A stretch of DNA of 64,000 nucleotides. It comes from a phage. The notes under the pieces were generated by a model, which was given only the letters and a program-made list of their open reading frames with translations, did no database searches and was not told the origin of the DNA. Within the stretch, counting starts at the first letter, position 1; every line of letters starts with the position of its first letter. The stretch lies in NCBI GenBank assembly GCA_033286805.1, contig GCA_033286805.1_4727.1. One strand, 5' to 3'. This document shows positions 1 through 64,000 of this stretch, piece by piece. Position numbers and translations under genes: made by a program.

Positions 1-51
1 TGTTTCTGCGGGATTAAGTTCTTTATTGTCGATTGTGATGGTTAAAGCCAT
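1..51 (-). CDS. 5' end of a minus-strand gene that runs off the window start (partial)
   Basis: ATG at 49-51 on minus strand with GAGGT Shine-Dalgarno about 8 nt upstream; frame stays open to position 1. Confidence 0.3.
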   Translation of the reverse strand, partial: MALTITIDNKELNPAET

Positions 52-76
52 TTTATTATACCTCATCGAAATCAAA

Positions 77-418
77 TTAGTTCAGTTCTGGTTTATTAGC
101 AGCCAGACCAAGTCCAGCTAATATCACGTAGTCGTACCAAGTTTTTACTTTTGCTTTCGCTTCATCTAAACTATCTGCGTTGATGTGCTGAAACTCATCG
201 TTGACTGGGAAAGGTAAATCGCAGTCGTAGCTGGTATAATCCTTCCAACCTTTCCATTCGATAGTTAAAGAACCAAAAACGGTCTCAGCGACAACATGGT
301 TATAGCGACAGTTTTCACATGGCGTACGCTCTTCCGACCAAACAAGCTCATGCTGCGCTAAAAGTTGTTGTACGACCGATAACGGCTGCTCTTCATTAAG
401 TTCGATACTGTCTATCAT
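77..418 (-). CDS. hypothetical protein (113 aa)
   Basis: ORF in co-oriented block; stop/start overlap with upstream gene 415..1011. Confidence 0.55.
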   Translation of the reverse strand: MIDSIELNEEQPLSVVQQLLAQHELVWSEERTPCENCRYNHVVAETVFGSLTIEWKGWKDYTSYDCDLPFPVNDEFQHINADSLDEAKAKVKTWYDYVILAGLGLAANKPELN

Positions 419-1011
419 CGCATACCCTCCTTTTCCTTATCGTAATCACTGCAAATATTGACAAACGCCGTATTATCAGACAGCCTGCTGACCATCTGAC
501 GGATTGCGGCCAACGGTTCAAGTTTAGGATTGATTGATTCACCGGTCAACGCGCTTATCGCTCGTGTGATCTCAACCAAATCAACGTTCGGGTCTTTGTC
601 ATCAATAATGAGTAAACTCTTCGCCGGTTTCTGACGACGTTTGATGATCAACAAATACGTGATGAGGTTCTCACGCCAAGCGTCAGAATCCAGATTGCGT
701 ATCAGGGTTAACGCACGACGTTCTTCCGCCCACGATGGTTTCTCACGGATAACAGGCATGTAAGATAATTGCTCAGCAAGCCCTTTCAAGCTGACACGGT
801 TGGTGCCGCCAGGATGCTCGCTAATCCGCAACATCTCGGTTAACAGACGGACATAGGCGGCTGTTGTCGAAACACCCCTCAGCGGCAGAAACACATTATG
901 TCCTGGAACCCCATCGTGACTCAGCGGTGCGATATACGCCATGAATCGCCGAATATCATCATCGGTCTGTTCTCCAGCAACGAACTTAAACGCTTCACGT
1001 AAAACGCTCAC
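415..1011 (-). CDS. hypothetical protein (198 aa)
   Basis: ORF, operon-like 17-nt overlap with 995..1297; no recognisable motif. Confidence 0.6.
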   Translation of the reverse strand: MSVLREAFKFVAGEQTDDDIRRFMAYIAPLSHDGVPGHNVFLPLRGVSTTAAYVRLLTEMLRISEHPGGTNRVSLKGLAEQLSYMPVIREKPSWAEERRALTLIRNLDSDAWRENLITYLLIIKRRQKPAKSLLIIDDKDPNVDLVEITRAISALTGESINPKLEPLAAIRQMVSRLSDNTAFVNICSDYDKEKEGMR

Positions 1012-1297
1012 TATGAAGTCTCCTTAATGTTTCTTGCATACGTAGTCTCTCCGGCAGGTACAGACGTTTGTATAGATCAATTAACAGATAACGCATAACA
1101 GAAGCGACCACCAGGTATTCACCTTCAGCTTCCGAATAACGTATCATGTTAATTGGGTAATTCAAATAAGAATAAGAAAAGAGATCATCGTTGGTAAGGT
1201 GATGATCTTCAAGATACTGACGAAACAATTTTGCTAAGGCATCGTACTCCATTCCGTAGTAACACAACGACACCTGTCTTGCAGATAGTCGTTTCAT
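995..1297 (-). CDS. hypothetical protein (100 aa)
   Basis: ORF, 4-nt overlap with 1294..2136. Confidence 0.5.
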   Translation of the reverse strand: MKRLSARQVSLCYYGMEYDALAKLFRQYLEDHHLTNDDLFSYSYLNYPINMIRYSEAEGEYLVVASVMRYLLIDLYKRLYLPERLRMQETLRRLHSERFT

Positions 1298-2136
1298 GCT
1301 GGGTTACCTTTTAGTTTTCCACGTAACATGTCGACAACGCGTGAGGGATCAGAAATAACATTGGCGATAAGATGATCGATAGGTAGGTCGAGAATGATAT
1401 TCTTCAGCTGGAAAGCCGTATCTTTACGACGCACGCCGTAGAACACGCCATCTTTAAACACAACCTCGTACGAAATGGGGAGCTGGCTAATAACCGTGTT
1501 AGCGTAATCACCCAACCACATCGACCCCGCCATCAGATGCGCACAAACAGCATGACTAATACGCACATCTTTGTTCTTCCGGTTAACGTCTTTGGTTTTC
1601 GACATGGTAACCAGAAGCTCACCGATCTTACTCAGCATATCGTCGTATACCCCAAAGAACTTAATCAGTTGTCGGGCACCTAACGATATATATGTTTCTC
1701 GTGGTAAGACACAACACACCTGCGGTAACGTTCCAACACCATAGACACAACTGTGTGGTGATAATGGAAGCAAATCAGCAACCGCGTTCTTGATGTTGTT
1801 ATACTCAACGATATCGTTGAACGGTGAAAGACCTTTCGTAATCGGTTTATCAATCGCCACATCGAACTCCGCGAACGTCCATGCTGCTTTACGCGGTTCC
1901 CCTTTCTGGTACGGTGGAGCCAGTACCGCGACAACACGAAGTCGATGTTCATGGGTATCACGTAGCTTAAGTTGGATACCCTCACCGTCACCCTCACGCA
2001 CAAGTGAGTAGCGGCTTGCGCAGTCATCACATACCACCGTTGGTTCGTGTTGACCGTATGCTGCAAGCATCGGTTTACTAAGATCTTTATCACAGTGTTT
2101 ACAGCGATGATCCTGTTCCTGATAACTGATTTTCAC
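1294..2136 (-). CDS. hypothetical protein with N-terminal Cys4 zinc-ribbon (280 aa)
   Basis: CKHCD...CDDC pairs near N-terminus; long ORF, protein-like composition. Confidence 0.65.
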   Translation of the reverse strand: MKISYQEQDHRCKHCDKDLSKPMLAAYGQHEPTVVCDDCASRYSLVREGDGEGIQLKLRDTHEHRLRVVAVLAPPYQKGEPRKAAWTFAEFDVAIDKPITKGLSPFNDIVEYNNIKNAVADLLPLSPHSCVYGVGTLPQVCCVLPRETYISLGARQLIKFFGVYDDMLSKIGELLVTMSKTKDVNRKNKDVRISHAVCAHLMAGSMWLGDYANTVISQLPISYEVVFKDGVFYGVRRKDTAFQLKNIILDLPIDHLIANVISDPSRVVDMLRGKLKGNPA

Positions 2137-2151
2137 ACCGAGACCCCTTTG

Positions 2152-3108
2152 TTAATGCAAGACACGATCTGCTGGAATTATCGAGGCATTGCTGTCGGAC
2201 AGATTCGTCGCTTTACGATCAGGACTGAATCGACGAGCGTTCTCTTCATGGTAGTTGACGGGGTTATCCTGTTTTAACAGTTCCATTGCCTCATCAAACG
2301 TTAGTTCCCGAAATCCTCTTGGATAGAGGAACAGGGGTTCATCAACATCCAGCCCTTTAACAAACCCGTGTGACAACCAGACGCTACCATCAGCACTGTA
2401 AAGAACCGGCTCAACGTCATAATCCAAGACGTATTGATACCAGTAATTAAACAGTTGGGCGATCCATCGATTACGTAATAAATAATCGATTACAACCGCA
2501 CTACGCACGCTGTGGCACCAGCCGATCTTACCATCAACTTTCTGCAACAACGTACCCTCATTTGCTTGATGAATAACCGCATTAAATAACCACGCGAGAT
2601 CGGTTGCGAAAAGTGCGGCTTCTTGAATATCGCTAATGTAACGCACGGGTATCGTCAGATGCGTGCGGTAATGCGACATCGCCTCTTCGTAGTTGTCTCC
2701 TTCGATGCAGAGAGTCCCGTTTGGTGACAGATGTCCCTGATTCAACGACTGACCAATATAAAGATCAGCGATCGCGTTAATATATTCGACGGTGCCCAAG
2801 GTTAACTCAGACATAAAAGAATCGACATCAACAGCCATCGATGTGCTGGAAACAAACGGATTGGTTGGGCGAGTTGTATTAGAGAAAATAATCGACCAAA
2901 TCGCTTCGTGTTTTTCATCCGATGGCATAAACGAAATATGGCGTTCCGCGCTATTATCGACAACAAATACCTTTACGGTTTTCAAGCAGTTAGTACAAAC
3001 ATAGCACGTGTTCGGCAACGGCATATCCGAAAACATATCGTAACGAATAGATGCCAGCGAAATGTCATGTCCGCAATGAGGGCATGTCGTATCAATAAGC
3101 GTTTTCAT
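2152..3108 (-). CDS. hypothetical protein with N-terminal zinc-ribbon (318 aa)
   Basis: CPHCGH ... CYVCTNC motif pairs; long ORF. Confidence 0.65.
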   Translation of the reverse strand: MKTLIDTTCPHCGHDISLASIRYDMFSDMPLPNTCYVCTNCLKTVKVFVVDNSAERHISFMPSDEKHEAIWSIIFSNTTRPTNPFVSSTSMAVDVDSFMSELTLGTVEYINAIADLYIGQSLNQGHLSPNGTLCIEGDNYEEAMSHYRTHLTIPVRYISDIQEAALFATDLAWLFNAVIHQANEGTLLQKVDGKIGWCHSVRSAVVIDYLLRNRWIAQLFNYWYQYVLDYDVEPVLYSADGSVWLSHGFVKGLDVDEPLFLYPRGFRELTFDEAMELLKQDNPVNYHEENARRFSPDRKATNLSDSNASIIPADRVLH

Positions 3109-3371
3109 TATTGAATTCCTTTTGATAAGAATAACTGAATATCGGTAAACTGTTCTTCAGGAACATCGTCAGCAGCCGTTAGAACCTTAGAGCCATGTTC
3201 ATTGAGGTAAGCTTCCCGTAGACAACGATGACGTCGATTGGCTTCCTGGAACTCAGTGTCCGTCATGTAAACCAGCGTAAACTTCGAACGTTTATTCGGA
3301 TTGTATCTCTTATTACGTTTCTTTGGTTTCTTCGCCATAATAGCCTCGTGAAGGTGGATGGATACACCCAT
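3108..3371 (-). CDS. small basic protein (87 aa)
   Basis: ORF with Lys/Arg-rich segment AKKPKKRNKRYNPNKRSK; stop/start junction with 2152..3108. Confidence 0.45.
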   Translation of the reverse strand: MGVSIHLHEAIMAKKPKKRNKRYNPNKRSKFTLVYMTDTEFQEANRRHRCLREAYLNEHGSKVLTAADDVPEEQFTDIQLFLSKGIQ

Positions 3372-3386
3372 CCACCTTCCTCCATG

Positions 3387-3908
3387 TTAAAGTGCGTTCA
3401 ATTCTTCAGGTGTACGTACAGTACGCGTGTTGGGATCAACCATTGCTGGCACACCCGCTGGACATTTACGGACATCGATCCGCATCTCCGGTTCGATCGG
3501 ACGAACGCGATACGTTTTGCCATCATCGGTTAACACCGAAATGGTCAACGCTTGGTTCAATTCACTAACGAAGTTCACCAAACGTTGTTGTCCGCCCTTC
3601 GACCAGAAGTTAAGATCGGTTTCTCCATTGAAATAACTGATTCCATCAGCGGTTCCAATCGTGATTTTAACGATACCCGGATAGTCACGAAGAAGAGGTG
3701 CCTGATAACCTTCATCTTCCGTATCCAGTTTTACCCACACGCCTCCCGTAGACAAACAGTTAACTTCCAAGGCGGTTGGTGCGCTGACTTCCGCCGATGA
3801 CCAGGTATACATCGTGCCTAGTTTAGCGTGTCCGGTTTCCAGCTCGCTGTAATCCCAAGCATGTGCTGATGCCGTAACAAATAAAGCCGCAAGAAACAAC
3901 TTTTTCAT
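3387..3908 (-). CDS. secreted/periplasmic protein (173 aa) with Sec-type signal peptide
   Basis: N-terminus MKKLFLAALFVTASAHA followed by W: n-region, hydrophobic core, AxA cleavage site. Confidence 0.6.
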   Translation of the reverse strand: MKKLFLAALFVTASAHAWDYSELETGHAKLGTMYTWSSAEVSAPTALEVNCLSTGGVWVKLDTEDEGYQAPLLRDYPGIVKITIGTADGISYFNGETDLNFWSKGGQQRLVNFVSELNQALTISVLTDDGKTYRVRPIEPEMRIDVRKCPAGVPAMVDPNTRTVRTPEELNAL

Positions 3909-3963
3909 TCTTTTCGATTCCTATTAAAAGTGACCGATTTCTGTGGTCGAGATTGCTAATAAA

Positions 3964-4425
3964 TTAATTCCGGTTTTGTTTCCGTATTGCACGGTTACGT
4001 TTACGTTCTTGGTCTTTGACTGTACCAAGAAACTTCTTTAATTCTGACGGTTCGAGTGTACCCTCACGTACCACACCGTTTTGTTCGATATGGTACGACC
4101 AATAACCAACTTCAGCCGTTAAGGATAACGTTGTCGGTTGTTCGTCAGGTAACGATCGGGGTGAGAAAATAAAGAGTAATTCAAAAGGCGTTTCTCGGCT
4201 GATGGTGGGACGGATACTAACGTCAAGACCCTCCCATCGCTGAGGTTTAAATATTCCTCCAGCAGCAATGATTGTCTCCGAGCGTTGATCTACAAGCTCG
4301 GCTAATTCACGATCATCGTTGAAATAAATATCGTGAAGAATATCTGTGTCGATAAAAAACCCGCGTTCCAAATCGTGACGAACAATGGAATTCTTCATTC
4401 TGCTGCCTTTGTTGTTTGTTTTCAT
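3964..4425 (-). CDS. hypothetical protein (153 aa; start uncertain, ATG also at 4398)
   Basis: ORF; no motif recognised. Confidence 0.5.
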   Translation of the reverse strand: MKTNNKGSRMKNSIVRHDLERGFFIDTDILHDIYFNDDRELAELVDQRSETIIAAGGIFKPQRWEGLDVSIRPTISRETPFELLFIFSPRSLPDEQPTTLSLTAEVGYWSYHIEQNGVVREGTLEPSELKKFLGTVKDQERKRNRAIRKQNRN

Positions 4426-4474
4426 GTCCTATACGAACACGAAAAACCGTTAATTTTTACCATAACCACATGCG

Positions 4475-4750
4475 TTAAAATTCCACACCGCGACCCGTCA
4501 TCGACGAAGGAACCGCGCGATAATAGAAGTAGATGTAATGGTCACGATGGCTAAAATAGTTTTTGCAAGCATAGAACTCTCCAGATCCAATGAATGATTT
4601 AATACGTGTAACTTGAGGGTGTCGTGCGATTAACGCCTGTATGACGATTTCCATTTGGTGTGCGCTCAAACCAGGTCGAGCTGCAACATGATAATGAAGC
4701 TCCCTAAGAAATCGTTTCCAGGGATCAGGTTGTGTCGATGATCGAGACAT
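4475..4750 (-). CDS. hypothetical protein (91 aa)
   Basis: ATG preceded by AAGGAGATAAAG; lies directly after terminator hairpin 4789..4806. Confidence 0.5.
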   Translation of the reverse strand: MSRSSTQPDPWKRFLRELHYHVAARPGLSAHQMEIVIQALIARHPQVTRIKSFIGSGEFYACKNYFSHRDHYIYFYYRAVPSSMTGRGVEF

Positions 4751-4788
4751 CTTTATCTCCTTAACGGTTGCTGGTAACGCGGCATAAA

Positions 4789-4806
4789 CCCTCCCCGAAG
4801 GGAGGG
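4789..4806 (-). terminator. intrinsic terminator hairpin (minus-sense CCCTCCC-UUCG-GGGAGGG) with TTTATGCCG tail
   Basis: 7-bp GC stem with UUCG tetraloop 11 nt after the stop of 4817..5374. Confidence 0.6.
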
Positions 4807-4816
4807 TGATTAACGA

Positions 4817-5374
4817 TTACTCCATCCATACTTCTTCGTCGTAATGATTTTCTATCGCATTACGCCAAAAACGCACGGTGTCCAAACTAATCGGCGCATA
4901 AAAATGCTGATCAACGCCGACATTAAGTCCGTTGGCCTTCGCTAACATACAGCGATGAATATGACCGAATAGATTGAAGTAGCCTGGGTTTCTTTCGCTG
5001 GGCTTATGGCATAGCCAGTAGGATTCGTCATTGCTAATCGGCAACACCAACGGATGTTCATAAACCGCAGCAAACCCCATACCGAGCAATTTATCACGCC
5101 ATGCTTCAAAGCTTAATCCTGTTGCTTTGTATGCGTCTTCGTCCCAATTCCCCAATACCAATTGAACCTGGATATCAGAACGAATGGCTTCCACGAACTC
5201 GAACTTACCCCAATCACCTAAATGCCATAACACACTGTTCTTTGGAAGCTTGTTGATGGCTTTCAGCATATGCTGGTTCATATCGGCGACGCTTGCGAAC
5301 GGACGGCGTGAATACGTCCATGTACGCTCGCTATCAAAATGGGTATCCGACATAAAGAAGATGGACGGGGTCAT
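4817..5374 (-). CDS. metallophosphoesterase (calcineurin-like, possible Ser/Thr phosphatase type), 185 aa
   Basis: Ordered metal-binding motifs SDTHF (DxH), GDWG (GD), GNWDE (GNHD/E-like), GHIH (GHxH). Confidence 0.7.
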   Translation of the reverse strand: MTPSIFFMSDTHFDSERTWTYSRRPFASVADMNQHMLKAINKLPKNSVLWHLGDWGKFEFVEAIRSDIQVQLVLGNWDEDAYKATGLSFEAWRDKLLGMGFAAVYEHPLVLPISNDESYWLCHKPSERNPGYFNLFGHIHRCMLAKANGLNVGVDQHFYAPISLDTVRFWRNAIENHYDEEVWME

Positions 5375-5853
5375 TGATCTAATTGCTCCAGAAATGCACG
5401 ACCCGATTTACTTGCTTTTAAATGCTGTTCTGCGGAAGTAAGCAGAAGATCGGTTGGTGTATATGCAGCGCTACCTTTCCACGCTGTTTTCAGTTTACCC
5501 TTTTCGATACTGAACTGAATCAGTTGTTGGGTACCGAAGTTAAGCGTGTTCGTCGCGGCGCTAAATACACCACCCATCATGCTGTAACCAAAGACTTTCA
5601 CGTTTTCCGTGTAGAAGTCATTGTCGATCAATTTGTTCTGGAGCTCGAGTTGGTCGGACGGCAGCAATCCCCCATCGAAGACGCTTAAAATACCAGCCAG
5701 GCGATACATACTCACCTTTCCTGAAACGCCCACCACGTAGTTGCCGTACACGGTTTCTTCCAGTTTAGCAACAACGGTGCGATCGTCGGAGGTTTTCATC
5801 GAAACCTCAATACCATCACCAACTTCTGTTAACGTTAAATCAACGATACTCAT
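5371..5853 (-). CDS. hypothetical protein (160 aa)
   Basis: ORF with 4-nt overlap to 4817..5374. Confidence 0.55.
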   Translation of the reverse strand: MSIVDLTLTEVGDGIEVSMKTSDDRTVVAKLEETVYGNYVVGVSGKVSMYRLAGILSVFDGGLLPSDQLELQNKLIDNDFYTENVKVFGYSMMGGVFSAATNTLNFGTQQLIQFSIEKGKLKTAWKGSAAYTPTDLLLTSAEQHLKASKSGRAFLEQLDQ

Positions 5854-5875
5854 TCATTATTCTCCGCTTTCATGT

Positions 5876-6562
5876 TTAACACATGATTTCACCATGTTTC
5901 TTTTCAACATACGTATAAACGTCATCCAAATAAGCAATGAGTTTATCACGATCCGCACAGAGCGATTTAATCATCGCAATCTCTTTCATATAAAGCTGCT
6001 GACCTAACGCCGGATAGGTAATCCAAGCGTAGCCGTCAGGCGCAAATTTAGAAATAAGATAATCGGCGGTTTCCTGTAATGCGAACTCTTTGCTCATCTG
6101 GCCGTAACGATGTTCGATTGCACGGATACCAAAACGTTCGCTATCGAGACGACCCATATCCGCCAGACGAAGCACCTGAGAAGCAACAGAACTACGTGGA
6201 CCAGAGTGCGAGGCACGATGTTCAGCAATAAGTACGCGTATCTCCTCGATGTCTTCCGGTGTGAAAATATCCTGCTCGTTACGAAGCAGGATAACCGATG
6301 CACGAATACCACCGATAAGGTGGTGGTATGTTCTGTTTTCGTGGCAAGCGATATCATGCATAAAAGCAGCGGTTAATAGACGACGACGTTCCGTGGGTCT
6401 GATGATCCCAACCACATCAGCAAGTTCATTTGCCAGTTCAACAACAGCAAGCACATGTTCTTCTTGATGTGCAAGATCGTTCTTCCGAATATTTTCAATT
6501 ACTTCAGCGCGAGTTTCCTGAGATAAGAAATTTAAACAATCCAACGAATATAAAGATTTCAT
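5876..6562 (-). CDS. HD-domain phosphohydrolase (228 aa)
   Basis: H ... FMHDIACHE ... H ... LRLADM arrangement typical of the HD superfamily; early-promoter-like motif 49 nt upstream. Confidence 0.6.
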   Translation of the reverse strand: MKSLYSLDCLNFLSQETRAEVIENIRKNDLAHQEEHVLAVVELANELADVVGIIRPTERRRLLTAAFMHDIACHENRTYHHLIGGIRASVILLRNEQDIFTPEDIEEIRVLIAEHRASHSGPRSSVASQVLRLADMGRLDSERFGIRAIEHRYGQMSKEFALQETADYLISKFAPDGYAWITYPALGQQLYMKEIAMIKSLCADRDKLIAYLDDVYTYVEKKHGEIMC

Positions 6563-6603
6563 CGCACGTACCTCTTTGAATCTATTAATAAATTTTCTTT
6601 ACT

Positions 6604-6627
6604 CACGTAAGTAATATAGCCGTGAAA
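6604..6627 (-). promoter_or_regulatory. early-promoter-like motif (minus-sense TTTCACGGCTATATTACTTACGTG)
   Basis: One of four near-identical copies, each 49-94 nt upstream of a minus-strand start codon; core TATATTAC. Confidence 0.5.
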
Positions 6628-6706
6628 GGATTTGTGTTGGTCCGTTTCGATGCCCATCGTATTTTATGGATTGTCGAATGACGTCATTTTAAGGGACATC
6701 CCCGGC

Positions 6707-6740
6707 CTCCTCCCCAGGAAAGGTGTGGGGAGGAGTTTTT
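6707..6740 (+). terminator. GC hairpin plus T5 run (plus orientation); role unclear
   Basis: ctcctcccca / tggggaggag 10-bp stem, 9-nt loop, then ttttt; no upstream plus-strand gene. Confidence 0.35.
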
Positions 6741-6770
6741 ATCATACATTCTATTAAATCGAGCGCGATT

Positions 6771-8852
6771 ATGTTGGATAGAATCAATCGTTTAATGAAC
6801 CGAATAACGGTTAAAAATCAGAGTAACAATACCGTGCATATCGGGGGTATCGATGCCTGGCGTCTTTCAGATGACATTCAGCGAATATGGGGTACCTCCC
6901 GATTTATGAAACATATGTTTCGTAATTTCTCTTCTAGTGGACTCAGTCTCCACAATTTTTACCTTCCCGATTTCGTTTATATTCTCGAAACGATCATCGA
7001 AGCAAAGAATACCCGCAGTAATAAACGCATGCTGAAACACCTTATTGAGGTACTGCTGCAGGAAACCTGGTTGCAAAATACCACAATCGAGCAACCTGCA
7101 ATCCTCGATAAAGCACGCATGAACAAAATGCTAACGCTCTCCCTGTTCGATTATCAAGATGAGTTTATCGACATCTATAACCGTAACGTACCTAAATATC
7201 GACTGAAAGGATACGTGTGTGCGATGGGTGCGGGTGCTGGTAAAACAATCACCGCATTGGCTTTAAGCGCCGCAATGAACGTCGACGTATTTGTGGTCTG
7301 CTGTCCTAAGAACACCATGCGTTCAGCATGGCAATCCGATGTAAACAAAGCCATCGTTGACCCCGCAACAGAAACCGCATTCTGGTCAGATACAATGCCA
7401 CCATCACAGCTGCAGAAAAGCGATAAGTATTATTTTCTGCATTACGAGTCGATGGGTTTATTAAACGATGTAATGATCAAGCATAAACGCACCGCGAAGC
7501 GAGTTCTTATTGTTGTTGACGAAAGCCATAACTTCAACGACAAGAACAGCCAACGTTCCCAACGACTGGTTGATCTCGTACAGACGATGCGTCAGACCAT
7601 GAATGCTGATGTTCATGTCTTGTTTATGTCGGGTACGCCTGTTAAACAAATGGGTTCTGAGATGATCCCGTGTTTAGGTTGTATTGACCCAATGTTCCAA
7701 GGACAGGTGGTCGATAGCTTCAAAGCAATTTACGGTTTAACCAGCAGTCGCGCTAACGATATCCTCAGACATCGTCTTGGGTTCATGATGCATGTCGTAC
7801 CTAAAGAGGCTTATCGTAAAACCCGTCCGGAAGTTCAGGACGTTTACGTGAAGCTCCCTAACGGTAGCGATTATACCATCTCAAGTATCCGCGACGACAT
7901 GGCGATATTTGTACGCGATCGGGCAAAGTATTACAAGGATAACTGGGGGCATTACAGAAAGATTTTTGATGACGCCTTGGACTACTATCGTAAGACTATT
8001 CGTACCGATGGTGAACGTAAAGAGCTATCTCGATACGAATCGATTGTTGCTCGTTTCCAGAAAGGTTACGACCCCGTCAGAGACAAAGAAGATGCGATGT
8101 TCTGCAACGCGTTTGAAAAACGTTCCATCATGCCGGTTCTTCCTTCCGATTTAAGGGTTGCTTTCAAAGACGCCAAGAGCGTCATCAAGTACGTTGGGTT
8201 GAAAATTCAGGGTGAAGCGTTGGCACGTGTTCTAGGTGCAGCCCGCATTCGGTGTCATGTCGACATGGTGGAGTACATCGACTTCGAAGGGTACATCAAT
8301 AACGCCGAAGCCAAAGTGTTGATCTTCACGTCGTACGTTCAGGTGGTTGAACGCGTCGACAACATGCTTCGTGATGCGGGTTTCTTACCTGAACCCATTT
8401 ACGGGAAGACCAACAAGAACATCAACCAAATACTTGCTCGTCTACGCGATGATCCTGACAGCGGTCCCGCTATCGCAACATTTGATAGCTTAGCTGAAGG
8501 GGTTCCGATGCTGATGTGTAATGTCGGCCTTTTCCTGAACAATCCATGGCGTTCATCCGATGAAATCCAAGCCATCAGCCGTCTCGATCGTGTAGGGCAA
8601 ACGCAGCCCGTTCGGATTTATCGTTTCATGTTGGATACAGGAAGCGAGGGTAACGTTTCTACACGTAGCCACGAAATCATGGAGTTAAGTCGACAGCTTG
8701 TTGAAGAAATCACGGGTGTCAAATATGTAGTGAACAAGCAAGACGATGTTAACTTGCAAGAAACGTTGGCGATGGAAGGATACGATCAATACGTTACCGT
8801 AAACACCACGGAATACGATATTAAACCGCGACCTGCATTCTTGGAATGGTGA
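6771..8852 (+). CDS. SNF2/Rad54-like superfamily-2 helicase/ATPase
   Basis: Walker A GAGAGKT, DExH box VVDESHN, motif III MSGTP, C-terminal helicase domain with Q..R..R.GQ-like motif VI (AISRLDRVGQ); start moved to ATG 6771 because the GTG at 6723 lies inside a hairpin. Confidence 0.7.
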   Translation: MLDRINRLMNRITVKNQSNNTVHIGGIDAWRLSDDIQRIWGTSRFMKHMFRNFSSSGLSLHNFYLPDFVYILETIIEAKNTRSNKRMLKHLIEVLLQETWLQNTTIEQPAILDKARMNKMLTLSLFDYQDEFIDIYNRNVPKYRLKGYVCAMGAGAGKTITALALSAAMNVDVFVVCCPKNTMRSAWQSDVNKAIVDPATETAFWSDTMPPSQLQKSDKYYFLHYESMGLLNDVMIKHKRTAKRVLIVVDESHNFNDKNSQRSQRLVDLVQTMRQTMNADVHVLFMSGTPVKQMGSEMIPCLGCIDPMFQGQVVDSFKAIYGLTSSRANDILRHRLGFMMHVVPKEAYRKTRPEVQDVYVKLPNGSDYTISSIRDDMAIFVRDRAKYYKDNWGHYRKIFDDALDYYRKTIRTDGERKELSRYESIVARFQKGYDPVRDKEDAMFCNAFEKRSIMPVLPSDLRVAFKDAKSVIKYVGLKIQGEALARVLGAARIRCHVDMVEYIDFEGYINNAEAKVLIFTSYVQVVERVDNMLRDAGFLPEPIYGKTNKNINQILARLRDDPDSGPAIATFDSLAEGVPMLMCNVGLFLNNPWRSSDEIQAISRLDRVGQTQPVRIYRFMLDTGSEGNVSTRSHEIMELSRQLVEEITGVKYVVNKQDDVNLQETLAMEGYDQYVTVNTTEYDIKPRPAFLEW

Positions 8853-8858
8853 TTAAGA

Positions 8859-8884
8859 AGCTCTGCCTGACATCAGGCAGAGCT
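8859..8884 (+). terminator. hairpin terminator after the SNF2 helicase gene
   Basis: Perfect 11-bp stem agctctgcctg / caggcagagct with 4-nt loop; weak T-rich tail. Confidence 0.45.
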
Positions 8885-8951
8885 TCATGCTGTATTTGTT
8901 GCAAGATCGTATGACGTATATGCGTTGTACTTATTTAATAAGGCAGAATAA

Positions 8952-10403
8952 ATGAAACTTAAACAAAGCTGGAAAGACGAACTTCTCGCGTTAGTAAATA
9001 GCAAAAACAGTTTACAGCTGACATTAGCCGACGTAAAATTTGAGTTAACTGAACCGGTAAGCGAAGTGCCCGGAACGGTTGTTGTTACGATCAAACCGAA
9101 CGATGATAGCCGTTACTTTAACGAGCAGTCTCTGACCTACATTCGTCGAGACATCGCTAAAAACTTCACCGGGATCCCGTTACGGGTTATCGTTAAAAAT
9201 GATACCGCCGTAAGGGATATCATCAACACGATCGCTGAACGTTACGGATTGGTATTTGACACAACCGTCGACTTCCTCGAATCCGAACTGAATAAACAAA
9301 TTACGTTCGAAGACACCGGTATTAAAGACATTACGGTTCCGGTTGCAAACACGTCTTATGTTTGGGCTGGTAATCTTCAGTTCAATATCGCTAACGATAC
9401 GTTGAGCTTGATTACGATCATCAAGCAAACCAATCTTACGAATCTGGTTTATCTGGATGGTGTTGAATCTAACACATCGGGTTCGTTACTATTAGCAACG
9501 ACCTCGGTTATCGGCGAAAACGGAAATGCCGAAACAACTGAAGGTGTCCTTGACGCCGCGTACTTCCAGAATATCCTGAACGTCATGGTTCGTTATGGTG
9601 ATATTACCAGCGAACAAATGCAACAAGCAATGCAGACAATTAACGGAAGCGAAGACGCTCGTAGAGTAGAGGTGCGGTCATACGGTGACGCCGAATTATT
9701 GGTAACCACCAAGAAAGATTGGGTTATCGGTAGCCTTAAGGGTGCTATGGTTGTTGGTCACGCTTCACCTAAACCAATCCAATACGTTCTTAAAACAAAA
9801 GGCGGCACCATTATATTGTCATTAGATGGTTGGACAAATGTCAATATCGATTGGGGTGATGGGAATAAGACGACGCAGGACTCCGGCGATAATGAATATC
9901 AGCACAATTACGCGGACACTACAGAACGTACGATCGTCGCTACGGGTACCCCTACCAACGTTGAAGATACAGACGTACAGCAAAGCTTCACCGGTGGTAA
10001 CATCACTGAAATCGTTGACTGGAACAACGGATTACCTAAGGCCCCATCATTACTTGCGGCGAACAGTTTAATTAAGGTTCCCGATTATATCCCGGCATAC
10101 TGGACATCGTTAGAAGGTATGTTTACGCGATGCAGCGCTATTAACGACGTGAACATCACCAAATGGAACACCCGCAACATTACTTCAATGAAGGACCTCT
10201 TCTACGGTTGCGCTACGTTCAACCAACCGATCGGTTCGTGGGATGTTTCGTCTGTTAAGAATGCAGACAATATGTTGTCTGGGTGCTTCGCGTTCAATCA
10301 GGATCTGAGTGGTTGGACATTCCCGGCAGGCACTTCACACATCAACTACGACGCCATGACCGCCGCATGGCAGGCTGGTTATAAACCACACTTCACCGAG
10401 TAA
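8952..10403 (+). CDS. PKD-domain plus DUF285 (BspA/Mycoplasma-type surface repeat) protein, 483 aa
   Basis: IDWGDGNKT...YQHNY (PKD WxFGDG...HxY signature); C-terminal repeats FYGCATFNQPIGSWDVSSV / GCFAFNQDLSGW matching the DUF285 repeat. Confidence 0.65.
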   Translation: MKLKQSWKDELLALVNSKNSLQLTLADVKFELTEPVSEVPGTVVVTIKPNDDSRYFNEQSLTYIRRDIAKNFTGIPLRVIVKNDTAVRDIINTIAERYGLVFDTTVDFLESELNKQITFEDTGIKDITVPVANTSYVWAGNLQFNIANDTLSLITIIKQTNLTNLVYLDGVESNTSGSLLLATTSVIGENGNAETTEGVLDAAYFQNILNVMVRYGDITSEQMQQAMQTINGSEDARRVEVRSYGDAELLVTTKKDWVIGSLKGAMVVGHASPKPIQYVLKTKGGTIILSLDGWTNVNIDWGDGNKTTQDSGDNEYQHNYADTTERTIVATGTPTNVEDTDVQQSFTGGNITEIVDWNNGLPKAPSLLAANSLIKVPDYIPAYWTSLEGMFTRCSAINDVNITKWNTRNITSMKDLFYGCATFNQPIGSWDVSSVKNADNMLSGCFAFNQDLSGWTFPAGTSHINYDAMTAAWQAGYKPHFTE

Positions 10404-10459
10404 AAAAAAAAAAATAGATAGCATATCTTCCTCCCTACCCATAACGGGCGGGGAGGAAG
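10402..10459. terminator. bidirectional terminator between convergent genes (hairpin plus A13/T13 run)
   Basis: cttcctccc / gggaggaag stem at 10427..10459; 13-A homopolymer 10402..10414 gives a T13 tract for minus-strand transcripts. Confidence 0.55.
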
Positions 10460-10476
10460 GTTTATGTCAATTTAAT

Positions 10477-10815
10477 TTAGAACCAGAGTTCTTTCATGAG
10501 GTAAGCTTCCATATCGTAGATAAGCCACTCGTCAGGGATTTCTAAAGGATCGTCTTCGGTTAAGGTCAGCATGTGCAGGGCGAACGCACGCTTAATATCG
10601 TTCAGCAGTTTTTCGTCGTCGTAACCTTCTGGTAGTTTACGGTCTACCAGCTGGGTTTGTTTATAGACATCGCGGAATGCTTCAGGGCTGTGTTTGTCCA
10701 TCGGAAATTGTTCAGCAGCCTGAACCATAGAAAGCGTCCAGCTTACAACATTGTAACGCTCACCGTTAATTTCACTGAACTGATCATCGATTAAACAGAT
10801 TTGTTGTACATTCAT
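10477..10815 (-). CDS. hypothetical acidic protein (112 aa)
   Basis: ORF convergent with 8952..10403; terminator between them. Confidence 0.5.
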   Translation of the reverse strand: MNVQQICLIDDQFSEINGERYNVVSWTLSMVQAAEQFPMDKHSPEAFRDVYKQTQLVDRKLPEGYDDEKLLNDIKRAFALHMLTLTEDDPLEIPDEWLIYDMEAYLMKELWF

Positions 10816-11705
10816 TCATTTTCTCCATTCTTATCTTGGTCGCAATCACACTCTTCGACGTCTTTCTTACTTAAACGTAAGACGCCGAGTGCGGCATGCT
10901 TGAGTTCTTGCAACGCGCTTTTCAGCTGACCTTCTTCATCGAAATCAAAATACTTCTCGTTGTAGCTTAACGCTGGAATCATATTTACGAGAGGTTCGAT
11001 GGCGGGCATCAGCATTTCAATGACGACCTTAGGATCAACAAAGCGTTCGAACCCTTCAGGAAGTTTGCTCGCTACAACCTTATCGTTTTTGATGTAGAAT
11101 TTGTTCTTGAACAAATCGTCAAGAATAGCATTCTCTTCATCCGTACGTTTTGCGTGAGGACGATCGATCATCTGCACAAACACATCGCTCAACGCTTCAG
11201 GCAACGTCGGATTTTCACGAAGATAAGTTCCGGCTGGAATTTCAATATCGATCTTCGTCCACTCAACAACCTGGTGGTCTCGCGTATAGATGACGTCAAC
11301 TTCCCATGCCAGGCCATCAGCGCTTTCTACGGTGTAACGTGTTTTCGCCTGGCCTTCAGGAGCCATGCGTTCGATCGCGTCAAACATCTCGACTGGGATT
11401 TCGACTTCGCTTTCCGTCGCATCACCTGGACCACGATACACCTTCGTGGTCATGATGTATTTCGGCTCTTCGTTATCGATCTGGATCGCACGTGCGCGCA
11501 CCTGACCTTTCACGCCACCAACGGCCGTGTTATCAAACAACCACTGATGTTGCACCATATGTTCGATTTTTGATGCGACTTGACGAAGACGTTCAACACC
11601 GTCTTCAGCCAGTTTACCAAAGAAGACCAGCTCACGTTCCTGCTGTGTCTCACCACTTAACATCATTAAATTGGCGATTTGTTTCACGCCTCTTACTTGT
11701 GACAT
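10812..11705 (-). CDS. hypothetical protein (297 aa)
   Basis: Long ORF; 4-nt overlap with downstream gene. Confidence 0.6.
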   Translation of the reverse strand: MSQVRGVKQIANLMMLSGETQQERELVFFGKLAEDGVERLRQVASKIEHMVQHQWLFDNTAVGGVKGQVRARAIQIDNEEPKYIMTTKVYRGPGDATESEVEIPVEMFDAIERMAPEGQAKTRYTVESADGLAWEVDVIYTRDHQVVEWTKIDIEIPAGTYLRENPTLPEALSDVFVQMIDRPHAKRTDEENAILDDLFKNKFYIKNDKVVASKLPEGFERFVDPKVVIEMLMPAIEPLVNMIPALSYNEKYFDFDEEGQLKSALQELKHAALGVLRLSKKDVEECDCDQDKNGENE

Positions 11706-11773
11706 ACATGCTCCGGTTATAAGGGCCTACATCGAGGCCCCTCATTGATTTTTGATTCCACCAAACGCTATCG

Positions 11774-14404
11774 TTACAATTCAAAATCTTCATCGATAAC
11801 ACGCTGGGTAAGCACTTTGTCGCTGAAGAACTCCACCTTGCGCTGATGGTATTTACGGTGCGCTTCGATAGAAGTACATACCAGATACCAGAACGTTGGC
11901 GTCATTCCTTCAAACTTCCCTTTCAGCTGACGCAGTCGTCCCAACACCTGAATGTTGCCGGTTCGTGACCCCATCGCTAACGTCATGAACGTCATCACCA
12001 AGTCAGGAAGGTCGATACCGGTACCTGCCGATTTCACGGTTGTAACGCTAATATCGTTATCCAGCAAGACCATGAAATCTTCTTCAGCAGTATAAGGACC
12101 GATCTCTAGCTCAGGAATACGTTCACTGAGATAATGCGACAACGACTTACACATATCAACGGTTGCACAATACACCAGCATCTTCATACCTTCCTGATAC
12201 TGGTTCATAAAACCTTTGATAATAACGGTATAGATGAAGTTAAAGTACGCGAGTTTGAGTTGCTTGTTCTTCATGATAGACTGTTCAAATATCGTGTGCG
12301 AATAAGCTCCACCAAACCCTTTGTATCTGACTTTATCTGTACTGCGTAGTCGATATGTTACCGCATTTACCGCAATGTATTTCTTGTATTCGCCTTTCGC
12401 ATAACGGGCTTCTTTCGGATACATCAAATACAGCATCTGTTCGATAAACGGATCATCGGATACCGCTGTTGCCGACAGATAAATGATTTCCGGAATATTG
12501 GCGTAACACTTGACCTTAAACAAGAAATGCAATGCTTCGTGACACTCGTCATGAATCAGCAAACCTATGCCGGTCTTTTCCCAAAACTCAGCGGGATGGA
12601 AGGCATATGGCGCAACGCAGTTATTCTTCTCGTAGTCCGCAATATAACGTTGGAACATGTTCAAGGAGAACAATGCGATTTTGAAGTCGAGTTCACCCTG
12701 TTCAACCAAGGTTTGAAACTCCAGCATGCTGTAACGAGGAATGTCGGGATGCGGTGGATCCTCCTTAGCGTTCCCGCGTATCTCGATAACATCCCCTGGT
12801 TCCATCCCGAAGAAGTTCAGCAGCGAGCTTCGCCAACCTGGCATATACCGTGGAGAAAGTATAATGCCTGTGCGCACACCCCGTCTAAACACGATTTCCT
12901 GCGACATCGCGGTGTTGTGTGTGACGATAAAGTCTTTCACCACAAACAACGCTGAAGGATCATCGATCGTAATGCAACGTGCATCCGCAACACGGGAAGG
13001 TTTGATTGACAGTACACGCAGCATACTTTCGAAGTATTGTCCGTCGACAGGACAACGTTCCAGCTTCTTCGGAAGTGTAACGATTTCATGTGGACGTTTA
13101 TACCGTATCGTAACCATGTACGCCAATCGTCCCTTATGTCTTTCCCCCTTGTAGGTGTAATACGGTTGTTTAATACGTAGACGAGCATATCCACCGATCG
13201 AACGAACCAAGTAGATAACGTCATCTGAAAGCTGTTTGCTCGAAGTACAGAAAACAATAGATCCGCCTTTATCTACCGTTCCGTCGGTATCGATAAGACC
13301 TGCAAGTATTTCGCAACGCTGTCTATGCGACGCCATCATGTACTGTTTCGGAACAAACTTCTCCCAGGCTCGTTTACCCATCAACCCCAACTGATCAAGC
13401 GCGGATGCTGTCTCCGACCGCCCACCGTAATTGATTAACGTTGCGGCAGGCGTCTTCGTTACCGCATAGTCGTATTTGTCACGGTACTGTATTTCACAGT
13501 CATCAGGAAGACGACTTAACACCTTATTCAAGATGAAATCGTCAGGAGTTGTAATGATTGGAGATGTCGTTAAATGACCGTCCCCTAACAGAACACCAAG
13601 CACGTACGGATCAAGCGGTAAATCTGCATCAGGAGTATCCTCAGACTCACAATACGGAATGTAAAGTCGTTTATTGGACAGCTCCAGGATACGAATCATC
13701 TCAAGTGTATTGATAACCCGCATGGGATAAGGATTGTTTTTGTCCCATCCCCAGTTAGGTCTCATGCACGCCCAGAGATGCTCGCCGCAGGCTTCAACAC
13801 GACGACCGTCAGCAAAGACAATCTCATAGAGCTGTTTTGCTTTATGGTCGAAGATATTGGTTACCTTCGTTGGTCGGCCATTAGCAGCCGTGATGGTATC
13901 ACCTAGCTTCAAATCGCCTAATTGACGCCATCCGCCAGGGACTTTTACGAGCGTGGTAAGCGGATTCGCTTTACCAGACCCCGTTTGAGCGGTGTTTAGG
14001 CTCATTCTGAAGGGGGTATCCTTACCCCCGTTCATGTACTCCAGCCATTCTTGTTGATCTTCACGCCACGGAAACTTCCATTTCTTTACGAACTCCACTT
14101 CCTTACCTGGTACCGGATCGTGATAAACGATTTCCAACCACTCTTTTCGGATTCCTCGAGAGAAGATAAAATCCAAAAACGATTTCAACTGTTCGCGGAG
14201 TAAGTATACCTCGCTATAATCGCTTCTCGCTGCGGCGTAGGTGTTAATGGTATCGGTGACCATTCTCCGTGTACGAGGGTCGCGTCGTTTCCGTAGATGC
14301 AAACAACGGTCTCGAAGGTAATGGCCAATCAAATGGGCAAATCGAAGTCCGTATCCGCTCAGCCTCATGCCATGCGAGAAGACGTCGATACGAGCTAACT
14401 TCAT
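11774..14404 (-). CDS. SF2 DEAH-type helicase interrupted by an intein (876-aa precursor; mature helicase about 524 aa)
   Basis: Extein halves TGSGK / T reconstitute a P-loop GSGKT after removing residues 146-497; downstream DECH box and SAT motif; ATGA overlap with upstream RNAP gene. Confidence 0.75.
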   Translation of the reverse strand: MKLARIDVFSHGMRLSGYGLRFAHLIGHYLRDRCLHLRKRRDPRTRRMVTDTINTYAAARSDYSEVYLLREQLKSFLDFIFSRGIRKEWLEIVYHDPVPGKEVEFVKKWKFPWREDQQEWLEYMNGGKDTPFRMSLNTAQTGSGKANPLTTLVKVPGGWRQLGDLKLGDTITAANGRPTKVTNIFDHKAKQLYEIVFADGRRVEACGEHLWACMRPNWGWDKNNPYPMRVINTLEMIRILELSNKRLYIPYCESEDTPDADLPLDPYVLGVLLGDGHLTTSPIITTPDDFILNKVLSRLPDDCEIQYRDKYDYAVTKTPAATLINYGGRSETASALDQLGLMGKRAWEKFVPKQYMMASHRQRCEILAGLIDTDGTVDKGGSIVFCTSSKQLSDDVIYLVRSIGGYARLRIKQPYYTYKGERHKGRLAYMVTIRYKRPHEIVTLPKKLERCPVDGQYFESMLRVLSIKPSRVADARCITIDDPSALFVVKDFIVTHNTAMSQEIVFRRGVRTGIILSPRYMPGWRSSLLNFFGMEPGDVIEIRGNAKEDPPHPDIPRYSMLEFQTLVEQGELDFKIALFSLNMFQRYIADYEKNNCVAPYAFHPAEFWEKTGIGLLIHDECHEALHFLFKVKCYANIPEIIYLSATAVSDDPFIEQMLYLMYPKEARYAKGEYKKYIAVNAVTYRLRSTDKVRYKGFGGAYSHTIFEQSIMKNKQLKLAYFNFIYTVIIKGFMNQYQEGMKMLVYCATVDMCKSLSHYLSERIPELEIGPYTAEEDFMVLLDNDISVTTVKSAGTGIDLPDLVMTFMTLAMGSRTGNIQVLGRLRQLKGKFEGMTPTFWYLVCTSIEAHRKYHQRKVEFFSDKVLTQRVIDEDFEL
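12914..13969 (-). mobile_element. intein (352 aa) with LAGLIDADG homing endonuclease; class-3-like (Ala1, WCT triad)
   Basis: Hint block A-like N-terminus TLVKVPGG...GD...NGRP; two LAGLIDADG motifs (LGVLLGDGHL, ILAGLIDTDG); C-terminal FIVTHN followed by Thr+1; residue 1 is Ala; Trp in GEHLW, Cys in ARCITIDD and Thr before HN fit the class-3 WCT pattern. Confidence 0.65.
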
Positions 14405-16407
14405 AACGTGATTACATCCTCCGGTTTAGGTTCTTTACGCGGTAAAAGCATGTAGTCGATCGGATGATCCGGCTTCATGGTTGGGATATAACTGTTCGGG
14501 TTTTGGAACGCATCCAGTTGCTCTTGGTGAGCGAACTTCATACTCAAGGAGCGCATGTTCATGTTCTTCTTGAAGGTACTGAAGTATCGTGTTGTTCCCT
14601 GTTTCGGCATGCGATAATCTTTCGTGTGTGGCGAACGAATCATGCTGGCGTAGAGAATAACGTCGAGATGCGAAAGGTTCATTCGCAGACGCTGGGCACA
14701 CAGGCGATGCCAATAATACAGCACGTTTGCAACTTCTTCCGGTGTTGCTTCGTCTTCCGAGAGGAATCCGGCACTGAAAGAACCTTTCCCGAATTTGAAC
14801 TCACGTTCGATTTCTTTTGCGTATTCCATCATGTTTTTGTGGATTAACGGCATCTGGAATAACGTACGTGAATTGTCCCAATGTTTCAAGTCGAAAATCA
14901 CAATCCCGTCAGACGTCACTTCCCAGCTATGGCGTTTAAGATAACGGATAAACGCTTTACTCGGGACGACGGGACGTCCACAGAAATCGAAATTGACTTT
15001 GAGCTTACGATAGCTTTCATCTTTCCTGTCGTAAATCTCCATATCACAAAGCGTCATGTTAAACAGACGTTGCGGTATCAGCGAACTGATTTCTTCCGCT
15101 TCGGCTACATCGTACAACATGTTCGCAAGACCTAACTTCATCTTAATCAGCACGTGTTTACCTTTCAGCTCACGTGCGAGTTTGATGTCGTTCATGTTCT
15201 GGCTGTAGCGAAGGATATGTTGATATTCCGGCGGGATTGGTGCTGTGGATACCGTTGACGAACCATCGTGGTGTTTGGTGGAAAGAATGTTCTGCGTTAC
15301 CTGTTGCGAACAGGTACGCGCTGCGCCATCGCCAACATTATCGGTTAGTGCGAAGTTATGACTTAATTCACCATAACACGTTGTACATACCCCAGCAGGA
15401 TCGGGATGATGACAATAGTTAACGGAGCGCATGCGTACCGTCGTGCCGATCAATTCTTTCATGTGTGGTTGTATAGCTACCAACGAACCGTCATCACGAA
15501 TAATGAATCGACCATGGAAGCCACGCAGGTCGGTCTCATCGCGGATTGGCATCGGGATGGTCTCTTTACTACCACAATCACCAGGATGAAGTCGTTGTAC
15601 AACCGCTGTCGCTATCTGAAGTTCACGACCGAAATATTCAGACTTTTTAATCTGCTCTTTGTTGAACAGCAACGATTTCGCCGCAGAACGACTTTCTTTC
15701 AAGCTGTCGGGAAGAGAGATCAAACCAGCTGCGTATGACCGCATTACTGGATCACGGAATATCTCGGAGTTAATATCAGTCAAGAATCCACGCATCCCAA
15801 TACACTGTAGCACCTGCCCAATCGAAACGTGTTCGGTTCTTACCGCACGTGCAATAGGGTTTGCATGTAACGTTTTATCGGTGCTCAGTACCTTCGTCAG
15901 TTTCTTGTATGCGCTTTCGATACCTTCGCGGGTGGGTTCCGCTTCAGCGATGATTTTCTTAACTTCAGGGTGTACAGTAATCTGATAAAAATCATCCGCA
16001 CAAATAGTTGTTACGTATTCCTCCAACGCATACGTAAAGAAGTTATACACATTGTTAAACATATCGAACAATGCTTTCCAGAGAACCTCGCGATTCTCTT
16101 GTGGGTAAGCATACATACATTGACGATACGCTGCGCTTTGCAACGCAACCGACGAACCAGCAGTAAACTTGCGTTTATCGACCAGGTTCTCTTTTGTCAA
16201 CGGTGTCTCAGGATACATGCGATGCACAGACCAATGCATGTAACTAAAGAAAATGCGTCGCGCACGTAATTCATGAACGCCATCGTCCATCTCGATATAT
16301 ACACGGTCATTAGGCTGTGCCCATTCGAACACCTCATCAACCGGCCAGTGCATAAGCTCGCGTGCCCTCACACGACGTTTCGTGGTGGTCGTCTGTGTTG
16401 TATTCAT
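14401..16407 (-). CDS. multisubunit RNA polymerase beta' subunit, C-terminal fragment (668 aa)
   Basis: AGVCTTCYG matches the beta' GVCAHCYG zinc-binding segment; SQQVTQNILSTKHHDGSS resembles the trigger-loop GTQLTMRTFHIGGA. Confidence 0.65.
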   Translation of the reverse strand: MNTTQTTTTKRRVRARELMHWPVDEVFEWAQPNDRVYIEMDDGVHELRARRIFFSYMHWSVHRMYPETPLTKENLVDKRKFTAGSSVALQSAAYRQCMYAYPQENREVLWKALFDMFNNVYNFFTYALEEYVTTICADDFYQITVHPEVKKIIAEAEPTREGIESAYKKLTKVLSTDKTLHANPIARAVRTEHVSIGQVLQCIGMRGFLTDINSEIFRDPVMRSYAAGLISLPDSLKESRSAAKSLLFNKEQIKKSEYFGRELQIATAVVQRLHPGDCGSKETIPMPIRDETDLRGFHGRFIIRDDGSLVAIQPHMKELIGTTVRMRSVNYCHHPDPAGVCTTCYGELSHNFALTDNVGDGAARTCSQQVTQNILSTKHHDGSSTVSTAPIPPEYQHILRYSQNMNDIKLARELKGKHVLIKMKLGLANMLYDVAEAEEISSLIPQRLFNMTLCDMEIYDRKDESYRKLKVNFDFCGRPVVPSKAFIRYLKRHSWEVTSDGIVIFDLKHWDNSRTLFQMPLIHKNMMEYAKEIEREFKFGKGSFSAGFLSEDEATPEEVANVLYYWHRLCAQRLRMNLSHLDVILYASMIRSPHTKDYRMPKQGTTRYFSTFKKNMNMRSLSMKFAHQEQLDAFQNPNSYIPTMKPDHPIDYMLLPRKEPKPEDVITL

Positions 16408-16505
16408 TATTGCTTTCCGATTTAAATGGTTTTATCATACGGTTTACCAAATCCGTTGGACTTTACTATCGTTGTGATAGCATCGGGAATCCCTTCCCTT
16501 AGGTT

Positions 16506-16530
16506 ATGTAGGTGTTAATATATCTCCACT
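16506..16530 (-). promoter_or_regulatory. degenerate variant of the early-promoter-like motif
   Basis: taggtgttaatatatctcc; about 110 nt upstream of the beta' C-fragment start. Confidence 0.2.
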
Positions 16531-16552
16531 GCTGGCCTTTATGTCGGCAGCA

Positions 16553-17038
16553 TTATCCAGCTTTCTGTTGTAAAGCGTATGGATCCATAGCGTCAGACAT
16601 ATCCGCAAAAACGGTGAGAATAAACCCCTTTATCTGTCTCACCTCGGTTACACGAAGCCCTTTATCATTGCGATATACGTTTTCTTCACCGACCAACTTT
16701 GGTCGAATAACATAAACTCCATCAACAAGCGGGAATGTCGGATACGGATAAATACCGATACGAATGATGTTTGGGTGATCGCCTAGAAGGTCACGTCCAA
16801 ACTTATCGACTCGACCATAAATCGCCCCATCCACACCTTCCACTTCAATGAGATCGTTTCGAATATCCTGAAATAGCTGCTCTAACGTGTCGGCGGGGTA
16901 CGTATATGCGACACCTAACGCTGGATCCTCAATGGTTTTGACACTGAATCCGTTAAGCCAAACAATCTGTTCATCCGCCCATGTTTCTTCATATACCGTT
17001 AATCCATCGCCGTATATGTTGGCGTGTGCTATCTCCAT
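16553..17038 (-). CDS. hypothetical protein (161 aa)
   Basis: ORF bounded by terminator-like hairpins. Confidence 0.5.
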   Translation of the reverse strand: MEIAHANIYGDGLTVYEETWADEQIVWLNGFSVKTIEDPALGVAYTYPADTLEQLFQDIRNDLIEVEGVDGAIYGRVDKFGRDLLGDHPNIIRIGIYPYPTFPLVDGVYVIRPKLVGEENVYRNDKGLRVTEVRQIKGFILTVFADMSDAMDPYALQQKAG

Positions 17039-17152
17039 AATCTCATTTCCTCTTATACGTTAGGATAGATGACATGTTGGATATACGTTGCCTTTGCATA
17101 TATTGCTTTATTTCCGTCAGAAATAACGGAAAATAAAAACAACGACATAATT

Positions 17153-17182
17153 CCCTCCCACCTCCACATGGGAGAGGGAGGG
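17153..17182 (-). terminator. hairpin terminator (ccctccc / gggaggg)
   Basis: GC stem followed on minus sense by ATTATGTCG and a T-rich run. Confidence 0.45.
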
Positions 17183-17195
17183 TTATTCGTGTTTA

Positions 17196-17558
17196 TTATT
17201 CTACGCTGTCTTCTTCCGTATCTTCCTCTTCGGAACCATCGAATGTTTTCATTGTGACGGTGGTATCCCAGTTAGCCGCGTAATCAGCCATCGCTTCACG
17301 CAGCGCTTCTTCACCAGCATCACCAGCCAGGTCAAGTACAACCAAACCCTGTGCGACGTTTTGAGCAACGGTATCAATAACGGTTGCATCTTCTTCAAAA
17401 CTACGTACGGGTTCAATGGTACCTACATCAACAGCGTAGTTCGTGGTTGCTGTAAACACGGCGACTTGTAGCGCATTGCTATCTTCATCATGCAGTGCTG
17501 CTTCAATACCGATCGGACGAGCCAGTTCTTGTAGTGTTAATTTGCGAATTAAGTTCAT
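17196..17558 (-). CDS. hypothetical acidic protein (120 aa)
   Basis: ORF with Asp/Glu-rich C-terminal tail. Confidence 0.5.
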   Translation of the reverse strand: MNLIRKLTLQELARPIGIEAALHDEDSNALQVAVFTATTNYAVDVGTIEPVRSFEEDATVIDTVAQNVAQGLVVLDLAGDAGEEALREAMADYAANWDTTVTMKTFDGSEEEDTEEDSVE

Positions 17559-17590
17559 TATGTTTTCCTCAGGTGAATGTTAGCAATCGT

Positions 17591-18016
17591 TTAAAACTTT
17601 AAAACTTTTTCGATACGATGGTTGACGAGTTCATTGAACGACTCTTCAGCTTGTTCGATGATTTCATCAACGTCGATATCTAATTGTTGGGGTTGGATAA
17701 CATGCTCTTTCATGGTTTCCAGCCAGTATTCGGCTTTAATCATGACGTTAGCGACGTGTTCGACCTGGCTGCGTATGTCGACGATCTGGCAGTCAGGATT
17801 GTTAATATCGATGATGTGTCCGTGGTGGTTGATAAAACCTAGCTTATTTGATGCCCTTACCGCATCGCGGGTAAGTTCTTGCAAGATTAAATTATTAACG
17901 TAGTTCACTGCTACGGAACGATTTTCGTTATCACTCATACCAGGGATCCTCTTTAAGTCATCACATTCTAGTGTTAAGCAGTTAAAATAAACCGTTCCTT
18001 TTATCAGCATAAACAT
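17591..18016 (-). CDS. hypothetical protein (141 aa)
   Basis: ORF between hairpins. Confidence 0.5.
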   Translation of the reverse strand: MFMLIKGTVYFNCLTLECDDLKRIPGMSDNENRSVAVNYVNNLILQELTRDAVRASNKLGFINHHGHIIDINNPDCQIVDIRSQVEHVANVMIKAEYWLETMKEHVIQPQQLDIDVDEIIEQAEESFNELVNHRIEKVLKF

Positions 18017-18045
18017 CCTCCTCCCACCACATGGGTAGGAGGAGG
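18017..18045 (-). terminator. hairpin terminator (cctcctcc / ggaggagg)
   Basis: 8-bp stem followed on minus sense by TTTATGCTG. Confidence 0.45.
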
Positions 18046-18056
18046 CGTAATATGCA

Positions 18057-18467
18057 TCAGAAAGGAGGACGATCTTTAAATTCTAGCAACGTGTCTTCGA
18101 AGCAAGCGATGAGTTCAGACTGCAATTCGGTACGGCCTTGTTCACCGAAGAGTTCCAGCAACATTAACCCCCGAGCGGTCTTCGTAGCAACCTCTTCGCA
18201 GATGCGGAGATCGCGAACTTCATCATCGCCGACATCTTTACGTAACTGCGCTGCAATGGGCTTAAGATTACCGTTTTCATCGTGTTCGTCACGAAATGCA
18301 TCATAAGCCGCATCGATGTTCGCGATCCGTGTCAACCCTTCAGAATCCCGCCAGTCTCGATATAATCCAAGCAGACGGTTATGATTCTTCGTTTTGACGT
18401 TCGGTGCTGGAAGGTTGCGCAACAGATGTGGTGTAATCATTGCTATCACGCTATCCGAATGATCCAT
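18057..18467 (-). CDS. hypothetical protein (136 aa)
   Basis: ORF. Confidence 0.5.
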   Translation of the reverse strand: MDHSDSVIAMITPHLLRNLPAPNVKTKNHNRLLGLYRDWRDSEGLTRIANIDAAYDAFRDEHDENGNLKPIAAQLRKDVGDDEVRDLRICEEVATKTARGLMLLELFGEQGRTELQSELIACFEDTLLEFKDRPPF

Positions 18468-18478
18468 CGTATACCTCG

Positions 18479-20647
18479 TTAGCTTTCGCAGTCATCTGCG
18501 TCGATGATTTGTCCGCCAGCAACGTTCAGTTGATGATACAGAATCCTCAACGCACGGTTGCCGCCAATGGGATACTTCTCGAAGTTGGTCGCAATAGGAA
18601 TCGCTGACGGTTTATCGGTCGCATAGATGCTTTCAGTGATGCTATCCACCTGTTTTGGATTGTTCGCATAATCCATAAAGACGCTTGCGAACCATCCGCC
18701 AGCAAAGGCGGTAACTTCGCGATGTTCAGATTCACCACAGTAACGAGTTGGTTGCTCTTTACCCGGAGAACTGTATTTATCGCTATTACTGAGTTTCGAC
18801 GGTAATCCATGCGCTTGCAGTTTAGGGATGCCCACCGCTGACCAGTCGTTCGCCGTCTTCTCCAACATCATGATGTACGTGTCACCGATCGCAATATCGT
18901 TCTTGGTTGTCCGCCATTGCCCAGAACGTCCACGATACCGTACAGGACCTTTCTTCAACGGGAACTCACGAATCAGATTCTCCATACGTTCTGAACCTGC
19001 TGCGATACTGTCCGTCGGGATATAAACTTCCGTACCGTGGCGCTGTACGTACCGTAAATGATCCCATTTATCCTCATCCGTGATACAGTATTTTTCAACA
19101 ACCTGTTCCACGAACTCAGGACTGACGATATAGTAGTAGCGCATCAGTGTGTTCCAAGCGGTCTCCAGATCGCCTGCATCCATCACCGGTTTCAGTTCAC
19201 GCATGATCTGATCACCAACGCCGTTGATGTACGGTGCGTTAACACGACTTAAACTCATCCTTTTGATTACCGTACTATCGTCGAACATGAAGTCCGCAAC
19301 GTTACCCCATTGGTCGACCGGCATTTCATCGTCTTCCATGATGTCGGTTACGACGAATTTATCACCCGCCATACCGGTGAATTTAAACCCGATACCTGGA
19401 ACGACGTCGTACGTGTACGTGATGGTCACACGCCAATCATCGAGATTCTCTTTGCGGTAATCGCGAGTCGGTAGCACATGACGTAGCTGTCCGTTGGGAT
19501 TGCGGATATCAATACCATGTTCAGCATCAGCCAGGTTCAACCACCACATCACCGTTTGATGATGACGTATCGGCGTACCAACGCGTTCACGTTCGTACTT
19601 ACGAACAGCATCCTGAATCCGGGTGTAAAGCAAACCGATTGCGTTCTCGTATTTCAGGAATTGACGATACGGAGGACGCATCTTCTCTTCCATCATAATC
19701 GCACGCTCGCGGGCTTGACGTCCAGAACGACGATGTCGATCGCTGACAACATCGATATCCGTTACACGCGCATTCGGTTCCGCGTAAGTGAGGTCATCGT
19801 AAACATAATCCACGCGCTGAAGATTACACGTCATCATGTCAACAACGCTAAGGATAGGATCGATTTCGCGTGTTGCTGCGAGTAACCCATCCTTACGAAT
19901 ACGCTCACCGTTCTCGGGTATTGCTTGATATACCTCGTCATCACCGTAGAGATTGATTGGGTATCGCGATTTACCTGACGTGATTGTTCGCTTCTCAATA
20001 CCGGTACTGGTGAAATGCTTCAATACACCACGACGGGCAACGCCACCATCTTCAATACACTGATAGAAGCTACCGAAACACACCTTGCAATCGCGACCGT
20101 AGCCCCACTCGCGCGTTTCTTGATTGATCGCTGGGCTTTCCATCAAACGAGAATATCGCGGTACGATCTGGCCTCGACGGAGGGAATGGAACAAGTTGGT
20201 TGGTCGAAAACGGAAACCGTACTGCTGATGCATGATGTGATGCTCAGGCACTTCGAGCAAACGCAGTTCGTGACGGTTACCATCCTCTTGGTTTTCATAC
20301 AGCACGTAATGCATCGTGTTTGTTTTGATGCTGTTTGCTGTATGCCCCGGTTGGAAACGTGGGATGATATCTATGATGCGAGATTCAACTGGAAACTCTA
20401 CTGACCACGTGTTCTGTCCGTACTGGTATTCGATCCCCGTCGTCAGTCGGGACGGTTTCGCATCTTTGATAACCAACGCTTGGCTAAGATGTCCACCAAA
20501 CATCGCAGCGCGCTGTGCTGAGTTATAATGCAATAGCCCGTTAAGTCCTGTCCCTACGCCAGTATACTCCTGTTTAATGGGAATGATTTTACCTTCAGCG
20601 ATTGCCTGCTTCACAGATTCATAAAGAGGTTTTTCTTTATAATGCAT
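18479..20647 (-). CDS. multisubunit RNA polymerase beta subunit, C-terminal fragment (about 722 aa)
   Basis: SAQRAAMF...AKPSRLTTGIE resembles beta NMQRQAVP...DKPLVGTGME; GMAGDKFVV...DEMPVD resembles GRHGNKGV...EDMPYD; RYCGESEHREVTAFAGG resembles RFGEMEVWALEAYGAA; start moved to ATG 20647 (AGGAAG SD) because the 55-aa extension is Ser/Arg-rich and overlaps the plus-strand gene. Confidence 0.65.
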   Translation of the reverse strand: MHYKEKPLYESVKQAIAEGKIIPIKQEYTGVGTGLNGLLHYNSAQRAAMFGGHLSQALVIKDAKPSRLTTGIEYQYGQNTWSVEFPVESRIIDIIPRFQPGHTANSIKTNTMHYVLYENQEDGNRHELRLLEVPEHHIMHQQYGFRFRPTNLFHSLRRGQIVPRYSRLMESPAINQETREWGYGRDCKVCFGSFYQCIEDGGVARRGVLKHFTSTGIEKRTITSGKSRYPINLYGDDEVYQAIPENGERIRKDGLLAATREIDPILSVVDMMTCNLQRVDYVYDDLTYAEPNARVTDIDVVSDRHRRSGRQARERAIMMEEKMRPPYRQFLKYENAIGLLYTRIQDAVRKYERERVGTPIRHHQTVMWWLNLADAEHGIDIRNPNGQLRHVLPTRDYRKENLDDWRVTITYTYDVVPGIGFKFTGMAGDKFVVTDIMEDDEMPVDQWGNVADFMFDDSTVIKRMSLSRVNAPYINGVGDQIMRELKPVMDAGDLETAWNTLMRYYYIVSPEFVEQVVEKYCITDEDKWDHLRYVQRHGTEVYIPTDSIAAGSERMENLIREFPLKKGPVRYRGRSGQWRTTKNDIAIGDTYIMMLEKTANDWSAVGIPKLQAHGLPSKLSNSDKYSSPGKEQPTRYCGESEHREVTAFAGGWFASVFMDYANNPKQVDSITESIYATDKPSAIPIATNFEKYPIGGNRALRILYHQLNVAGGQIIDADDCES

Positions 20648-20678
20648 AGGACTTCCTATTATCGAATTGAGGTACGTC

Positions 20679-21032
20679 ATGTCTAACACGCCCCTGAACG
20701 ACTTTCTTAAGACAAACCCCGATGACCTCATCCACGATCTTGATTTCAGGAACGTTGTTGAGATGCATCTGGAATATTTCAAAAATGCCGGACTGGTCTC
20801 TACGATAGACATACCACCCGAACGCGCCTACGAATTCGATGGTAACTTTTATGGATTGTGTCGTGTTCTGCTCGGTGAGGGCAGTGAACCAATGCACTGG
20901 ATAACCATGAGACTCAATGGTTATCGCGACCCTACGGAATACACCGCCGATGTTCTAACCATGAGGATTGTCGATACAAGCGCAATCAACACATTAAAAC
21001 AACAGTACCGCACAATCCACTACAGCGCTTAA
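20679..21032 (+). CDS. hypothetical protein (117 aa), lone plus-strand gene
   Basis: ATG with GAGGT SD; followed by hairpin terminator 21038..21066. Confidence 0.5.
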   Translation: MSNTPLNDFLKTNPDDLIHDLDFRNVVEMHLEYFKNAGLVSTIDIPPERAYEFDGNFYGLCRVLLGEGSEPMHWITMRLNGYRDPTEYTADVLTMRIVDTSAINTLKQQYRTIHYSA

Positions 21033-21037
21033 GATAA

Positions 21038-21066
21038 CCCTCCCACAGCGTAAAGCGTAGGGAGGG
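21038..21066. terminator. hairpin terminator between convergent genes
   Basis: ccctccc / gggaggg stem; plus-sense tail CATTTATGCCG. Confidence 0.5.
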
Positions 21067-21097
21067 CATTTATGCCGTCGTTCGATGACTTAATACA

Positions 21098-22378
21098 TCA
21101 GAAACGATTCACAGTACGTCCTGTCCACGCGCTCAGGATGTTGTTACGTTCCATCTCAGCACGACGACGTAAACCGTTTGGCGACTGCGGTGCTTGCGGC
21201 ATCCCCCATCCAGCCGGTTGCATACCCATGCCCGGCCAAGCAGCGTTATTGAACATCGTACCGTTACGTTCCGCAACACGGTTCATCAGCGCATCAAACG
21301 TGCTATTACCTGCCGGTTGGTTACCGCCGCTTTCCCACTGATTAGGTTGGACAGGTGCGGTTTTACCTAACAGGTTATCGATCACACTGCCTGTTGAAGC
21401 AGGACGCGGTTGCATACCTTCATGTGCAGCTGCTGATGGATTTGGCTTAACCGTCGGCTGCGGACGACTGTTCAGCGTTACACCCATGTTGTATTTCGCT
21501 GGCGGAATCTGACCACGATGTTGATTGATCGGTTCAAAATCCTCAACCCAGGTAACATCACAATAACCGTTCTCTTTACCGTCGTACTTATCACCAAACA
21601 GTTTGATGAGATTGTTCAGCGGTTCCATCAGCTTAGCGAAGCTGTGGATAAGACAATCGAAATACGGAGCATGAGGATCGCTTGACCCAGCGTTGTACGT
21701 TTCGCTTACTTCACCCGCGTGCGGGATAACGTACTCAACCAGGTTTCTCAGCATGTTAAGATCTTTCTTGGAAATCTCAACACCACACCAGTACGTTTTC
21801 TTATCTTTCGTGCTGATATGTTCTTCTTCCATGAACGGGAAAGTAACGACCGCAACACGGGTCATCTTCTTACCCATGTAGGTTGCACCAGTACGACGAA
21901 GATAAATTTTAGACAACGTATACGGTGTGTCACGTTTCAACCAAACGGTGACCAGTTTACCTAACGTCGTTAGCGTTTTATCGCTGGCGTCCGCAAGGAT
22001 GTTGAAGAACTCTTTTTGCTTCGGTCCGAAACGTTTTGCTTCTTTAGGGTTGATTGCGGTTTCAACCATCCAAATCAACATGGAGCACAGCGTGGCATTA
22101 AAACGAACAACCATCGCACGACGCAGGAATTGAAGGACTTCCGATTCGCCGTTCATCACGTCTTCACTTAGCGGATGGAACAGCACACGTTCAGCCAGCT
22201 GATTTCCGGTACGGACTTCGGAAACCGGCATAAGCAACGGCATGCTTTCCACGGTAGCGGCAACTGCAACAACTTTACCATCCCCATCCGTAAAACGATA
22301 TTCTAATTCGTGGGCGTCATTCTCAAAATAGTTAACGCTCTGTAGTGCTTTGCGATAAGCTTCGATAAGCTTCGACAT
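21098..22378 (-). CDS. hypothetical protein with Pro/Gln/Gly/Met-rich low-complexity C-terminal tail (426 aa)
   Basis: Long ORF; C-terminal 110 aa rich in P, Q, G, N, M (GMGMQPAGWGMPQAPQ). Confidence 0.6.
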   Translation of the reverse strand: MSKLIEAYRKALQSVNYFENDAHELEYRFTDGDGKVVAVAATVESMPLLMPVSEVRTGNQLAERVLFHPLSEDVMNGESEVLQFLRRAMVVRFNATLCSMLIWMVETAINPKEAKRFGPKQKEFFNILADASDKTLTTLGKLVTVWLKRDTPYTLSKIYLRRTGATYMGKKMTRVAVVTFPFMEEEHISTKDKKTYWCGVEISKKDLNMLRNLVEYVIPHAGEVSETYNAGSSDPHAPYFDCLIHSFAKLMEPLNNLIKLFGDKYDGKENGYCDVTWVEDFEPINQHRGQIPPAKYNMGVTLNSRPQPTVKPNPSAAAHEGMQPRPASTGSVIDNLLGKTAPVQPNQWESGGNQPAGNSTFDALMNRVAERNGTMFNNAAWPGMGMQPAGWGMPQAPQSPNGLRRRAEMERNNILSAWTGRTVNRF

Positions 22379-22433
22379 ATTGTATTTCCTTTTCTTTACG
22401 TCAACGGTCCCCCTACAACAGGGGACCTATGGA

Positions 22434-24020
22434 TTAGAAGTTGCCTTTGGTAGTTACCGCATCCACCAGGTTAAACAAATCAACGCTCAGCTTATACACC
22501 TCCTGCTGGCTACGGTTGAGCAGCGGACTGTATGCAGATGGGTTGATGTTCGGCATGGTGTACGGAATCGGTGCAGAACCGTCAACGCTGATCTTGAACT
22601 GGCTGTCCAGGAACAGGTTAATCGCGCCGCTCACCATAACCGCATTCGGGTTGTTGCCCAACATGGAGGGTAGGATATTGGTAATCATGTCAGAACGCAT
22701 TTGTTCAGCAGCACGGTTACAATCGTATCCTTTAATGAACGGTACTGCGTCGGTAACCGCAACCGCCCACTGACCTGGCATGATACCGAGTTCTGGGTGA
22801 CCATGGTTGTCAGCAATGAAACGGAACGATTCCAACATGCGATACGTCATCGCAGCAGGCATCATTGCAGCAAGCGATGAACAATACAGCGTTGGATAAT
22901 CGATCACATCCCAGCTCTGGCTGTCGGTCGGCATCCAACCAAACTCGGTGGTTGCTGATGTACCACGACGAGCTTCCACATACGGGAATAACGTTAAGAC
23001 GTCACGGATATGTTCACCGAACATCCGTTTCATGTCAGCCCAACTCAGGCTACCGCTGAAAGCGAATCCTTCATCACGCATAATCGCACCGAATACCGGA
23101 TGCGCAACCAACGGTTCTTCACGAACAGCTTGAGCGGCTTCCACGTAAATATCCTCGTTCTCTGCGCTACCTGGATGAGACCCGCTTTCGTACGTCTGAC
23201 GAATAGCTCCAACATTATCGAAGGCTTTTCTCAGATAGATGGTTGGGATGTTCGTATCGGCACTAGCGGGTTTGATTTTCTCTGTCGCGAAACACATTGC
23301 TGCTTCCACACCACGGAAAACCGGTTCCGGTTGCGGTGGATAGGATGTACGATGAACCACATCAGCGTAGGCTGGATCGAACTGTTGCATCACGTTCTGC
23401 ATGGCTGGGTCCATGAACTGGTTATCAAAACCACCATTACCTACCCAACGTGCTGTTGATGCATAGGTCAGCGTATCCTGAACACGAGTACTGAACTGAA
23501 CATCACGATTAACAGGGTCGTATGCGCCGGTCAACAGGTTCGTTGCGTCCATCGGGGTCGCGCGAACGATTTGCTTACCGAACATATCTGTCGTGGTTGT
23601 TTCGGTTACCTGGATTACGTTCGTGAAGAAGAACACCAGTTCATTCGGCAGATCGATAGCACGCGTTGTAAACGCATCGAGGCTTACAGAATGGTCGGTG
23701 TATCCAGAAATGTAATGGACACGCTTGGTTCCTGGTGCAAGGGCCAAGGATTCTTCTACCGCCATCATGAAATGGAAACGGCGTGTGCCCCAACCATTCG
23801 CAATCTCCGAAACCCCCTCAGGTTCTGCAGACTGCTGCAACAAACCGGTTGCAAGCTTATTGATTGCTGATGGTGTTGTTGCCGTACCGAACCGCGTCGT
23901 GTTAATAAAGTCTTCGATGCTACGCATGCTATCTGCGTGGAATCGTAGTGGACGACGTTGTACGTTGTTGTACGGTGCGGTTTCAACCATCAGTATTTCA
24001 CGAACATTCATCGGGATCAT
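22434..24020 (-). CDS. hypothetical protein (528 aa), possibly abundant/structural
   Basis: Long ORF with preference for cgt/ctg/ggt-type codons. Confidence 0.6.
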   Translation of the reverse strand: MIPMNVREILMVETAPYNNVQRRPLRFHADSMRSIEDFINTTRFGTATTPSAINKLATGLLQQSAEPEGVSEIANGWGTRRFHFMMAVEESLALAPGTKRVHYISGYTDHSVSLDAFTTRAIDLPNELVFFFTNVIQVTETTTTDMFGKQIVRATPMDATNLLTGAYDPVNRDVQFSTRVQDTLTYASTARWVGNGGFDNQFMDPAMQNVMQQFDPAYADVVHRTSYPPQPEPVFRGVEAAMCFATEKIKPASADTNIPTIYLRKAFDNVGAIRQTYESGSHPGSAENEDIYVEAAQAVREEPLVAHPVFGAIMRDEGFAFSGSLSWADMKRMFGEHIRDVLTLFPYVEARRGTSATTEFGWMPTDSQSWDVIDYPTLYCSSLAAMMPAAMTYRMLESFRFIADNHGHPELGIMPGQWAVAVTDAVPFIKGYDCNRAAEQMRSDMITNILPSMLGNNPNAVMVSGAINLFLDSQFKISVDGSAPIPYTMPNINPSAYSPLLNRSQQEVYKLSVDLFNLVDAVTTKGNF

Positions 24021-24021
24021 T

Positions 24022-25608
24022 TTATTTTTTTCCTCTTAAATTTACTACGTGTTCATTTAATCGAACAACTAATTGCACAAGCTGCTGACGGATATCTGCT
24101 GGACAAAGCATCAATCCTTTACGATCAGCTGGGACTTTCTCAAGGATTTCCGGGCCTGCTGCTGAAACATCCCAGTCCCATTCACAAAACGCATCGGCCA
24201 CCATGTTAATACCGACAACCGGTAAAGTTGTACGTTCATCTTCATACATGGCGTGTGGATACAATTTATTGACAGTAATGATCTCCTGTGGTTTTAATTG
24301 GTGGATAATCTGATAAACATCGTCGCGTTTAACCTGGATACCTACGGTCAGCGCTGCTAGTTGAGGAAAACCCCAATGGTCTAATAAGCAAGCTGCGATC
24401 GCTAACGCTTTTGCTTGATGCACGGCTTCAATCGGTGCCAGACTTCTCGCCGGAAGATGGCTATCAAGCAACCATTGTGCCAGTGCTCGGCATCCACGGT
24501 TGATTGGTTTTAACTCAACGGTGTCATCATGTTTAGCGTACGTGTATCCGTCGTAACGTTTTGCGATACGCGCATACATGTCTTCAACTTTACCGTAAGG
24601 TGCTGTTTCGTCGACGTCGTGTAACACACGTTCCATCTGGGTAAGATACGCAATGTCGAGAATGAGTACACGTGGTGAACGTTTATCTTTCACCATCAAC
24701 GCATCAATCACGCCTTGACTATCTTCATCTTGCGCGTTCCCTCGCGGGGTTTTCTCACGAATCGGTCCGCTGAAACGTCGTTCCGTACAAAGGTTATTCA
24801 CATAGCTAAAGATCAGTGTTACCAGATGCGTACAACTCACCAACACCCCATCTTTAACGACAGGCTGTACGGCTTGGTCCAAGTCGCGTACGGCGAGGCG
24901 GCGGACGATGGCTTGTGAACGCAACCAGCCGGGCACTTTCTCCGTCGACATGTAATCCACGGTCATCGACAGTGTGATCTTTTTATCACCCGTCTGTGCG
25001 CGGATATAGTCTTCCAGTCGGTCGTAAGCGGCGATATCATGGATGCGTGTTTTATACATCAACGACATGGCCACTTCTTCTTTACGGACTGTCCCGTACG
25101 TTTTCCCTGCGTCAATCAGAAACTCTGCCCAAATCGGCACCATCAGACGGACGTAGATCGCTAACGCTGTTAACTCAACGTAATCATTTCGTAAATAGGT
25201 TTTCTCAGGTATGTCATCCTCACCTAATGTTGTTTTCATGTCTGGTGGTAATTTTACCCAACCTGGGGTATTACACAACGCCAGAATCTCTTCATACACA
25301 ACCGGTTTGTAAATTTCACCAACAGCGCGACTCAACTCCTCCATTTGTTGTTGTGGAGCAATGTAGTTATCCATCGCTTCACGTGCTTTAACGAACCCTT
25401 CGAAGATGTCGTCAATTCGACGTGGGTTCTTTTGTTCTATCCAGGCGAGATACTTGTTAATCTCCCGCATCTGATTGCTAGCCATATCCCCATCAATCTT
25501 GATGTAACCCTGACCTGAAAATTCTACAGTACGTCCATCACGATGTTTGATGAGATAGTGATCCAGCTTTTCTTTTCCTTGCGTCGTAATGACGGGCACT
25601 ATGTGCAT
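24022..25608 (-). CDS. hypothetical early protein (about 528 aa)
   Basis: Start moved to ATG 25608 (AGAGG SD); early-promoter-like motif at 25659..25682 lies inside the track-extended N-terminus. Confidence 0.6.
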   Translation of the reverse strand: MHIVPVITTQGKEKLDHYLIKHRDGRTVEFSGQGYIKIDGDMASNQMREINKYLAWIEQKNPRRIDDIFEGFVKAREAMDNYIAPQQQMEELSRAVGEIYKPVVYEEILALCNTPGWVKLPPDMKTTLGEDDIPEKTYLRNDYVELTALAIYVRLMVPIWAEFLIDAGKTYGTVRKEEVAMSLMYKTRIHDIAAYDRLEDYIRAQTGDKKITLSMTVDYMSTEKVPGWLRSQAIVRRLAVRDLDQAVQPVVKDGVLVSCTHLVTLIFSYVNNLCTERRFSGPIREKTPRGNAQDEDSQGVIDALMVKDKRSPRVLILDIAYLTQMERVLHDVDETAPYGKVEDMYARIAKRYDGYTYAKHDDTVELKPINRGCRALAQWLLDSHLPARSLAPIEAVHQAKALAIAACLLDHWGFPQLAALTVGIQVKRDDVYQIIHQLKPQEIITVNKLYPHAMYEDERTTLPVVGINMVADAFCEWDWDVSAAGPEILEKVPADRKGLMLCPADIRQQLVQLVVRLNEHVVNLRGKK

Positions 25609-25658
25609 AACAACCTCTTTTCGCGGTTCCCTGTTAAAACGTCTTCTGTGACGTCTAC

Positions 25659-25682
25659 CACAAAGGTAATATAAGCGTGAAT
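25659..25682 (-). promoter_or_regulatory. early-promoter-like motif (minus-sense ATTCACGCTTATATTACCTTTGTG)
   Basis: Same motif, 58 nt upstream of ATG 25608. Confidence 0.5.
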
Positions 25683-25812
25683 AATTTTGGATTCCGGCTG
25701 AGTTATCGCTCAGCATGCAAGGCATCCCGCCGAAGCGAGACACCTTGCACTAACGGAAAATATTCGCGTTACCTTCTGAATCGAAGACTCAGAATGCGAT
25801 ACTAAAGCATCA

Positions 25813-26601
25813 TTAGAATGCTAAACCATCAAAGGCGATTGACGGATCATCGTCGTCATTTGCGCTAGGCGCGTCCCAACGTGTGTCAGGGGCTGCTGAA
25901 GCCGAACTTGAGGCATTAGAGTTACCGTTGTACTGGCCGTTACCAGCATTACGGTTACCGCCACCGTTGTTATTGTTACGATTGTAGCTGTTGTTACCAT
26001 TGCTTACGCTACGACTTTCACCGTCAAAGTTGGTTGCGAGGATGCTTGGTAACACCGCACGATGGATACGTACGAATTCCAGCGCACAAAGCGGAGAAAC
26101 AACACCGATCTGCAAAGGTTGTCCAGACTCATCAACCAAAGCGTGGAAACGCGGCGGTTTGAACACGAATTGGATGTTCGGTTTTTGGTACGCGGTTACC
26201 GCGATGTACACCGAACCATCGTCATTCTTACCCACCCACGTTGTGCTCTCGGTAATCTGCTTTTTCTTACCTGGGTTATTGCGATCATCGATAACCTTTT
26301 CGTTCTTCATCGCAAAGCGTTGACCAGGTTTACCCTTAGCAACCTGCTCGAGGATCGCAAGCAGGTTATAGAACGCGTATGAGCTCATGCGTGCCCAAAT
26401 GCTTTCAGCGCGACCCTGCTGGTCTTTACGACCGGTGTAAACCGTGATACGCGGTTGATTCTTAGCAACGCTAATTTTCAATGAGGGGACTGAATTACCG
26501 CCCTCAACCTTTTCGTCCGCCCACAGTTTCCAGTTGTTGTCGTCATACGCTGTAGGAATAATGTTTCCTTGTGGTTTACTGCCCGAATTCCAATTGCTCA
26601 T
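25813..26601 (-). CDS. putative nucleic-acid-binding protein with disordered Asn/Gly-rich linker and acidic tail (SSB-like architecture), 262 aa
   Basis: Folded N-terminal ~180 aa, then NGNNSYNRNNNNGGGNRNAGNGQYNGNS low-complexity, ending NDDDDPSIAFDGLAF; architecture only, no fold evidence. Confidence 0.4.
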   Translation of the reverse strand: MSNWNSGSKPQGNIIPTAYDDNNWKLWADEKVEGGNSVPSLKISVAKNQPRITVYTGRKDQQGRAESIWARMSSYAFYNLLAILEQVAKGKPGQRFAMKNEKVIDDRNNPGKKKQITESTTWVGKNDDGSVYIAVTAYQKPNIQFVFKPPRFHALVDESGQPLQIGVVSPLCALEFVRIHRAVLPSILATNFDGESRSVSNGNNSYNRNNNNGGGNRNAGNGQYNGNSNASSSASAAPDTRWDAPSANDDDDPSIAFDGLAF

Positions 26602-26674
26602 TTTCAGCCTCGTTACGTAGTGTGAATCAATTTCTGGTTCAGATGATAGTTAATATTAGTTAAAAATTACAGCC

Positions 26675-27472
26675 TCAGCGGAACATGTCCAACAGAAAAC
26701 GTTTTGCAAAGGGGTCACGTAACTGGTTGACGCCAAAGCGCGTACGGTCTTCCGTTGTTAATGGATTCCACTGACTCTGTTTCGCAAGATCTAACAGCAT
26801 CCTTTTTATTTTCACCGGCCCACTGTTAAACTGTACGGCTTGGTCACCGAACGTTCCCAAGGTCATCTTTGTAAATGGAAGATTCGCAACCTCTGGACGA
26901 TCCCCACCAGTAAGTTTAGTCGACCACTGATGTTTTCGTTTCAAGGTTCCGGTATGGCTCTCTACCAAAATAAGTTCACCAAAACCGGTTCTTGCCAACA
27001 AGTCAGAAACATAGTGCGTGGTGATATACGATGTCTTGGTTATCGCGGGTAATTTACAATCCATCGATTCGATATTAGGGAGTCGATCTACAGACGCCAT
27101 TAACCCACGATAAAGTGTCGCGAGTCCTTTTTGTTTTTCGGTGTGTGGCTCCTTATGTATAGCGTGCGGATAAACACGCTTTATTGATGCGTAGGTTGGC
27201 GCATATATCCGCAAGCGAATATGAGGAACGAGTTCATTCACCAGCTGCCTTAGCTGCAGTAATTCGTTTTGAAAATCCCCCGTTATCGTCGACAACGGTA
27301 ATTTATGTTGTTCAACGTCTTCAAAGCTTTCAACGAAATTGCGTGCTAAAGTACGCAGGTTGAACAACCAATCCATCGGTGTTTCTGGCTGTTGCTGCAC
27401 TGCGGATAGTGTTGCTGATGTCCCTACCGATAAAGGATAATCACCTAACGTGCGGGCGTACATATCGCTCAT
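26675..27472 (-). CDS. hypothetical protein (about 265 aa)
   Basis: Track start is TTG at 27508; first ATG with AAGGAG SD is at 27472. Confidence 0.5.
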   Translation of the reverse strand: MSDMYARTLGDYPLSVGTSATLSAVQQQPETPMDWLFNLRTLARNFVESFEDVEQHKLPLSTITGDFQNELLQLRQLVNELVPHIRLRIYAPTYASIKRVYPHAIHKEPHTEKQKGLATLYRGLMASVDRLPNIESMDCKLPAITKTSYITTHYVSDLLARTGFGELILVESHTGTLKRKHQWSTKLTGGDRPEVANLPFTKMTLGTFGDQAVQFNSGPVKIKRMLLDLAKQSQWNPLTTEDRTRFGVNQLRDPFAKRFLLDMFR

Positions 27473-27491
27473 ACCCCACAACTCCTTCTTA

Positions 27492-28634
27492 TCATGGCAA
27501 CGTATCAAGCCAAGCAGAAACCTTTAAGGCGTCAACGTTCGGGTATTTATTACGGATGCGTTCAACCAACAAACGCTTAACGTTGTCCTTTGTCAAGTCC
27601 CCACCTTTCTCGATAACGTTATTGACAAAACTGTTCTTTAATAGCGACTGGTTGTTCTTGGCATCCGTTTTAATTGACCAGACAAAGCCCGGATACAAAG
27701 AAGGGATAGAACGAAACGTTTTCGCTGCGTCGTCTTCCTTATCGCAGCGTATTCGAATATGATCGCCCTTCTTCAATGGAGCCAATTCCCGTTCCAACAC
27801 ACGGACAATTTCATCTCCAACAAGACCATGCAGTTTTATCGTCTTATAGACATCTGCTTTCTTGTTCTCAACAAATTCCCACTGGTCGTTAAACGATTCT
27901 GTTAACGTATAACGGAGATACCCCTTTGGACCTTCTTCGCCATGCGCCAAGCGACCAAACGAACCGCCAACCATGATACGTCCTTTCTGGGATTGTAAGT
28001 GGATATGCCCGCTCACAATCCATCCCTGGGTCTTCTCTACCATTGAGTTATACGCATCACTGCTATGAACACATGTTGCTTTTAACGCTTCTGGTGGAAG
28101 CTGATATTCAAACGCACCGTGCATCAGAATGAAGTCTGGCGATCCCTTCTCATCAATAAGTCGGTTCACGGCCGACAACGTCACATCCGGATCGTGGCTG
28201 TAGTTATCTGGAAGATAAAGCACTTTTAAACCAAAGTCTTCATCAACCATGCAGAGGTCATCGTAATAACGAACTTTCGCTCCTATCTCCATGACCTCGT
28301 TCTGTTCAACGAACCACTGACTTTGCTTCTGGTCGTGTAAATTGGTACCCTCAAGAAAGATCAACGTAATATCGTGTTTTCTCGCATACCGTAACAACCA
28401 GGTACCCCAGGCACGAACAGCAACCACATCACTCGTCACAAATGTCGTAATACGATCGAAGACATCGCCACTGAACGTAATCACATCAAGCAGCGCAGGA
28501 TCTTCTTTTGTAATGTAATAACGCAGTTGGCTAATCAGGTTTACTGTCGGTGTTTGACGATGGATAAAGTGAATATCCGACAAATTGATTCCACGTAATA
28601 CCCCAGGCGTTTTATTTCGACTGAAGTCTCGCAT
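27492..28634 (-). CDS. Mre11/SbcD-like metallophosphoesterase nuclease (380 aa)
   Basis: Ordered phosphoesterase motifs DIHF, GDVFD, GTNLHD, H, GHIH. Confidence 0.6.
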   Translation of the reverse strand: MRDFSRNKTPGVLRGINLSDIHFIHRQTPTVNLISQLRYYITKEDPALLDVITFSGDVFDRITTFVTSDVVAVRAWGTWLLRYARKHDITLIFLEGTNLHDQKQSQWFVEQNEVMEIGAKVRYYDDLCMVDEDFGLKVLYLPDNYSHDPDVTLSAVNRLIDEKGSPDFILMHGAFEYQLPPEALKATCVHSSDAYNSMVEKTQGWIVSGHIHLQSQKGRIMVGGSFGRLAHGEEGPKGYLRYTLTESFNDQWEFVENKKADVYKTIKLHGLVGDEIVRVLERELAPLKKGDHIRIRCDKEDDAAKTFRSIPSLYPGFVWSIKTDAKNNQSLLKNSFVNNVIEKGGDLTKDNVKRLLVERIRNKYPNVDALKVSAWLDTLP

Positions 28635-29416
28635 CAGAATTCCTCTAGGTTGCTGCTGCTAATAGTCCCCGTCGTAGACGGCATGTTTCTACTGCTCGCT
28701 GACGCAGTTGTTGAAGAAGTTCTGGCTAGATTCAATCCATTTAATAACCCACGCTCTTTTACTGTACGACGTGAACCATCACGAACGTCGTAAAGGGGTA
28801 CGTTATAATGGTCAAAAATCCGAAGCCATTGCACGTAATCAGCAACAACATGGTCTTTGCTTTCATTCGGGGCAAAGCGATCAAGCTGATGGTCGACGTA
28901 AGCTTTAGCGCTTTCAGGATTGAAGTTATACTGTCGACGTGCTTTGTCCACCATCGCGAGGAAACACGTGTTGGGGTCACGATTGATGTATGAACGCGTC
29001 CTGATAAAGATAGCCGGTACCGTAAACAGAACCTTGTTGTTATTCCCATCAGCAACGATGTTAACCGCACGATGTGGTTGGCCTGCTATCTTGCACCAAT
29101 CGTGAACAATGGTGCTATTACTCAGCATCTCCGCGTATTCAGGATCCTGCGAAAACATTCCTGCGAACGGATACAAGAAATGTTTAACAAACAGCGACTC
29201 AGGCAGGATGTTGGGACGCGTCATCTCCTGTAAACCTTTTCGTAGAAGCTCGCTGTTGTCTACCAGCTCCTGCCACATGTCCGGTCGTGTTTTCGGGATG
29301 GACGGATCCTGAGCGCGGCGAATGCGCTCTTCCTCATTTACAACCACTACCCCAGCCGGATACCCCAATAAATCCGTTCCTTCGCTAACGTTGCTGTTAG
29401 TTTGGCGCGCCTTCAT
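28634..29416 (-). CDS. hypothetical protein (260 aa)
   Basis: ORF; stop overlaps start of 27492..28634. Confidence 0.55.
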   Translation of the reverse strand: MKARQTNSNVSEGTDLLGYPAGVVVVNEEERIRRAQDPSIPKTRPDMWQELVDNSELLRKGLQEMTRPNILPESLFVKHFLYPFAGMFSQDPEYAEMLSNSTIVHDWCKIAGQPHRAVNIVADGNNNKVLFTVPAIFIRTRSYINRDPNTCFLAMVDKARRQYNFNPESAKAYVDHQLDRFAPNESKDHVVADYVQWLRIFDHYNVPLYDVRDGSRRTVKERGLLNGLNLARTSSTTASASSRNMPSTTGTISSSNLEEF

Positions 29417-29804
29417 TTACTTCCTCCTGCCACTTGATAAAATTACCACGCTCGGATCGCAGAACACCGCCCAAATCGTACGATATACCTTTCTCTGTGA
29501 CAATCCCACCAATCTGGAGATCAACACGTTCCGTCGTCGGATCGATATACTTGACACGGACTTTCAATTCCACGCGATCGTAATAACGCATTAAATAATC
29601 ATACAACATCCGGTATGTCGCATCTTCCAATTTGGGTGCGCTATACTGCGATGTTGCAATGAGGTACGGTAGTGAAACGATAGAGCCTTGGTAGCAATAC
29701 GACTGGGAATAATTCGATATTGCAAAATTGGTCATTAATCCATCCAGCTTTTTTCCCGACGCGGTTAAAAAGCTCGACAGTCCCGGTAACGGATTCGATG
29801 CCAT
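29397..29804 (-). CDS. hypothetical protein (135 aa)
   Basis: ORF. Confidence 0.5.
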   Translation of the reverse strand: MASNPLPGLSSFLTASGKKLDGLMTNFAISNYSQSYCYQGSIVSLPYLIATSQYSAPKLEDATYRMLYDYLMRYYDRVELKVRVKYIDPTTERVDLQIGGIVTEKGISYDLGGVLRSERGNFIKWQEEVNEGAPN

Positions 29805-29817
29805 GAGGAACTCCTCT

Positions 29818-30291
29818 TTAAGCGTAATTCATTCCAACCAATCTATCGTAGTTAGGCATATGCCCTAACTCCAGTTCGACGGGCATGGATACATTGGTGC
29901 GTGGCGCGTAAAATGTTCGCGTATGCATATCGATATACCCACAGTCCAAATAAACAATATCGGACAACTCCGCTGGATGTTTAGGTGCGGGAATCTTTAA
30001 GCGATTGTAACACTCAAGCTGCCACCAGGCATGAAAAAAGTTATTGTAGGCGTACGATTTACTGTTGGCAACTTTAAGTCCGTAGATCACCCATAACGCC
30101 GCCATGAAGTTGGTCGCGTTAATTCGCATCGGTTGTTCATTATTGAGCATGTGCGTGTAGGTAAACAACGGTGTGTTACCATCACCGAAACGTCCGACTA
30201 AGGTATTGTTCGTGTGTTCGACCTCAAAGGAAAAATGCTGGCTGCTATTGCCATCAAAATGGATCATTCCGTTCTCCTCAAGCTTTTTCAT
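29818..30291 (-). CDS. hypothetical protein (about 157 aa)
   Basis: Track start 30357 lies inside the terminator hairpin; start moved to ATG 30291 (MKKLEENG). Confidence 0.45.
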   Translation of the reverse strand: MKKLEENGMIHFDGNSSQHFSFEVEHTNNTLVGRFGDGNTPLFTYTHMLNNEQPMRINATNFMAALWVIYGLKVANSKSYAYNNFFHAWWQLECYNRLKIPAPKHPAELSDIVYLDCGYIDMHTRTFYAPRTNVSMPVELELGHMPNYDRLVGMNYA

Positions 30292-30351
30292 TTCATAGAG
30301 TGGTGGAAATTCGTAGAAAGTTACAAAAATAAAAAAGAATGGGCAGCCCCT

Positions 30352-30369
30352 CCCCACCCGAAGGTAGGG
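30352..30369 (-). terminator. hairpin terminator with UUCG tetraloop
   Basis: minus-sense ccctacc-ttcg-ggtgggg (one U-G wobble), T-run 12 nt downstream. Confidence 0.45.
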
Positions 30370-30386
30370 AGAGACCGCAAATATAC

Positions 30387-30851
30387 TTAAACCAAAGCTG
30401 CGATAACGTCGTTAACATTACGGCCTCGCAACTCTGCCGCTAAACGAATAACCTCATCCAGGGAACGGTTTGTACGAATCTTGGCCACTTTCCAATTTTC
30501 AGGATACTGTTCGAAGTTAAGCAACCAAGTCATTACCTTTGCTTGTTCCATACCGTTGAGTTTGATTGTCGTGCGCGGATTGGCTTTGAACCACTTCTTG
30601 CTCAGCTGCGCCATACGGCGAACAGGGTAAGCGTAAGCGCGAGTCCAGTCTTTGGACAGATTGTCGAGTAATTCACGGTAGCTGCTGTCGTAGTCTTTGT
30701 TGATACGACGTAATAACCAGTTGGCGGTCATCTGGTAAAGTTTATCATCTTCACGTAACCGCATACCCGCTACTGCTAAATAAATGATAAGACCTGCGCC
30801 CAGGATGAGAGACAGGATAAACAGAATTTGGGTTTCTTGTGCTAAAGTCAT
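30387..30851 (-). CDS. small membrane-anchored protein (154 aa), early-promoter-driven
   Basis: N-terminal hydrophobic helix ILFILSLILGAGLIIYLAVAGM; promoter-like motif 94 nt upstream. Confidence 0.55.
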   Translation of the reverse strand: MTLAQETQILFILSLILGAGLIIYLAVAGMRLREDDKLYQMTANWLLRRINKDYDSSYRELLDNLSKDWTRAYAYPVRRMAQLSKKWFKANPRTTIKLNGMEQAKVMTWLLNFEQYPENWKVAKIRTNRSLDEVIRLAAELRGRNVNDVIAALV

Positions 30852-30937
30852 TTTATTATCCTCGGATTTCGTTAGGATTTAATTTCCAATATAAGGGCAA
30901 TGTGATATGCCTTATACAGTCGATTGATGTTGTACAT

Positions 30938-30961
30938 CACTTAAGTAATATAGCCGTGAAA
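30938..30961 (-). promoter_or_regulatory. early-promoter-like motif (minus-sense TTTCACGGCTATATTACTTAAGTG)
   Basis: Same motif, 94 nt upstream of the membrane-protein gene. Confidence 0.5.
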
Positions 30962-30970
30962 AATGTTGGA

Positions 30971-31768
30971 TTAACGTGTTCTCCTATCACGATGCGTATA
31001 CGACTGAAGACCGATGTCCATATGCGGTAACGTCAGCGTCTGCCAGATCTGTCGTGCGTAGCGATCGAGCGTATGATCATCAGTAACACAATCGACGGGT
31101 TCGATGAGGTGAGTCGTATACTGGCTTTTCTCAGAGAAAGGTTCGATGTTAGCTGTATCTCCTAATCCGCTTTTCACCGTGAAGACAAGACGTGTGACTA
31201 TCATCGCCTTATGTTGCTGTTCGTTATAACGAAGGCTGCGGTATACGGCATAGCTTCCTCCTTTTAGGCTTCGGGTATAACGAAGGTCGGAGGTCGTCTC
31301 GGAAATCTGATACAGCATCCAGTCCAACGTATCACGCCAGTACGCATCATCCACATCAGGAACCGTGATACCGTATCGCGTAGGCAGCAGTTCTAAAAGC
31401 AATTTATAAAGTCCGCGACGCAGACCATGCTCTTCTGTTTCCGATAAACCGTTTCCAACGTAACGTGAAATACGCGTACGTAAATACGTACGGATGAACA
31501 TATTCGCCATCAGTGTTTTCACTCTGCTACTTGTATCCTCAAAGCGATCAACGCTGAAACTCGTTTCAATCAGCCGTCCATTAAAATACAATGCGGCAAC
31601 ATACATCGCGTTATTGCTATCACGTTCAATGTTTAAACGACCGCAGATATTGGCTGCGTCGTTCATGGTAAATTCTAATTTATCGTGTTCGATACGATAG
31701 ATAATATCCTCTTGGGTTGCCAGGCTCGCAATGCGACGGTAGCCCGGAGAAGTACGTTTTACACTCAT
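30971..31768 (-). CDS. hypothetical protein (about 265 aa)
   Basis: Track ATG at 31807 is the ATG inside the terminator tail TTTATGCCG; ATG 31768 has GAGGA SD. Confidence 0.5.
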   Translation of the reverse strand: MSVKRTSPGYRRIASLATQEDIIYRIEHDKLEFTMNDAANICGRLNIERDSNNAMYVAALYFNGRLIETSFSVDRFEDTSSRVKTLMANMFIRTYLRTRISRYVGNGLSETEEHGLRRGLYKLLLELLPTRYGITVPDVDDAYWRDTLDWMLYQISETTSDLRYTRSLKGGSYAVYRSLRYNEQQHKAMIVTRLVFTVKSGLGDTANIEPFSEKSQYTTHLIEPVDCVTDDHTLDRYARQIWQTLTLPHMDIGLQSYTHRDRRTR

Positions 31769-31810
31769 GATTGTCCTCGTTTTCAATTTTAAGATTGCAT
31801 GCGGCATAAA

Positions 31811-31835
31811 CCCTCCCCGCCTTATGCAGGGAGGG
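31811..31835 (-). terminator. hairpin terminator with TTTATGCCG tail
   Basis: ccctccc / gggaggg stem. Confidence 0.55.
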
Positions 31836-31850
31836 TAGCCATTAAATGGA

Positions 31851-32489
31851 TTAACCTAATTTACCACCGGCGATGTTGGTGAAATCTTCGCCATCAGGAA
31901 CTTGCAGTAGGATACGTGCCATGTCCCAGTTGGTTAATGTAATTGCTTTATCATCGATACTCAGTTCTGGTAGGTCGAGTTCATGATCATCAAACTCGTA
32001 GGAAATACTCCACGTTTCGTCTGTTTTAGGATCGGTTATCAACACACCGTCTGTTACACGCATGTAGTCCGGATGCAATTCATTACTGAATGTGCTGAAC
32101 GGATCGGTGTAACACTCAGCATACCCCTCGATCTGCTGACGCTGTGCCTTCGTACGTAATTCAGGGCACGCCATGATCAGTTGTCGAGATATGCCGTTTG
32201 CAGCACGGAAGTCTTCCACGGTGTTACATGGCATAACCACATCGTCATGGAAGATGTTCTCCGATTGTCTCAGCAAAGTCTTACGGAGTTCAGCATAGTT
32301 TATCTGATTGAATGCATCGAACGTTGCTAACGATTCAGCGTAAAAATGCTTTACGTGTTCGCTCGCGCCGCCGAGGCTATTCATCAACTTGTGTCCATAC
32401 TCCATGAAGCTTTTATCGAGACCGGAGGACATTTCTCCGAACCTCAGTGCACGATAACTGTCTCGTCCACCTGTAAATATTTGCGCCAT
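31851..32489 (-). CDS. hypothetical protein (212 aa)
   Basis: ORF; protein-like composition. Confidence 0.55.
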   Translation of the reverse strand: MAQIFTGGRDSYRALRFGEMSSGLDKSFMEYGHKLMNSLGGASEHVKHFYAESLATFDAFNQINYAELRKTLLRQSENIFHDDVVMPCNTVEDFRAANGISRQLIMACPELRTKAQRQQIEGYAECYTDPFSTFSNELHPDYMRVTDGVLITDPKTDETWSISYEFDDHELDLPELSIDDKAITLTNWDMARILLQVPDGEDFTNIAGGKLG

Positions 32490-32504
32490 TACAGGCGTCC
32501 TCCT

Positions 32505-32741
32505 TTAGCAATGGTTGTTAGTTGCTTCTATTTCGTCAAGATAAGGTTCTACGTCATCGCCCTCCACGAATTCGTTGAACCAACAGTCAATGGTAGAAAT
32601 AACCGGTGACTGGTGTTCACATTTCTTAGATACCTTAAAAGGTACGTTATTATCCATCATACCGAGTTCGGGTCGGAATCTCCCGAAATGTTTCGCAGTC
32701 CAAATGTCTGGGACGATATGGTTGTTCATCAATATCTTCAA
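32505..32741 (-). CDS. small hypothetical protein (78 aa), doubtful
   Basis: TTG start in track, no convincing SD; abuts tandem structured element A. Confidence 0.3.
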   Translation of the reverse strand: MKILMNNHIVPDIWTAKHFGRFRPELGMMDNNVPFKVSKKCEHQSPVISTIDCWFNEFVEGDDVEPYLDEIEATNNHC

Positions 32742-32749
32742 TACGAATC

Positions 32750-33122
32750 GCTACTTCGTATCCGCAGCATTACCTGCAGCTCCTGGTGTTACCAGGATGT
32801 TGAGAGTATATCATGTCCATATTCCAAATGGAACGTAGGACTTCCGCGCTGGATCTCGCTTGAGACCGCTTACTCGTTGAACGTTCTCCTAAACGGAGCT
32901 TCGCTGCTGATTGGACATTGTTACGTACGGTAGGCGTCCCATTAAAGGGATTTTCATTGAAGCCGCGTACATCCGTTACCTTGTTTCTACCTTATCGGTT
33001 CCTCTTACGAGGCGTAACGGCTTTAGCCTATTCCAGCAATTCACGGAATGCATATTCTCCTTTTCAGGAGATAAGGCCATGGCTCTGGCATCACCGTCAA
33101 AGTCCACGTATCTTCAGTATGG
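32750..33122. repeat. structured element A (about 373 nt), unit 1 of a diverged tandem pair
   Basis: Shares collinear conserved blocks with unit B (ccgcagcattacctgcagctcctggtgttaccagga, gctgctgattg, ccttatcgg, ggctttagcc, cagcaattcacggaat); no ORF above 61 aa. Confidence 0.6.
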
Positions 33123-33480
33123 TTCGCTACTCCATACCCGCAGCATTACCTGCAGCTCCTGGTGTTACCAGGACGGAGAGATCATCTCATCACCCACGAA
33201 GGGTGTTCCGCGCTACCCTCAGCGAATTCGAGGGACATGATCGTTGAACCTTCCACCGATAATCGGCGGCTAGGCTGCTGATTGAACATTGTACGTTGGG
33301 GTGGCATCCTGGTGCAGGACTGTCGTTGAAGCCTCCCAACATCCACTCACTTATTTCCGCCTTATCGGCTCCCACAAGGGCAGAGTGGCTTTAGCCCGTC
33401 TCAGCAATTCACGGAATTCAAGCTCTTCCTTTCGGAAGGCAGGGCCTCATTTGAAGCGTTGTATCCCTTAAGGATCATCA
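33123..33480. repeat. structured element B (about 358 nt), unit 2 of the tandem pair; overlaps last ~26 codons of the beta' N gene
   Basis: Collinear with unit A; stems differ by compensatory changes (aggc/gcct vs gggc/gccc; tctcc/ggaga vs cttcc/ggaag). Confidence 0.6.
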
Positions 33481-34705
33481 CGCTTAACCCGATGGTGTTA
33501 TCCTGCGGATCGCGTTTAACCTTGGTGATTTCAAGACATTGGTTACTGCTTCGGTCAAGTGATGGGTTTCGAACAAAGCCGCACACAATCCCATCGAACG
33601 GTGTATCAGCAATAAGCTCATCGTGCAGCTCGCTCATCATCGGATGATAATTACGGACATGTTCCGCAACGAACGCACGTGCCGCTCTTGGCGAATAACC
33701 ACGATGGAATAACTTGGATTGGATATGTTCTTTATTGGTTAAAGTAAATGGTGCGTATGGGAAATGCAGATGATAATAACGATGGTTCGCTGTTATCGAA
33801 CTGATTACAGTACGCGTGGTGAATGGATGTAATGTACCTAATATGTTTTTACGTGTGATACCTTTCTTCTTACCGATGAACTCATCGAAAATTGCTGCGT
33901 GGTATTGCAGTAGCTTCAGTTGTACTTTCGCCATCCAGTTTTCTTTCTTTCTGGCGCTCAAAGGTGTTGTTGGGTGATAGATACTATTCAACGTACCGAT
34001 AGCATCGATCGCACCTTCCATTTTGCTATCTGCATAACGACCGGTCGGCGTATTTTCGATAACGAACATCATGGCCGCAGGAAAGCTGATATACTGACTG
34101 AAGAACTTATCACGATGGATACGGATGAATTCTCGTAGCGTGTCAACTTTCTCCGTGTTCTTCGGTCCACGTAACGTGGGTCCTTTATACAAGATCTCCA
34201 TGATACGATCGAAGTTCTGTATAAAGCTATTTACGCCACGTCGTATCCCGAATGCATCAAATTGCTGCTCTAGATAGTTCTTGAGTTCAATGGGTCGTTT
34301 TACATTTGGACGGTAACTGGCATCAATGAGCCACGTCATCGTTTCAAAGCTTTTGATATTCAACTCGCTTGCCAGCACGAGATGGACCAACGGGTTAATG
34401 AACGCATCGATTCCTTCAGGGACACGCGCCCAGACCGTCGAACGAATCTCTTGTTCTGCTGGGTAGGTTACAACCGTTTTACAGTTTGGACACACCGTGC
34501 CGAGTAGCTCACCACGATTGTAGAAACCACAACCACATTGTGGTGTGATATCCAACGTATCGCTGGAGTAAACACGGGTGATAAAACTGTTTAATTTCTT
34601 CTTCTCTTCGACGACTTTTGTATCGTAATCATTCAACAAAATCGGCGTAAAAGGAAGTTCTGCGAGCTGTCTATCGAAACTCACGATATCGAGCATGATG
34701 GCCAT
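33401..34705 (-). CDS. multisubunit RNA polymerase beta' subunit, N-terminal fragment (434 aa)
   Basis: CGCGFY...CPNCKTVV matches the beta' N-terminal zinc finger; GTLHPFTTRTVISS resembles GKRVDYSGRSVITV; EHVRNYHPMM...IVCGFV resembles EVIREHPVLL...LVCAAY; ORF ends where NADFDGD would follow. Confidence 0.65.
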   Translation of the reverse strand: MAIMLDIVSFDRQLAELPFTPILLNDYDTKVVEEKKKLNSFITRVYSSDTLDITPQCGCGFYNRGELLGTVCPNCKTVVTYPAEQEIRSTVWARVPEGIDAFINPLVHLVLASELNIKSFETMTWLIDASYRPNVKRPIELKNYLEQQFDAFGIRRGVNSFIQNFDRIMEILYKGPTLRGPKNTEKVDTLREFIRIHRDKFFSQYISFPAAMMFVIENTPTGRYADSKMEGAIDAIGTLNSIYHPTTPLSARKKENWMAKVQLKLLQYHAAIFDEFIGKKKGITRKNILGTLHPFTTRTVISSITANHRYYHLHFPYAPFTLTNKEHIQSKLFHRGYSPRAARAFVAEHVRNYHPMMSELHDELIADTPFDGIVCGFVRNPSLDRSSNQCLEITKVKRDPQDNTIGLSVMILKGYNASNEALPSERKSLNSVNC

Positions 34706-34747
34706 GGGGTATCTCCTACAAATGAAAAAGAACGTTAGGACGTATAA

Positions 34748-34771
34748 GGGAGGGAGGTTGCCCTCCCTCCC
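34748..34771 (-). terminator. strong hairpin after the candidate chimallin gene
   Basis: Perfect 10-bp stem gggagggagg / cctccctccc with 4-nt loop, 27 nt after the stop. Confidence 0.55.
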
Positions 34772-34797
34772 GTCAGATTACATCGAACGTTCTTCCA

Positions 34798-36693
34798 TTA
34801 GAACAGGTTGAATGCCCCACCCATGTTGTTAACGCCAACATTCGGACGATCGCTACGTGCGTAGATGTTACCGGAGATGTTACCCAGACCACGAGCACGT
34901 GCTGCCATGTTACCACGAACGGCGGTACCTGCCAGATGCTGGATGTTCTCAGGACGGATGGTGAAGCCAGCATCAGCCGCAGCTTCGATCAGCGCCTGCA
35001 GTGCTAACGGATCGAAGTCGTAACGCATTGCCCAGCCGGTTTGTTCCCAGCTACCAGACAGAACACGATCGATGATTTCGTGACGAGCGACAACACGCTG
35101 AGACATCGTCATATCGGTACGGTCGAAGCTGTCTTCCCAAGCTTCTACGGTATCCGGGTTAGTGATGTTCATCATGTACAGATCGTCCATATCACGAATA
35201 TCGTGACGGTGACCATCCTGGTGGTTGTAGTAACCCAGCGGGATACGGTTACCGGTAGCGTAGACCAGCGGTTGGCCGTATTGATATTTCTTGCTGAAGC
35301 AACCCAGGGTAGTATCATCGAAGGCACGGTAGAGTGCTTTGTAACCTTCGGAGATTTCCCGGACTTCACCTTCAACTTTGCCCGTAAAGATCTTCTCAGC
35401 CGCCGGGATCATACGCAGCAGCCAGCTATACTCGCCTTCTTCTGGTACGTCGATAGAAATCAGCAGAGACGGATACAGAACCTGTTGCAGGAACTTGTAA
35501 ATCTGCTCGTTGGTTTGCGTAGACAGATCCAGCGGTGCAGTCACTTCAGGATCCAGCACCATCGCCAGAGCACCTGGGTTATGCGGACCAATACCACGAG
35601 CCGCGTTGCTGATTAAAGACTGTGCCCATGCCATGCCGCTGTTCAGCGTAGCGATGGTACCAATCAGACCCAGCACGAAGCTGTTCGGTGTGAACGCATC
35701 CAGCTCCAGCGGGTAAACGCTGGTCATCACGTAACGCGGCTGGTATTGTACAGTCGGCGGTACCGGATAGCCGTTAACCAGAACAGGGCCTTGGTTGAAG
35801 GTCGGGTTCTGCGGGCTGTAGGTCAGGTCAATGTAACCGGTGGTGGCGACCAGACGCTGTTGACTATCGTAATCGCTCATCGCTTGACGGATGCGGTTAG
35901 AGATAGTTACAGTGATGTCAGAACGCACAGGGTTACCAACAATATCGCTGTCCTGCATACCGCTGGTGTTGTACTGAACGCTGCTGATTGGCTGATCGCT
36001 TGCCATCATGCCCAGGTTGAACTGCGGCAGACCCAGTTTATCACCGAGACGGATTTCGATCGCGGTTTGGATTGCGTTATCTGCAGCAGACAGCAGGGTG
36101 GTTGCCAGATGCGCAGATTCAGCGGTGATTTCATTGGTCACCACAGCCAGACCAGCGATACGAACAGTACCGTTAGACTTACCGCCAATAGCTGAATACA
36201 TTGCCGCCATGACTTCGTTGATGAACGTACCGTTCAGGTTATCAACCCAGGTACGCGGTACCAGAATGTTACCATGCGGACCTTGTTCTTCACGACGCGG
36301 CAGCGGAGCCAGACCAGCAACCAGCGGCAGGACGTAACCGAAGAAGTGGTTATGATCACCAACTTTTGCACCGCTCATAACAACCAGGGTCGGATACGGT
36401 ACGCTGTACTGGTTCGGGTCAACCGCAACAAAGATGAAGTCGTCTTTGAACTGGGTATCTTCCAGATATTTCTCCATCAGACGACGGAGATTCAGTACCT
36501 GCTCGGAGCCGGTATTACGGCTGATACGACGGCTCAGTGTACGGTTGATCGTACGCATCGTATGAGTTACTTTAGGACGGTCGGCAAAATCTGCAGCGGT
36601 TTCCAGCGCCTCATCAGCACGTTGTGCGGTGCGGGTTTCAGCTGCACGAATTTCTACATTATCGTTACCGTTATTACGTACGTCTAAGCCCAT
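34798..36693 (-). CDS. chmA: candidate chimallin (phage-nucleus shell protein), 631 aa
   Basis: Length matches recalled chimallin size; strong codon bias; early-promoter-like motif 73 nt upstream; GC hairpin terminator just downstream; PhuZ-like gene 11 genes away; no alignment done. Confidence 0.5.
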   Translation of the reverse strand: MGLDVRNNGNDNVEIRAAETRTAQRADEALETAADFADRPKVTHTMRTINRTLSRRISRNTGSEQVLNLRRLMEKYLEDTQFKDDFIFVAVDPNQYSVPYPTLVVMSGAKVGDHNHFFGYVLPLVAGLAPLPRREEQGPHGNILVPRTWVDNLNGTFINEVMAAMYSAIGGKSNGTVRIAGLAVVTNEITAESAHLATTLLSAADNAIQTAIEIRLGDKLGLPQFNLGMMASDQPISSVQYNTSGMQDSDIVGNPVRSDITVTISNRIRQAMSDYDSQQRLVATTGYIDLTYSPQNPTFNQGPVLVNGYPVPPTVQYQPRYVMTSVYPLELDAFTPNSFVLGLIGTIATLNSGMAWAQSLISNAARGIGPHNPGALAMVLDPEVTAPLDLSTQTNEQIYKFLQQVLYPSLLISIDVPEEGEYSWLLRMIPAAEKIFTGKVEGEVREISEGYKALYRAFDDTTLGCFSKKYQYGQPLVYATGNRIPLGYYNHQDGHRHDIRDMDDLYMMNITNPDTVEAWEDSFDRTDMTMSQRVVARHEIIDRVLSGSWEQTGWAMRYDFDPLALQALIEAAADAGFTIRPENIQHLAGTAVRGNMAARARGLGNISGNIYARSDRPNVGVNNMGGAFNLF

Positions 36694-36758
36694 TTGGGAT
36701 TCCTCTTTTCTTAAACTTTATTAAATGACGTCATTGAATCAGCTTCTACTCGCTCATT

Positions 36759-36782
36759 CACCTAGGTAATATAACCCTGAAA
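36759..36782 (-). promoter_or_regulatory. early-promoter-like motif (minus-sense TTTCAGGGTTATATTACCTAGGTG)
   Basis: Same motif, 73 nt upstream of the candidate chimallin gene. Confidence 0.5.
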
Positions 36783-36947
36783 TTTTTTTCAATATTGGTG
36801 TAACCACATTGAACGATATAAACCCCCAGGCGAACGCTGCCGAGAAGCAACATTCTTTCTACATATAATCAGGATATGTCTGTAAACTTTTACTTCTCTT
36901 ATTGAGAGTAAAGTCATATCCGTTTACCATCTTCTTACGGAGTTCGT

Positions 36948-38042
36948 ATGTTTCGTGTTTTAAATAACCTCCCGCGAACATCATCGGGTGTGCAACCCGT
37001 CCCTCAGAAAGACTATCTAATACGTGAAGTTCAAAGAAACCTACAGACAATCCAGAACCACTATCAAGGTTTTACCTTCGCGGTTCAGAGCGATCACATC
37101 CTTGCATTGCTGCTCGCACAGCTCCCTATGAGATACGACATCTCAGTACAAACTTACTACGACATGATTCTCGATCTTACGCCAGAATTGGGTAATCGTG
37201 TCAAGTTGACAACATCAAGATACGCGGGTAAGTTATTCGACGGTGCTTTCTATCCGGGATTGCACGAAGCTATTATCGCAACCGGTGAAAGTCGTCTTAT
37301 TTCACGTGATGTTCTTGACAACTGGCGTAATTGGTCACCAGTTAGAATCGTGACGCACCCATACGCAAATCTTCGTTACATTCCTCTTCACCAAAAGCAG
37401 GTTGAAGAAGGACGAGGTTTTGCGGTCATTATGGTTGACGTACCTTTATTAGCGCTACAGTATCGAATGTGGTCTTTGGTCATGGGTCATAACGTCGACG
37501 GTAAATGGGTGGTTAAAGAACCGGTTACAAGCTTCCTTGCGAGTTTTCCGTTGGTTAACGTATTATACTCACACAACGATGTTGTTATACGTAATCGTTG
37601 TTTGTGGGTATCTCCGGCTAAGAATCCACTCAAATCACCAATTTACGTTAACGACCTTGATAACGTATTCAGCCAAGTCGTTCTGTCCGTACAGCATCAT
37701 TTATTACGAAGAAGACGAAGCTACACCGACATGCTTAAACAGATACCGAGTTTATACGGGGATCAGTACCAAGCAACCCGGATGGGCTATACCGTCGATC
37801 TTCGACAAACACGATGGGCAAGGGATCTGGGTTGTCTGTCATTATGGCAACAACTCGTCACACTACAAAACGTATCTGAAAGCGTCGGGTTCAGCAGTCA
37901 AATCGATAACGACCTGTATCGTGCCGCCGACCGAAGTCTAAAAGAAGGTAACTGGGAATCCTCTCCGTTACCTGGCGATTTAAGACGTGAAGTTATCGCA
38001 CAGGTTGCCGACCTCTTAAAAATTCTTCCTGCTGGTACATAA
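36948..38042 (+). CDS. hypothetical protein (364 aa)
   Basis: ATG with ACGGAG SD; convergent with 38109..40262, hairpin between. Confidence 0.55.
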   Translation: MFRVLNNLPRTSSGVQPVPQKDYLIREVQRNLQTIQNHYQGFTFAVQSDHILALLLAQLPMRYDISVQTYYDMILDLTPELGNRVKLTTSRYAGKLFDGAFYPGLHEAIIATGESRLISRDVLDNWRNWSPVRIVTHPYANLRYIPLHQKQVEEGRGFAVIMVDVPLLALQYRMWSLVMGHNVDGKWVVKEPVTSFLASFPLVNVLYSHNDVVIRNRCLWVSPAKNPLKSPIYVNDLDNVFSQVVLSVQHHLLRRRRSYTDMLKQIPSLYGDQYQATRMGYTVDLRQTRWARDLGCLSLWQQLVTLQNVSESVGFSSQIDNDLYRAADRSLKEGNWESSPLPGDLRREVIAQVADLLKILPAGT

Positions 38043-38046
38043 TCAC

Positions 38047-38090
38047 CTCCCTCTTCCCTTGCATCCTCCCAACCCGTAAGGGAAGGGAGG
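38047..38090. terminator. extended imperfect hairpin between convergent genes
   Basis: tccctcttccct / agggaagggagg arms. Confidence 0.4.
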
Positions 38091-38108
38091 ATGGGGTGGT
38101 GGATTATG

Positions 38109-40262
38109 TTACTCTGCGGTTTCTCGCTTCGGTAAATAACTTGCTGCGATGTCTTGGGCCAACAATGTATTGTTTTTATTCGAGATGAAAATACCGTAAC
38201 TTTCCATTAACGCGTAATACGAACGCACGAGCGTAGAGATCAATCGACGAATATCCATACCTTGAATAAAGATATCGGGAAGCCCGGAGGCTTCGATCAC
38301 CGGTAATGGTATCGTTAAGTTGCTTATCGTTTTCTTATCGTTACGTACAATCCAATCACGGAAACGTTGTTGTAACCCTTTATCCTCCCAGGAATCAATC
38401 CAATCGTTAAGAAGCGTTTTGTTCTTCGTCGCCAACGGCACACGAACCCCAACATAGGGTGGTTCCTGGCAATGGCCGTACGATTGAGCAAACACCTCTT
38501 CCCACATATCGTAAGACTGTTTCGTTACTGCAACATGCGGTTTCACTTTAACACGTGTTAAGAAATCAGGATCACCACGTTTCATGGACTCAACGATTTC
38601 GTTTTCTAACGAGATAATATCATCAAGAACCAATCGAATGCTGATCTTCTCATTACGTAACAGCTTATCCATGATACCACACATCATGCGTTCAACACGT
38701 TTGACGATCATTTTTGGTGCTGACGCATCGCGCATAACCGGACCTTTCAATTCCAGCTTCGGTGGATTGATAGGAACCCCCTCACGCATGGTCATGTAAC
38801 CGTAATAGTTTTTACCCATCGAGGTTAACGACAGAATCAAGAACATATATTCGTTCTTCATTTCCATTACGTACATATGCTCTTTCGCCACACCGATATT
38901 ACCAGAACACATCGCCATCAGATGGACTGTAATCTGCGTAACCAGATAGATAAGCGTGTTTGCTAAGCGCGTCGAAACTGGATTGATCTCCATATTTCCA
39001 AATCGCCACTGAACCCACTCCTGGCAGGTAAACACCGTCGAGTCGGTATCAGACAACACGCCCACTTCACGGATTGCTGATGGGAAAGCATAAACACCAG
39101 CCGGTTGGTTCTCGGTACGCCAGAACGCCATAATCAAATCAGCATAGCTTTGAATACGCTGTAGCATTAATTTTGTCGTTGCTGCAGTAAGACGATAACC
39201 AAGCTCATTTCCTTTTTCTAGCGCTACGTAAATCGCTTCCCCATTCAAGAACTCCGTACATTGTGCTGTAATCCAAGCGACCGTGTTGTTATCCATGGAA
39301 GCAATAATGGCTTTAGCCTCTTCCATCGTTTCAACAGGTTCGGATGCCAGCTCGCATAACGAATCAAGAAAATCTCGAACAAATTCAGGATTAAGCTCAC
39401 GTAACGAGTACAGGTTATTGCTGTACATGTAGCAGGCGCGTTCCAGTGGGGTTAAACCGGTAATTAACTCCCGGATAGTCAGTTCTTTCTCTGGGTCGAA
39501 AGTATACCGATGCAAGCATTTCGATACGTTAGCCCAAACCTCTTCCGGCGTAGGGTAATGTAGTTTGTATTTTACCATTACCTGTTCAATGGCTTTACGA
39601 TCGCTGTTGCGGACAATACTCACGATGTTTTCAATTGCGATATCACAATCGTAATAATGGAAATTGCCCGCAAGGAAGCGTTCGTTGTTCGCATTGGCTG
39701 AACCTGAAGCACAGCGACATGTTGTCGTTAAACTTGGATGTGCGATCGGATTATAAAAAGGGTTAAACTTGGACGCCTGGGTTCCTGACAAACTGTTGTT
39801 ATCTAACTTGGTGTTGGTTTGTCGTTTATCGTGTAACTCAGCTTCATCTTTACGTCCGTGTGCTTGTGCTATCGACATTTGTTTCTTTTGTTTCTTACGC
39901 AACTTACCGTTTTCAACCGCGAAATCGCTTAGCACACTGGAACGTGTTTCACGTGGATAACAGTTAGCCCATACCGGCGTGATAATTAAATTATTTTCTT
40001 TAATATCATTGAAGTATTGGCTGAACTTAATGACTTCTTTTTCTCGATTTCCTTCGGTACGCTGTGTTAATACAAGACAGTCGGGATCAACCATCCCGTA
40101 TTTTCCACCGGGACGAACCGTATCAAGGACAAACTGTAACGCTTCCTGCTGTGATATCCCACGCATGCGCATTAAGAACAGGGTATAATCCTGTACCGCT
40201 TCTTTGGTCATATCCAACGTACGACCATATCCGTTTTCATCGTAAAAGAACGGATTTTCCAT
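38109..40262 (-). CDS. large hypothetical protein (717 aa); function unassigned
   Basis: Long ORF with GGAGG SD; contains LSDTDS and KNYYGY motifs but in the wrong order for a family-B polymerase. Confidence 0.6.
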   Translation of the reverse strand: MENPFFYDENGYGRTLDMTKEAVQDYTLFLMRMRGISQQEALQFVLDTVRPGGKYGMVDPDCLVLTQRTEGNREKEVIKFSQYFNDIKENNLIITPVWANCYPRETRSSVLSDFAVENGKLRKKQKKQMSIAQAHGRKDEAELHDKRQTNTKLDNNSLSGTQASKFNPFYNPIAHPSLTTTCRCASGSANANNERFLAGNFHYYDCDIAIENIVSIVRNSDRKAIEQVMVKYKLHYPTPEEVWANVSKCLHRYTFDPEKELTIRELITGLTPLERACYMYSNNLYSLRELNPEFVRDFLDSLCELASEPVETMEEAKAIIASMDNNTVAWITAQCTEFLNGEAIYVALEKGNELGYRLTAATTKLMLQRIQSYADLIMAFWRTENQPAGVYAFPSAIREVGVLSDTDSTVFTCQEWVQWRFGNMEINPVSTRLANTLIYLVTQITVHLMAMCSGNIGVAKEHMYVMEMKNEYMFLILSLTSMGKNYYGYMTMREGVPINPPKLELKGPVMRDASAPKMIVKRVERMMCGIMDKLLRNEKISIRLVLDDIISLENEIVESMKRGDPDFLTRVKVKPHVAVTKQSYDMWEEVFAQSYGHCQEPPYVGVRVPLATKNKTLLNDWIDSWEDKGLQQRFRDWIVRNDKKTISNLTIPLPVIEASGLPDIFIQGMDIRRLISTLVRSYYALMESYGIFISNKNNTLLAQDIAASYLPKRETAE

Positions 40263-40337
40263 AAATCCTCCAAAAGTTATTTAGTCTGTCTACATCATCT
40301 CGTATATCTGTTAAAAAAGAAGGACGGCATAAAAAAG

Positions 40338-40365
40338 AACCGATCCAGCCGAAGCCAGATCGGTT
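40338..40365 (-). terminator. intrinsic terminator: 12-bp stem, UUCG tetraloop, U-tract then TTTATGCCG
   Basis: minus-sense aaccgatctggc-ttcg-gctggatcggtt with two G-U wobbles that are valid only on the minus-sense RNA. Confidence 0.65.
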
Positions 40366-40561
40366 AAAAAAGGATAATAACTGACAGAAAGATATCGATG
40401 ATGTTCGTGAAACAAGATCTTCTCTCGTGTACAATGATGCTAGATCAGAGGGAGGTTGTAACACGAGAGGTGGTCCGCCAAAGAAGGAATAAAAACACGA
40501 ACCTATCTTATTTCACTGATGGCACTAACCACTCAAAATATATAGTACCGTATGTAAAAGT

Positions 40562-40975
40562 TTACTGATTAATCAAGTCGTTAGCAACAATCTTGGTGTA
40601 ACCTGCTTGATTAAGAATTTGATTAATTTTCGTCACGTCGGTCGCATCCTCAATAACGATGCTGGGTTTATAGATCAGCGTCTTGGTAACGACGATTGTA
40701 CTCTCCTTAATCCAAGGAATCCCTAGAATCACATACTCACCATCGGCTGTAATGACCTCGACGTAATTGTATTTCGTCGGATCGTTCGGTACACTAGACG
40801 GGAGCCGGGAATAAATCTGTTGGTGAATGGCATCTACATCACGACCGTTACGTACAGCTGTGCGATAATTGTACACAGCGCTAATTTCTACTCCGTTGAA
40901 GTTAACCCCAAGTTCTGGGGCGTACACATCAAAACTCACAACAGAGCCAATCTTTTCTAAATCAGAAGCTGGCAT
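40562..40975 (-). CDS. hypothetical protein (137 aa)
   Basis: ATG with AAGGA SD. Confidence 0.5.
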   Translation of the reverse strand: MPASDLEKIGSVVSFDVYAPELGVNFNGVEISAVYNYRTAVRNGRDVDAIHQQIYSRLPSSVPNDPTKYNYVEVITADGEYVILGIPWIKESTIVVTKTLIYKPSIVIEDATDVTKINQILNQAGYTKIVANDLINQ

Positions 40976-40990
40976 AATAGCATCCTTTAT

Positions 40991-41386
40991 TTAAAAAATG
41001 TATTCATATCCGAAAGTCGTCGCTGACCAGACCCGGATAGATGATAGTGTTCCGCCACGATAAAACGTTTTTGTGAATTCCATATCCTGGACAACACGAT
41101 AATAAACACGTCCGATAATACGTACGATAAGGTTTCGTGATAACGATCTCTCCTCGCAGTATTCATCGATAAAGTCATCGTCGATATCCGATAAGACAAC
41201 ATCCGCAATTTCTTGCAGTAGATTCCTCATCAGCATCTGCCTTCCTTCGGTACCCCACCCAGACAAACAGTAATCGTCTTCTGCCTGACTATAGATGTCG
41301 TTAACCGCCTGTTCGAGCAGTTGCTCAAGATAGTAGTCATCGCGTTTTATAACGTGGCGACGGCGCTCAGTGGCGTATTTTTCCAT
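40991..41386 (-). CDS. hypothetical protein (about 131 aa; start uncertain, track start 41509)
   Basis: Overlaps 41347..41835 in another frame. Confidence 0.35.
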   Translation of the reverse strand: MEKYATERRRHVIKRDDYYLEQLLEQAVNDIYSQAEDDYCLSGWGTEGRQMLMRNLLQEIADVVLSDIDDDFIDEYCEERSLSRNLIVRIIGRVYYRVVQDMEFTKTFYRGGTLSSIRVWSATTFGYEYIF

Positions 41387-41835
41387 CCTGTGTTTCTCTT
41401 GTTCGGCGTATGTATTAACGACGCCACAGTCTTTTCTGGATCGTCCCACAATGCACGACGAAAACTGGATACTACCATAACGGTAGGATAGATTTGTACA
41501 ACCTCCCATCCGTAACGATGTGCGTTAGTCGTACGTCCGACATTGAACAGACATAGCTGATTTAAGAAACAGAGCTGCATCTTCGTAAATAACACCATGT
41601 CTTCACGTTTAACGTATCCGAGGATATACGCATTCTCGAACGCCTCGCGCGACAAGACGGGACGATTAAGATACCGCAACGACAGTACCAACAACGTTGT
41701 TATACGCAACGGATCTTCTGGGTCATTCATGGTGCTCAGCTCTGCTTGTAACCAGTCAGGGATAGTAACCGTCAGACGATAGGTATCTGTTCCACGATCA
41801 ACCACATTCAATGTTGAAAAAGGCAACATATCCAT
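41347..41835 (-). CDS. hypothetical protein (162 aa)
   Basis: ATG with GAAGGA SD. Confidence 0.45.
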   Translation of the reverse strand: MDMLPFSTLNVVDRGTDTYRLTVTIPDWLQAELSTMNDPEDPLRITTLLVLSLRYLNRPVLSREAFENAYILGYVKREDMVLFTKMQLCFLNQLCLFNVGRTTNAHRYGWEVVQIYPTVMVVSSFRRALWDDPEKTVASLIHTPNKRNTGWKNTPLSAVATL

Positions 41836-42292
41836 GAATTCCTTCTAGCTCGAGGTTATTCTCGCCCGTCTTCGGTAATAACCCACTGGCCGTTAACATC
41901 TGCGTCATCGAGTAGTCAAAGCACGGAAATATCAGGTTAACGGTTTCCTGGATCGCGTCAACATAACTATAAATGGCTTCATAATACTCACCGTCATGAT
42001 CTACACTAACCAGTTCCTGACACAGTTCTTCGCTTATCATTTCATATACCGGTGGATACCATGATTGAAATGGTCGCTGCATACGTAACGACCAATACTC
42101 GTACGTCGTATACTGAAGCACGTCGTAAGCCGATACGTTAATGCGGTCGAAGAAAGCATACTTGTCCATATGCTGATACAACATCGCCAGCACGGTTTCC
42201 AAGCACACCGATATCCGCACGCCGTCATCTTTCCCGTTAAGAAAATTAGGTTTCTGCCGATAACGCACAAATGCCGACGGCTTTGATTGCAT
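41798..42292 (-). CDS. hypothetical protein (about 164 aa)
   Basis: Start moved to ATG 42292 in a TAATG stop-start junction with the upstream gene. Confidence 0.45.
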   Translation of the reverse strand: MQSKPSAFVRYRQKPNFLNGKDDGVRISVCLETVLAMLYQHMDKYAFFDRINVSAYDVLQYTTYEYWSLRMQRPFQSWYPPVYEMISEELCQELVSVDHDGEYYEAIYSYVDAIQETVNLIFPCFDYSMTQMLTASGLLPKTGENNLELEGIHGYVAFFNIECG

Positions 42293-42777
42293 TATTCCAC
42301 CACCAACCATAACGTCATACTCGTATCTAACGTAAAATTGAAATGCCACCAATCTTCTACACGTGGAATCCACGTACGAAGGATTTGGTTAACTTCGCTT
42401 CGCATCACCGATAAACGACAACGAAAATCGAACTTCTCATCATGACCGTAGTCTTCATGCATGAAAACTTCATCCAAAACGAACTCAAGTTGCATGTCGA
42501 CATCACGACCAGAGATATTCCGTTTGTACAAATACAACTCAATCGTGTCGTAAAGCAACGTATGAATATCATAATTTCCGTTCGGTGAGAAATAAGGTAA
42601 TCGCTCATCGAACATCGAAAACAGATATTCGCTGTAGTTTAATAACGGGATGATGTACCGACGCCCTGTCTGTGGTGTGCGAATATGTATCGAAACCTGA
42701 CTTGGGCGCGGAATAACCGACGGCTTAGAATCGTCTCTCTGAAATTGCTCTAAAGATCGCAACAAAGGTGGCCGCAT
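42292..42777 (-). CDS. hypothetical protein (about 161 aa)
   Basis: Start moved to ATG 42777 with GGAGAG SD. Confidence 0.45.
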   Translation of the reverse strand: MRPPLLRSLEQFQRDDSKPSVIPRPSQVSIHIRTPQTGRRYIIPLLNYSEYLFSMFDERLPYFSPNGNYDIHTLLYDTIELYLYKRNISGRDVDMQLEFVLDEVFMHEDYGHDEKFDFRCRLSVMRSEVNQILRTWIPRVEDWWHFNFTLDTSMTLWLVVE

Positions 42778-43021
42778 TGTAACTCTCCAACGCCCAATTG
42801 TAAGGCCCTTCCAACATGTGTTCCCATACGTGAATAAACTCACTACCGAAGACAGGCTCTAGCGCCATAGTGAGATTCGTAAGTTCTGACGCGGCCGCAT
42901 GGTAAGCATCAACATGTCTTTCCATTGACGGATCGTCTTCATTGAAAATACGTTCTGTATCGCCAGCGCGCTCAATAAGTTCGGTAATGAGATCTGTCCA
43001 TGTCTCGTGACACGTCATCAT
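42725..43021 (-). CDS. hypothetical protein, or the C-terminal part of a frameshifted 42725..43949 gene
   Basis: Protein-like sequence begins upstream of the first plausible ATG, inside the overlap with 42972..43949. Confidence 0.3.
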   Translation of the reverse strand: MMTCHETWTDLITELIERAGDTERIFNEDDPSMERHVDAYHAAASELTNLTMALEPVFGSEFIHVWEHMLEGPYNWALESYNAATFVAIFRAISERRF

Positions 43022-43949
43022 TTCCTGTTCTCGACTTAGTATGCCGATGTCTGCGTGGACGCTGGACTCGAACCGGTCTAAAAGGACCCGAAGAACGTGC
43101 ACCTTGTCGATGTATTTCACCGTTATCCAAGAAAGCGGTTGCCACCGACTCAGCATCCATCCGGTACTCGGGAACCCCAAACTCATATAGTACGGGTTGC
43201 ACCGGACCGAAGACGGAGCGACGTTGTTTAAATCGCTCCTTAAGGGCAAGGCCTTGTTTAATATAAACGGGTTCATTGGCGAGTTGTTCCGCTTTTCGTT
43301 TTGCGTGAGCCAATCGAAGTTCTTCCAATTGCCCAAGCCATTCAAATTGTTCATCTGTTAGCTCCTGGGGACGTTCAACAATCGCGCCAGACGGGCAGAT
43401 ATTGATCGTAATGTTAATTGACGGCATCGCCATCACTCGAGGATTACTATTACGTACGCGGACAACGTGTTCGGTTGCTGATTTACGATCGACGCAATAC
43501 TCTGTTTCTTGGAACTCAAATGCTTTTAACGGCGCTGGTTTTGTTTGACGTTTAGGAACGCGACCAAGATCAACAATATAGGCATAATCGCACACACGTT
43601 CTATTCCGTAAATACGGTTATCCGACCAGTTCTTACCAAACAGCTTGTTGTGATGATAAGACAAATATTCGGTTACCATACCCTGGACAACATCGAAGTC
43701 TTCTCGAAATTCGGGTTGGTACCAAATCGGGCCGAGAATATCTGCGAACGATTCATGACGATATCGAGGATCATGTCGAGTCCAGGTCATTCTCTGGTTA
43801 AGATCGAAATCCACCAACAACTCGGTTAATTGCAATTTTTCCTTCGGAGAAAGCTGGCGTTGATGATGCAAACTCAGGCAATCGATAAGCGGTAATGAAA
43901 CCCACGATGCTAATGTGTACAAATCGATCCTGGCTAATCTCTTGGTCAT
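42972..43949 (-). CDS. hypothetical protein (325 aa; Arg-rich C-terminal ~50 aa may be out of frame)
   Basis: Protein-like until about 43127, then Arg-rich tail; the +1 frame becomes protein-like at the same point. Confidence 0.45.
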   Translation of the reverse strand: MTKRLARIDLYTLASWVSLPLIDCLSLHHQRQLSPKEKLQLTELLVDFDLNQRMTWTRHDPRYRHESFADILGPIWYQPEFREDFDVVQGMVTEYLSYHHNKLFGKNWSDNRIYGIERVCDYAYIVDLGRVPKRQTKPAPLKAFEFQETEYCVDRKSATEHVVRVRNSNPRVMAMPSINITINICPSGAIVERPQELTDEQFEWLGQLEELRLAHAKRKAEQLANEPVYIKQGLALKERFKQRRSVFGPVQPVLYEFGVPEYRMDAESVATAFLDNGEIHRQGARSSGPFRPVRVQRPRRHRHTKSRTGNDDVSRDMDRSHYRTY

Positions 43950-44040
43950 ACTCTTTTCCTAAGTCCCCATTGTTTATACACACGATATCTGGGAATAGTT
44001 AAAATATACGGCGTAAAACGAAGCAGGAGAGTTTCTGACG

Positions 44041-44361
44041 TCATTTTCTCCCTCTTCGAATACCACCGATACCTCTTTCGTCTAAGACGTCCCAAGCACG
44101 CTTTATTTCATCCTCCGTTGCTCTGGTATCTGGAGGGACAACCATAACACAGTCGTGGAATGGCCAATGTGTAGGTCTGGGGTTAGCGAACAAATCATCC
44201 CATTCAAATGTCCATTCTTTCTTTGAGCGATTGTAGTAGAGCGTAAGGTACGTGTTGGTATACGCCGGATAACCGCGCATAACTTCAATATCCTTACGAT
44301 CTTGCCGTTCCTGATTCCAATCGTTAAACCGCTTTCTTATTTTCTCCCACCACTTTCCCAT
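44041..44361 (-). CDS. hypothetical protein (106 aa)
   Basis: ATG with AGGAG SD directly after terminator 44385..44404. Confidence 0.55.
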   Translation of the reverse strand: MGKWWEKIRKRFNDWNQERQDRKDIEVMRGYPAYTNTYLTLYYNRSKKEWTFEWDDLFANPRPTHWPFHDCVMVVPPDTRATEDEIKRAWDVLDERGIGGIRRGRK

Positions 44362-44384
44362 GCTTTCTCCTAGACGGCATAAAA

Positions 44385-44404
44385 GCCTGCCCCGAAGGAC
44401 AGGC
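44385..44404 (-). terminator. intrinsic terminator: 8-bp stem, UUCG tetraloop, TTTTATGCCG tail
   Basis: minus-sense gcctgtcc-ttcg-gggcaggc (one U-G wobble). Confidence 0.6.
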
Positions 44405-44414
44405 TCGATAGAAC

Positions 44415-44615
44415 TTAACGACCATCCAATTTCAATGAAGGATGGTTGACGATATGTGCGTGTTTTGCTGGGTCATATAGCTGATATGGAAAATAGCCAT
44501 GCCATTGACGGCCTTGGCATTTCGTACACAGGAACTGACCAACACCTTGTCGATTCTCGTAAGCGAGTTCGGTACTATCAACATGTCCGCAACGTTCGCA
44601 GATAAACAGCGACAT
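44415..44615 (-). CDS. small zinc-ribbon protein (66 aa)
   Basis: CERCGH ... CTKCQG Cys pairs. Confidence 0.5.
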   Translation of the reverse strand: MSLFICERCGHVDSTELAYENRQGVGQFLCTKCQGRQWHGYFPYQLYDPAKHAHIVNHPSLKLDGR

Positions 44616-44652
44616 AGCGCATCCCCATTCACTTGAACCTTTTGGTTCGGCA

Positions 44653-45633
44653 TTAGAAAAGCAAGAAACCGCTATTCTTCGCTTCCGCTACAGTTTCGTC
44701 ACCAACTTTCGGTGCTTGTTGACGTGCGTTACGATGTTCGATGTAACGTTTCGCTTCGTCCGCGATCTGTTTGATAATACCCCCTAAACGATCGGTACTT
44801 AAAACAAACGACGTCGCTTCACGAATCGGGCTGCTTTCAGGCACAAAACCATCACAGCTATAAATAGCGCTAACACCCATGACTTTTGTCGCGTCTTTCG
44901 GATAAAGCGTACAGAAAGCAATCGGGCTATCGTTCTCTTTCGTCCAATCGTATCCCATGAACGTATTCAGTTCGGTGATCGTTGGTTCCAAACCGGTAAC
45001 ACGTGGATGGTTTAAGAAGTTTTCCAGGTCGGCGCTGTCAAGACGACGGTTCTCGCCAGAAAACAGAACACAAAGCTGGCTAATAACAACCTGGACGTCC
45101 AGGTTGACATCCTGCTCCGATTTCCCATTTTCGCCATTCATGTGATAGCTAACAATCACCGGACGTTTCAATCCTTCTGCGGCTGCCATCAGTCCTTTGA
45201 AGGTGCGATCGGCGTTGATCGTCTGGCGCTCATCATCGAACGAGGCAACGATACAACACACCACACGTTCACCGCGTTCCAGCAGGTTAGCAACCAACGC
45301 AGGACCGGCAACAGAACCTGAACCACCGCTCAAACTAAAGACCACGATATTAAATTTACCCGGCGTATGCTTATTGAGAATACCTGGGATTTGTGAACAG
45401 ATCAGTTCAGCGTTCTCATCACGCTTCTTACCAGAACCGTCTAACTCACGACCAGCTGCATCTTTAAAGATGTAAATATGATCGTCGCCCAGTGTGCTAT
45501 CGCGTAGGTTAGCGCGGCTGGTATCAACATACGTCATGCTGTGTAATCCTTTCGCGACTTCGCCTTCAAATGCTGAGCCGATTTCGCCACCACAACCACC
45601 GACAGCCCAAATATGTACTTGGTTCTCTTGCAT
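44653..45633 (-). CDS. phuZ: PhuZ-type phage tubulin (TubZ/FtsZ-like GTPase), 326 aa
   Basis: N-terminal nucleotide loop AVGGCGGEIG; tubulin signature-like SLSGGSGSVAGP (GGGTGSG family); strong AGGAG SD. Confidence 0.75.
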   Translation of the reverse strand: MQENQVHIWAVGGCGGEIGSAFEGEVAKGLHSMTYVDTSRANLRDSTLGDDHIYIFKDAAGRELDGSGKKRDENAELICSQIPGILNKHTPGKFNIVVFSLSGGSGSVAGPALVANLLERGERVVCCIVASFDDERQTINADRTFKGLMAAAEGLKRPVIVSYHMNGENGKSEQDVNLDVQVVISQLCVLFSGENRRLDSADLENFLNHPRVTGLEPTITELNTFMGYDWTKENDSPIAFCTLYPKDATKVMGVSAIYSCDGFVPESSPIREATSFVLSTDRLGGIIKQIADEAKRYIEHRNARQQAPKVGDETVAEAKNSGFLLF

Positions 45634-45697
45634 GTGAACTCCTAACTTAATATGTATTTAACGCACAATGAATCTTTCTTTGCTAAAGGGGTGACCC

Positions 45698-46540
45698 ATG
45701 GGTGCTATTGACTACAGTGTAGATCGTATCTGTCGTACAATACCGGCAGATATCCTACAGTATTGCTATATCGATCGTTACGACTGGCGTAATCGCTATC
45801 CTCGTTCCGTAGAAGACATCATTACCGATTGGGTAATCCGTAAACGGGTTATCGGCGACATCGATATATACGGGGGACTACAAACCGTTATCCCCCTTGA
45901 TGATGCCGGTGTCACTATCGAAGAAGTCACCATTAACTGTTATGTTTTCCACATCCCGTTGGAAGCCACACAGGGACGTTATATCACGTCTGCATTATCC
46001 ATTATTTCAGGGAGCGTGAACAACTACGGAATAAACTATAACGGGCAATGGGGTGCTTTCAACCAAACCCAGTTTCAACGTCAGCTTTGTGGGTGGAACC
46101 CTGCAAGCAACACGTTACAGCAGGGGATGAACGCGTTCGGTCCTATGAACGTTCTTAGTACAGCCAACGTTGATATCATCGCCCCTAACACCATCATGGT
46201 GAACAACGTCACGCCGGTACAATTTCCCCTGAGCCTACGTTGTTTCCTTGCCCACGATCCGGAACTTACTAACCTCAGCATGGAGGTTTGGAACGACTTC
46301 TACAAACTCTGTTTATACGCCACACAAAGTGACATCTATAACAGAACCGTTATCCGTCTCGATAGAGGTGTTACAGCACAAGGACAAGAAGTCGGTGCAT
46401 TCAAGGAATACATCGATCGCTTTGCCGATGCTGAAAACACATATCAGGAATTCCTCAACGAAACGTGGGCAGGCGTTGCCGCCTGGAACGATCCGCAAAC
46501 TAAACGTCGCGCCATTCGACTACAAACCGGTTACTTCTGA
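45698..46540 (+). CDS. hypothetical protein (280 aa)
   Basis: Divergent from phuZ; followed by plus-strand terminator 46554..46578. Confidence 0.55.
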   Translation: MGAIDYSVDRICRTIPADILQYCYIDRYDWRNRYPRSVEDIITDWVIRKRVIGDIDIYGGLQTVIPLDDAGVTIEEVTINCYVFHIPLEATQGRYITSALSIISGSVNNYGINYNGQWGAFNQTQFQRQLCGWNPASNTLQQGMNAFGPMNVLSTANVDIIAPNTIMVNNVTPVQFPLSLRCFLAHDPELTNLSMEVWNDFYKLCLYATQSDIYNRTVIRLDRGVTAQGQEVGAFKEYIDRFADAENTYQEFLNETWAGVAAWNDPQTKRRAIRLQTGYF

Positions 46541-47067
46541 TTAACGACAGCTTCCTCCCTCGGAGTTTTCGAGGGAGGTATTTGCCGCTTGAACACTTTC
46601 AGCATGTTCGCAAAATCAGCAGCAATAATACAGGCCGAGGTTGACAGCTTATTGCTGAAAATGAGATCGTCCGGTAAACAATCGAACTGAATACCGTATT
46701 GCGTCTTTGTCTCATCAACGATCAATGATGGTGTCGATCTTGTCTTCGCGATGTCGGTGATATACAAACGTAAAAATAATTCACCGTCTTCGCTATCCAT
46801 AAAACGATAAGCGTTACCAGAAAATGCAGCATGTGGCGTAACGATAAATTGAACACGATCGTCGGTCGGATGGATATTTAACCAACGTTCGATATCACTG
46901 CTACTCACATTTTGCATATTTACTACGGTAAAAGCAAATAGCGTATCGTGATGTTTGGAATAATGCAGCACATACGCCGCATCTTTCTTTCCGTGAATCC
47001 CTTCAATGTATTCTATTGTCGTATAGCCGGATTTATATAGCTTTACTTGCGGTTTATCACTCATCAT
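46531..47067 (-). CDS. hypothetical protein (about 178 aa)
   Basis: Start moved to the ATGA stop-start junction at 47064-47067. Confidence 0.45.
   Translation of the reverse strand: MMSDKPQVKLYKSGYTTIEYIEGIHGKKDAAYVLHYSKHHDTLFAFTVVNMQNVSSSDIERWLNIHPTDDRVQFIVTPHAAFSGNAYRFMDSEDGELFLRLYITDIAKTRSTPSLIVDETKTQYGIQFDCLPDDLIFSNKLSTSACIIAADFANMLKVFKRQIPPSKTPREEAVVNQK
46554..46578 (+). terminator. hairpin terminator after plus gene 45698..46540
   Basis: Perfect 9-bp stem cctccctcg / cgagggagg, loop gagtttt, tail TATTTGCCG. Confidence 0.55.
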
Positions 47068-47363
47068 AACAACCCTTCCCGTTTCATCGCAGCACGCATA
47101 CTTGCGTAAAGCGCATTCCTCATTGCACCCGGACGCAACGGATAACAAATCTCATATCGACGTCCTTGTTTTACAGCAATTTTCCTTCCATTCAGAAACA
47201 ACGTGCCATTATCCAGCAACAACTCACCTTGTAGTACCATGAGTCCTGCTTTAACATGACGTCCTTCTTCTTTAGTTAAGACCTTATAGCCGTGTTTATC
47301 CAATAACCACAATTCGTAGATACCATGCGCAGCCTTCGGCATTACTTTCTTCTTCGTCGTCAT
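47064..47363 (-). CDS. hypothetical protein (99 aa)
   Basis: ORF. Confidence 0.45.
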   Translation of the reverse strand: MTTKKKVMPKAAHGIYELWLLDKHGYKVLTKEEGRHVKAGLMVLQGELLLDNGTLFLNGRKIAVKQGRRYEICYPLRPGAMRNALYASMRAAMKREGLL

Positions 47364-47375
47364 GGAAGATCCTCC

Positions 47376-47750
47376 TTAAACTCCTTGTCGGATCATCACC
47401 AACCGGAGCATGTTGTATTCCAATGTAGCGCTTTCTAATTCGAATTCATATCGATACCAGAAATTCGGCTCTAATTGACCTACAACACATTTACGAACAT
47501 CTGTCTGCACCTTCCTCGACAACACCTGTAACAGTTGTGTTATCTCCGGCTTGAAGTAATGCGCCAAACCTAACTGATCAGAATAAAACAGGCCACAATC
47601 AAAGATGGCCTGTAAAATAACATATTCAACCATCAGGTGACGCGCATCGGGGTCAGGGAATGGCGAACGTAAAGCGAGGTCTAACACATCGACAATTGGG
47701 CCGACATAAATGGCGGCACGGTACTCACGAATAACACTGATGTTATCCAT
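47376..47750 (-). CDS. hypothetical protein (124 aa)
   Basis: ORF. Confidence 0.5.
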   Translation of the reverse strand: MDNISVIREYRAAIYVGPIVDVLDLALRSPFPDPDARHLMVEYVILQAIFDCGLFYSDQLGLAHYFKPEITQLLQVLSRKVQTDVRKCVVGQLEPNFWYRYEFELESATLEYNMLRLVMIRQGV

Positions 47751-47763
47751 GATAACCTATTCG

Positions 47764-48588
47764 TTAACTGTCGCTTTCTGACGTATCGACGTAGTTGAAA
47801 ATACGATCCCGCAAACACTCATAACGAGGCAACGCACTAAGAATGATCATCTTCAACTGCATCGCGATCGATACACGTTCTTCATCCGACGCATCGTCTC
47901 CCCATTTACCTGGCTTAACCTGAATAGGTTCGTGCGGATCCTGCGGGAATATAAAACTTAACAACAGATAATCCGTACGGAACTCCCATACTTCTCGACC
48001 GTTGTTATCGGTTTCTTTACGCAACGTGAAGAGTTGGCGTTCGGTGGTTGGATCCAGCATCAGCGGTCGGCCACGAACAATCTCCAGTTTACGTGGGCTG
48101 ACGAACGTCGTACGTTCAGGAAGGTATTTTTCAACATCATCCGTATCCAACAAGAACAAAATGATGTCGTCGAAATACTTCGGTGCGTACGTGTGTATCG
48201 GTTCGCCGTCGCTATACGAAGAGATCTCTTGAAGTATTGGTGTCTTACACGAAAAGTTCTGGCACGAACCACGGGTGATCGGTAAGGTGGTCCATTGATG
48301 TTCTGTAGACAATTCAACAGGCACCAACGGATAATCATCGATGAAGACCACGCACGTTGTGCTAATGGGTATTCTTCCATCATTACCTGGTTCAAAAACC
48401 AAACGTATCTTACCAGTAATCAGCGCCATCTCATCTGGCATTAAATGGCTTGCTGAACGAGCAAGTCTGAAACCGGCCGCCTGTTTATAAGGTTCGGGTT
48501 TATAGCCACGGACAATAAGAGAGACATCCGCAAGTTCAACGCTCACGAACGCATCTTTGGTGTCTTCATTGTTCGTCGTTAACGTCAT
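47764..48588 (-). CDS. hypothetical protein (274 aa)
   Basis: ORF; 23-nt overlap with upstream gene. Confidence 0.55.
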   Translation of the reverse strand: MTLTTNNEDTKDAFVSVELADVSLIVRGYKPEPYKQAAGFRLARSASHLMPDEMALITGKIRLVFEPGNDGRIPISTTCVVFIDDYPLVPVELSTEHQWTTLPITRGSCQNFSCKTPILQEISSYSDGEPIHTYAPKYFDDIILFLLDTDDVEKYLPERTTFVSPRKLEIVRGRPLMLDPTTERQLFTLRKETDNNGREVWEFRTDYLLLSFIFPQDPHEPIQVKPGKWGDDASDEERVSIAMQLKMIILSALPRYECLRDRIFNYVDTSESDS

Positions 48589-49603
48589 TGCTCATTTTCT
48601 CCACTGCAACAAATCGTTCAAGCTCGCGTAATAAACGCTCTTTTAACGCAGGATCAACTTCCGGAGCATGTTTATCACGATACCATTCGGTCCCGTTGTA
48701 TTGCAGGCTAACATGCCATGTTCCTAACGGGCTTTCCTCTGCAGCGGCGATGAAATTCTTAACGCCGGTTTTGGTAGGATACTCCATGATAGGAACAGCC
48801 TGCTTCAGATCCATTACGGTAAGATCCTGGAAGTTGTAGTCCAGGAGCGTTAATGCACGTTTGTCGCGTAGCAGTAACCCGCAATCCAAGATGGTGAAAT
48901 CAATACCCCAGAAACGTAACTTACCTCCAACCCCAACAGGAGTGTGACCACGATAAACCGCGAGATAAATCTCACCTTTATCGGTTTCTTTGTTGTATCC
49001 AGCAATGAAAGCGGCTGTGATTAATGGTTGGTGTCCTTTCGCTAAGAAGACAGGGTGGTTATGATACAACCAGTCACTACGAATCAGATCGGTAACCTGA
49101 CCTAAACGTGCTGTTGGTACCATCACCGATCCCAGAGTTTCATCAACAGGAACCTGGTAATATTCAAACAGAACACCATCGATTTCTTCGGTAGCGTAAG
49201 GGGTACGTGCTGGATCGTTAAGGAGTTTACGGAGTTTTGTGTCGATTTCGTTAACACGGCTACCCTGTTCTTTCTCGCGACTACCGATCACAAAAGCAAC
49301 AAGATTGCGTACGCTAACAAAAACATCATCTTTCTCGGTGTCGCTGAGATCAGCTTCATCAGGCATTGTTGTCCAATGTAACGGGCCTTCAACAACCTTA
49401 AGCCATCTATCTTCACGTCCCGGATAAACAAAAGGCTTATGCACAGGAACACTGGTATGCTGAACCCGTAATAACAGGCTACATAACGGTGGTAATGTTT
49501 TCTCTAGAGGAGGAACAATACCTGATGTAACAGCGATGACGTGACGGTTAAGAACAAGAGAAGCTGAATAGGTGATGTTATCTAATCCTGGTAATTGATC
49601 CAT
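48566..49603 (-). CDS. hypothetical protein (345 aa)
   Basis: ATG with AAGGA SD at the end of a 308-bp AT-rich gap. Confidence 0.55.
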   Translation of the reverse strand: MDQLPGLDNITYSASLVLNRHVIAVTSGIVPPLEKTLPPLCSLLLRVQHTSVPVHKPFVYPGREDRWLKVVEGPLHWTTMPDEADLSDTEKDDVFVSVRNLVAFVIGSREKEQGSRVNEIDTKLRKLLNDPARTPYATEEIDGVLFEYYQVPVDETLGSVMVPTARLGQVTDLIRSDWLYHNHPVFLAKGHQPLITAAFIAGYNKETDKGEIYLAVYRGHTPVGVGGKLRFWGIDFTILDCGLLLRDKRALTLLDYNFQDLTVMDLKQAVPIMEYPTKTGVKNFIAAAEESPLGTWHVSLQYNGTEWYRDKHAPEVDPALKERLLRELERFVAVEKMSNDVNDEQ

Positions 49604-49763
49604 GATAGGAATCCTTAGTATGTTTGATATGTTGTTTAATTGACATATTAAGTTTAAAAGAGGTTATGTTTTACGTATGGTTAATAAAGTATTCTTATCT
49701 CTATTAAGTTATATTCTATCTAAAGATAGTAAACAGATATAATGCTCCCCACCTCCCCATTCT

Positions 49764-49780
49764 CCCAAGTAATACTGGCC
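49764..49780 (-). promoter_or_regulatory. degenerate variant of the early-promoter-like motif
   Basis: cccaagtaatactggcc (11 of 14 core positions match) inside the AT-rich gap. Confidence 0.2.
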
Positions 49781-49858
49781 TACCGGCCCTCTCCTTTTTA
49801 AGGGAGAGAGTAAGCATTCAGTATTGCTCAAATGAATAAGCAAAACAGTATAAACTTA

Positions 49859-49882
49859 CCGTCTCGAGTCGTCTCGAGACGG
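49859..49882. terminator. perfect 10-bp hairpin after gene 49912..50265
   Basis: ccgtctcgag-tcgt-ctcgagacgg, T-rich flanks on both strands. Confidence 0.55.
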
Positions 49883-49911
49883 CGTAGTAGTATCTGTTTA
49901 TCTCTTTTATG

Positions 49912-50265
49912 CTAACAGCCTATTTCTGCATGAACCTTTAACGATTCGAATACATCTTCCTTCTTTGTCATCGTCTTGTATAAACGTGATTGAGCAATGA
50001 TCTTTATCCATTGTTGTGGATCGCGTAAATTCACATTTTCAAAACGGGGTGGGGTATTATCTCCGTCGAGTCGGATATACCCTAAGAGCAATCCTTCATG
50101 GTCTCCTCGACGGATTTCGATATGCGGTTTGAGGAAGACACGATTGTCTGGTGGATACCAGCTTACGGTGTAGTAATGGTTTCCTGAAACAACGAATTCG
50201 TGAACGGTTTTTGTCTCATCGTCAATGACCGCATTTACGCTGGGAATCATTAATTTTTGAAGCAT
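49912..50265 (-). CDS. hypothetical protein (117 aa)
   Basis: ORF followed by perfect 10-bp hairpin terminator. Confidence 0.5.
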   Translation of the reverse strand: MLQKLMIPSVNAVIDDETKTVHEFVVSGNHYYTVSWYPPDNRVFLKPHIEIRRGDHEGLLLGYIRLDGDNTPPRFENVNLRDPQQWIKIIAQSRLYKTMTKKEDVFESLKVHAEIGC

Positions 50266-50849
50266 GGGACATAAACCTCCATCAACATCGCATAAAGCGC
50301 ACCAAGCCCATGCAGGACTTGGTTAGGTGCAAAGGTCGGAGTGTAACATACTTGTTCGGTTGGTGCTTGTTGACGTAAGTCTAACGGATCTCCGTTGATA
50401 AGCATCTGCAGGAGATCAGCATCATCTTGCAATGTGTCTTCATCGATATACGCATCAACACAAAGCAGTCGGTGTAACTGTTCGGGTTTAATTGAAATAC
50501 CTACAACCATGCAGTTGTTGTAGGTGGCGTTGTCCAGAAAGAAGTGGATGACGCCCGCTTGAGGATCGCCACCGTAGTGAAGCCAACGCGTAAAACCAGC
50601 CGACATCATCCATAGCGGGTTGTGTTGTAACGCACTGACGACACGGGTCTCGAAATCCAAACCAAACTTCTGGAAGATTGCACCCATCTGGAAACGATCT
50701 TCATCGAGACGGTAGCGGAATATACAGGCATCCGATCCCGTTGAGTTATCGTACACCGAAAGATACCCACGATGGATTTCCACAGTAACATTGTTGTCGT
50801 CAAGCGTAGCGCTCGCAACGCCGTTAGAAAAGGTTGGAACAAAGCTCAT
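50250..50849 (-). CDS. hypothetical protein (199 aa)
   Basis: ORF; 4-nt overlap with upstream gene. Confidence 0.55.
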   Translation of the reverse strand: MSFVPTFSNGVASATLDDNNVTVEIHRGYLSVYDNSTGSDACIFRYRLDEDRFQMGAIFQKFGLDFETRVVSALQHNPLWMMSAGFTRWLHYGGDPQAGVIHFFLDNATYNNCMVVGISIKPEQLHRLLCVDAYIDEDTLQDDADLLQMLINGDPLDLRQQAPTEQVCYTPTFAPNQVLHGLGALYAMLMEVYVPCFKN

Positions 50850-51397
50850 CTTGTAATCCTTAATTTACCTGAATGAATTATCGTTGACGGGTCCACGACG
50901 CGACCGTATTTCGCGTTACGTAATACACGATGCCCAAAGAAGTCAGCGGTTTCCAAAACAACCGTATAACAACCCAGCTGATGTTGATGTCCCCAAAACC
51001 GTTCAATGGGAATCCAGCAGGGCGACATGCCTTTGTGTCGCCAATCCGTAACACAACCGAATTCAGCAAACTGTTCAGTAAACCACTCGTCAATATCGGT
51101 ATCCGTAAAGAGAAACACGTGGTTTTTAACCAGATAAGCGAACCCAGGATAAAAAAGCTGAGGGTCATCCGGGTCACGGAGATAAACACGAAGTTTGTCT
51201 AGCGTACCCTCGACAACGATTGTATCGGGTAATCCTGGCGGCGTGAACCGAAGTTGGAAGTTATCCTCGTTTGCCGAGGCGTTAACCAAATACCCCAGTT
51301 GAAGGGGTCGATGCAGTTCGAAAAGGTTAAACGTTAATGCATATTCGATATACTCTAATCCTATATTCATGTCTGGCCTATGTGGTATGGACGGCAT
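50846..51397 (-). CDS. hypothetical protein (183 aa)
   Basis: ORF. Confidence 0.55.
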   Translation of the reverse strand: MPSIPHRPDMNIGLEYIEYALTFNLFELHRPLQLGYLVNASANEDNFQLRFTPPGLPDTIVVEGTLDKLRVYLRDPDDPQLFYPGFAYLVKNHVFLFTDTDIDEWFTEQFAEFGCVTDWRHKGMSPCWIPIERFWGHQHQLGCYTVVLETADFFGHRVLRNAKYGRVVDPSTIIHSGKLRITR

Positions 51398-51508
51398 TGC
51401 ATTGCCTTCCGCGAGTGTAATCAGGAAGGTAATGTAGGTTTATTTTAATCTCCATTTCGCGATGATATGACAGTCTTTATTACGTTTACCATCTGAGGGA
51501 GCATGCTC

Positions 51509-52747
51509 ATGTCTTCTATTTTACAGGTGTTTAATGCGCATGCGGAAGGCATTGACATCGACGAGTATTTTGTTAATCAGGTTATCCGTTACGCGACACG
51601 CTTCCGTACGCAAGACCAAGAACACATGCGTTTTTTCGGTGGGGTTCTGTTAGGTGTACAGAAAATCCGATTCACAACAAGACATAACGATACATGGTTT
51701 TCCGACGTCTTGATGATGGATGAAGAAAGCTTACGGCGCGATTTGAGTAAACTGCCCTTCTACAATACGCAGACCAACCGTGTTGCCTCAAACGCCTTTA
51801 ACCTAAGTTGCTGTTGGTTGCTTTATGCGATCTTCCACAGCAAACAAATCAAAAAAGAAAAGGTTCGTGAAGCCGGGATGCTTGCAGCAATGCAAGTCCT
51901 CCATTATAAATTCATTTGTGGTCTGGTAGCACGACGTTATCCTTATAACGCCGATCCGGCTATCGCCATTAAGGCGTACGATGAGTTAACACTCAAATCA
52001 GGCATCAAGCGCATGAATAGCTGGAATGAGTACATCGACGAACGCTGTAACGCCATCATCGCGCGTAATAGTACACATTTCAGTCGTTGGTCAACCCTGG
52101 AACCTGATAGCGTCGCCGAACGTTTTGTGCGTGATGTGAATACCGGAATCCGTAAGGTTATCAACCGTATCACCGATACGTACTACGCGATGTACGAAGA
52201 AGGTAAGAAGATAGGCACGTCTTCTCAAACTGTAGAATTAGACGATGGTCTCGCTGTCCGCGATATTAAACGCAACGAAACCACTTATCGTCAATATCTG
52301 TTCGAAATCGCTTATGACCGAACGAGTTTCGTTAAACGTGAACTCATGATCGTCATCCTCGACGTGCATCATACTACCAATCTTTTATCCCTTGAGCGAG
52401 CGTTAAGCTATATCAGCGCTAACGTAGAACGACCGACAAGAGACGGAAAACAGGTCTCTCAGATGTTGCGGCTTGTAATGGAGCATGCTATCGAGTATAT
52501 CATCTTGAATAAGGTCGATATGCGCGATCTTACGTTCTTATTCTACATGCGTAACGTGTACACGTCTAACCGCACTAGCAACCCGAAACTGTTAGAACTG
52601 CGTAAAATTGGCTCTGAAGTCATTAAGAAAGCAACCAATGCGAGAAACGACGCTGAAGCTGCAGCGACACGTACTGGTGTCTTTCTGTATATCCTACTTC
52701 GTGTGTTTAGCCGTAACTATTACGTTCGACGTGCGATGTCACGTTAA
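51509..52747 (+). CDS. hypothetical protein (about 412 aa), lone plus-strand gene
   Basis: GAGGGA SD 8 nt before second in-frame ATG at 51509; followed by 11-bp hairpin 52900..52928. Confidence 0.55.
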   Translation: MSSILQVFNAHAEGIDIDEYFVNQVIRYATRFRTQDQEHMRFFGGVLLGVQKIRFTTRHNDTWFSDVLMMDEESLRRDLSKLPFYNTQTNRVASNAFNLSCCWLLYAIFHSKQIKKEKVREAGMLAAMQVLHYKFICGLVARRYPYNADPAIAIKAYDELTLKSGIKRMNSWNEYIDERCNAIIARNSTHFSRWSTLEPDSVAERFVRDVNTGIRKVINRITDTYYAMYEEGKKIGTSSQTVELDDGLAVRDIKRNETTYRQYLFEIAYDRTSFVKRELMIVILDVHHTTNLLSLERALSYISANVERPTRDGKQVSQMLRLVMEHAIEYIILNKVDMRDLTFLFYMRNVYTSNRTSNPKLLELRKIGSEVIKKATNARNDAEAAATRTGVFLYILLRVFSRNYYVRRAMSR

Positions 52748-52899
52748 CAATGTAACGGTAAAACTTTACTGACGTTGGTTATTATTTGAAGCATAGGGCT
52801 TCACCCAGGAGTACCATCCCTTTAAGTCGTTTGTCCTCTCCTGGTTAACTGTCGTTCTCTCACAGTGCTCGACAGACCAAAAATGCTCAGGCCTCATAG

Positions 52900-52928
52900 C
52901 CTCCTCTGGGAATGGAACCCAGAGGAGG
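52900..52928. terminator. hairpin between convergent genes
   Basis: Perfect 11-bp stem cctcctctggg / cccagaggagg with 7-nt loop. Confidence 0.5.
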
Positions 52929-52940
52929 ACTATGTTTGCC

Positions 52941-53249
52941 TTAAAATTCAATGCGACCTTTTGTCGTAAACAATACGCCTCTTTGCCAACAGAAAAGATC
53001 CTCCGATTGAGCGCAAACACGAATACCTGCATCGAATAGATGTTTTGTTCTGGCGCTTAAACAATCTGGATCTTCTATATACAACAGAAGACGCTGGCAT
53101 TTATTTTGAATGCGTTCGACAAGGATGTTCTTATCGCTTAAAATAAAATGCGCGTTATCTGTTAAGTTATCGTCGGTTTCCAGCTGCCCGACAAGTTTGA
53201 TTAAAATACGTAATTGCTCAAGTGTGTCATGATCAAGTGAATCACCCAT
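52941..53249 (-). CDS. hypothetical protein (about 102 aa)
   Basis: Track start is TTG at 53261; ATG 53249 has GAGGT SD. Confidence 0.4.
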   Translation of the reverse strand: MGDSLDHDTLEQLRILIKLVGQLETDDNLTDNAHFILSDKNILVERIQNKCQRLLLYIEDPDCLSARTKHLFDAGIRVCAQSEDLFCWQRGVLFTTKGRIEF

Positions 53250-53296
53250 GGCGTACCTCAACGTTATACGTCGTTTGTATTATAATACGCTATCGT

Positions 53297-53320
53297 CTCC
53301 CCGCCTGTATTAACGGGGAG
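53297..53320 (-). terminator. hairpin after the terminase gene
   Basis: ctccccg / cggggag stem, 10-nt loop. Confidence 0.4.
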
Positions 53321-53334
53321 TCTGCAAACTACTC

Positions 53335-55566
53335 TTAGAAAAAACCGCCCGGACGGTATTGACCCATCGTCATCCACGCATTACGAGAAATATTCCGTTC
53401 ATTCGAAGAGCGGCTTATTTGACGATAAGTATTCGCTCGTTCCTCCCTTGCTTTCGTGATCATCGCATCAATAGAAACAGCCGCTGAATCTTCCCCACGT
53501 ATTTTTCCTTTATACGTAAGAAGCTCTGCCTCCAATCGATCCAAGATAAGACCGTTGGTTTCGGTCTTAAGCAACTCATAGATTTCAGCAACGCGTTGAC
53601 GCAGCTTCGCCTGCTGTTGGTTAAGATACGCTTCATACGGATCGATTTCACCCGTCACAGATGCCGGTAAACGACTCATGACTTTAAGTGGATCGATACC
53701 GTAATGAATCTGTTTCTTAGCACGCTTGATGAACCACATCGCTAACATCCAGGCGAACGTCATGTCATCGTGCATTCCATCCTGGTGGTCGACACGCCCA
53801 TCTTTGATAACCAATCCAAGGATCTCGGAACACAACATCTTATCACGTAATTGCCCACGGGTTTCTACAATACCTTCCATCAAGATGTCGGAATACAACT
53901 CCATACGTTTGCGCGCATCCGTTGTGAAGCCCAGGTGCCGTTTACGTTGAGCGTACCAACTTTCATCACGCATACTCAATGGTAATTTCAGGTCTTCGAA
54001 CATCGCTGGGTTATCAGCATGTCTGTCCACAATAGTGTTGTACACGCGTTTGAACACGTCGATGCCCGCTTGTCTCAGGAACTCTTCAATTGCGTCTAAC
54101 AGCATGATTGCACTGCTTTTACGTTCAGGAATCAACGTAACGTTCTTAAAACGCATCATGAAGTTGGCCATCCAACGAGCAAAAGAAAGCAGGCTCAGTT
54201 TATTAAAACGTCCTGTCGCAACAACTTCTGCTGTTTCCACATCCACCATCACCAAACCGATCGCGTCACGACCGATCGCGTCACTGGTGTCTAAACCAGC
54301 AACCACCTTATTGTTCTGCATGTATGTCTCGATTTGACCTCGAGGTATATACCAGTTAATGCAGTAGCCTTCAGGTGAGATCTCGATATGGTCGATTTCA
54401 CGTTGTCCTGCCATGATCATTTCAACCATCTCAGCGGTTAACGGGCTTTCTGCTGAACCGTTGGTCCAGATGTTCATGTAGTCACGGTCTTTCTGAAGTT
54501 TATCACCTTCCGTTTCGTTCATGGTTTTTGCTAACCATTCGTCACTGAATCCCAATTGGGCATGGTTCCATTGTGCCCCGATCCTGACGGTCGCTTTGCT
54601 GAGCTCGCACGGTACGTTGTTCAATACCGTCTGATGCAGATGCTTTTCGTTACGGCAGTCAAAGAAACTTTCAGAGAACGGCGCGGAACGCATGAAAACT
54701 TCATAAGCCCATTTGCCTTCGCGTTTATCCAACTCACCTGCCGTTGTCGTATAGATGATACTTGTCAGGTCGCCGTTGCTTAATGCTTCATCGCGTGCCG
54801 CACCCATCGCACCGATACCAGCAGGAACAATAATTTCGATATACTTCGTAAATGCGGTTTCGTCGCTATGGAATATCGGGGTTGTTAGGCCACGACCGAT
54901 GTTCGTTGCTTGTTTCTTATCCGAACGTGGAATCTTTACCGATAACTTGTTCTTGAAACGTGTGTAGGTTACGTTCTCTTTGTTCGATGAATCGCGACTA
55001 TCCAGCGTCCAGAGATATGCAGGCAACAGATCGCGTATACTACGCACGTCTTCTACCGTTTTCGTACGGGCGTCACCGTCTTTTGTTAACTGAATAACCT
55101 CGGTGTTTCGACTACGAACGTAGGTTAGATAACAGAACAATCCTAACATGGTCATGGATTTACCCGTCTGACGTATCTGTATCTGATACCAGTTCGTTCG
55201 GGTAAATATCCCCCAGAGCATCGGAATGTTACCGCGGTTAGCACGGAATGAGATTTTGTTATCACCCGCTTTAGCCGGAACGCGCATCACTTCACGGAAG
55301 AAGTACCATGGATTAAGATAGCATTCCGCACTGATCATCTGAATCTGTTCTGACGTCAAATTCGGTGCGTGGGGATCAACACCAATCAATCTTGGGTTTA
55401 ATAACGCCATGAAAAACGCAGAGTTCCGGACACCGAATTCACGACGATATAAGATCGCTAAATCACGCCAACTTGTGTTTGTTGTTTCCCAGTGTGGAAC
55501 AGCCTGAGGAAAATAATCCCAATCTTCCTCAAACAGGATGATTTTCTTCGGATCGACAATCGACAT
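53335..55566 (-). CDS. terL: terminase large subunit (743 aa)
   Basis: Terminase-type P-loop IRQTGKS (T4 gp17 has SRQLGKT); C-terminal nuclease-like acidic motifs GLDTSDAIG and HDDMTFAWMLAMW; strong GGAGGAG SD. Confidence 0.65.
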   Translation of the reverse strand: MSIVDPKKIILFEEDWDYFPQAVPHWETTNTSWRDLAILYRREFGVRNSAFFMALLNPRLIGVDPHAPNLTSEQIQMISAECYLNPWYFFREVMRVPAKAGDNKISFRANRGNIPMLWGIFTRTNWYQIQIRQTGKSMTMLGLFCYLTYVRSRNTEVIQLTKDGDARTKTVEDVRSIRDLLPAYLWTLDSRDSSNKENVTYTRFKNKLSVKIPRSDKKQATNIGRGLTTPIFHSDETAFTKYIEIIVPAGIGAMGAARDEALSNGDLTSIIYTTTAGELDKREGKWAYEVFMRSAPFSESFFDCRNEKHLHQTVLNNVPCELSKATVRIGAQWNHAQLGFSDEWLAKTMNETEGDKLQKDRDYMNIWTNGSAESPLTAEMVEMIMAGQREIDHIEISPEGYCINWYIPRGQIETYMQNNKVVAGLDTSDAIGRDAIGLVMVDVETAEVVATGRFNKLSLLSFARWMANFMMRFKNVTLIPERKSSAIMLLDAIEEFLRQAGIDVFKRVYNTIVDRHADNPAMFEDLKLPLSMRDESWYAQRKRHLGFTTDARKRMELYSDILMEGIVETRGQLRDKMLCSEILGLVIKDGRVDHQDGMHDDMTFAWMLAMWFIKRAKKQIHYGIDPLKVMSRLPASVTGEIDPYEAYLNQQQAKLRQRVAEIYELLKTETNGLILDRLEAELLTYKGKIRGEDSAAVSIDAMITKAREERANTYRQISRSSNERNISRNAWMTMGQYRPGGFF

Positions 55567-55577
55567 ATAAACTCCTC

Positions 55578-55606
55578 CGATGGAGGGTGCCGGGCACCCT
55601 CCATCG
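55578..55606 (-). promoter_or_regulatory. 29-bp perfect palindrome in the leader of the terminase gene
   Basis: cgatggagggtgcc-g-ggcaccctccatcg (14-bp arms); 3' arm is 12 nt upstream of the terminase SD. Confidence 0.4.
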
Positions 55607-55616
55607 TTGTATTACC

Positions 55617-57356
55617 TTATGCGACTTTACTAATAACGACTGCAGTGATACCAAGATGTAGGTCGACGCCATTCTGTACTTTAATCCAGCGGATATACAG
55701 GTTAGCGTTATCCTGTCCCGTACCACCTGGGACGTTATTGTTCCTATTCCATTGCGAGATTTCGAAACGTTTCTGCACGTTAGGACCAACCATGATTTCA
55801 AAGTGGGTCGGTTCTGGTGCTTTCGATTCCGTTTTCTCAAGATAGAGCGGATGCGTCGGGTAGTAAAGTTGGTTCAACCATTCACCCAGATCTGAGTGTT
55901 TGTTCGTCAAGTCAACATACGCGTTACCAGCAACATCGTAAGTAAACAGCGCTTTCGTGTTACGACCGTACACATCCGTTGTTGTCGGCGTTGTTTGCGA
56001 ACTGAACGTTACTGTCCAGTAATCACCGGATGTTGCCGAACCTGCTTGCAGTAACGTCATTCGAATCGTCTGCGTATGACGTACGCGTTTGTAAACAGTA
56101 GGATCGACTTCATCTAACCAGATGTTGTACGCAAATTCCTGAGGTTGTCCGTATTTCTTCGGATTAAACTCAGGGCTGTTCAGCGCCAATTGTACTTTAT
56201 CGGTTACGTTGTAGTAACGTTCACGGTCGACGTTGTACAACCAGAACACCAGCTCGTACCCCACAGCATCAGATACCCATTGTGGATAGCAGAACAGTTT
56301 AACACTGTAAGCCCCTTTCGCTTCTTTAGAAACGACGGTATAAGGGACACTGATATGTTTCACTGCGCCAGGTAACGCGTAGGATGTGTCCTCATCGTCG
56401 TCCAGGTAGTAGTGTAACGCCAACGGATGTTTGCTGTTGATGACCTGGGACGTGAAGACGTTAAGGCCGTCCAACACAACCTTGTTACCAGTAACCGGCC
56501 AATGTTTAATGGAACCGTCACTGTAGGTGACTTCAGCCTGAAGGTCAACAGAGTCCAGGTTGACATTAATCGGCAGCTCGAGTAGTTTGGTATCGCTGCT
56601 GCTCAGCCATGTTGACTTCAGTCGTACCCCGTCTTCCAGAATATATTTAATACCCTGGTCTGGTGTGCGTACATAGTCGGTGATACGAACGATCATACGT
56701 TTCATGGATAGCGGCTGTGGACCATCGCCATAACCTACTACCATCACCTGCTCAAAATCTTCGACGGGCTTAATGCAGTAACCTTCACGAGGTGCCCAGA
56801 TAGCTTTATTCGTTCCGTCTTTGTAAGCGATAAGCTGACACGGAATGAAATCGCTGATCTTATTCCCGCTGTTGTCATACATCGCACTGATGATTTCGCC
56901 TTTGGCGCTGATATCAGAACCACGGAACACAGCAATACGTCGAATATCTGATCCATGCAAATGGAAACGACGATCGATATTCATTGTAGCAGGGATCGTG
57001 TTCGTATTAATCAATACACGCCATGTATCGTACGACCACGTCGGATCAATACCTTCGAAGGTTGTCGTCCCATCGTCCTGACCATCGAACGGAGCAGAAA
57101 GCTGACCGATAAGTTTAAGGGTACTTAGTTTAGTGCGATCGTCTACGGCGATAACACGGTATACTGCGTTGGTATCCCAGTCTTCAACTTTATCGTCCAC
57201 GTTGGGAACGTAAAGTTTCCAGTCTTCTTCAACGCCATTATAGATCTCTTTATACGCATAGGTGGTATAGCGTCTGTCGAGATCCTGAATAGCGAGTTTA
57301 TCCGGATGCTGTTGTGCATAAAGCACCGGATTGGTAATCTCTCTTCCCATTATCAC
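55617..57356 (-). CDS. hypothetical protein (579 aa), possibly virion-associated
   Basis: Long ORF directly upstream of terminase; Thr/Ser/Asp-rich. Confidence 0.55.
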   Translation of the reverse strand: MIMGREITNPVLYAQQHPDKLAIQDLDRRYTTYAYKEIYNGVEEDWKLYVPNVDDKVEDWDTNAVYRVIAVDDRTKLSTLKLIGQLSAPFDGQDDGTTTFEGIDPTWSYDTWRVLINTNTIPATMNIDRRFHLHGSDIRRIAVFRGSDISAKGEIISAMYDNSGNKISDFIPCQLIAYKDGTNKAIWAPREGYCIKPVEDFEQVMVVGYGDGPQPLSMKRMIVRITDYVRTPDQGIKYILEDGVRLKSTWLSSSDTKLLELPINVNLDSVDLQAEVTYSDGSIKHWPVTGNKVVLDGLNVFTSQVINSKHPLALHYYLDDDEDTSYALPGAVKHISVPYTVVSKEAKGAYSVKLFCYPQWVSDAVGYELVFWLYNVDRERYYNVTDKVQLALNSPEFNPKKYGQPQEFAYNIWLDEVDPTVYKRVRHTQTIRMTLLQAGSATSGDYWTVTFSSQTTPTTTDVYGRNTKALFTYDVAGNAYVDLTNKHSDLGEWLNQLYYPTHPLYLEKTESKAPEPTHFEIMVGPNVQKRFEISQWNRNNNVPGGTGQDNANLYIRWIKVQNGVDLHLGITAVVISKVA

Positions 57357-59947
57357 TCACCTTTGATTGTGTAAAACTTCGTGAAGTCCACGCGATCTTT
57401 CAAGAACTCACGACTGACACGTTCTAAGAACCGCAGTTGTTTAACCGTAACTTCAAGCGGCGTCCAACTGTCATGTGGATGAATAGAGACCATCCGCCAA
57501 TCGTACTTACGTAACGCAGGATCGTAGTCATAGAACCATTTATACGGCTCCATGAAATCCATCAGTTTAACGTCCTGCATATCAGGATCGGGATCGATAA
57601 CACCATTGATAAGATCGTACGTTACCGCCATCAACGTTGGGCTGATAAGCTGGTATTTGTTTTCAATCGTTACCGGCGTATCGTACTTCACACGAGGGAA
57701 ATACAAGGACATATAGTCTTCAACGCGTTTATCGGTTTCAAGACTTTTGTCGCGTAGATAATACGTGTCTGTGTTCACGAGACCACGGATAGGGGCAATA
57801 ACGTGGTAAATCGCATAAGGTACCCCATCGTTGACTTTGATGTCGGCAGGGTATTGCGTGTCCTCAGCTGTAACCACTTCGCTACGATCGTAAATGCGTC
57901 CACCAACCACAATACGAACAACATGGTCGTCACGAACATTGAACACATCGTCGTAAGAAAGCTGATTATGCATCGTCCAACCGGTATCGTAAACGTCTTC
58001 GCCGGTTAAGTCCGTGCGTGGAAAACCGGTGCATCTCACGGTAACCGTGTGCGTGTTCCCTTCACTGAAATACCGTTTCGCGTTGATTACGATCGTTGGC
58101 CATTTTACGATATAATCGATATCGCGTACCAAGCTGTAGCTTTTGGTTGCTCGCTCGTCACCTAACCATACTTCGATTTGACCAGGTTCGAAAGGCAGCG
58201 GATATTCAACATCAATACCCGTCGTAACATCCAACCATACGGTGTGATTACGATGCTGTATCGTGGTCTTATACGCTAAGAAGTAGGTGTCGAACAATAC
58301 TAAACCGGTTTGCTTTCTTCCATCCAACGACCATTTTATTACCCCGTTCTCTTCCGTTACCACAGAAGCATCGTCGGTAACGTCCTTCCATGTGTTCGCA
58401 ACAGGTTGTCCGTTACGAAGGTTTACGCTATAACAGCGGTAACTCGCCCATTCACGGATTGGGACGTCAGCAACACCCATTACGTAATCAAGCGTTCTCC
58501 CACCAACACCCGATCGACCCTCAACATAGGACGTGGTTTCATATTGCGGATAAAAATGTCGGCCTGCCGGATGTTGCGTGATACCCAATAATAGACCGTC
58601 ACTGTCGTACTCAAAGAACGTCGCATTTGCACGCAAACCCCATGGTACTTCAGCGGTAGGGGTACCCATATCGTCAGTAACGCGTTGTGGACTATCTGCA
58701 ACCAGTTTTGCCATCGCGTTATACCCGTAAGCGGAGGTCACCATGTCGATCGTGATATTGCTTTCCTTATTACGCATGACGCGTGTATAATCACTGGCTT
58801 CAAGCGTGCGTGCAAAGAACTCGGGTATATTCGCGTTCTGTTCTAACATCGCACCGACGATGACGTCGTCTGGAAGTTTATACAATTCGTGGATGCGGTT
58901 ATGTTCAAAGGTTAACTGCGTTTTCAAACCGCTATCACGGACAACCACTTCCAGGGTTAAATCACGAAGCGATTCTGCACCATCAACTCGTTCGACGAAG
59001 TAACTGACATAATCAACAGGAATCCCGTAATCACGATGCGTGAGCATGCGGATACTATTTTCCTGGTTGGTATGGTAATAACGTCCTTTTCCGTTAGGCC
59101 CTTTCACGTAGATATCAACGTCATCACGATACCGGATCTTGGTATCCACTTCATCTTTCGGTGGATGAATAAGATACTTCACTTTTTTGTCCAGATCGCT
59201 GTTGTACGTTTTAAGATCTTCTACACGGAAGCTGTACCGATGAACAACGGTACCGTCATAGACGACCTGAATGCTATCACCGATCTTAAAACTTGACGGT
59301 GGGATGTCTTCAACCGCTTCACCATTGATACTGCAGTGCGTCCAGCCGATACCGGTTTCCTGGATCTTTTTACGCCAGGCGTATAGCTGACGCTGCCACT
59401 GTAGAACCTGTGTCGAGCTGGTTACAATCCCCCCAAGGACATGCACTTCACGCCCCGTCGGTTTCGTATATGCCGGATAGCCTTCTGCGAAGTCAGCGTT
59501 GAGATAAGTTCGCCAGTAATAATCACCAACGCCAAGATCGGCGATATTCGGTTGGTCGAGCACACAGACCAGCATCGTTTCGTTTTCCAGATTACCCGTC
59601 CACGTTAATGTCAACGGGAATTCTTTACCGTCCTCGGTATAGATGTTGTAATACGATCCCTTCACCTCACAGAACTTGCTGAGTTCTCGCCACCATAACC
59701 GCCCAGCCCCGACATTAAAATCCTCCCCCATATGTCGTCCAATAACAAACACATGGAACGTATTGGTATCATCAGGAAGATTGAAGGTTCGATGCCAAGC
59801 GGTAAAATTTTTTACAGCGCCGGTTTTTCCGGTGATACGACGCATCTTGATACGATGCTGGTTGTCCATTAATGGACGGCAGTTCACATTCAGCGCAGCA
59901 TGATTTATCAAGTATTGCGCTGTAGGATTAGAAGCGTTCAACACCAC
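57353..59947 (-). CDS. hypothetical protein (864 aa), possibly virion-associated
   Basis: Long ORF, 4-nt overlap with downstream gene. Confidence 0.55.
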   Translation of the reverse strand: MVLNASNPTAQYLINHAALNVNCRPLMDNQHRIKMRRITGKTGAVKNFTAWHRTFNLPDDTNTFHVFVIGRHMGEDFNVGAGRLWWRELSKFCEVKGSYYNIYTEDGKEFPLTLTWTGNLENETMLVCVLDQPNIADLGVGDYYWRTYLNADFAEGYPAYTKPTGREVHVLGGIVTSSTQVLQWQRQLYAWRKKIQETGIGWTHCSINGEAVEDIPPSSFKIGDSIQVVYDGTVVHRYSFRVEDLKTYNSDLDKKVKYLIHPPKDEVDTKIRYRDDVDIYVKGPNGKGRYYHTNQENSIRMLTHRDYGIPVDYVSYFVERVDGAESLRDLTLEVVVRDSGLKTQLTFEHNRIHELYKLPDDVIVGAMLEQNANIPEFFARTLEASDYTRVMRNKESNITIDMVTSAYGYNAMAKLVADSPQRVTDDMGTPTAEVPWGLRANATFFEYDSDGLLLGITQHPAGRHFYPQYETTSYVEGRSGVGGRTLDYVMGVADVPIREWASYRCYSVNLRNGQPVANTWKDVTDDASVVTEENGVIKWSLDGRKQTGLVLFDTYFLAYKTTIQHRNHTVWLDVTTGIDVEYPLPFEPGQIEVWLGDERATKSYSLVRDIDYIVKWPTIVINAKRYFSEGNTHTVTVRCTGFPRTDLTGEDVYDTGWTMHNQLSYDDVFNVRDDHVVRIVVGGRIYDRSEVVTAEDTQYPADIKVNDGVPYAIYHVIAPIRGLVNTDTYYLRDKSLETDKRVEDYMSLYFPRVKYDTPVTIENKYQLISPTLMAVTYDLINGVIDPDPDMQDVKLMDFMEPYKWFYDYDPALRKYDWRMVSIHPHDSWTPLEVTVKQLRFLERVSREFLKDRVDFTKFYTIKGE

Positions 59948-60875
59948 GGCATGCCTCCAGGAGGTATTTCATGTTGGCTTGGAAATCATTGACGTCACGC
60001 GCCATACGACGCTGATCCGCCATGAGACGAGCCAACACGGTATCACGGTAACCACGATCGTGGTCAGCAGCAGAGCATAAAAGAATAAATGTTGGTGGAT
60101 GCTCTAAAGCAATCCCGGCAACTTCTTTACTATAACCCCCAACCCAACTGTAAGCGGTGATTTCAAACAACAACGCCTGGGTTAACGTGTTCAAACGGGG
60201 ACTAATATTACTTTCTTTTAGTGCGGTTACAAAAGCTGCCATGTTAGGGATATAACCCAGGTTTTCGGTTACGATACCGATGCTCGCAAAATCGTAACGA
60301 AGCGTTGTCTGGATGGTGCGCACCATAGTTAGTCTTTCATTATTTGTAAGGCTATCTTTAAACAAGCAAAGATAATACCATGCTGTTATGATGGCAACAT
60401 CACGACGTTGTTGAAGGTCCAGACCTAAACGCTGTGTGATTTGTCCGCTAATCCAATCACAAAAGACACGCATCGGGATAGGGCCAAGACGTTCAAAAGG
60501 ACGTGTGCCCAAGGATTCCCATCCTACCTGAAGATACGCACGTGATTGAAGAAAGTTATATTCACGTTCGTTAACAACGGTAGTACGCGATCCTGGGCGT
60601 GAAGTATCTGTTGGGGTGCGCGCGTAAGCGCGTTGGTCGATAACAACGCGCTGTCCGTCCATCACTGTTTTAATGACCAACGGATGGCCGAAAGAAGGGA
60701 TATCGTCCAACGTATTTTTGTTGCCGATGACTTCGAGAACGGGAGTGTTTACGCCACTTTCTTCACCGGGTGCACTTAACAATCCGCCGACGTAAGCAAC
60801 TTCGATAGCGGTTCGGATACGGTCAATGCCTTTTAGTTTTGTTCCAACAGTTGTGTCGTAAGGAGAGATGAACAT
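59928..60875 (-). CDS. hypothetical protein (315 aa)
   Basis: ORF; divergent from 61019 plus gene. Confidence 0.55.
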   Translation of the reverse strand: MFISPYDTTVGTKLKGIDRIRTAIEVAYVGGLLSAPGEESGVNTPVLEVIGNKNTLDDIPSFGHPLVIKTVMDGQRVVIDQRAYARTPTDTSRPGSRTTVVNEREYNFLQSRAYLQVGWESLGTRPFERLGPIPMRVFCDWISGQITQRLGLDLQQRRDVAIITAWYYLCLFKDSLTNNERLTMVRTIQTTLRYDFASIGIVTENLGYIPNMAAFVTALKESNISPRLNTLTQALLFEITAYSWVGGYSKEVAGIALEHPPTFILLCSAADHDRGYRDTVLARLMADQRRMARDVNDFQANMKYLLEACRGVERF

Positions 60876-60930
60876 ATGTAATTCCTTTATTACGGCATAT
60901 AAGAAAACGGGTTAAGCACACAGATTTACG

Positions 60931-60950
60931 CATAATTGTAATATTTTACG
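60931..60950 (-). promoter_or_regulatory. degenerate variant of the early-promoter-like motif
   Basis: cataattgtaatattttacg; about 75 nt upstream of gene 59928..60875. Confidence 0.2.
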
Positions 60951-61018
60951 TTATGCCTATGACATTGTGTCACGTGTGCAATTATGTCATACAATTTCCT
61001 TAAATTAAGGAGAGTTCC

Positions 61019-63091
61019 ATGAGGCTTAAGAATAGCACGCCTCGCGCGATTTTTACGGGCTTTAAAGAGGGTCTTACCACGGATCCGGTTACAGCCCCTG
61101 AGATCACGCCCATTCACCTCCCGTATGTATTCATTCAGGGCGGTCGTGGTAAAGAGGACACCTTGCTGTTAACAGGGGACGCCCTGTCTACAGTCTACGG
61201 TGAAGATACGCTGAACTACCGCAGTAAGTACGCTTCTCCAGCAACACTGATTGCTCGCCAGGCGGCTTCTACAGGTAGCGCGATCTTCACAAAACGTTTG
61301 GTTGCGCCGGATGCAACGGCAGCACGCATCCGTATCGGTGTTGAAGTGGTCGCCGATAAACTGGTCGTTTACCAGCGTAACGCTGACGGGTCCTTTATGA
61401 AGGACACGCTCGGCAACAAAATCCCTGACGGCGATAAAACCGTTGATGGGTTGAAAATGCGTTGGGTTGTTAACCACGACAAAGATGCCGAAACACCTAA
61501 TGCTTTCGGTAAAGATGAAGTGGTTCTCGGACAACTGACTGCAACGGATGGTGCCCAGAGCAACTACTATCCTATTCTGGATGGATTGGTGAGCTGGCGT
61601 GGTGCTGAAGGGGACAACATCGGCTTACGTCTGGAAGCACCGACCGCGCTGAGCAGTAACCCTACCCGTACCGATATCATCGAACGTATCGGTGCTTTCC
61701 TGTACCGCATTCAGTTCGTGGAACGTAAGTCTTCACGTACTGCGCCGACGGTCATTCGTACGATCAGCGGTATGGAACAAGAAACCTTCGCGTTGCAGGA
61801 AGGTGTTATCCAGCCTGATGACGAAACCGATCTGTCCTTCGGTAAAGTGGTGGTTGATGCCTACGAGTATAATGAGACGGGTAATACCCCGATCTTTGCT
61901 CCGATGGATCAGATGCATCTTTATCAGAAGAACATCGACGAAATCGTCAAGAAGCTGTACGAATCTGAAAGCAAAGTTAACAACGATCTGTTAACCGACG
62001 TCGAATTCGTCGAAGGTCAGATGAACATCTTCACCGGTGTCGATTACAACGGCATTCCGTATCAAACCATCGAAGTTCTCGATGCGGATCAGGGTGGTGC
62101 TATCTTCGACGGTACCAGCACCTTCTACGCAATTGATGGTAGCGACGGTGACGTCGACTGGGATACCTTCGATGCGTTAGCGAAACAGCAGTTCGAATCG
62201 TTCGGCAAAATGGGTGAAGATCTGGAAGACATGGCTTTCTATCCGTTCTCCATCGTGTATGACATTGGTTACAAAGTCGACACGAAGAAAGCGATGGCAA
62301 ACGTCTTGTCTCTGCGTCCGGATGTCATGATCATTGCGTCAACCCATACCTGGAAGGGTGTGGAACTGAATGTCGATGAAGAAAGCTCCATGGGCGCGAT
62401 GCTGCGTAACTACTACCGTCTGCATCCAGAAAGCGTGCTTTACAATACCCCAGCTTGCCGTGCTGCTGTATTCATGCAATACGGTGAAAGCATCGAAGCG
62501 CCAAGCCTGGGTAAAGTTCCGTTGACGCTGGAAGTTGCGAATAAACTTGCAACTTACATGGGTGCTTCGGATGGTGTTATCCGTGGTACTCGCATCGATA
62601 ACAACCCTGGTAACGTTGTCACAACGATGCGTAAAATCAACAAGACGTATCGTAACGCAACGGTCCGTGATCGTGATTGGGAAAACGGCTTGAACTATGT
62701 TCAGACCTACAACCGTAATTCCAACTTCTTCCCGGCTTGGGGCACGATCTACAATAACGACCGTTCGGTATGGCGTTCGTTGATCAACGTGATCATCGGT
62801 TGCGATCTGACTCGTGTCTGCTATCGTCTCTGGGCAGAAACCACCGGTACTACAGGAATGGATGAAACGCTGTTCCTGAAACTGATGGGCGAACGCTTCC
62901 TGGAATACACCACGGGTCGTTACAACGACCACGTGACTGTTAAGGGACGTTTCTACCTGGATAAAGAAGACGGTTACAACGGCTTCAGCTATCACGGCGA
63001 TATCAGCCTGATCGGCGATCCAGGCATGACCGTGGGTACGTTTACCATCACCGGGCTGCGTCGTAACACCGAAGCAGCAGAAGCGGCGTAA
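61019..63091 (+). CDS. candidate tail sheath protein (690 aa)
   Basis: Strong SD TAAGGAGAG; high-expression codon bias; followed 15 nt later by a ~300-aa gene (sheath-then-tube order); size is in the myovirus sheath range; no alignment done. Confidence 0.4.
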   Translation: MRLKNSTPRAIFTGFKEGLTTDPVTAPEITPIHLPYVFIQGGRGKEDTLLLTGDALSTVYGEDTLNYRSKYASPATLIARQAASTGSAIFTKRLVAPDATAARIRIGVEVVADKLVVYQRNADGSFMKDTLGNKIPDGDKTVDGLKMRWVVNHDKDAETPNAFGKDEVVLGQLTATDGAQSNYYPILDGLVSWRGAEGDNIGLRLEAPTALSSNPTRTDIIERIGAFLYRIQFVERKSSRTAPTVIRTISGMEQETFALQEGVIQPDDETDLSFGKVVVDAYEYNETGNTPIFAPMDQMHLYQKNIDEIVKKLYESESKVNNDLLTDVEFVEGQMNIFTGVDYNGIPYQTIEVLDADQGGAIFDGTSTFYAIDGSDGDVDWDTFDALAKQQFESFGKMGEDLEDMAFYPFSIVYDIGYKVDTKKAMANVLSLRPDVMIIASTHTWKGVELNVDEESSMGAMLRNYYRLHPESVLYNTPACRAAVFMQYGESIEAPSLGKVPLTLEVANKLATYMGASDGVIRGTRIDNNPGNVVTTMRKINKTYRNATVRDRDWENGLNYVQTYNRNSNFFPAWGTIYNNDRSVWRSLINVIIGCDLTRVCYRLWAETTGTTGMDETLFLKLMGERFLEYTTGRYNDHVTVKGRFYLDKEDGYNGFSYHGDISLIGDPGMTVGTFTITGLRRNTEAAEAA

Positions 63092-63106
63092 TGAGAGGAG
63101 TCCATA

Positions 63107-63997
63107 ATGCGTCCTGATAATACCCTACTCGGTGAACAGGGTGTTGGTGCTCTTAGCAACGCGGCTATGGTCGATATTCGTGCAGGTGCCCAAAACGGGT
63201 ACATCAGCAATATCGGTACGTACGTTGCTAACGCCAACTACATTCCGAACCAAATGTTCTGTCTCCTGCTGGAGGCACCACGTGGTTTCAACTATCTGCC
63301 TAACCCGGATGTACAGATTGGTTATCTGAAGGCGCTGGTAGAAGAAGTTGCGCATTCGATTACCGGTCTGCAACGTGGACTGGAAGTTGAATTCGTTAGC
63401 GTCCCGGTTTCTGGTTCCGGTGAAATCCAGGAAGAAGTCTCTGACGTTAAACGTCCTCGCTCTAACCCGACTTTCGGGATCTATGAGAAAGAAGGTCGTT
63501 CCGTTAGTTACTTCCTGGAACAATGGATCACGTATCTGTTGATGGATCCGGACGCCAAATATCCGATGTTGTCGTCTATCGTATCCACCGGTGGTCCAAC
63601 CGACCTGCTGGCGGATTATCGTAGCGCAACAATGCTGTTCGTTGAGCCAGACCGTCAACACAAGAAAGTGGTTAACGCCTGGCTGTGCACGAACATGATG
63701 CCTCACGGTACCGGTGACTGGACATCACGTCGTAACAAGAACGATGCGCCAAACGTGGTAGAATTGAGCATTCAGTTCACTGCGTTAACACAGACCAACT
63801 ACGGTGTGCGTGCTTTTGCACAACGTCTGCTGGATAAGATGAACCTGCTCAAAGTGAACCCGGATTTCCGTCCGGCTTATCTGAGCGACATCGATCCGGC
63901 TGTGGCAGCGCAGAAGGTTGGCTATACCTTCGACTTTGATAACAACGATACCTTTGAGGTACCGAATACTTATCAAAACGTAACACCTCGCGTGTAA
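63107..63997 (+). CDS. candidate tail tube protein (296 aa)
   Basis: GAGAGGAG SD; strong codon bias; position immediately after the candidate sheath gene. Confidence 0.35.
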   Translation: MRPDNTLLGEQGVGALSNAAMVDIRAGAQNGYISNIGTYVANANYIPNQMFCLLLEAPRGFNYLPNPDVQIGYLKALVEEVAHSITGLQRGLEVEFVSVPVSGSGEIQEEVSDVKRPRSNPTFGIYEKEGRSVSYFLEQWITYLLMDPDAKYPMLSSIVSTGGPTDLLADYRSATMLFVEPDRQHKKVVNAWLCTNMMPHGTGDWTSRRNKNDAPNVVELSIQFTALTQTNYGVRAFAQRLLDKMNLLKVNPDFRPAYLSDIDPAVAAQKVGYTFDFDNNDTFEVPNTYQNVTPRV

Positions 63998-64000
63998 CGT

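Follow-up and report, generated by a model that had tools for sequence, protein, structure and literature searches.

Gene content of the locus and its relation to Goslar

The window, by which we mean the whole 64 000-nucleotide stretch of phage DNA analysed here, carries the gene for chimallin (chmA), the gene for a phage tubulin (phuZ), the genes and signals between them and, immediately downstream of chmA, an RNA polymerase gene interrupted by two introns (Table 1). Over all 64 kb, the DNA is ~97% identical (range 96-98%) to positions 136172-200203 of Escherichia phage vB_EcoM_Goslar. The core set of chimallivirus genes is present in the window (RNA polymerase subunits, the PF20286 DNA polymerase and ChmC) and, as in the Pseudomonas phages 201phi2-1, phiKZ and phiPA3, two multisubunit RNA polymerases are encoded. 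A tRNA scan returned zero tRNA genes.

Table 1. Features of the window discussed in the text; sequences are given where they define a feature
Feature	Position	Strand	Remarks
chmC, nucleus-associated RNA-binding protein (Goslar gp176)	25813..26601	minus	2 amino acid differences from gp176; PHROG 3284
Non-virion RNA polymerase beta' subunit-1 gene	32505..34705	minus	immediately downstream of chmA
beta' exon 1	34705..33455
beta' intron A	33454..33105
beta' 18-nt exon	33104..33087
beta' intron B	33086..32730
beta' exon 3	32729..32505
chmA 3' hairpin	34748..34771	minus	GGGAGGGAGG-GCAA-CCTCCCTCCC; 10-bp G+C-rich stem, GCAA loop
chmA, chimallin, major phage-nucleus shell protein, 631 aa	34798..36693	minus	orthologue of Goslar HOV27_gp246 (gp189 in papers)
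Shine-Dalgarno GAGGA	36701..36705	minus	7 nt before chmA ATG; read from sequence
Putative early (virion RNA polymerase) promoter of chmA	36758..36781	minus	TTCAGGGTTATATTACCTAGGTGA; 24-nt motif, function inferred
11 intervening genes	36948..44615	mixed	gp245-like gene, DNA polymerase and nine small ORFs
gp245-like gene	36948..38042	plus	PHROG 3938
Divergent family B DNA polymerase	38109..40262		PF20286
Nine small ORFs	within 36948..44615		function unknown
Strong intrinsic terminator	40338..40365	minus	12-bp stem then T-run; annotated in Goslar
Intrinsic-terminator-like hairpin	44381..44405	minus	AGCCTGTCC-TTCG-GGGCAGGCT, then TTTT; ends unit of phuZ and a small ORF (44415..44615)
phuZ, phage tubulin, 326 aa	44653..45633	minus	orthologue of Goslar HOV27_gp234 (gp201 in papers)

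An earlier sequence-only reading had proposed a phage-nucleus module here, with a candidate chimallin and a PhuZ tubulin encoded 11 genes apart, and had likened the gene spacing to that of a Goslar-like enterobacterial chimallivirus. That assignment was correct: the region is 98.1% identical to Goslar. Exactly 11 genes separate chmA and phuZ (HOV27_gp245 to gp235 in the Goslar annotation), all of them intact and with 99-100% amino acid identity. The spacing of the two genes differs among the Pseudomonas-phage genera and the Goslar type. Both nucleus genes of the proposed module are in place, but 'module' is not to be understood as a co-transcribed operon (see below).

Bacterial genome assemblies often contain contigs of Goslarvirus (PMC12768965), and a protein identical to the window ChmA also occurs in the assembly of a public sequencing run. 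Both observations would fit a decaying, non-functional phage remnant in a bacterial assembly, with genes no longer under selection. We consider this very improbable. None of the 13 ORFs from chmA to phuZ is disrupted, and substitutions relative to Goslar are overwhelmingly synonymous, with dN/dS values of 0 to 0.08 (0.08 for chmA; 0.03 for phuZ). The regulatory regions are conserved, and the mobile-element insertions have disturbed neither reading frames nor splice signals.

The tubulin and the shell protein

PhuZ differs from its Goslar counterpart (HOV27_gp234/gp201; PDB 9pm9, 9pmk; 326 aa) by a single conservative substitution, E229D (99.7% identity); the equation of 9pm9 with Goslar PhuZ was made by inference from the sequences. 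The nucleotide-binding loops, D199/D202 and the C-terminal tail are identical. Homology to PhuZ, and with it the GTPase fold, was apparent from matches to three solved phage tubulins (9pm9, 4e-220; phiKZ gp39, 3zbp, 8e-29; PhuZ201, 3r4v, 6e-15) and from the best family match, PHROG 4733 'tubulin PhuZ' (3e-68). Its score against Pfam Tubulin (29.9 bits) is under the gathering cut-off of 33, which makes a family assignment based on Pfam alone ambiguous; as tubulins go, PhuZ is divergent.

Both tubulin/FtsZ GTP-binding loops named by the sequence-only reading were found: AVGGCGGEIG from residue 10 and SLSGGSGSVAGP from residue 100, with the glycine-rich T1/T4 loops GGCGGEIG (residues 12-19) and SGGSGS (102-107). 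In the T7 loop, the DxxD motif reads D199-S-A-D202; its counterparts in the alignment are D187/D190 of PhuZ201 and LDLMD of phiKZ gp39. D202A is the published dominant-negative mutant, which stops nucleus rotation (PMC9891218). The C-terminus, described in the sequence-only reading as acidic, is not net acidic: the last 30 residues contain 4 acidic and 4 basic residues, with only a short DE..E.E patch followed by a hydrophobic FLLF end. In PhuZ201, an acidic C-terminal tail contacts the next subunit of the filament; the window protein also has a tail. Goslar-type PhuZ, with a tail that is not net acidic, forms a vortex (PMC9891218), whereas Pseudomonas-phage PhuZ forms a bipolar spindle.

The tubulin/FtsZ fold and the sub-threshold Pfam score would also be expected of a tubulin of the TubZ type, acting in DNA segregation and having nothing to do with the phage nucleus. 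This is highly unlikely: the protein is one residue away from a PhuZ that wraps and rotates the nucleus, its best PHROG match is to PhuZ, and its gene lies in a chimallivirus genome alongside those of ChmA and ChmC.

The 631-aa protein, previously a candidate chimallin, aligned end to end (residues 1-631, E = 0) with Goslar chimallin 7sqt. It has the same length and genomic position as Goslar ChmA (HOV27_gp246/gp189; PDB 7sqt, 7squ, 7sqv) and is 98.3% identical to it, with 11 substitutions. More distant solved chimallins were also matched (phiPA3 PhuN, 8fne, 2e-22; 201phi2-1, 7sqq, 2e-11), as were Pfam PF25677 (Chimallin_Phikzvirus; 96.6 bits, cut-off 27) and PHROG 4795 'nuclear shell protein' (3e-54). 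That the protein could instead belong to the capsid or another part of the virion, for which one might point to a high codon bias of the kind also seen in structural genes, the tail sheath gene among them, has practically no chance of being right and is refuted by the structure, Pfam and PHROG matches: all were to chimallins, the families found were confined to replication/transcription, with none from capsid or virion, and the shell lattice of the 98.3% identical protein has been solved in situ (PMC9365700).

The changes relative to Goslar ChmA are G38D, Q39R, R81Q, A167S, A177V, A326V, T338S, Y436F, V461T, L474Q and H488Y. Nine of them fall in the core and the other two in the N-terminal tail; their effect is probably neutral. 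Residues 40-80 and 489-631 are identical to Goslar; the latter stretch comprises the 143 C-terminal residues, which hold the C-terminal tail segments. The end-to-end alignment with the solved protein covers the NTS, CTS1 and CTS2 regions, as defined, with their docking on neighbouring protomers, in PMC9365700.

The chimallins and PhuZ proteins of 201phi2-1, phiKZ and phiPA3 (PDB 7sqq, 8fne, 8igg; 3r4v, 3zbp) share the same folds and motifs at low sequence similarity (~27% identity for PhuZ according to the literature; PMC9891218). Their chimallins align over approximately residues 62-622 of the window ChmA, and the T7 aspartates of PhuZ also align.

The discovery of the phage nucleus, a protein-bounded compartment in which viral DNA is out of reach of CRISPR and restriction enzymes, is important for phage biology. 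The proteins of the 97%-identical phage have already been characterised by structure determination, in situ tomography, knockdown and the study of mutants, so that what the locus contributes is only a natural variant of their sequences. Both genes are the well-studied ChmA and PhuZ, and there is nothing new for these two genes. The 11 tolerated substitutions in ChmA and the one in PhuZ provide a small map of positions that vary without gene loss.

Expression signals and transcription units

The expression signals that the sequence-only reading had attributed to chmA were largely borne out. The codon bias is extreme among the 62 ORFs of the window (E. coli-optimal codon fraction 0.789, z = +3.3; Nc 34.9), and the tail sheath gene, at 0.682, lies below it. 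An early-promoter-like motif is likewise present, with its TATATTAC core at 36766-36773, 73 nt upstream of the ATG. The bare octamer was not enriched in the window (4 matches against 2.26 expected; 20/100 shuffles reached 4). The 24-nt pattern matched the window four times, always on the minus strand, whereas 100 shuffles gave 0 matches, a comparison to be read in the light of the pattern having been built from these same four sites. Independent evidence comes from their placement and conservation: each of the four falls between genes, ahead of a gene and on its coding strand, and all are kept in Goslar. The motif is convincing only through its extension to 24 nt and the positional check. At chmA it is identical in Goslar and in line with the promoters predicted for 201phi2-1 and phiKZ in PMC7058600 (Table 2), and by this similarity we assign it as a putative early promoter. 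A scan for host-type promoters found 18 sites where 24.2 were expected, which is no enrichment; sigma-70 promoters are not the signal that matters here.

The 'strong terminator' placed after chmA corresponds to a 10-bp hairpin, 26 nt past the stop codon, but lacks a U-tract. It is consequently absent from the terminator scan; an inverted-repeat search also did not report it, probably owing to a low-complexity filter. The 95-nt gap after chmA has a folding energy of -41.1 kcal/mol (z = -6) and is identical in Goslar at 95/95 nt. The hairpin is probably either a terminator or an mRNA-stabilising element.

On the far side of the DNA polymerase gene, the strong intrinsic terminator separates it from the block of small ORFs, dividing the phuZ side from the chmA side. 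At the position matching the second terminator-like hairpin, at the end of the phuZ unit, the Goslar annotation also has a terminator (-18.8). Given two terminators, a gene on the opposite strand (gp245-like) and a promoter motif belonging to chmA itself, there is no single operon: chmA and phuZ are separate transcription units that cooperate functionally.

The protein identities, motifs, gene order, codon bias, conserved promoter motif and hairpin, and the purifying selection were observed directly in this analysis. We are all but certain that the window belongs to a phage related at strain level to the E. coli jumbo phage Goslar (Chimalliviridae), in which chmA and phuZ function, from separate transcription units, as they do in Goslar.

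For assembly, localisation, rotation and essentiality we draw on the literature on the Goslar proteins (98-99.7% identical), and the following would hold here by analogy. The promoter motif and published Goslar work suggest that chmA is an early gene, transcribed on the injected genome by the virion RNA polymerase carried in the particle; the extreme codon bias and strong ribosome-binding site point to translation at a very high level. Goslar chimallin self-assembles during infection into a lattice enclosing the phage DNA (PMC9365700, PMC10541120). The window protein would likewise form a flexible square lattice of tetramers, ~6 nm thick, held together by an N-terminal segment and two C-terminal segments docking on neighbouring protomers; the resulting shell would surround the replicating DNA and exclude host nucleases. 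Goslar PhuZ, a tubulin/FtsZ-fold GTPase, forms dynamic filaments that position or rotate the nucleus (PMC9891218). Here too, a vortex of such filaments round the nucleus would be expected to turn it, with GTP hydrolysis dependent on the T7-loop aspartates D199 and D202, and the rotation would spread capsids over the shell for packaging.

chmC, polymerase introns and a helicase intein

A third phage-nucleus gene in the window, chmC, was absent from the sequence-only reading; Goslar gp176 has been identified as ChmC (10.1101/2023.09.22.559000).

The order of chimallin followed by the non-virion RNA polymerase beta' gene is also seen in phages RAY and Eowyn. In the window, the beta' gene is interrupted within its catalytic NADFDGD motif by two group I introns, A and B, which are related to each other and contain no endonuclease gene. 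Rfam at gathering thresholds reported nothing in the window; the introns emerged only when these were relaxed, scoring 28 and 26 bits where the cut-off is 50. We prefer a splice model that ends in MNNHIVP, since its product is full-length; it removes the 350 nt of intron A and the 357 nt of intron B, and the joined exons would encode GYNA-DFDGDA-MNNH. The alternative continuation of NADFDGD, ELQVMLR[IV], was discarded, as it is part of the repeated intron and leads to stop codons. At its 5' splice site, intron B has a C-G pair where a U·G is normal.

In Goslar, the upstream intron lies 5 nt away from the position of window intron A and is an unrelated intron carrying the gene of an HNH endonuclease, gp186. 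Intron A may accordingly have arisen as an intragenic copy of intron B that destroyed the Goslar HNH recognition site and made the strain immune to intron interference in co-infection, although we put this forward as a speculative and rather unlikely history.

The helicase gene, which encodes 876 aa, carries an intein, in the Walker A motif, that is absent from Goslar. Splicing would be expected to yield a product of about 60 kDa and a free intein of about 40 kDa, and the block F cysteine (ARCITIDD) may act in a class 3 mechanism. On the immunity reading, the intein would be a second strain marker; the intron and intein polymorphisms are possible markers of this kind and could provide material for studying competition among Goslar-type phages.

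Identification of ChmA and PhuZ

The sequence-only reading had proposed a 631-aa chimallin and a PhuZ tubulin, and an ORF was found at each of the positions that it gave (see table). The 631-aa protein aligned over residues 1-631 with PDB 7sqt, 'Chimallin' (E = 0), and also matched the distant chimallins of phiPA3 (8fne, 2e-22) and 201phi2-1 (7sqq, 2e-11). It scored 96.6 bits against Pfam PF25677 (cut-off 27) and matched the PHROG 'nuclear shell protein', which is also the annotation of its orthologue HOV27_gp246 in the Goslar RefSeq record. Judged by these matches, the protein is chimallin, as proposed. Compared with the Goslar orthologue, chmA has 58 nucleotide differences, which alter 43 codons synonymously and 11 non-synonymously, and its dN/dS is 0.08. 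None of the 11 substitutions falls within residues 489-631, the stretch that holds the lattice-tying C-terminal segments; deletion of these segments from chimallin abolishes self-assembly (PMC9365700).

The 326-aa protein carries both of the GTP-binding motifs that had been quoted, at residues 10 and 100. It matched PDB 9pm9 (4e-220) with one mismatch, E229D, identical to the change separating this PhuZ from that of Goslar. Other solved tubulins were also matched (phiKZ gp39, 3zbp, 8e-29; PhuZ201, 3r4v, 6e-15), as was the PHROG 'tubulin PhuZ' (3e-68). The Pfam Tubulin score was only 29.9 bits, under the cut-off of 33, because phage tubulins are divergent. On these similarities the protein is PhuZ. 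In the alignment with PhuZ201, residues D199 and D202 correspond to D187 and D190; the D202A mutant of Goslar PhuZ acts as a dominant negative that eliminates the filament vortex and stops most rotation of the nucleus (PMC9891218). The expectation of an acidic C-terminus was only partly right, the last 30 residues having 4 acidic and 4 basic side chains and thus no net acidity.

The chmA/phuZ locus is already known, because work on proteins 98.3% and 99.7% identical to ChmA and PhuZ, respectively, has provided structures, in situ architecture, knockdowns and mutants. The window itself supplies the protein identities, the motifs, the purifying selection and the regulatory motifs. According to the literature on the nearly identical Goslar proteins, ChmA is an early product that builds a square lattice of tetramers beside the early infection vesicle, and this lattice then takes in the genome; knockdown of ChmA halts infection before DNA replication. 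PhuZ polymers form a vortex that pushes on the membrane and rotates the nucleus.

Features of the window discussed in the text
Feature	Coordinates	Strand	Description
chmA	34798..36693	minus	631 aa
phuZ	44653..45633	minus	326 aa
Intervening gene		plus	function not assigned
Intervening gene			divergent family B DNA polymerase, PF20286
Intervening genes			nine small ORFs; PHROG matches for two only, both of unknown function
Terminator-like hairpins with T-runs, between phuZ and chmA	44381-44405; 40338-40365
TTCACGGYTATATTACYTNNGTGA copies	6603-6626; 25658-25681; 30937-30960; 36758-36781	minus	each after an A/T-rich stretch
chmC (Goslar gp176)	25813..26601	minus	nucleus-associated RNA-binding protein
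RNA polymerase exon 1	34705..33455	minus	417 codons, end ...GYNA
Predicted intron A	33454..33105	minus	350 nt, without ORF
Micro-exon	33104..33087	minus	18 nt, DFDGDA
Predicted intron B	33086..32730	minus	357 nt, without ORF
RNA polymerase exon 3	32729..32505	minus	start MNNHIVP
SF2 DNA helicase	11774..14404	minus	876 aa
Helicase insertion	about 12914-13969	minus	352 aa, in frame

Expression signals and gene arrangement

Three expression signals had been ascribed to chmA: the strongest codon bias, an early-promoter-like motif and a strong terminator. The first holds, since chmA ranks first among the 62 window ORFs for the fraction of E. coli-optimal codons (0.789, z = +3.3), and its Nc (34.9) is the lowest of all. 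The second is borne out by the octamer TATATTAC, which occurs four times in the window, always on the minus strand, with flanks so alike that they define the 24-nt pattern TTCACGGYTATATTACYTNNGTGA. This pattern has four matches in the window and none in 100 shuffles, a test that is not independent as the pattern was built from the same four sites. By Goslar gene coordinates, all four copies are intergenic, on the coding strand and upstream of a gene; all are kept in Goslar, including that at chmA (36758-36781). The pattern fits the tabulated predicted promoter consensus of 201phi2-1 and the phiKZ TATATTAC element (PMC7058600), and probably serves Goslar-type phages as their early promoter, used by the virion RNA polymerase. 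We infer from the motif, with good support, a putative early promoter of chmA, as distinct from a mapped transcription start.

As to the terminator, a hairpin (perfect 10-bp G+C-rich stem, GCAA loop) lies 26 nt after the chmA stop, and the 95-nt 3' gap as a whole has a folding energy of -41.1 kcal/mol (z = -6). The hairpin lacks a U-tract and is absent from the terminator scan list. The flanking non-coding DNA is more conserved than the synonymous sites of chmA (dS 0.11), with 95/95 positions identical to Goslar at 34706-34800 and 250/254 at 36694-36947, consistent with regulatory constraint.

Exactly 11 genes separate chmA and phuZ by the Goslar annotation, as had been counted, and the window has every one of them intact, 99-100% identical to its Goslar counterpart. 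The 'module' itself survives as functional cooperation and not as shared transcription: the terminator-like hairpins with T-runs and the separate promoter motif of chmA argue that the two genes are not co-transcribed.

Predicted introns and an intein

The ORF directly downstream of chmA (33401..34705) encodes the initial part of beta' subunit 1 of the non-virion RNA polymerase; similarity of its product to homologues ends at residue 417 (...GYNA). The layout in the table comes from comparing the locus with its homologues in RAY (495 aa) and Eowyn (519 aa), which lack introns, and it points to a gene interrupted within the catalytic NADFDGD motif by two predicted group I introns around a micro-exon. 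The whole gene spans 32505-34705 (minus strand), and its counterpart in the Goslar comparison locus, L002, spans 31400-34811. The predicted spliced product (497 aa) has NADFDGD intact and matches the intron-less homologues to the end. The PHROG 2987 profile covers it over positions 1-474 of 478 (446.7 bits), as against 1-417 only for the unspliced ORF (387.3 bits). Both introns end in G; the preceding base is U for intron A and C for intron B, the latter forming a C-G pair within helix P1. The Rfam group I model scored them at 28 and 26.4 bits, below the cut-off of 50. An alignment of introns A and B with Goslar intron B has 97 predicted base pairs, 32 of which show compensatory changes.

Goslar too has intron B. 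Within the window, introns A and B are paralogues (71%). The upstream Goslar intron differs from intron A: it is 1440 nt long, contains the HNH endonuclease gene gp186, scores 46.9 bits with Rfam and is inserted 5 nt further downstream, leaving a 13-nt micro-exon. The spliced proteins differ at only 2/497 residues. In the Goslar annotation, exon 1 is a gene of its own, gp247, and exon 3 is another, the hypothetical gp185. An intron-borne endonuclease has reportedly been described in the RNA polymerase gene of a chimallivirus, in which case the introns here would be a further example of a known phenomenon. Homing endonucleases, often found in group I introns, are regarded as competition tools between co-infecting phages (PMC12908238, a review of nucleus-forming phages).

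The helicase insertion lies exactly within the Walker A motif (GSGK|T); the Goslar helicase, without it, is 524 aa. The insertion has two LAGLIDADG motifs, matches Pfam LAGLIDADG_3 and Hom_end, starts with Ala and ends in HN followed by Thr. Its N-terminal part matched the solved DnaB and gp41-1 inteins (E 3.5e-9 to 1e-6). On this evidence it is a LAGLIDADG intein. The positions of Trp, Cys and Thr, which we take to be the class 3 signature, suggest an intein of that class.

Relationship to Goslar

Goslar was the sole megablast match of the window in the phage collection, at 98.1% identity over 34000-46600, 96.4% over 1-25000 and 96.8% over 46000-64000. In a full comparison the window corresponded to Goslar 136172-200203, and no more than two large structural differences were seen. 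By these measures the window is a strain-level relative of Goslar (~97% identity), distinct from Goslar itself. The exact ChmA variant, with the same neighbour genes, is also present on a 4.9-kb contig (L004) in the Logan assembly of public run SRR24668568; the strain has therefore been sequenced elsewhere, unrecognised in the phage collection. A recent survey uncovered 237 Goslarvirus genomes within assemblies of bacteria (PMC12768965).

The window also carries chmC, which the sequence-only reading had not mentioned. Its product has only 2 amino-acid changes from Goslar gp176, yet its dS of 0.38 is the highest measured, the other nine genes lying between 0.02 and 0.15; this is a hint that the stretch has a recombinant or mosaic past.

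Follow-up and report, generated by a model that had tools for sequence, protein, structure and literature searches.

Long-read mapping in phiKZ and 201phi2-1 has identified many short RNAs that lie in 5′ UTRs and extend from a start site to a premature terminator; a few more are intergenic, and some are conserved by position among giant phages (PMC10914365, PMC11512511). The ncRNA1 and ncRNA2 transcripts of PAK_P3 have no start site of their own and are derived from 3′ UTRs (PMC10914365). In phiKZ, 61 mapped terminators yield the motif BCCYCCCCHWWDGGGRRGGBYTTATKYYGT (Putzeys et al. 2024, PMC10914365), and the middle promoters carry an AAanTTACc element centered near −24, in some cases with TATG at the start (Yakunina et al. 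2015, PMC4666361). TATG is strictly required by the phiKZ enzyme in vitro, and T-3ATG+1 is the late start-site motif of this phage (PMC4666361).

We analyzed a 64,000-nt stretch of phage DNA (the window) that shares 98–99% identity with Escherichia phage vB_EcoM_Goslar, a chimallivirus-group jumbo phage that forms a nucleus; a distant DNA search among phage records returned matches to Goslar alone. Our subject is an intergenic gap at 40263..40561 that the initial annotation had proposed to encode either a small RNA or a structured 3′ UTR. The gap is real, and is bounded by the stop codon of a 137-aa gene (40562..40975, minus strand) and the ATG of a 717-aa gene (38109..40262, minus strand).

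Conservation and coding potential of the gap

The gene upstream of the gap encodes an SH3DP protein, a homologue of Goslar gp243 (Goslar_00192) that matches the Pfam family PF20287, 'SH3 fold domain associated with phage DNA polymerases', with an E-value of 1.3e-36. The downstream gene encodes a divergent family-B DNA polymerase, homologous to Goslar gp244 and matching PF20286 with an E-value of 2.4e-204. Chimallin is encoded ∼1.4 kb downstream of the end of the polymerase gene, and the PhuZ tubulin ∼3.7 kb upstream of the SH3DP gene. A scan of the window for tRNA and tmRNA genes found none. In phiKZ, the order is gp49 (SH3DP), a 201-bp gap and gp50 (polymerase).

We gathered nine Goslar-type sequences in all, and protein searches led to two further lineages in the same clade. 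The L009 polymerase is 64% identical to that of the window; in the second lineage, made up of L006, L007, L008, L010 and L011, the polymerase is 58% and the SH3DP protein 66% identical to those of the window. The order SH3DP–gap–polymerase is kept in all three lineages, with gaps of 299 bp in the window, 303 bp in L009 and 310–312 bp in the L006 group. Among relatives at 35–37% identity the gap varies, measuring 104 bp in L013 and 536 bp in L012, where it contains a 70-aa ORF.

When the window is compared with L016, the third-codon positions of the flanking genes diverge by 0.26–0.29, the body of the gap by 0.139, and the promoter-like element and terminator described below by 0.029 and 0.000, respectively. 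The same ordering is seen in six other pairwise comparisons. The gap body thus diverges at about half of the third-codon-position rate, and we conclude that the gap is under purifying selection. Conservation extends to the proximal 5′ untranslated region of the polymerase gene (40263..40323, minus strand), which contains the Shine–Dalgarno sequence GGAGG at 40271..40267; at most one of its 61 positions differs in six of the seven Goslar-type comparisons, and seven of the 61 differ in L016.

An unannotated gene for a small protein, whether the 75-aa ORF, a 56-aa ORF on the plus strand or something shorter, would be one explanation for the gap. ORFs of 75, 34 and 56 aa are indeed present, and L012, whose polymerase is 37% identical to that of the window, has its 70-aa ORF, with a good Shine–Dalgarno sequence, in the equivalent gap. 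The 75-aa ORF pointed out at the outset (40237..40464) does exist, but its frame is not conserved, because 1-nt indels shift it among relatives that are 97–99% identical. It begins with GTG, has no Shine–Dalgarno sequence and extends through the terminator. Neither the 75-aa ORF nor the 56-aa plus-strand ORF matches Pfam, no ATG start or Shine–Dalgarno sequence is rightly placed, and no gap peptide is common to the lineages, with cross-lineage E-values of at least 0.04 against a tiny database. The gap therefore holds no conserved in-frame ORF with a ribosome-binding site, and we judge a small-protein gene at this position to be highly improbable.

A palindrome at the SH3DP stop codon and a TTGAG block

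The early motif found de novo in the window is TTCACGGCTATATTACyTnnGTGA, with copies at 36773, 30952, 25673 and 6618, the first of which is upstream of chimallin. The element in the gap that the initial annotation described as early-motif-like bears only a loose resemblance to it. The gap reads TATATATT, and the core TATATTAC is absent there as well as from the counterparts in L009 (TATTATTT) and L006 (ATTAATTG). Partial similarity of the form ACGG...TATAT...AGTG is what would speak for a degenerate early promoter, from which the virion RNA polymerase would make an early sRNA. However, the true early motif is almost invariant across these lineages, and the early promoters of chimallin in L009 and L006 retain TATATTAC. 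We consider an early promoter in the gap to be very unlikely.

A conserved promoter-like element is nevertheless present, although it is not the one first named: it consists of a palindrome followed by TTGAG. The 12-bp near-palindrome GTAAACTTTTAC lies at 40554..40565, on both strands, where it overlaps the TAA stop codon of the SH3DP gene (40564..40562), and is a candidate upstream element or operator of a middle-type promoter. Counterparts occupy this position in L009 (GTAAGAGTTTAC) and in L006 and L010 (GTAAAGCTTTAC), and the 12-bp palindrome GTAAANNTTTAC overlaps the SH3DP stop codon in all three lineages. It is followed on the minus strand by an AT-rich block and TTGAG (40532..40548), in which the putative start, G 40534, is 20 nt after the palindrome. 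The spacing from the palindrome to (T/A)TTGAG, 16–17 nt, is kept in the three lineages, and the interior of the gap is unalignable between them. From this geometry we infer that the palindrome and TTGAG form a promoter-like element with a start near G 40534, giving a predicted RNA of ∼204 nt. In the gap, the palindrome could also be a protein-binding site unrelated to initiation.

The palindrome occurs three times in the window, at 36882, 40554 and 52758. In the Goslar genome there are nine sites, compared with 0.96 in shuffled sequences, and eight of the nine are intergenic. These sites include positions upstream of chimallin and of the major head protein, as well as one immediately 3′ of the stop codon of gp068, which encodes the other polymerase fragment. 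The palindrome is found upstream of chimallin in all three lineages, with TATGTAG at the matching distance; the geometry is TATG(+1)TAG for chimallin and CATG for the major head protein. In L010, the chimallin copy of the palindrome has 19 nt identical to the start of the gap. The sequence downstream of two orphan Goslar sites, at 15706 and 188961, is unlike that of the gap, and we therefore do not claim a family.

The arrangement can be compared with the middle promoters of phiKZ. An AAanTTAC-like element near −24 is found in the gap, where AAACTTTTAC ends 20 nt before G 40534; in both phages the sequence context is T-rich, with AAAnnTTTAC ending 19–20 nt before the G in the gap, and at chimallin the upstream copy of the element has TATG after it at this spacing. 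The gap differs from the phiKZ promoters in that the element is widened into a 12-bp palindrome and in that the start motif is TTTG or ATTG followed by AG, rather than TATG. A sigma-70 promoter scan gave no minus-strand site in the gap, and its counts were at chance level. To our knowledge, the host polymerase is not used by these phages.

Terminator and predicted fold of the gap RNA

The intrinsic terminator at the downstream end of the gap, which was also recovered by a terminator scan, is exactly as originally claimed. The minus-strand stem-loop at 40338..40365 has 12 pairs, six of which are G–C, and a UUCG loop, and the stem is followed by C, U6 and AUGCCGU (40324..40337). This terminator is already annotated in the Goslar record, at 176545..176568, and is invariant across the nine Goslar-type sequences. 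A strong hairpin occupies this relative position in all three lineages, with stems that are unrelated in sequence and a common terminator tail, TTCTTTTTATGCC, also given as TTCTTTTT(T)ATGCC.

As in the phiKZ terminator motif, a GC-rich hairpin and U-rich stretch are combined with an exact tail, since TTATGCCGT at 40332..40324 fits TTATKYYGT without a mismatch. The stem, in contrast, is non-canonical: its arms, AACCGATCTGGC and GCTGGATCGGTT, do not conform to the phiKZ pattern CCYCCCC/GGGRRGG, L009 and L006 have other stems again, and in the gap a U6 run precedes the AUG. Canonical CCCTCCC/GGGAGGG terminator hairpins are common elsewhere in the window, and TTTATGCCG[T/C] is found 3′ of hairpins at 4788, 31810, 44383 and, on the plus strand, 21069. 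We had considered that the CCCTCCC/GGGAGGG hairpins might sequester Shine–Dalgarno sequences, and rejected this idea because they match the phiKZ terminator motif (PMC10914365) and belong to the canonical terminator class. On the strength of the same motif, we also rejected TTTATGCC 3′ of hairpins as a start codon or as purely a polymerase promoter (PMC10914365). Because the tail of the gap terminator includes TATG, re-initiation for the polymerase gene at this point would be possible.

The gap terminator starts 197 nt after the SH3DP stop codon, of which it is the first terminator downstream, and ends 75 nt before the polymerase ATG. The SH3DP operon could have a long, structured 3′ UTR here, one without a start of its own, with upstream transcripts running 224 nt past the stop codon to this terminator. 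The fold would then stabilize the mRNA or yield a fragment derived from the 3′ UTR, and the palindrome would be a DNA site with another role. A 3′ UTR of 200 nt would be unexceptional because ∼42% of phiKZ 3′ UTRs are longer than 100 nt, and ncRNA1 and ncRNA2 of PAK_P3 come from such regions (PMC10914365). The structure and the sequence constraint fit a 3′ UTR equally well, and the TTTG of the gap departs from the TATG start consensus. On the other hand, the window's other clear minus-strand terminators in intergenic positions begin only 10–65 nt after a stop codon, compared with 197 nt here. Moreover, the palindrome and TTGAG are the part of the gap that is most conserved across lineages, which a passive 3′ UTR leaves unexplained, and they recur, in a promoter-like geometry, ahead of the chimallin and major head protein genes. 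We regard a 3′ UTR without a start of its own, the main rival to local initiation, as possible but somewhat doubtful.

Turning to the RNA itself, the 9-bp inverted repeat noted initially is present, with arms at 40422–40430 and 40461–40469 that are 100% complementary and 30 nt apart, although by a rough estimate ∼0.1 such repeats are expected in 300 nt and the repeat is not rare by itself. The motif reported for its loop was read from the wrong strand: GAGGGAGG is the plus-strand reading, and the loop of the minus-strand RNA contains CCUCCCUC (40455..40448). A 12-bp stem that had been missed, with arms at 40516–40505 and 40418–40407 that are 92% complementary and have 86 nt between them, closes a three-way junction (40407..40516, minus strand; inverted repeats I2 and I3) on which the MFE and centroid folds agree. 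This closing stem encloses two hairpins: S3 (40503–40497/40478–40472), whose loop contains UUCCUUCUUU (40489..40480), and S4 (40469–40461/40430–40422), which is formed by the 9-bp repeat. The junction is predicted to be preceded by a small 5′ hairpin (40517..40535, minus strand; RNAalifold helix 1), weakly supported, with seven pairs of which six never vary, and is joined to the terminator by a linker (40366..40406, minus strand) that is mostly unpaired in the folds and has a 19-nt insertion in L016. A different hairpin, at 40549..40521 in the single-sequence fold, was rejected because substitutions disrupt it and its 5′ arm lies upstream of the proposed start.

The whole gap folds better than shuffled sequences, with z-scores of −3.8 for the minus strand and −2.2 for the plus strand. 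With the terminator removed, the body of the RNA has z-scores of −3.1 in the window (168 nt), −2.5 in L009 (178 nt) and −3.9 in L006 (176 nt), and the junction alone scores −3.9 in the sense orientation versus −2.5 in antisense. The consensus fold over eight Goslar-type variants has 99.8% of its cells paired, with a break in one terminal pair. Hairpin S3 has one compensatory change in L016, from G–C to A–U, the closing stem has one change from U·G to U–A, and several stem changes lead to G·U, which pairs only in the minus-strand RNA. The hairpins of the L006 lineage differ from those of the window; one of them has a compensatory pair and three pair-preserving changes, with no breaks. Formal covariation is not significant, as 129 of 500 shuffles reach the score observed for the eight highly similar variants, and we attribute the weak signal to the sequences being too similar.

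Run against the window and the Goslar genome, a covariance model of the junction recovers no match but the junction itself, and it finds nothing significant in L006, L009 or phiKZ. With filters off, the best match in L006 has an E-value of 0.72 and one match in L009 an E-value of 3.3; these matches are not significant, and both are inside the homologous gaps on the right strand. Searches of Rfam 15 gave no match at gathering score in the window, and scans of L006, L009 and the phiKZ locus were likewise empty. A permissive scan of the gap produced a lone match, to osmY (E 0.33, 18.5 versus 46.9 bits), on the plus strand over the terminator.

These data also bear on whether the gap acts purely as DNA, that is, as a regulatory spacer made up of an operator palindrome, the terminator of the upstream operon and a polymerase promoter, in which the RNA fold has no function. 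Such a spacer would account for the palindrome, the terminator and the terminator-proximal region being the slowest-evolving parts, for the unalignable interior and for the lack of significant covariation. It fits less well with an interior that still diverges at only about half of the third-codon-position rate, keeps its length at 168–178 nt and, in each of three independent lineages, has a fold significantly better than that of shuffles, with substitutions that preserve pairing, including the G·U changes specific to the minus strand. We therefore think a DNA-level spacer unlikely.

A candidate leader RNA and its described counterparts

The fold z-scores, the constraint, the absence of a conserved ORF and a position and length maintained across three lineages uphold the core of the original proposal, in that they support the gap being a functional, structured, non-coding minus-strand RNA that appears to end at a real terminator. 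For the origin of this RNA, we tentatively favor local initiation, at a confidence a little short of even: the gap may encode a terminator-bounded leader or sRNA of ∼200 nt, of the kind mapped in phiKZ and 201phi2-1. The terminator precedes the next gene and is within 250 nt of the predicted start, the U-tract being reached ∼204 nt after 40534, and the predicted RNA has no coding capacity. The length of the inferred RNA body is kept at 168–178 nt across the three lineages. Several observations count against a local leader or sRNA. The putative start motif in the gap is TTTG and not TATG, the structures differ between lineages with no significant covariation, and the gaps of distant relatives differ (104 bp in L013 and 536 bp in L012). 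We found no transcript-end or intergenic transcript data in published Goslar work, in which RNA-seq is reported per gene.

A locally initiated leader could work in four steps. The palindrome (40565..40554) and the AT-rich/TTGAG block would serve as a middle-type promoter for the non-virion RNA polymerase, and motif geometry suggests initiation near G 40534. The transcript would then form the small 5′ hairpin and the three-way junction (40516..40407), as suggested by thermodynamic prediction and compatible substitutions. Most transcripts, whether local or from the upstream operon, would stop at the terminator (40365..40338), with a U-tract to ∼40331; the observed features here are the hairpin, its tail motif and its conserved position, from which termination itself is predicted. 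Finally, expression of the polymerase would depend on read-through of the terminator or on re-initiation at the TATG of the tail. Taken together, these four steps mean that the element would insulate, and possibly gate, polymerase expression.

A trans-acting role was examined and is unsupported. No exposed anti-Shine–Dalgarno seed with significant complementarity to target ribosome-binding sites emerged: the predicted duplex with the ribosome-binding region of the polymerase gene has an energy no better than that of shuffles in the window (p ∼0.34) or in L009 (p ∼0.5), and reaches nominal significance only in L006 and L010. Genome-wide complements of CCUCCCUC are mostly terminator arms. We accordingly rejected anti-Shine–Dalgarno pairing with the polymerase ribosome-binding region as unsupported in the window lineage.

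The most far-reaching reading, which we consider improbable, would combine a regulon with a riboregulator. The GTAAANNTTTAC palindrome would define an undescribed class of middle promoter or operator in Goslar-type chimalliviruses, with the nine sites, including those at chimallin, the major head protein and both polymerase loci, as its scope, and the gap RNA would be a riboregulator inside the phage nucleus. Such an RNA might gate DNA polymerase synthesis by conditional termination, or use its CU-rich loops, UUCCUUCUUU and CCUCCCUC, to act in trans on targets such as the GGGAGGG arms of canonical phage terminators or ribosome-binding sites.

If the RNA is real, it would be a positionally conserved non-coding RNA beside the replicative polymerase of nucleus-forming phages that infect E. 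coli. Goslar is a tractable model with dCas13d and antisense-oligomer tools for knockdown, making the function directly testable. If the gap is only a 3′ UTR, the finding is an ordinary one. The palindrome is probably the more useful by-product, as chimallivirus promoters of the middle class are poorly defined; a 12-bp motif that occurs at nine sites and is conserved between lineages offers a handle on the factor or form of polymerase that reads such sites. The gap terminator was already known from the Goslar annotation, and the palindrome, the three-way junction, the constraint, the absence of a conserved ORF, the retention of the gap with a lineage-specific terminator stem in three lineages and the pairing-preserving stem substitutions are new.

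Among described systems, the T4 gene 43 translational operator, through which the DNA polymerase autoregulates its own synthesis, likewise combines RNA structure with a position upstream of a phage DNA polymerase gene. In T4 this operator overlaps the ribosome-binding site, whereas the structure in the gap is parted from the ribosome-binding site by the terminator and 60 nt. PAK_P3 ncRNA1 and ncRNA2 are abundant structured RNAs located downstream of a gene and ending at a terminator, which is where the gap RNA is predicted to lie; the gap RNA differs in having a conserved promoter-like element at its 5′ end.

The gp49–gp50 gap of phiKZ has a terminator leading into TTTTATG right after the stop codon and, ∼90 nt further on, a second hairpin with a CU-rich tail; its overall fold has a z-score of −5.3. 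These features are compatible with a unit similar to the putative gap RNA, although the phiKZ locus has no sequence or covariance-model similarity to it. The text of the phiKZ and 201phi2-1 papers reports no short RNA upstream of the polymerase. The short RNAs of these two phages have been mapped, whereas the gap RNA is predicted from sequence. The gap RNA is also from a chimallivirus, is predicted to be structured and shorter than 250 nt, would lie just upstream of a gene with a phage-type intrinsic terminator at its end, and occupies a gap that is conserved by position beside a homologous gene rather than by sequence. Because it resembles the leader RNAs mapped in related jumbo phages in these ways, the gap RNA is best viewed as a plausible but fairly ordinary small-RNA candidate.

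A 12-bp near-palindrome in intergenic DNA

The near-palindrome GTAA(A/G)NN(C/T)TTAC occurs nine times in the Goslar genome, where about one occurrence would be expected, and eight of the nine sites are intergenic. In the Goslar record (loci L040–L044), the nine sites lie at 15706, 16758, 26467, 45746, 81200, 173087, 176758, 188961 and 202818. The window contains two sites besides the copy in the SH3DP–polymerase gap, at 36882..36893 and 52758..52769. Sites are found upstream of the chimallin and major head protein genes, and gp068, which encodes the other polymerase fragment, has one immediately past its stop codon. We found no published description of the 12-bp element in the literature examined, and we regard it as a candidate middle-promoter element or operator.

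At 52758..52935 on the plus strand of the window, the palindrome lies 10 nt past the stop of a plus-strand gene, inside a convergent gap; TTTGAAG follows at +19 and a strong hairpin, CCTCCTCTGGG...CCCAGAGGAGG, is located ∼140 nt downstream. This region may be a second palindrome-headed unit without an ORF. Outside the window, 854 nt of the Goslar record (L040, 14972..15825) carry no annotated gene and are AT-rich with many GATAA/AGATAA repeats; the palindrome at 15706 is near the upstream end of this stretch.

The region upstream of chimallin

The Goslar-type early-promoter motif, TTCACGGCTATATTACyTnnGTGA, is present on the minus strand of the window at 36773, 30952, 25673 and 6618. L009 and L010, which represent two diverged lineages of the same clade, likewise retain the core of the motif, TTATATTACCTA. 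Of the four copies in the window, that at 36773 precedes the chimallin ATG by ∼80 nt, in agreement with the published chimallin start site, which lies within 91 nt of this codon.

In the window at 36830..36870 (minus strand) and in L010 at 7610..7680, upstream of this early promoter, a small conserved hairpin lies 3′ of the chimallin-upstream palindrome and TATGTAG, and is followed by the terminator-tail-like GGGGTTTATATCGT. The hairpin and its tail may constitute another very short unit.

Terminators and intron content

Of 13 occurrences of the heptamer GGGAGGG/CCCTCCC, 12 fall in intergenic DNA, a strong enrichment. Hairpins formed by this sequence are present in the window at 4805..4781, 31834..31803, 34771..34731, the 30354 region, 10456..10415, the 44383 region and, on the plus strand, 21044..21078. 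Because these hairpins are followed by TTTATGCCG, in agreement with the conserved phiKZ terminator motif (PMC10914365), the phiKZ terminator class appears to reach E. coli chimalliviruses.

Two group I intron matches at 32782..33465 (minus strand) score 28 and 26 bits (E ∼1e-4), which is below the gathering score of 50. In this region, ∼406 nt (33050..33455) stand in place of a Goslar stretch of ∼1,496 nt (168165..169660) with the HNH endonuclease gene gp186 and the annotated intron. This replacement indicates that intron and homing-endonuclease content varies among near-identical phages.

The SH3DP–polymerase gap in phiKZ and a distant relative

In L012, a more distant relative (polymerase identity 37%), the SH3DP–polymerase gap holds a 70-aa hydrophobic ORF (2521..2733) with a good Shine–Dalgarno sequence, which is unrelated to anything within the Goslar-clade gaps.

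The corresponding gp49–gp50 gap of phiKZ is 201 bp long (L045 878..1078; record 40377..40577) and has a fold z of −5.3. A terminator hairpin directly past the stop runs into TTTTATG, and ∼90 nt further on there is another hairpin, GGGTACCC/GGGTACCC, which has a CU-rich tail. The phiKZ gap may be a short transcription unit comparable to that suggested for the SH3DP–polymerase gap of the window.

Follow-up and report, generated by a model that had tools for sequence, protein, structure and literature searches.

A conserved stem-loop in front of the large terminase gene of a Goslar-like jumbo phage, a candidate leaky transcript end

What does a perfect 29-nt palindrome do in the short gap between a virion-protein gene and the terminase gene of a phage? 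The question is raised by a 64,000-nt stretch of phage DNA (GenBank assembly GCA_033286805.1, contig GCA_033286805.1_4727.1; hereafter the window). An initial annotation had placed the palindrome at 55578-55606 and proposed for it an RNase III processing site, a translational operator uncoupling terminase from the genes upstream, or a DNA-level site such as a packaging element. The window is 96-97% identical to Escherichia phage vB_EcoM_Goslar, a jumbo phage of the phiKZ-like, nucleus-forming kind, and the palindrome region is 98.4% identical; Goslar carries the identical palindrome, without annotation there.

As first described, the palindrome sits in a 50-nt gap that separates the stop of the upstream gene from the start of the terminase gene; both genes are on the minus strand. 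The upstream gene (55617..57350, minus) is the orthologue of Goslar gp221, a virion structural protein of the phiKZ gp26 family, in the same gene order as in relatives. The 579 aa originally given for it hold from an upstream GTG, whereas the ATG annotated in Goslar gives 577 aa. Farther upstream lie gp220, a baseplate spoke protein homologous to phiKZ gp27, and gp219, a homologue of phiKZ gp28. The gp221 TAA stop (55619-55617) and a 10-nt linker, GGUAAUACAA, occupy 55607..55619 (minus) before the stem. On the other side, the large terminase gene terL (Goslar gp222, phiKZ gp25 family; 53335..55566, minus) is preceded by the Shine-Dalgarno sequence GGAGGAG (55572..55578, minus), the first G of which is the final stem base, and by the spacer UUUAU (55571-55567, minus); the ATG is at 55566-55564 (minus). 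The ribosome-binding site (RBS) had been put 12 nt from the 3' arm; in fact it adjoins the arm, sharing one G, and it is the ATG that lies 12 nt away.

On the plus strand, 55578-55606 reads CGATGGAGGGTGCC-G-GGCACCCTCCATCG, which confirms a perfect 29-nt palindrome with 14-nt arms that are 100% complementary around one central base. Because a 1-nt loop is impossible in RNA, the sense transcript takes the form of a 13-bp stem with a 3-nt loop, folding at -24.7 kcal/mol: 5' arm CGAUGGAGGGUGC (55606-55594, minus), loop CCG (55593-55591, minus) and 3' arm GCACCCUCCAUCG (55590-55578, minus). This hairpin is the sixth most stable continuous-stem hairpin of the Goslar genome, and its 101-nt context has a folding z of -3.9 relative to shuffles. 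Among 100 dinucleotide-preserving shuffles of the window (spacer 0-8), the longest perfect arm usually measured 9-10 nt and reached 14 nt once, while the real window holds two perfect palindromes with 14-nt arms. The palindrome is real and non-random, far beyond chance. It had also been called rare, which is correct relative to random sequence but not within a Goslar-like genome, where intergenic hairpins are common. The second 14-nt-arm palindrome (8857-8886, plus; GAAGCTCTGCCTGA-CA-TCAGGCAGAGCTTC) stands right after the helicase gene gp160, lacks the CCTCC words and carries a terminator annotation in Goslar.

About 20 strong intergenic hairpins occur in the window. In Goslar, continuous-stem hairpins of -17 kcal/mol or lower number 28 in intergenic and 4 in coding DNA, in a genome that is about 12% non-coding, and 31 of the 60 co-directional gaps of 40-150 nt carry a hairpin. 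Most of the Goslar intergenic hairpins pair a C-rich 5' arm with a G-rich 3' arm and are followed by the tail TTATGCCG or TTATGCTG. In phiKZ, 3' ends mapped by ONT-cappable-seq yielded the terminator motif BCCYCCCCHWWDGGGRRGGBYTTATKYYGT at 61 sites (Putzeys et al. 2024, PMC10914365), and motif A of 201phi2-1 is a matching terminator motif (PMC11512511). At least 26 Goslar hairpins fit the phiKZ motif. Moreover, 17 of the 173 Goslar occurrences of TATGYYG lie within 15 nt after a strong hairpin, against about 2 expected and 1-4 for control heptamers. Of the 46 intergenic TATGYYG copies in Goslar, 19 are not followed by any co-directional gene, so the tail belongs to the terminator and is not merely a promoter. 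The Goslar hairpin class is thus a terminator class.

Copies of the motif in the window are found at 4788-4807 (minus), 6707-6735 (plus), 10427-10459, 17153-17176 (minus), 18017-18045 (minus), approximately 21045-21075 (plus), 31810-31836 (minus), 38062-38093, 40338-40365 (minus) and 44383-44406 (minus). The Goslar record annotates only some of these copies as terminators, its predictor needing a U-tract. The TATGYYG tail contains the phiKZ late-promoter core TATG, and tails that follow a hairpin could double as re-initiation promoters, though the 19 copies mentioned above have no co-directional gene to serve. For gp167 (start at 17148) and gp183 (start at 31807), the annotated start is the ATG of a TTATG terminator tail, with the G-rich arm of the hairpin mimicking an RBS; gp183 has an in-frame ATG with its own AGGA 13 codons downstream. 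Both start calls may be wrong, as may the 31-aa gene gp167 as a whole. For annotation in general, tools that require a U-tract miss many hairpins in this phage, and a TTATG terminator tail can be mistaken for a start codon.

How far does the palindrome belong to this class? Like the phiKZ-type terminators, it forms a GC-rich, sense-strand stem-loop downstream of a stop codon, the stem beginning 10 nt past the gp221 TAA, and its arms use the same GGAGG/CCTCC words. PhiPA3 and RP12 even have versions with the canonical tail at the corresponding junction. Unlike them, it has reversed arm polarity: instead of a C-rich 5' arm and a G-rich 3' arm it carries GGAGGG in the 5' arm and CCCTCC in the 3' arm, read on either strand, which is the opposite of the arm order in 26 aligned canonical Goslar sites. 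The two also differ in what follows the stem, where the motif has TTAT(K)YYGT and the palindrome has GAGGAG, so that the terL RBS precedes any TTAT. The nearest TTTAT starts 7 nt past the stem, and the TATGTCG found 10 nt downstream of it includes the terL start codon; most canonical sites are spaced at 0-6 nt.

A profile was built from a MAFFT alignment of the 26 canonical Goslar sites, as a sequence-only model because RNAalifold found no consensus pairs, the stems being out of register. At 55559-55587 it scored 6.2 bits with E = 1.3, which is not significant (the seven best members in the window scored 16-24), and the match fell weakly on an alternative arrangement, CCCTCC-ATC-GGAGGAG-TTTATATG. 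Given the reversed arms, the lack of an abutting TTAT and the weak profile score, we do not file the palindrome as a member of the canonical motif. Nor does the sense strand offer the U-run of a classical Rho-independent terminator, its tail being GAGGAGUUUAU, and a terminator scan found the full stem terminator-like on the plus strand only. Classical intrinsic termination at the palindrome should be weak, with GAGGAG directly after the stem. Most likely, the palindrome is ordinary chimallivirus gene punctuation, a non-canonical member of the intergenic stem-loop class.

Four other hairpins with the G-rich arm first occur in Goslar, at 74839-74869, 131602-131621, 139534-139563 (3350-3379 of the window) and 222185-222207. 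All four lack a TTATG tail and lie 2-6 nt upstream of an RBS at co-directional junctions, and hairpins of this polarity may form a sub-class.

The same junction can be followed across genera. The gene order gp27-like, gp26-like, terL is kept in LucasX, Ea35-70, Proteus phage 10, PhiPA3 and PA7 (phiKZ-like), as well as in PhiEaH1, PCH45, vB_pir03, SPN3US and RP12, and a strong hairpin of unrelated sequence lies between the gp26-like stop and terL in 10 of the 10 syntenic relatives examined. These hairpins vary in arm polarity and in distance from the RBS; their tails include a canonical TTATGC in PhiPA3 and RP12 and a U-tract in PCH45. In SPN3US, vB_pir03, PhiEaH1, PCH45 and Goslar the gaps measure just 44-51 nt, with the RBS right after the stem. 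No such hairpin precedes terL in 201phi2-1 and OBP, in which the upstream neighbor of terL is a divergent gene. Therefore, the hairpin accompanies the end of a co-directional upstream gene rather than terL itself, which argues for a function at the transcript end and against a packaging site or a terL-specific operator. The conserved junction position is suggestive rather than overwhelming, as about half of comparable gaps carry a hairpin; the chance of ten in ten would be roughly 0.5^10 for independent junctions, which those of related phages are not.

A search of viral and metagenome contigs added eight genomes to the Goslar group, each 90-97% identical over 5 kb. Eight of the nine Goslar-like genomes carry the hairpin, including the most divergent (about 90% identity). 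Across the nine, one of which lacks the hairpin, variation touches none of the 26 stem positions, two of the three loop positions (CCG, TCG, TCA) and one of the ten positions of the linker before the stem, as compared with 40-50% of third codon positions in the flanking genes. Other nearby hairpins behave likewise, with fixed stems and variable loops and flanks. This pattern indicates that the stem is under purifying selection. A covariation search of viral and metagenome contigs returned only Goslar-like genomes of 90-97% identity, with no stem changes, and the next relatives beyond the group share at most 41% protein identity; with no compensatory changes in the Goslar group, selection on pairing is not separable there from selection on sequence.

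The exception is L019 (ERZ1643250 NODE-25, a full-length contig of 238 kb), in which a clean 24-nt deletion, aligned to 55579-55602 of the window, runs between two directly repeated GGAGG copies. What is left after the loss of the palindrome is CGATGGAGGAGTTTATATG, with the terL RBS and its spacing intact. The deletion most likely arose by slippage at the palindrome, although it could be an assembly artefact. A stem that is conserved yet deleted in L019 appears to be under selection but dispensable, which fits a modulatory role.

On this evidence, we favor, as rather probable, a reading in which the palindrome would serve as a leaky terminator or pause site, as a 3' exonuclease barrier or as both, and so closes the gp219-gp221 message. 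As a stem-loop in minus-strand RNA, it would end the baseplate and virion-protein genes gp219-gp221, the homologues of phiKZ gp28-gp26, either by halting or pausing the phage RNA polymerase, by blocking 3'-to-5' exonucleases, or by both. Transcripts that end at the hairpin, or are trimmed to it, would carry the structural genes, and terL would be carried by the read-through fraction only, giving less terminase message than structural-gene message. The hairpin would at the same time leave the neighboring terL RBS free. Termination or stabilization, and the effect on the expression ratio, are what we infer from the structure, position, conservation and class membership of the hairpin. The original idea of an RNA element that sets terminase apart from the upstream genes gains comparative support from the ten of ten relatives and the conserved stem; the specific mechanisms offered for it are not supported.

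In this reading, transcription enters terL from upstream. terL is a late gene, as are the structural genes, and the phiKZ late-promoter core is TATG, with its G as +1 (PMC4666361). On the minus strand between 55567 and 56400, the sole TATG is at 55919, and only 11 nt separate the stem from the ATG, from which it follows that terL is transcribed through the hairpin. The TATG at the terL start codon itself was rejected as a late promoter, since transcripts initiated at its G would lack the start codon, and alignments with homologues begin at terL residues 2-10, the N-terminal region being conserved. A TATGCCG without a hairpin at 60893-60899 (minus), 17 nt upstream of the gp219 ATG, is a candidate late-promoter core for a gp219-gp220-gp221-terL unit, and terL-bearing transcripts probably start there or upstream of it, before gp219. 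At the other end of the unit, a stem-loop lies downstream of terL at 53297..53320 (minus; CUCCCCGUU-AAUACA-GGCGGGGAG), its stem kept and its flanks variable in the nine Goslar-like genomes. A hairpin at 52900..52928, between the convergent genes gp223 and gp224, is likely a bidirectional terminator that ends the unit. In one related genome (L016), the 7-nt loop of this last hairpin is inverted, AATGGAA for TTCCATT, with unchanged stems, which suggests DNA-level recombination or template switching in the palindrome.

Leaky intercistronic terminators and hairpins that stabilize 3' ends are known to set expression ratios within operons, as in the T7 terminator T-phi after gene 10 and the malE-malF REP element. 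The palindrome is similar in that it is stable, separates a structural gene from one whose product is needed in lower quantity, and has a downstream gene that relies on read-through. It differs in having no U-tract after it and in the enzymes concerned, the phage's own multisubunit polymerases. Terminators mapped in 201phi2-1 that lack predicted intrinsic features have been reported to terminate in vivo as well as intrinsic ones, with longer stems being stronger. If the reading of a leaky transcript end is right, a nucleus-forming jumbo phage holds its terminase message at a lower level than that of the baseplate genes transcribed with it, with no promoter set aside for terL. Since the gp26-terL junction carries a stem-loop across chimallivirus genera, it would be a convenient site at which to measure termination and read-through by the unusual RNA polymerases of the phage, with the natural deletion in L019 as a ready-made control.

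The best of the alternatives, although unlikely, is that the palindrome acts in the terL leader, either as a hairpin that locks the anti-Shine-Dalgarno CCCUCC of its 3' arm away from the RBS or as a protein-bound tuner of translation. The stem adjoins the terL RBS, which is predicted to be mostly unpaired when the 5' arm is present. When the RNA begins in the loop, the predicted fold joins CCCUCC to GGAGG at a local -7.5 kcal/mol, and those bases are left with an unpaired probability of 0-0.03; the canonical-terminator profile also aligned, weakly, to the arrangement that ends in TTTATATG. In addition, ChmC of PhiPA3 has been reported to have binding peaks near start codons, with no sequence motif found. 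However, L019 loses both the decoy and the anti-Shine-Dalgarno sequence and keeps a normal RBS, so the hairpin is not needed for translation. The terL genes of 201phi2-1 and OBP have no such leader hairpin, and the relatives' hairpins differ in arm polarity and RBS distance. The leader does not resemble an operator of the MS2 or RegA type either, as six of the seven Shine-Dalgarno bases lie outside the stem and five of these six are predicted to be unpaired with probabilities of 0.78-1.0. With the RBS predicted to be exposed and kept in L019, the proposed translational operator is not supported.

A pairing of the gp221 end with the terL AUG, present in the minimum-energy fold, was rejected as a stop-start link: 27% of shuffles of the 5' flank gave an equal or better fold energy, and the pairing is not seen in relatives.

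It is a little less likely still that the palindrome has little or no current function, being an inverted duplication around the RBS or a decayed terminator in which single changes are mildly harmful. The natural 24-nt deletion between GGAGG repeats, in a full-length 238-kb contig, and the lack of a canonical tail are what such a relic might display. Against it stand the invariance of all 26 stem positions where 40-50% of synonymous-type sites vary, the presence of the hairpin in eight of nine genomes and its retention at the junction across genera.

A switch that ties terL translation to intact read-through RNA appears improbable. In the modeled folds, the GGAGGG of the 5' arm would act as a decoy that holds CCCUCC, and an RNA with its 5' end inside the palindrome, whether by initiation or by cleavage, would mask the RBS and be silent. 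In a related and similarly improbable idea, the nucleus-associated RNA-binding protein ChmC might recognize modules of a hairpin plus an RBS close to start codons. In T4, a leader hairpin of the lysozyme gene e sequesters the RBS in long transcripts, and the likeness lies in alternative Shine-Dalgarno pairing that is set by which 5' sequence is present. The logic here would be reversed, because the full-length palindrome RNA frees the RBS and only a truncated RNA would mask it.

Processing by RNase III or another endonuclease that separates terL mRNA from the upstream message is very doubtful. T7 early and late mRNAs are processed by RNase III at intercistronic duplexes, and the palindrome is likewise a perfect intercistronic duplex in a late phage message. 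The duplex of a classical RNase III substrate, however, extends over some two helical turns, frequently with an internal loop, and the palindrome is much shorter, just 13 bp with a 3-nt loop and no internal loop, which speaks against the RNase III site originally proposed. Rfam gave no family at the palindrome site, whether the region or the whole window was searched, and a cut in the stem would release CCCUCC, which would then mask the terL RBS.

There is equally slight reason to see a DNA-level site, whether for pac or terminase recognition, a cruciform or a protein-binding palindrome. The perfect palindrome stands beside terL, its arm sequence is found at a single site in the full Goslar genome, and two central changes in one genome (L005) keep perfect symmetry. 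In three others (L004, L017 and L018), by contrast, a central T/G pair breaks the symmetry of the DNA. The hairpin tracks the upstream co-directional gene, its sequence turns over completely between genera, and Goslar DNA is reported to be circularly permuted. A packaging element is further discounted by its absence upstream of terL in 201phi2-1 and OBP, the unrelated sequences in the ten relatives and the deletion in L019.

An antisense terminator on the plus strand is just as remote: the stem is followed there by the T-rich TTGTATTACCTTATG and was the top terminator-like match of the scan, and about 9% of mapped phage terminators are antisense to genes (PMC10914365), but the nearest upstream plus-strand gene, gp224, has its own hairpin at 52900-52928, and the plus-strand TTATGCGAC is the opposite strand of the gp221 stop and final codons, so that coding explains its conservation.

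Several further features stand out in the window. The SF2 helicase gene orthologous to Goslar gp164 (11774-14404, minus) encodes 876 aa, compared with 524 aa in Goslar. LAGLIDADG_3 and Hom_end are the Pfam families matched by the extra segment of about 350 aa, whose end reads ...VTHNT. Its appearance is that of an intein carrying a homing endonuclease, absent from Goslar. Between pieces of an RNA polymerase gene, two tandem copies without open reading frames (32782-33102 and 33158-33465, minus) resemble a group I intron. The Rfam model RF00028 matches both along its entire length, with 28 and 26 bits where the gathering score is 50, and their shared segments are 75-88% alike; at this place Goslar has one annotated intron and an HNH endonuclease gene. 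Finally, TATATTAC occurs at 6611-6618, 25666-25673, 30945-30952 and 36766-36773, always on the minus strand, with all four copies intergenic and in similar contexts (YTATATTACYT..GTG). It resembles an early-promoter core such as the phiKZ early consensus, and its count of 4 alone is not above chance (2.3 expected).
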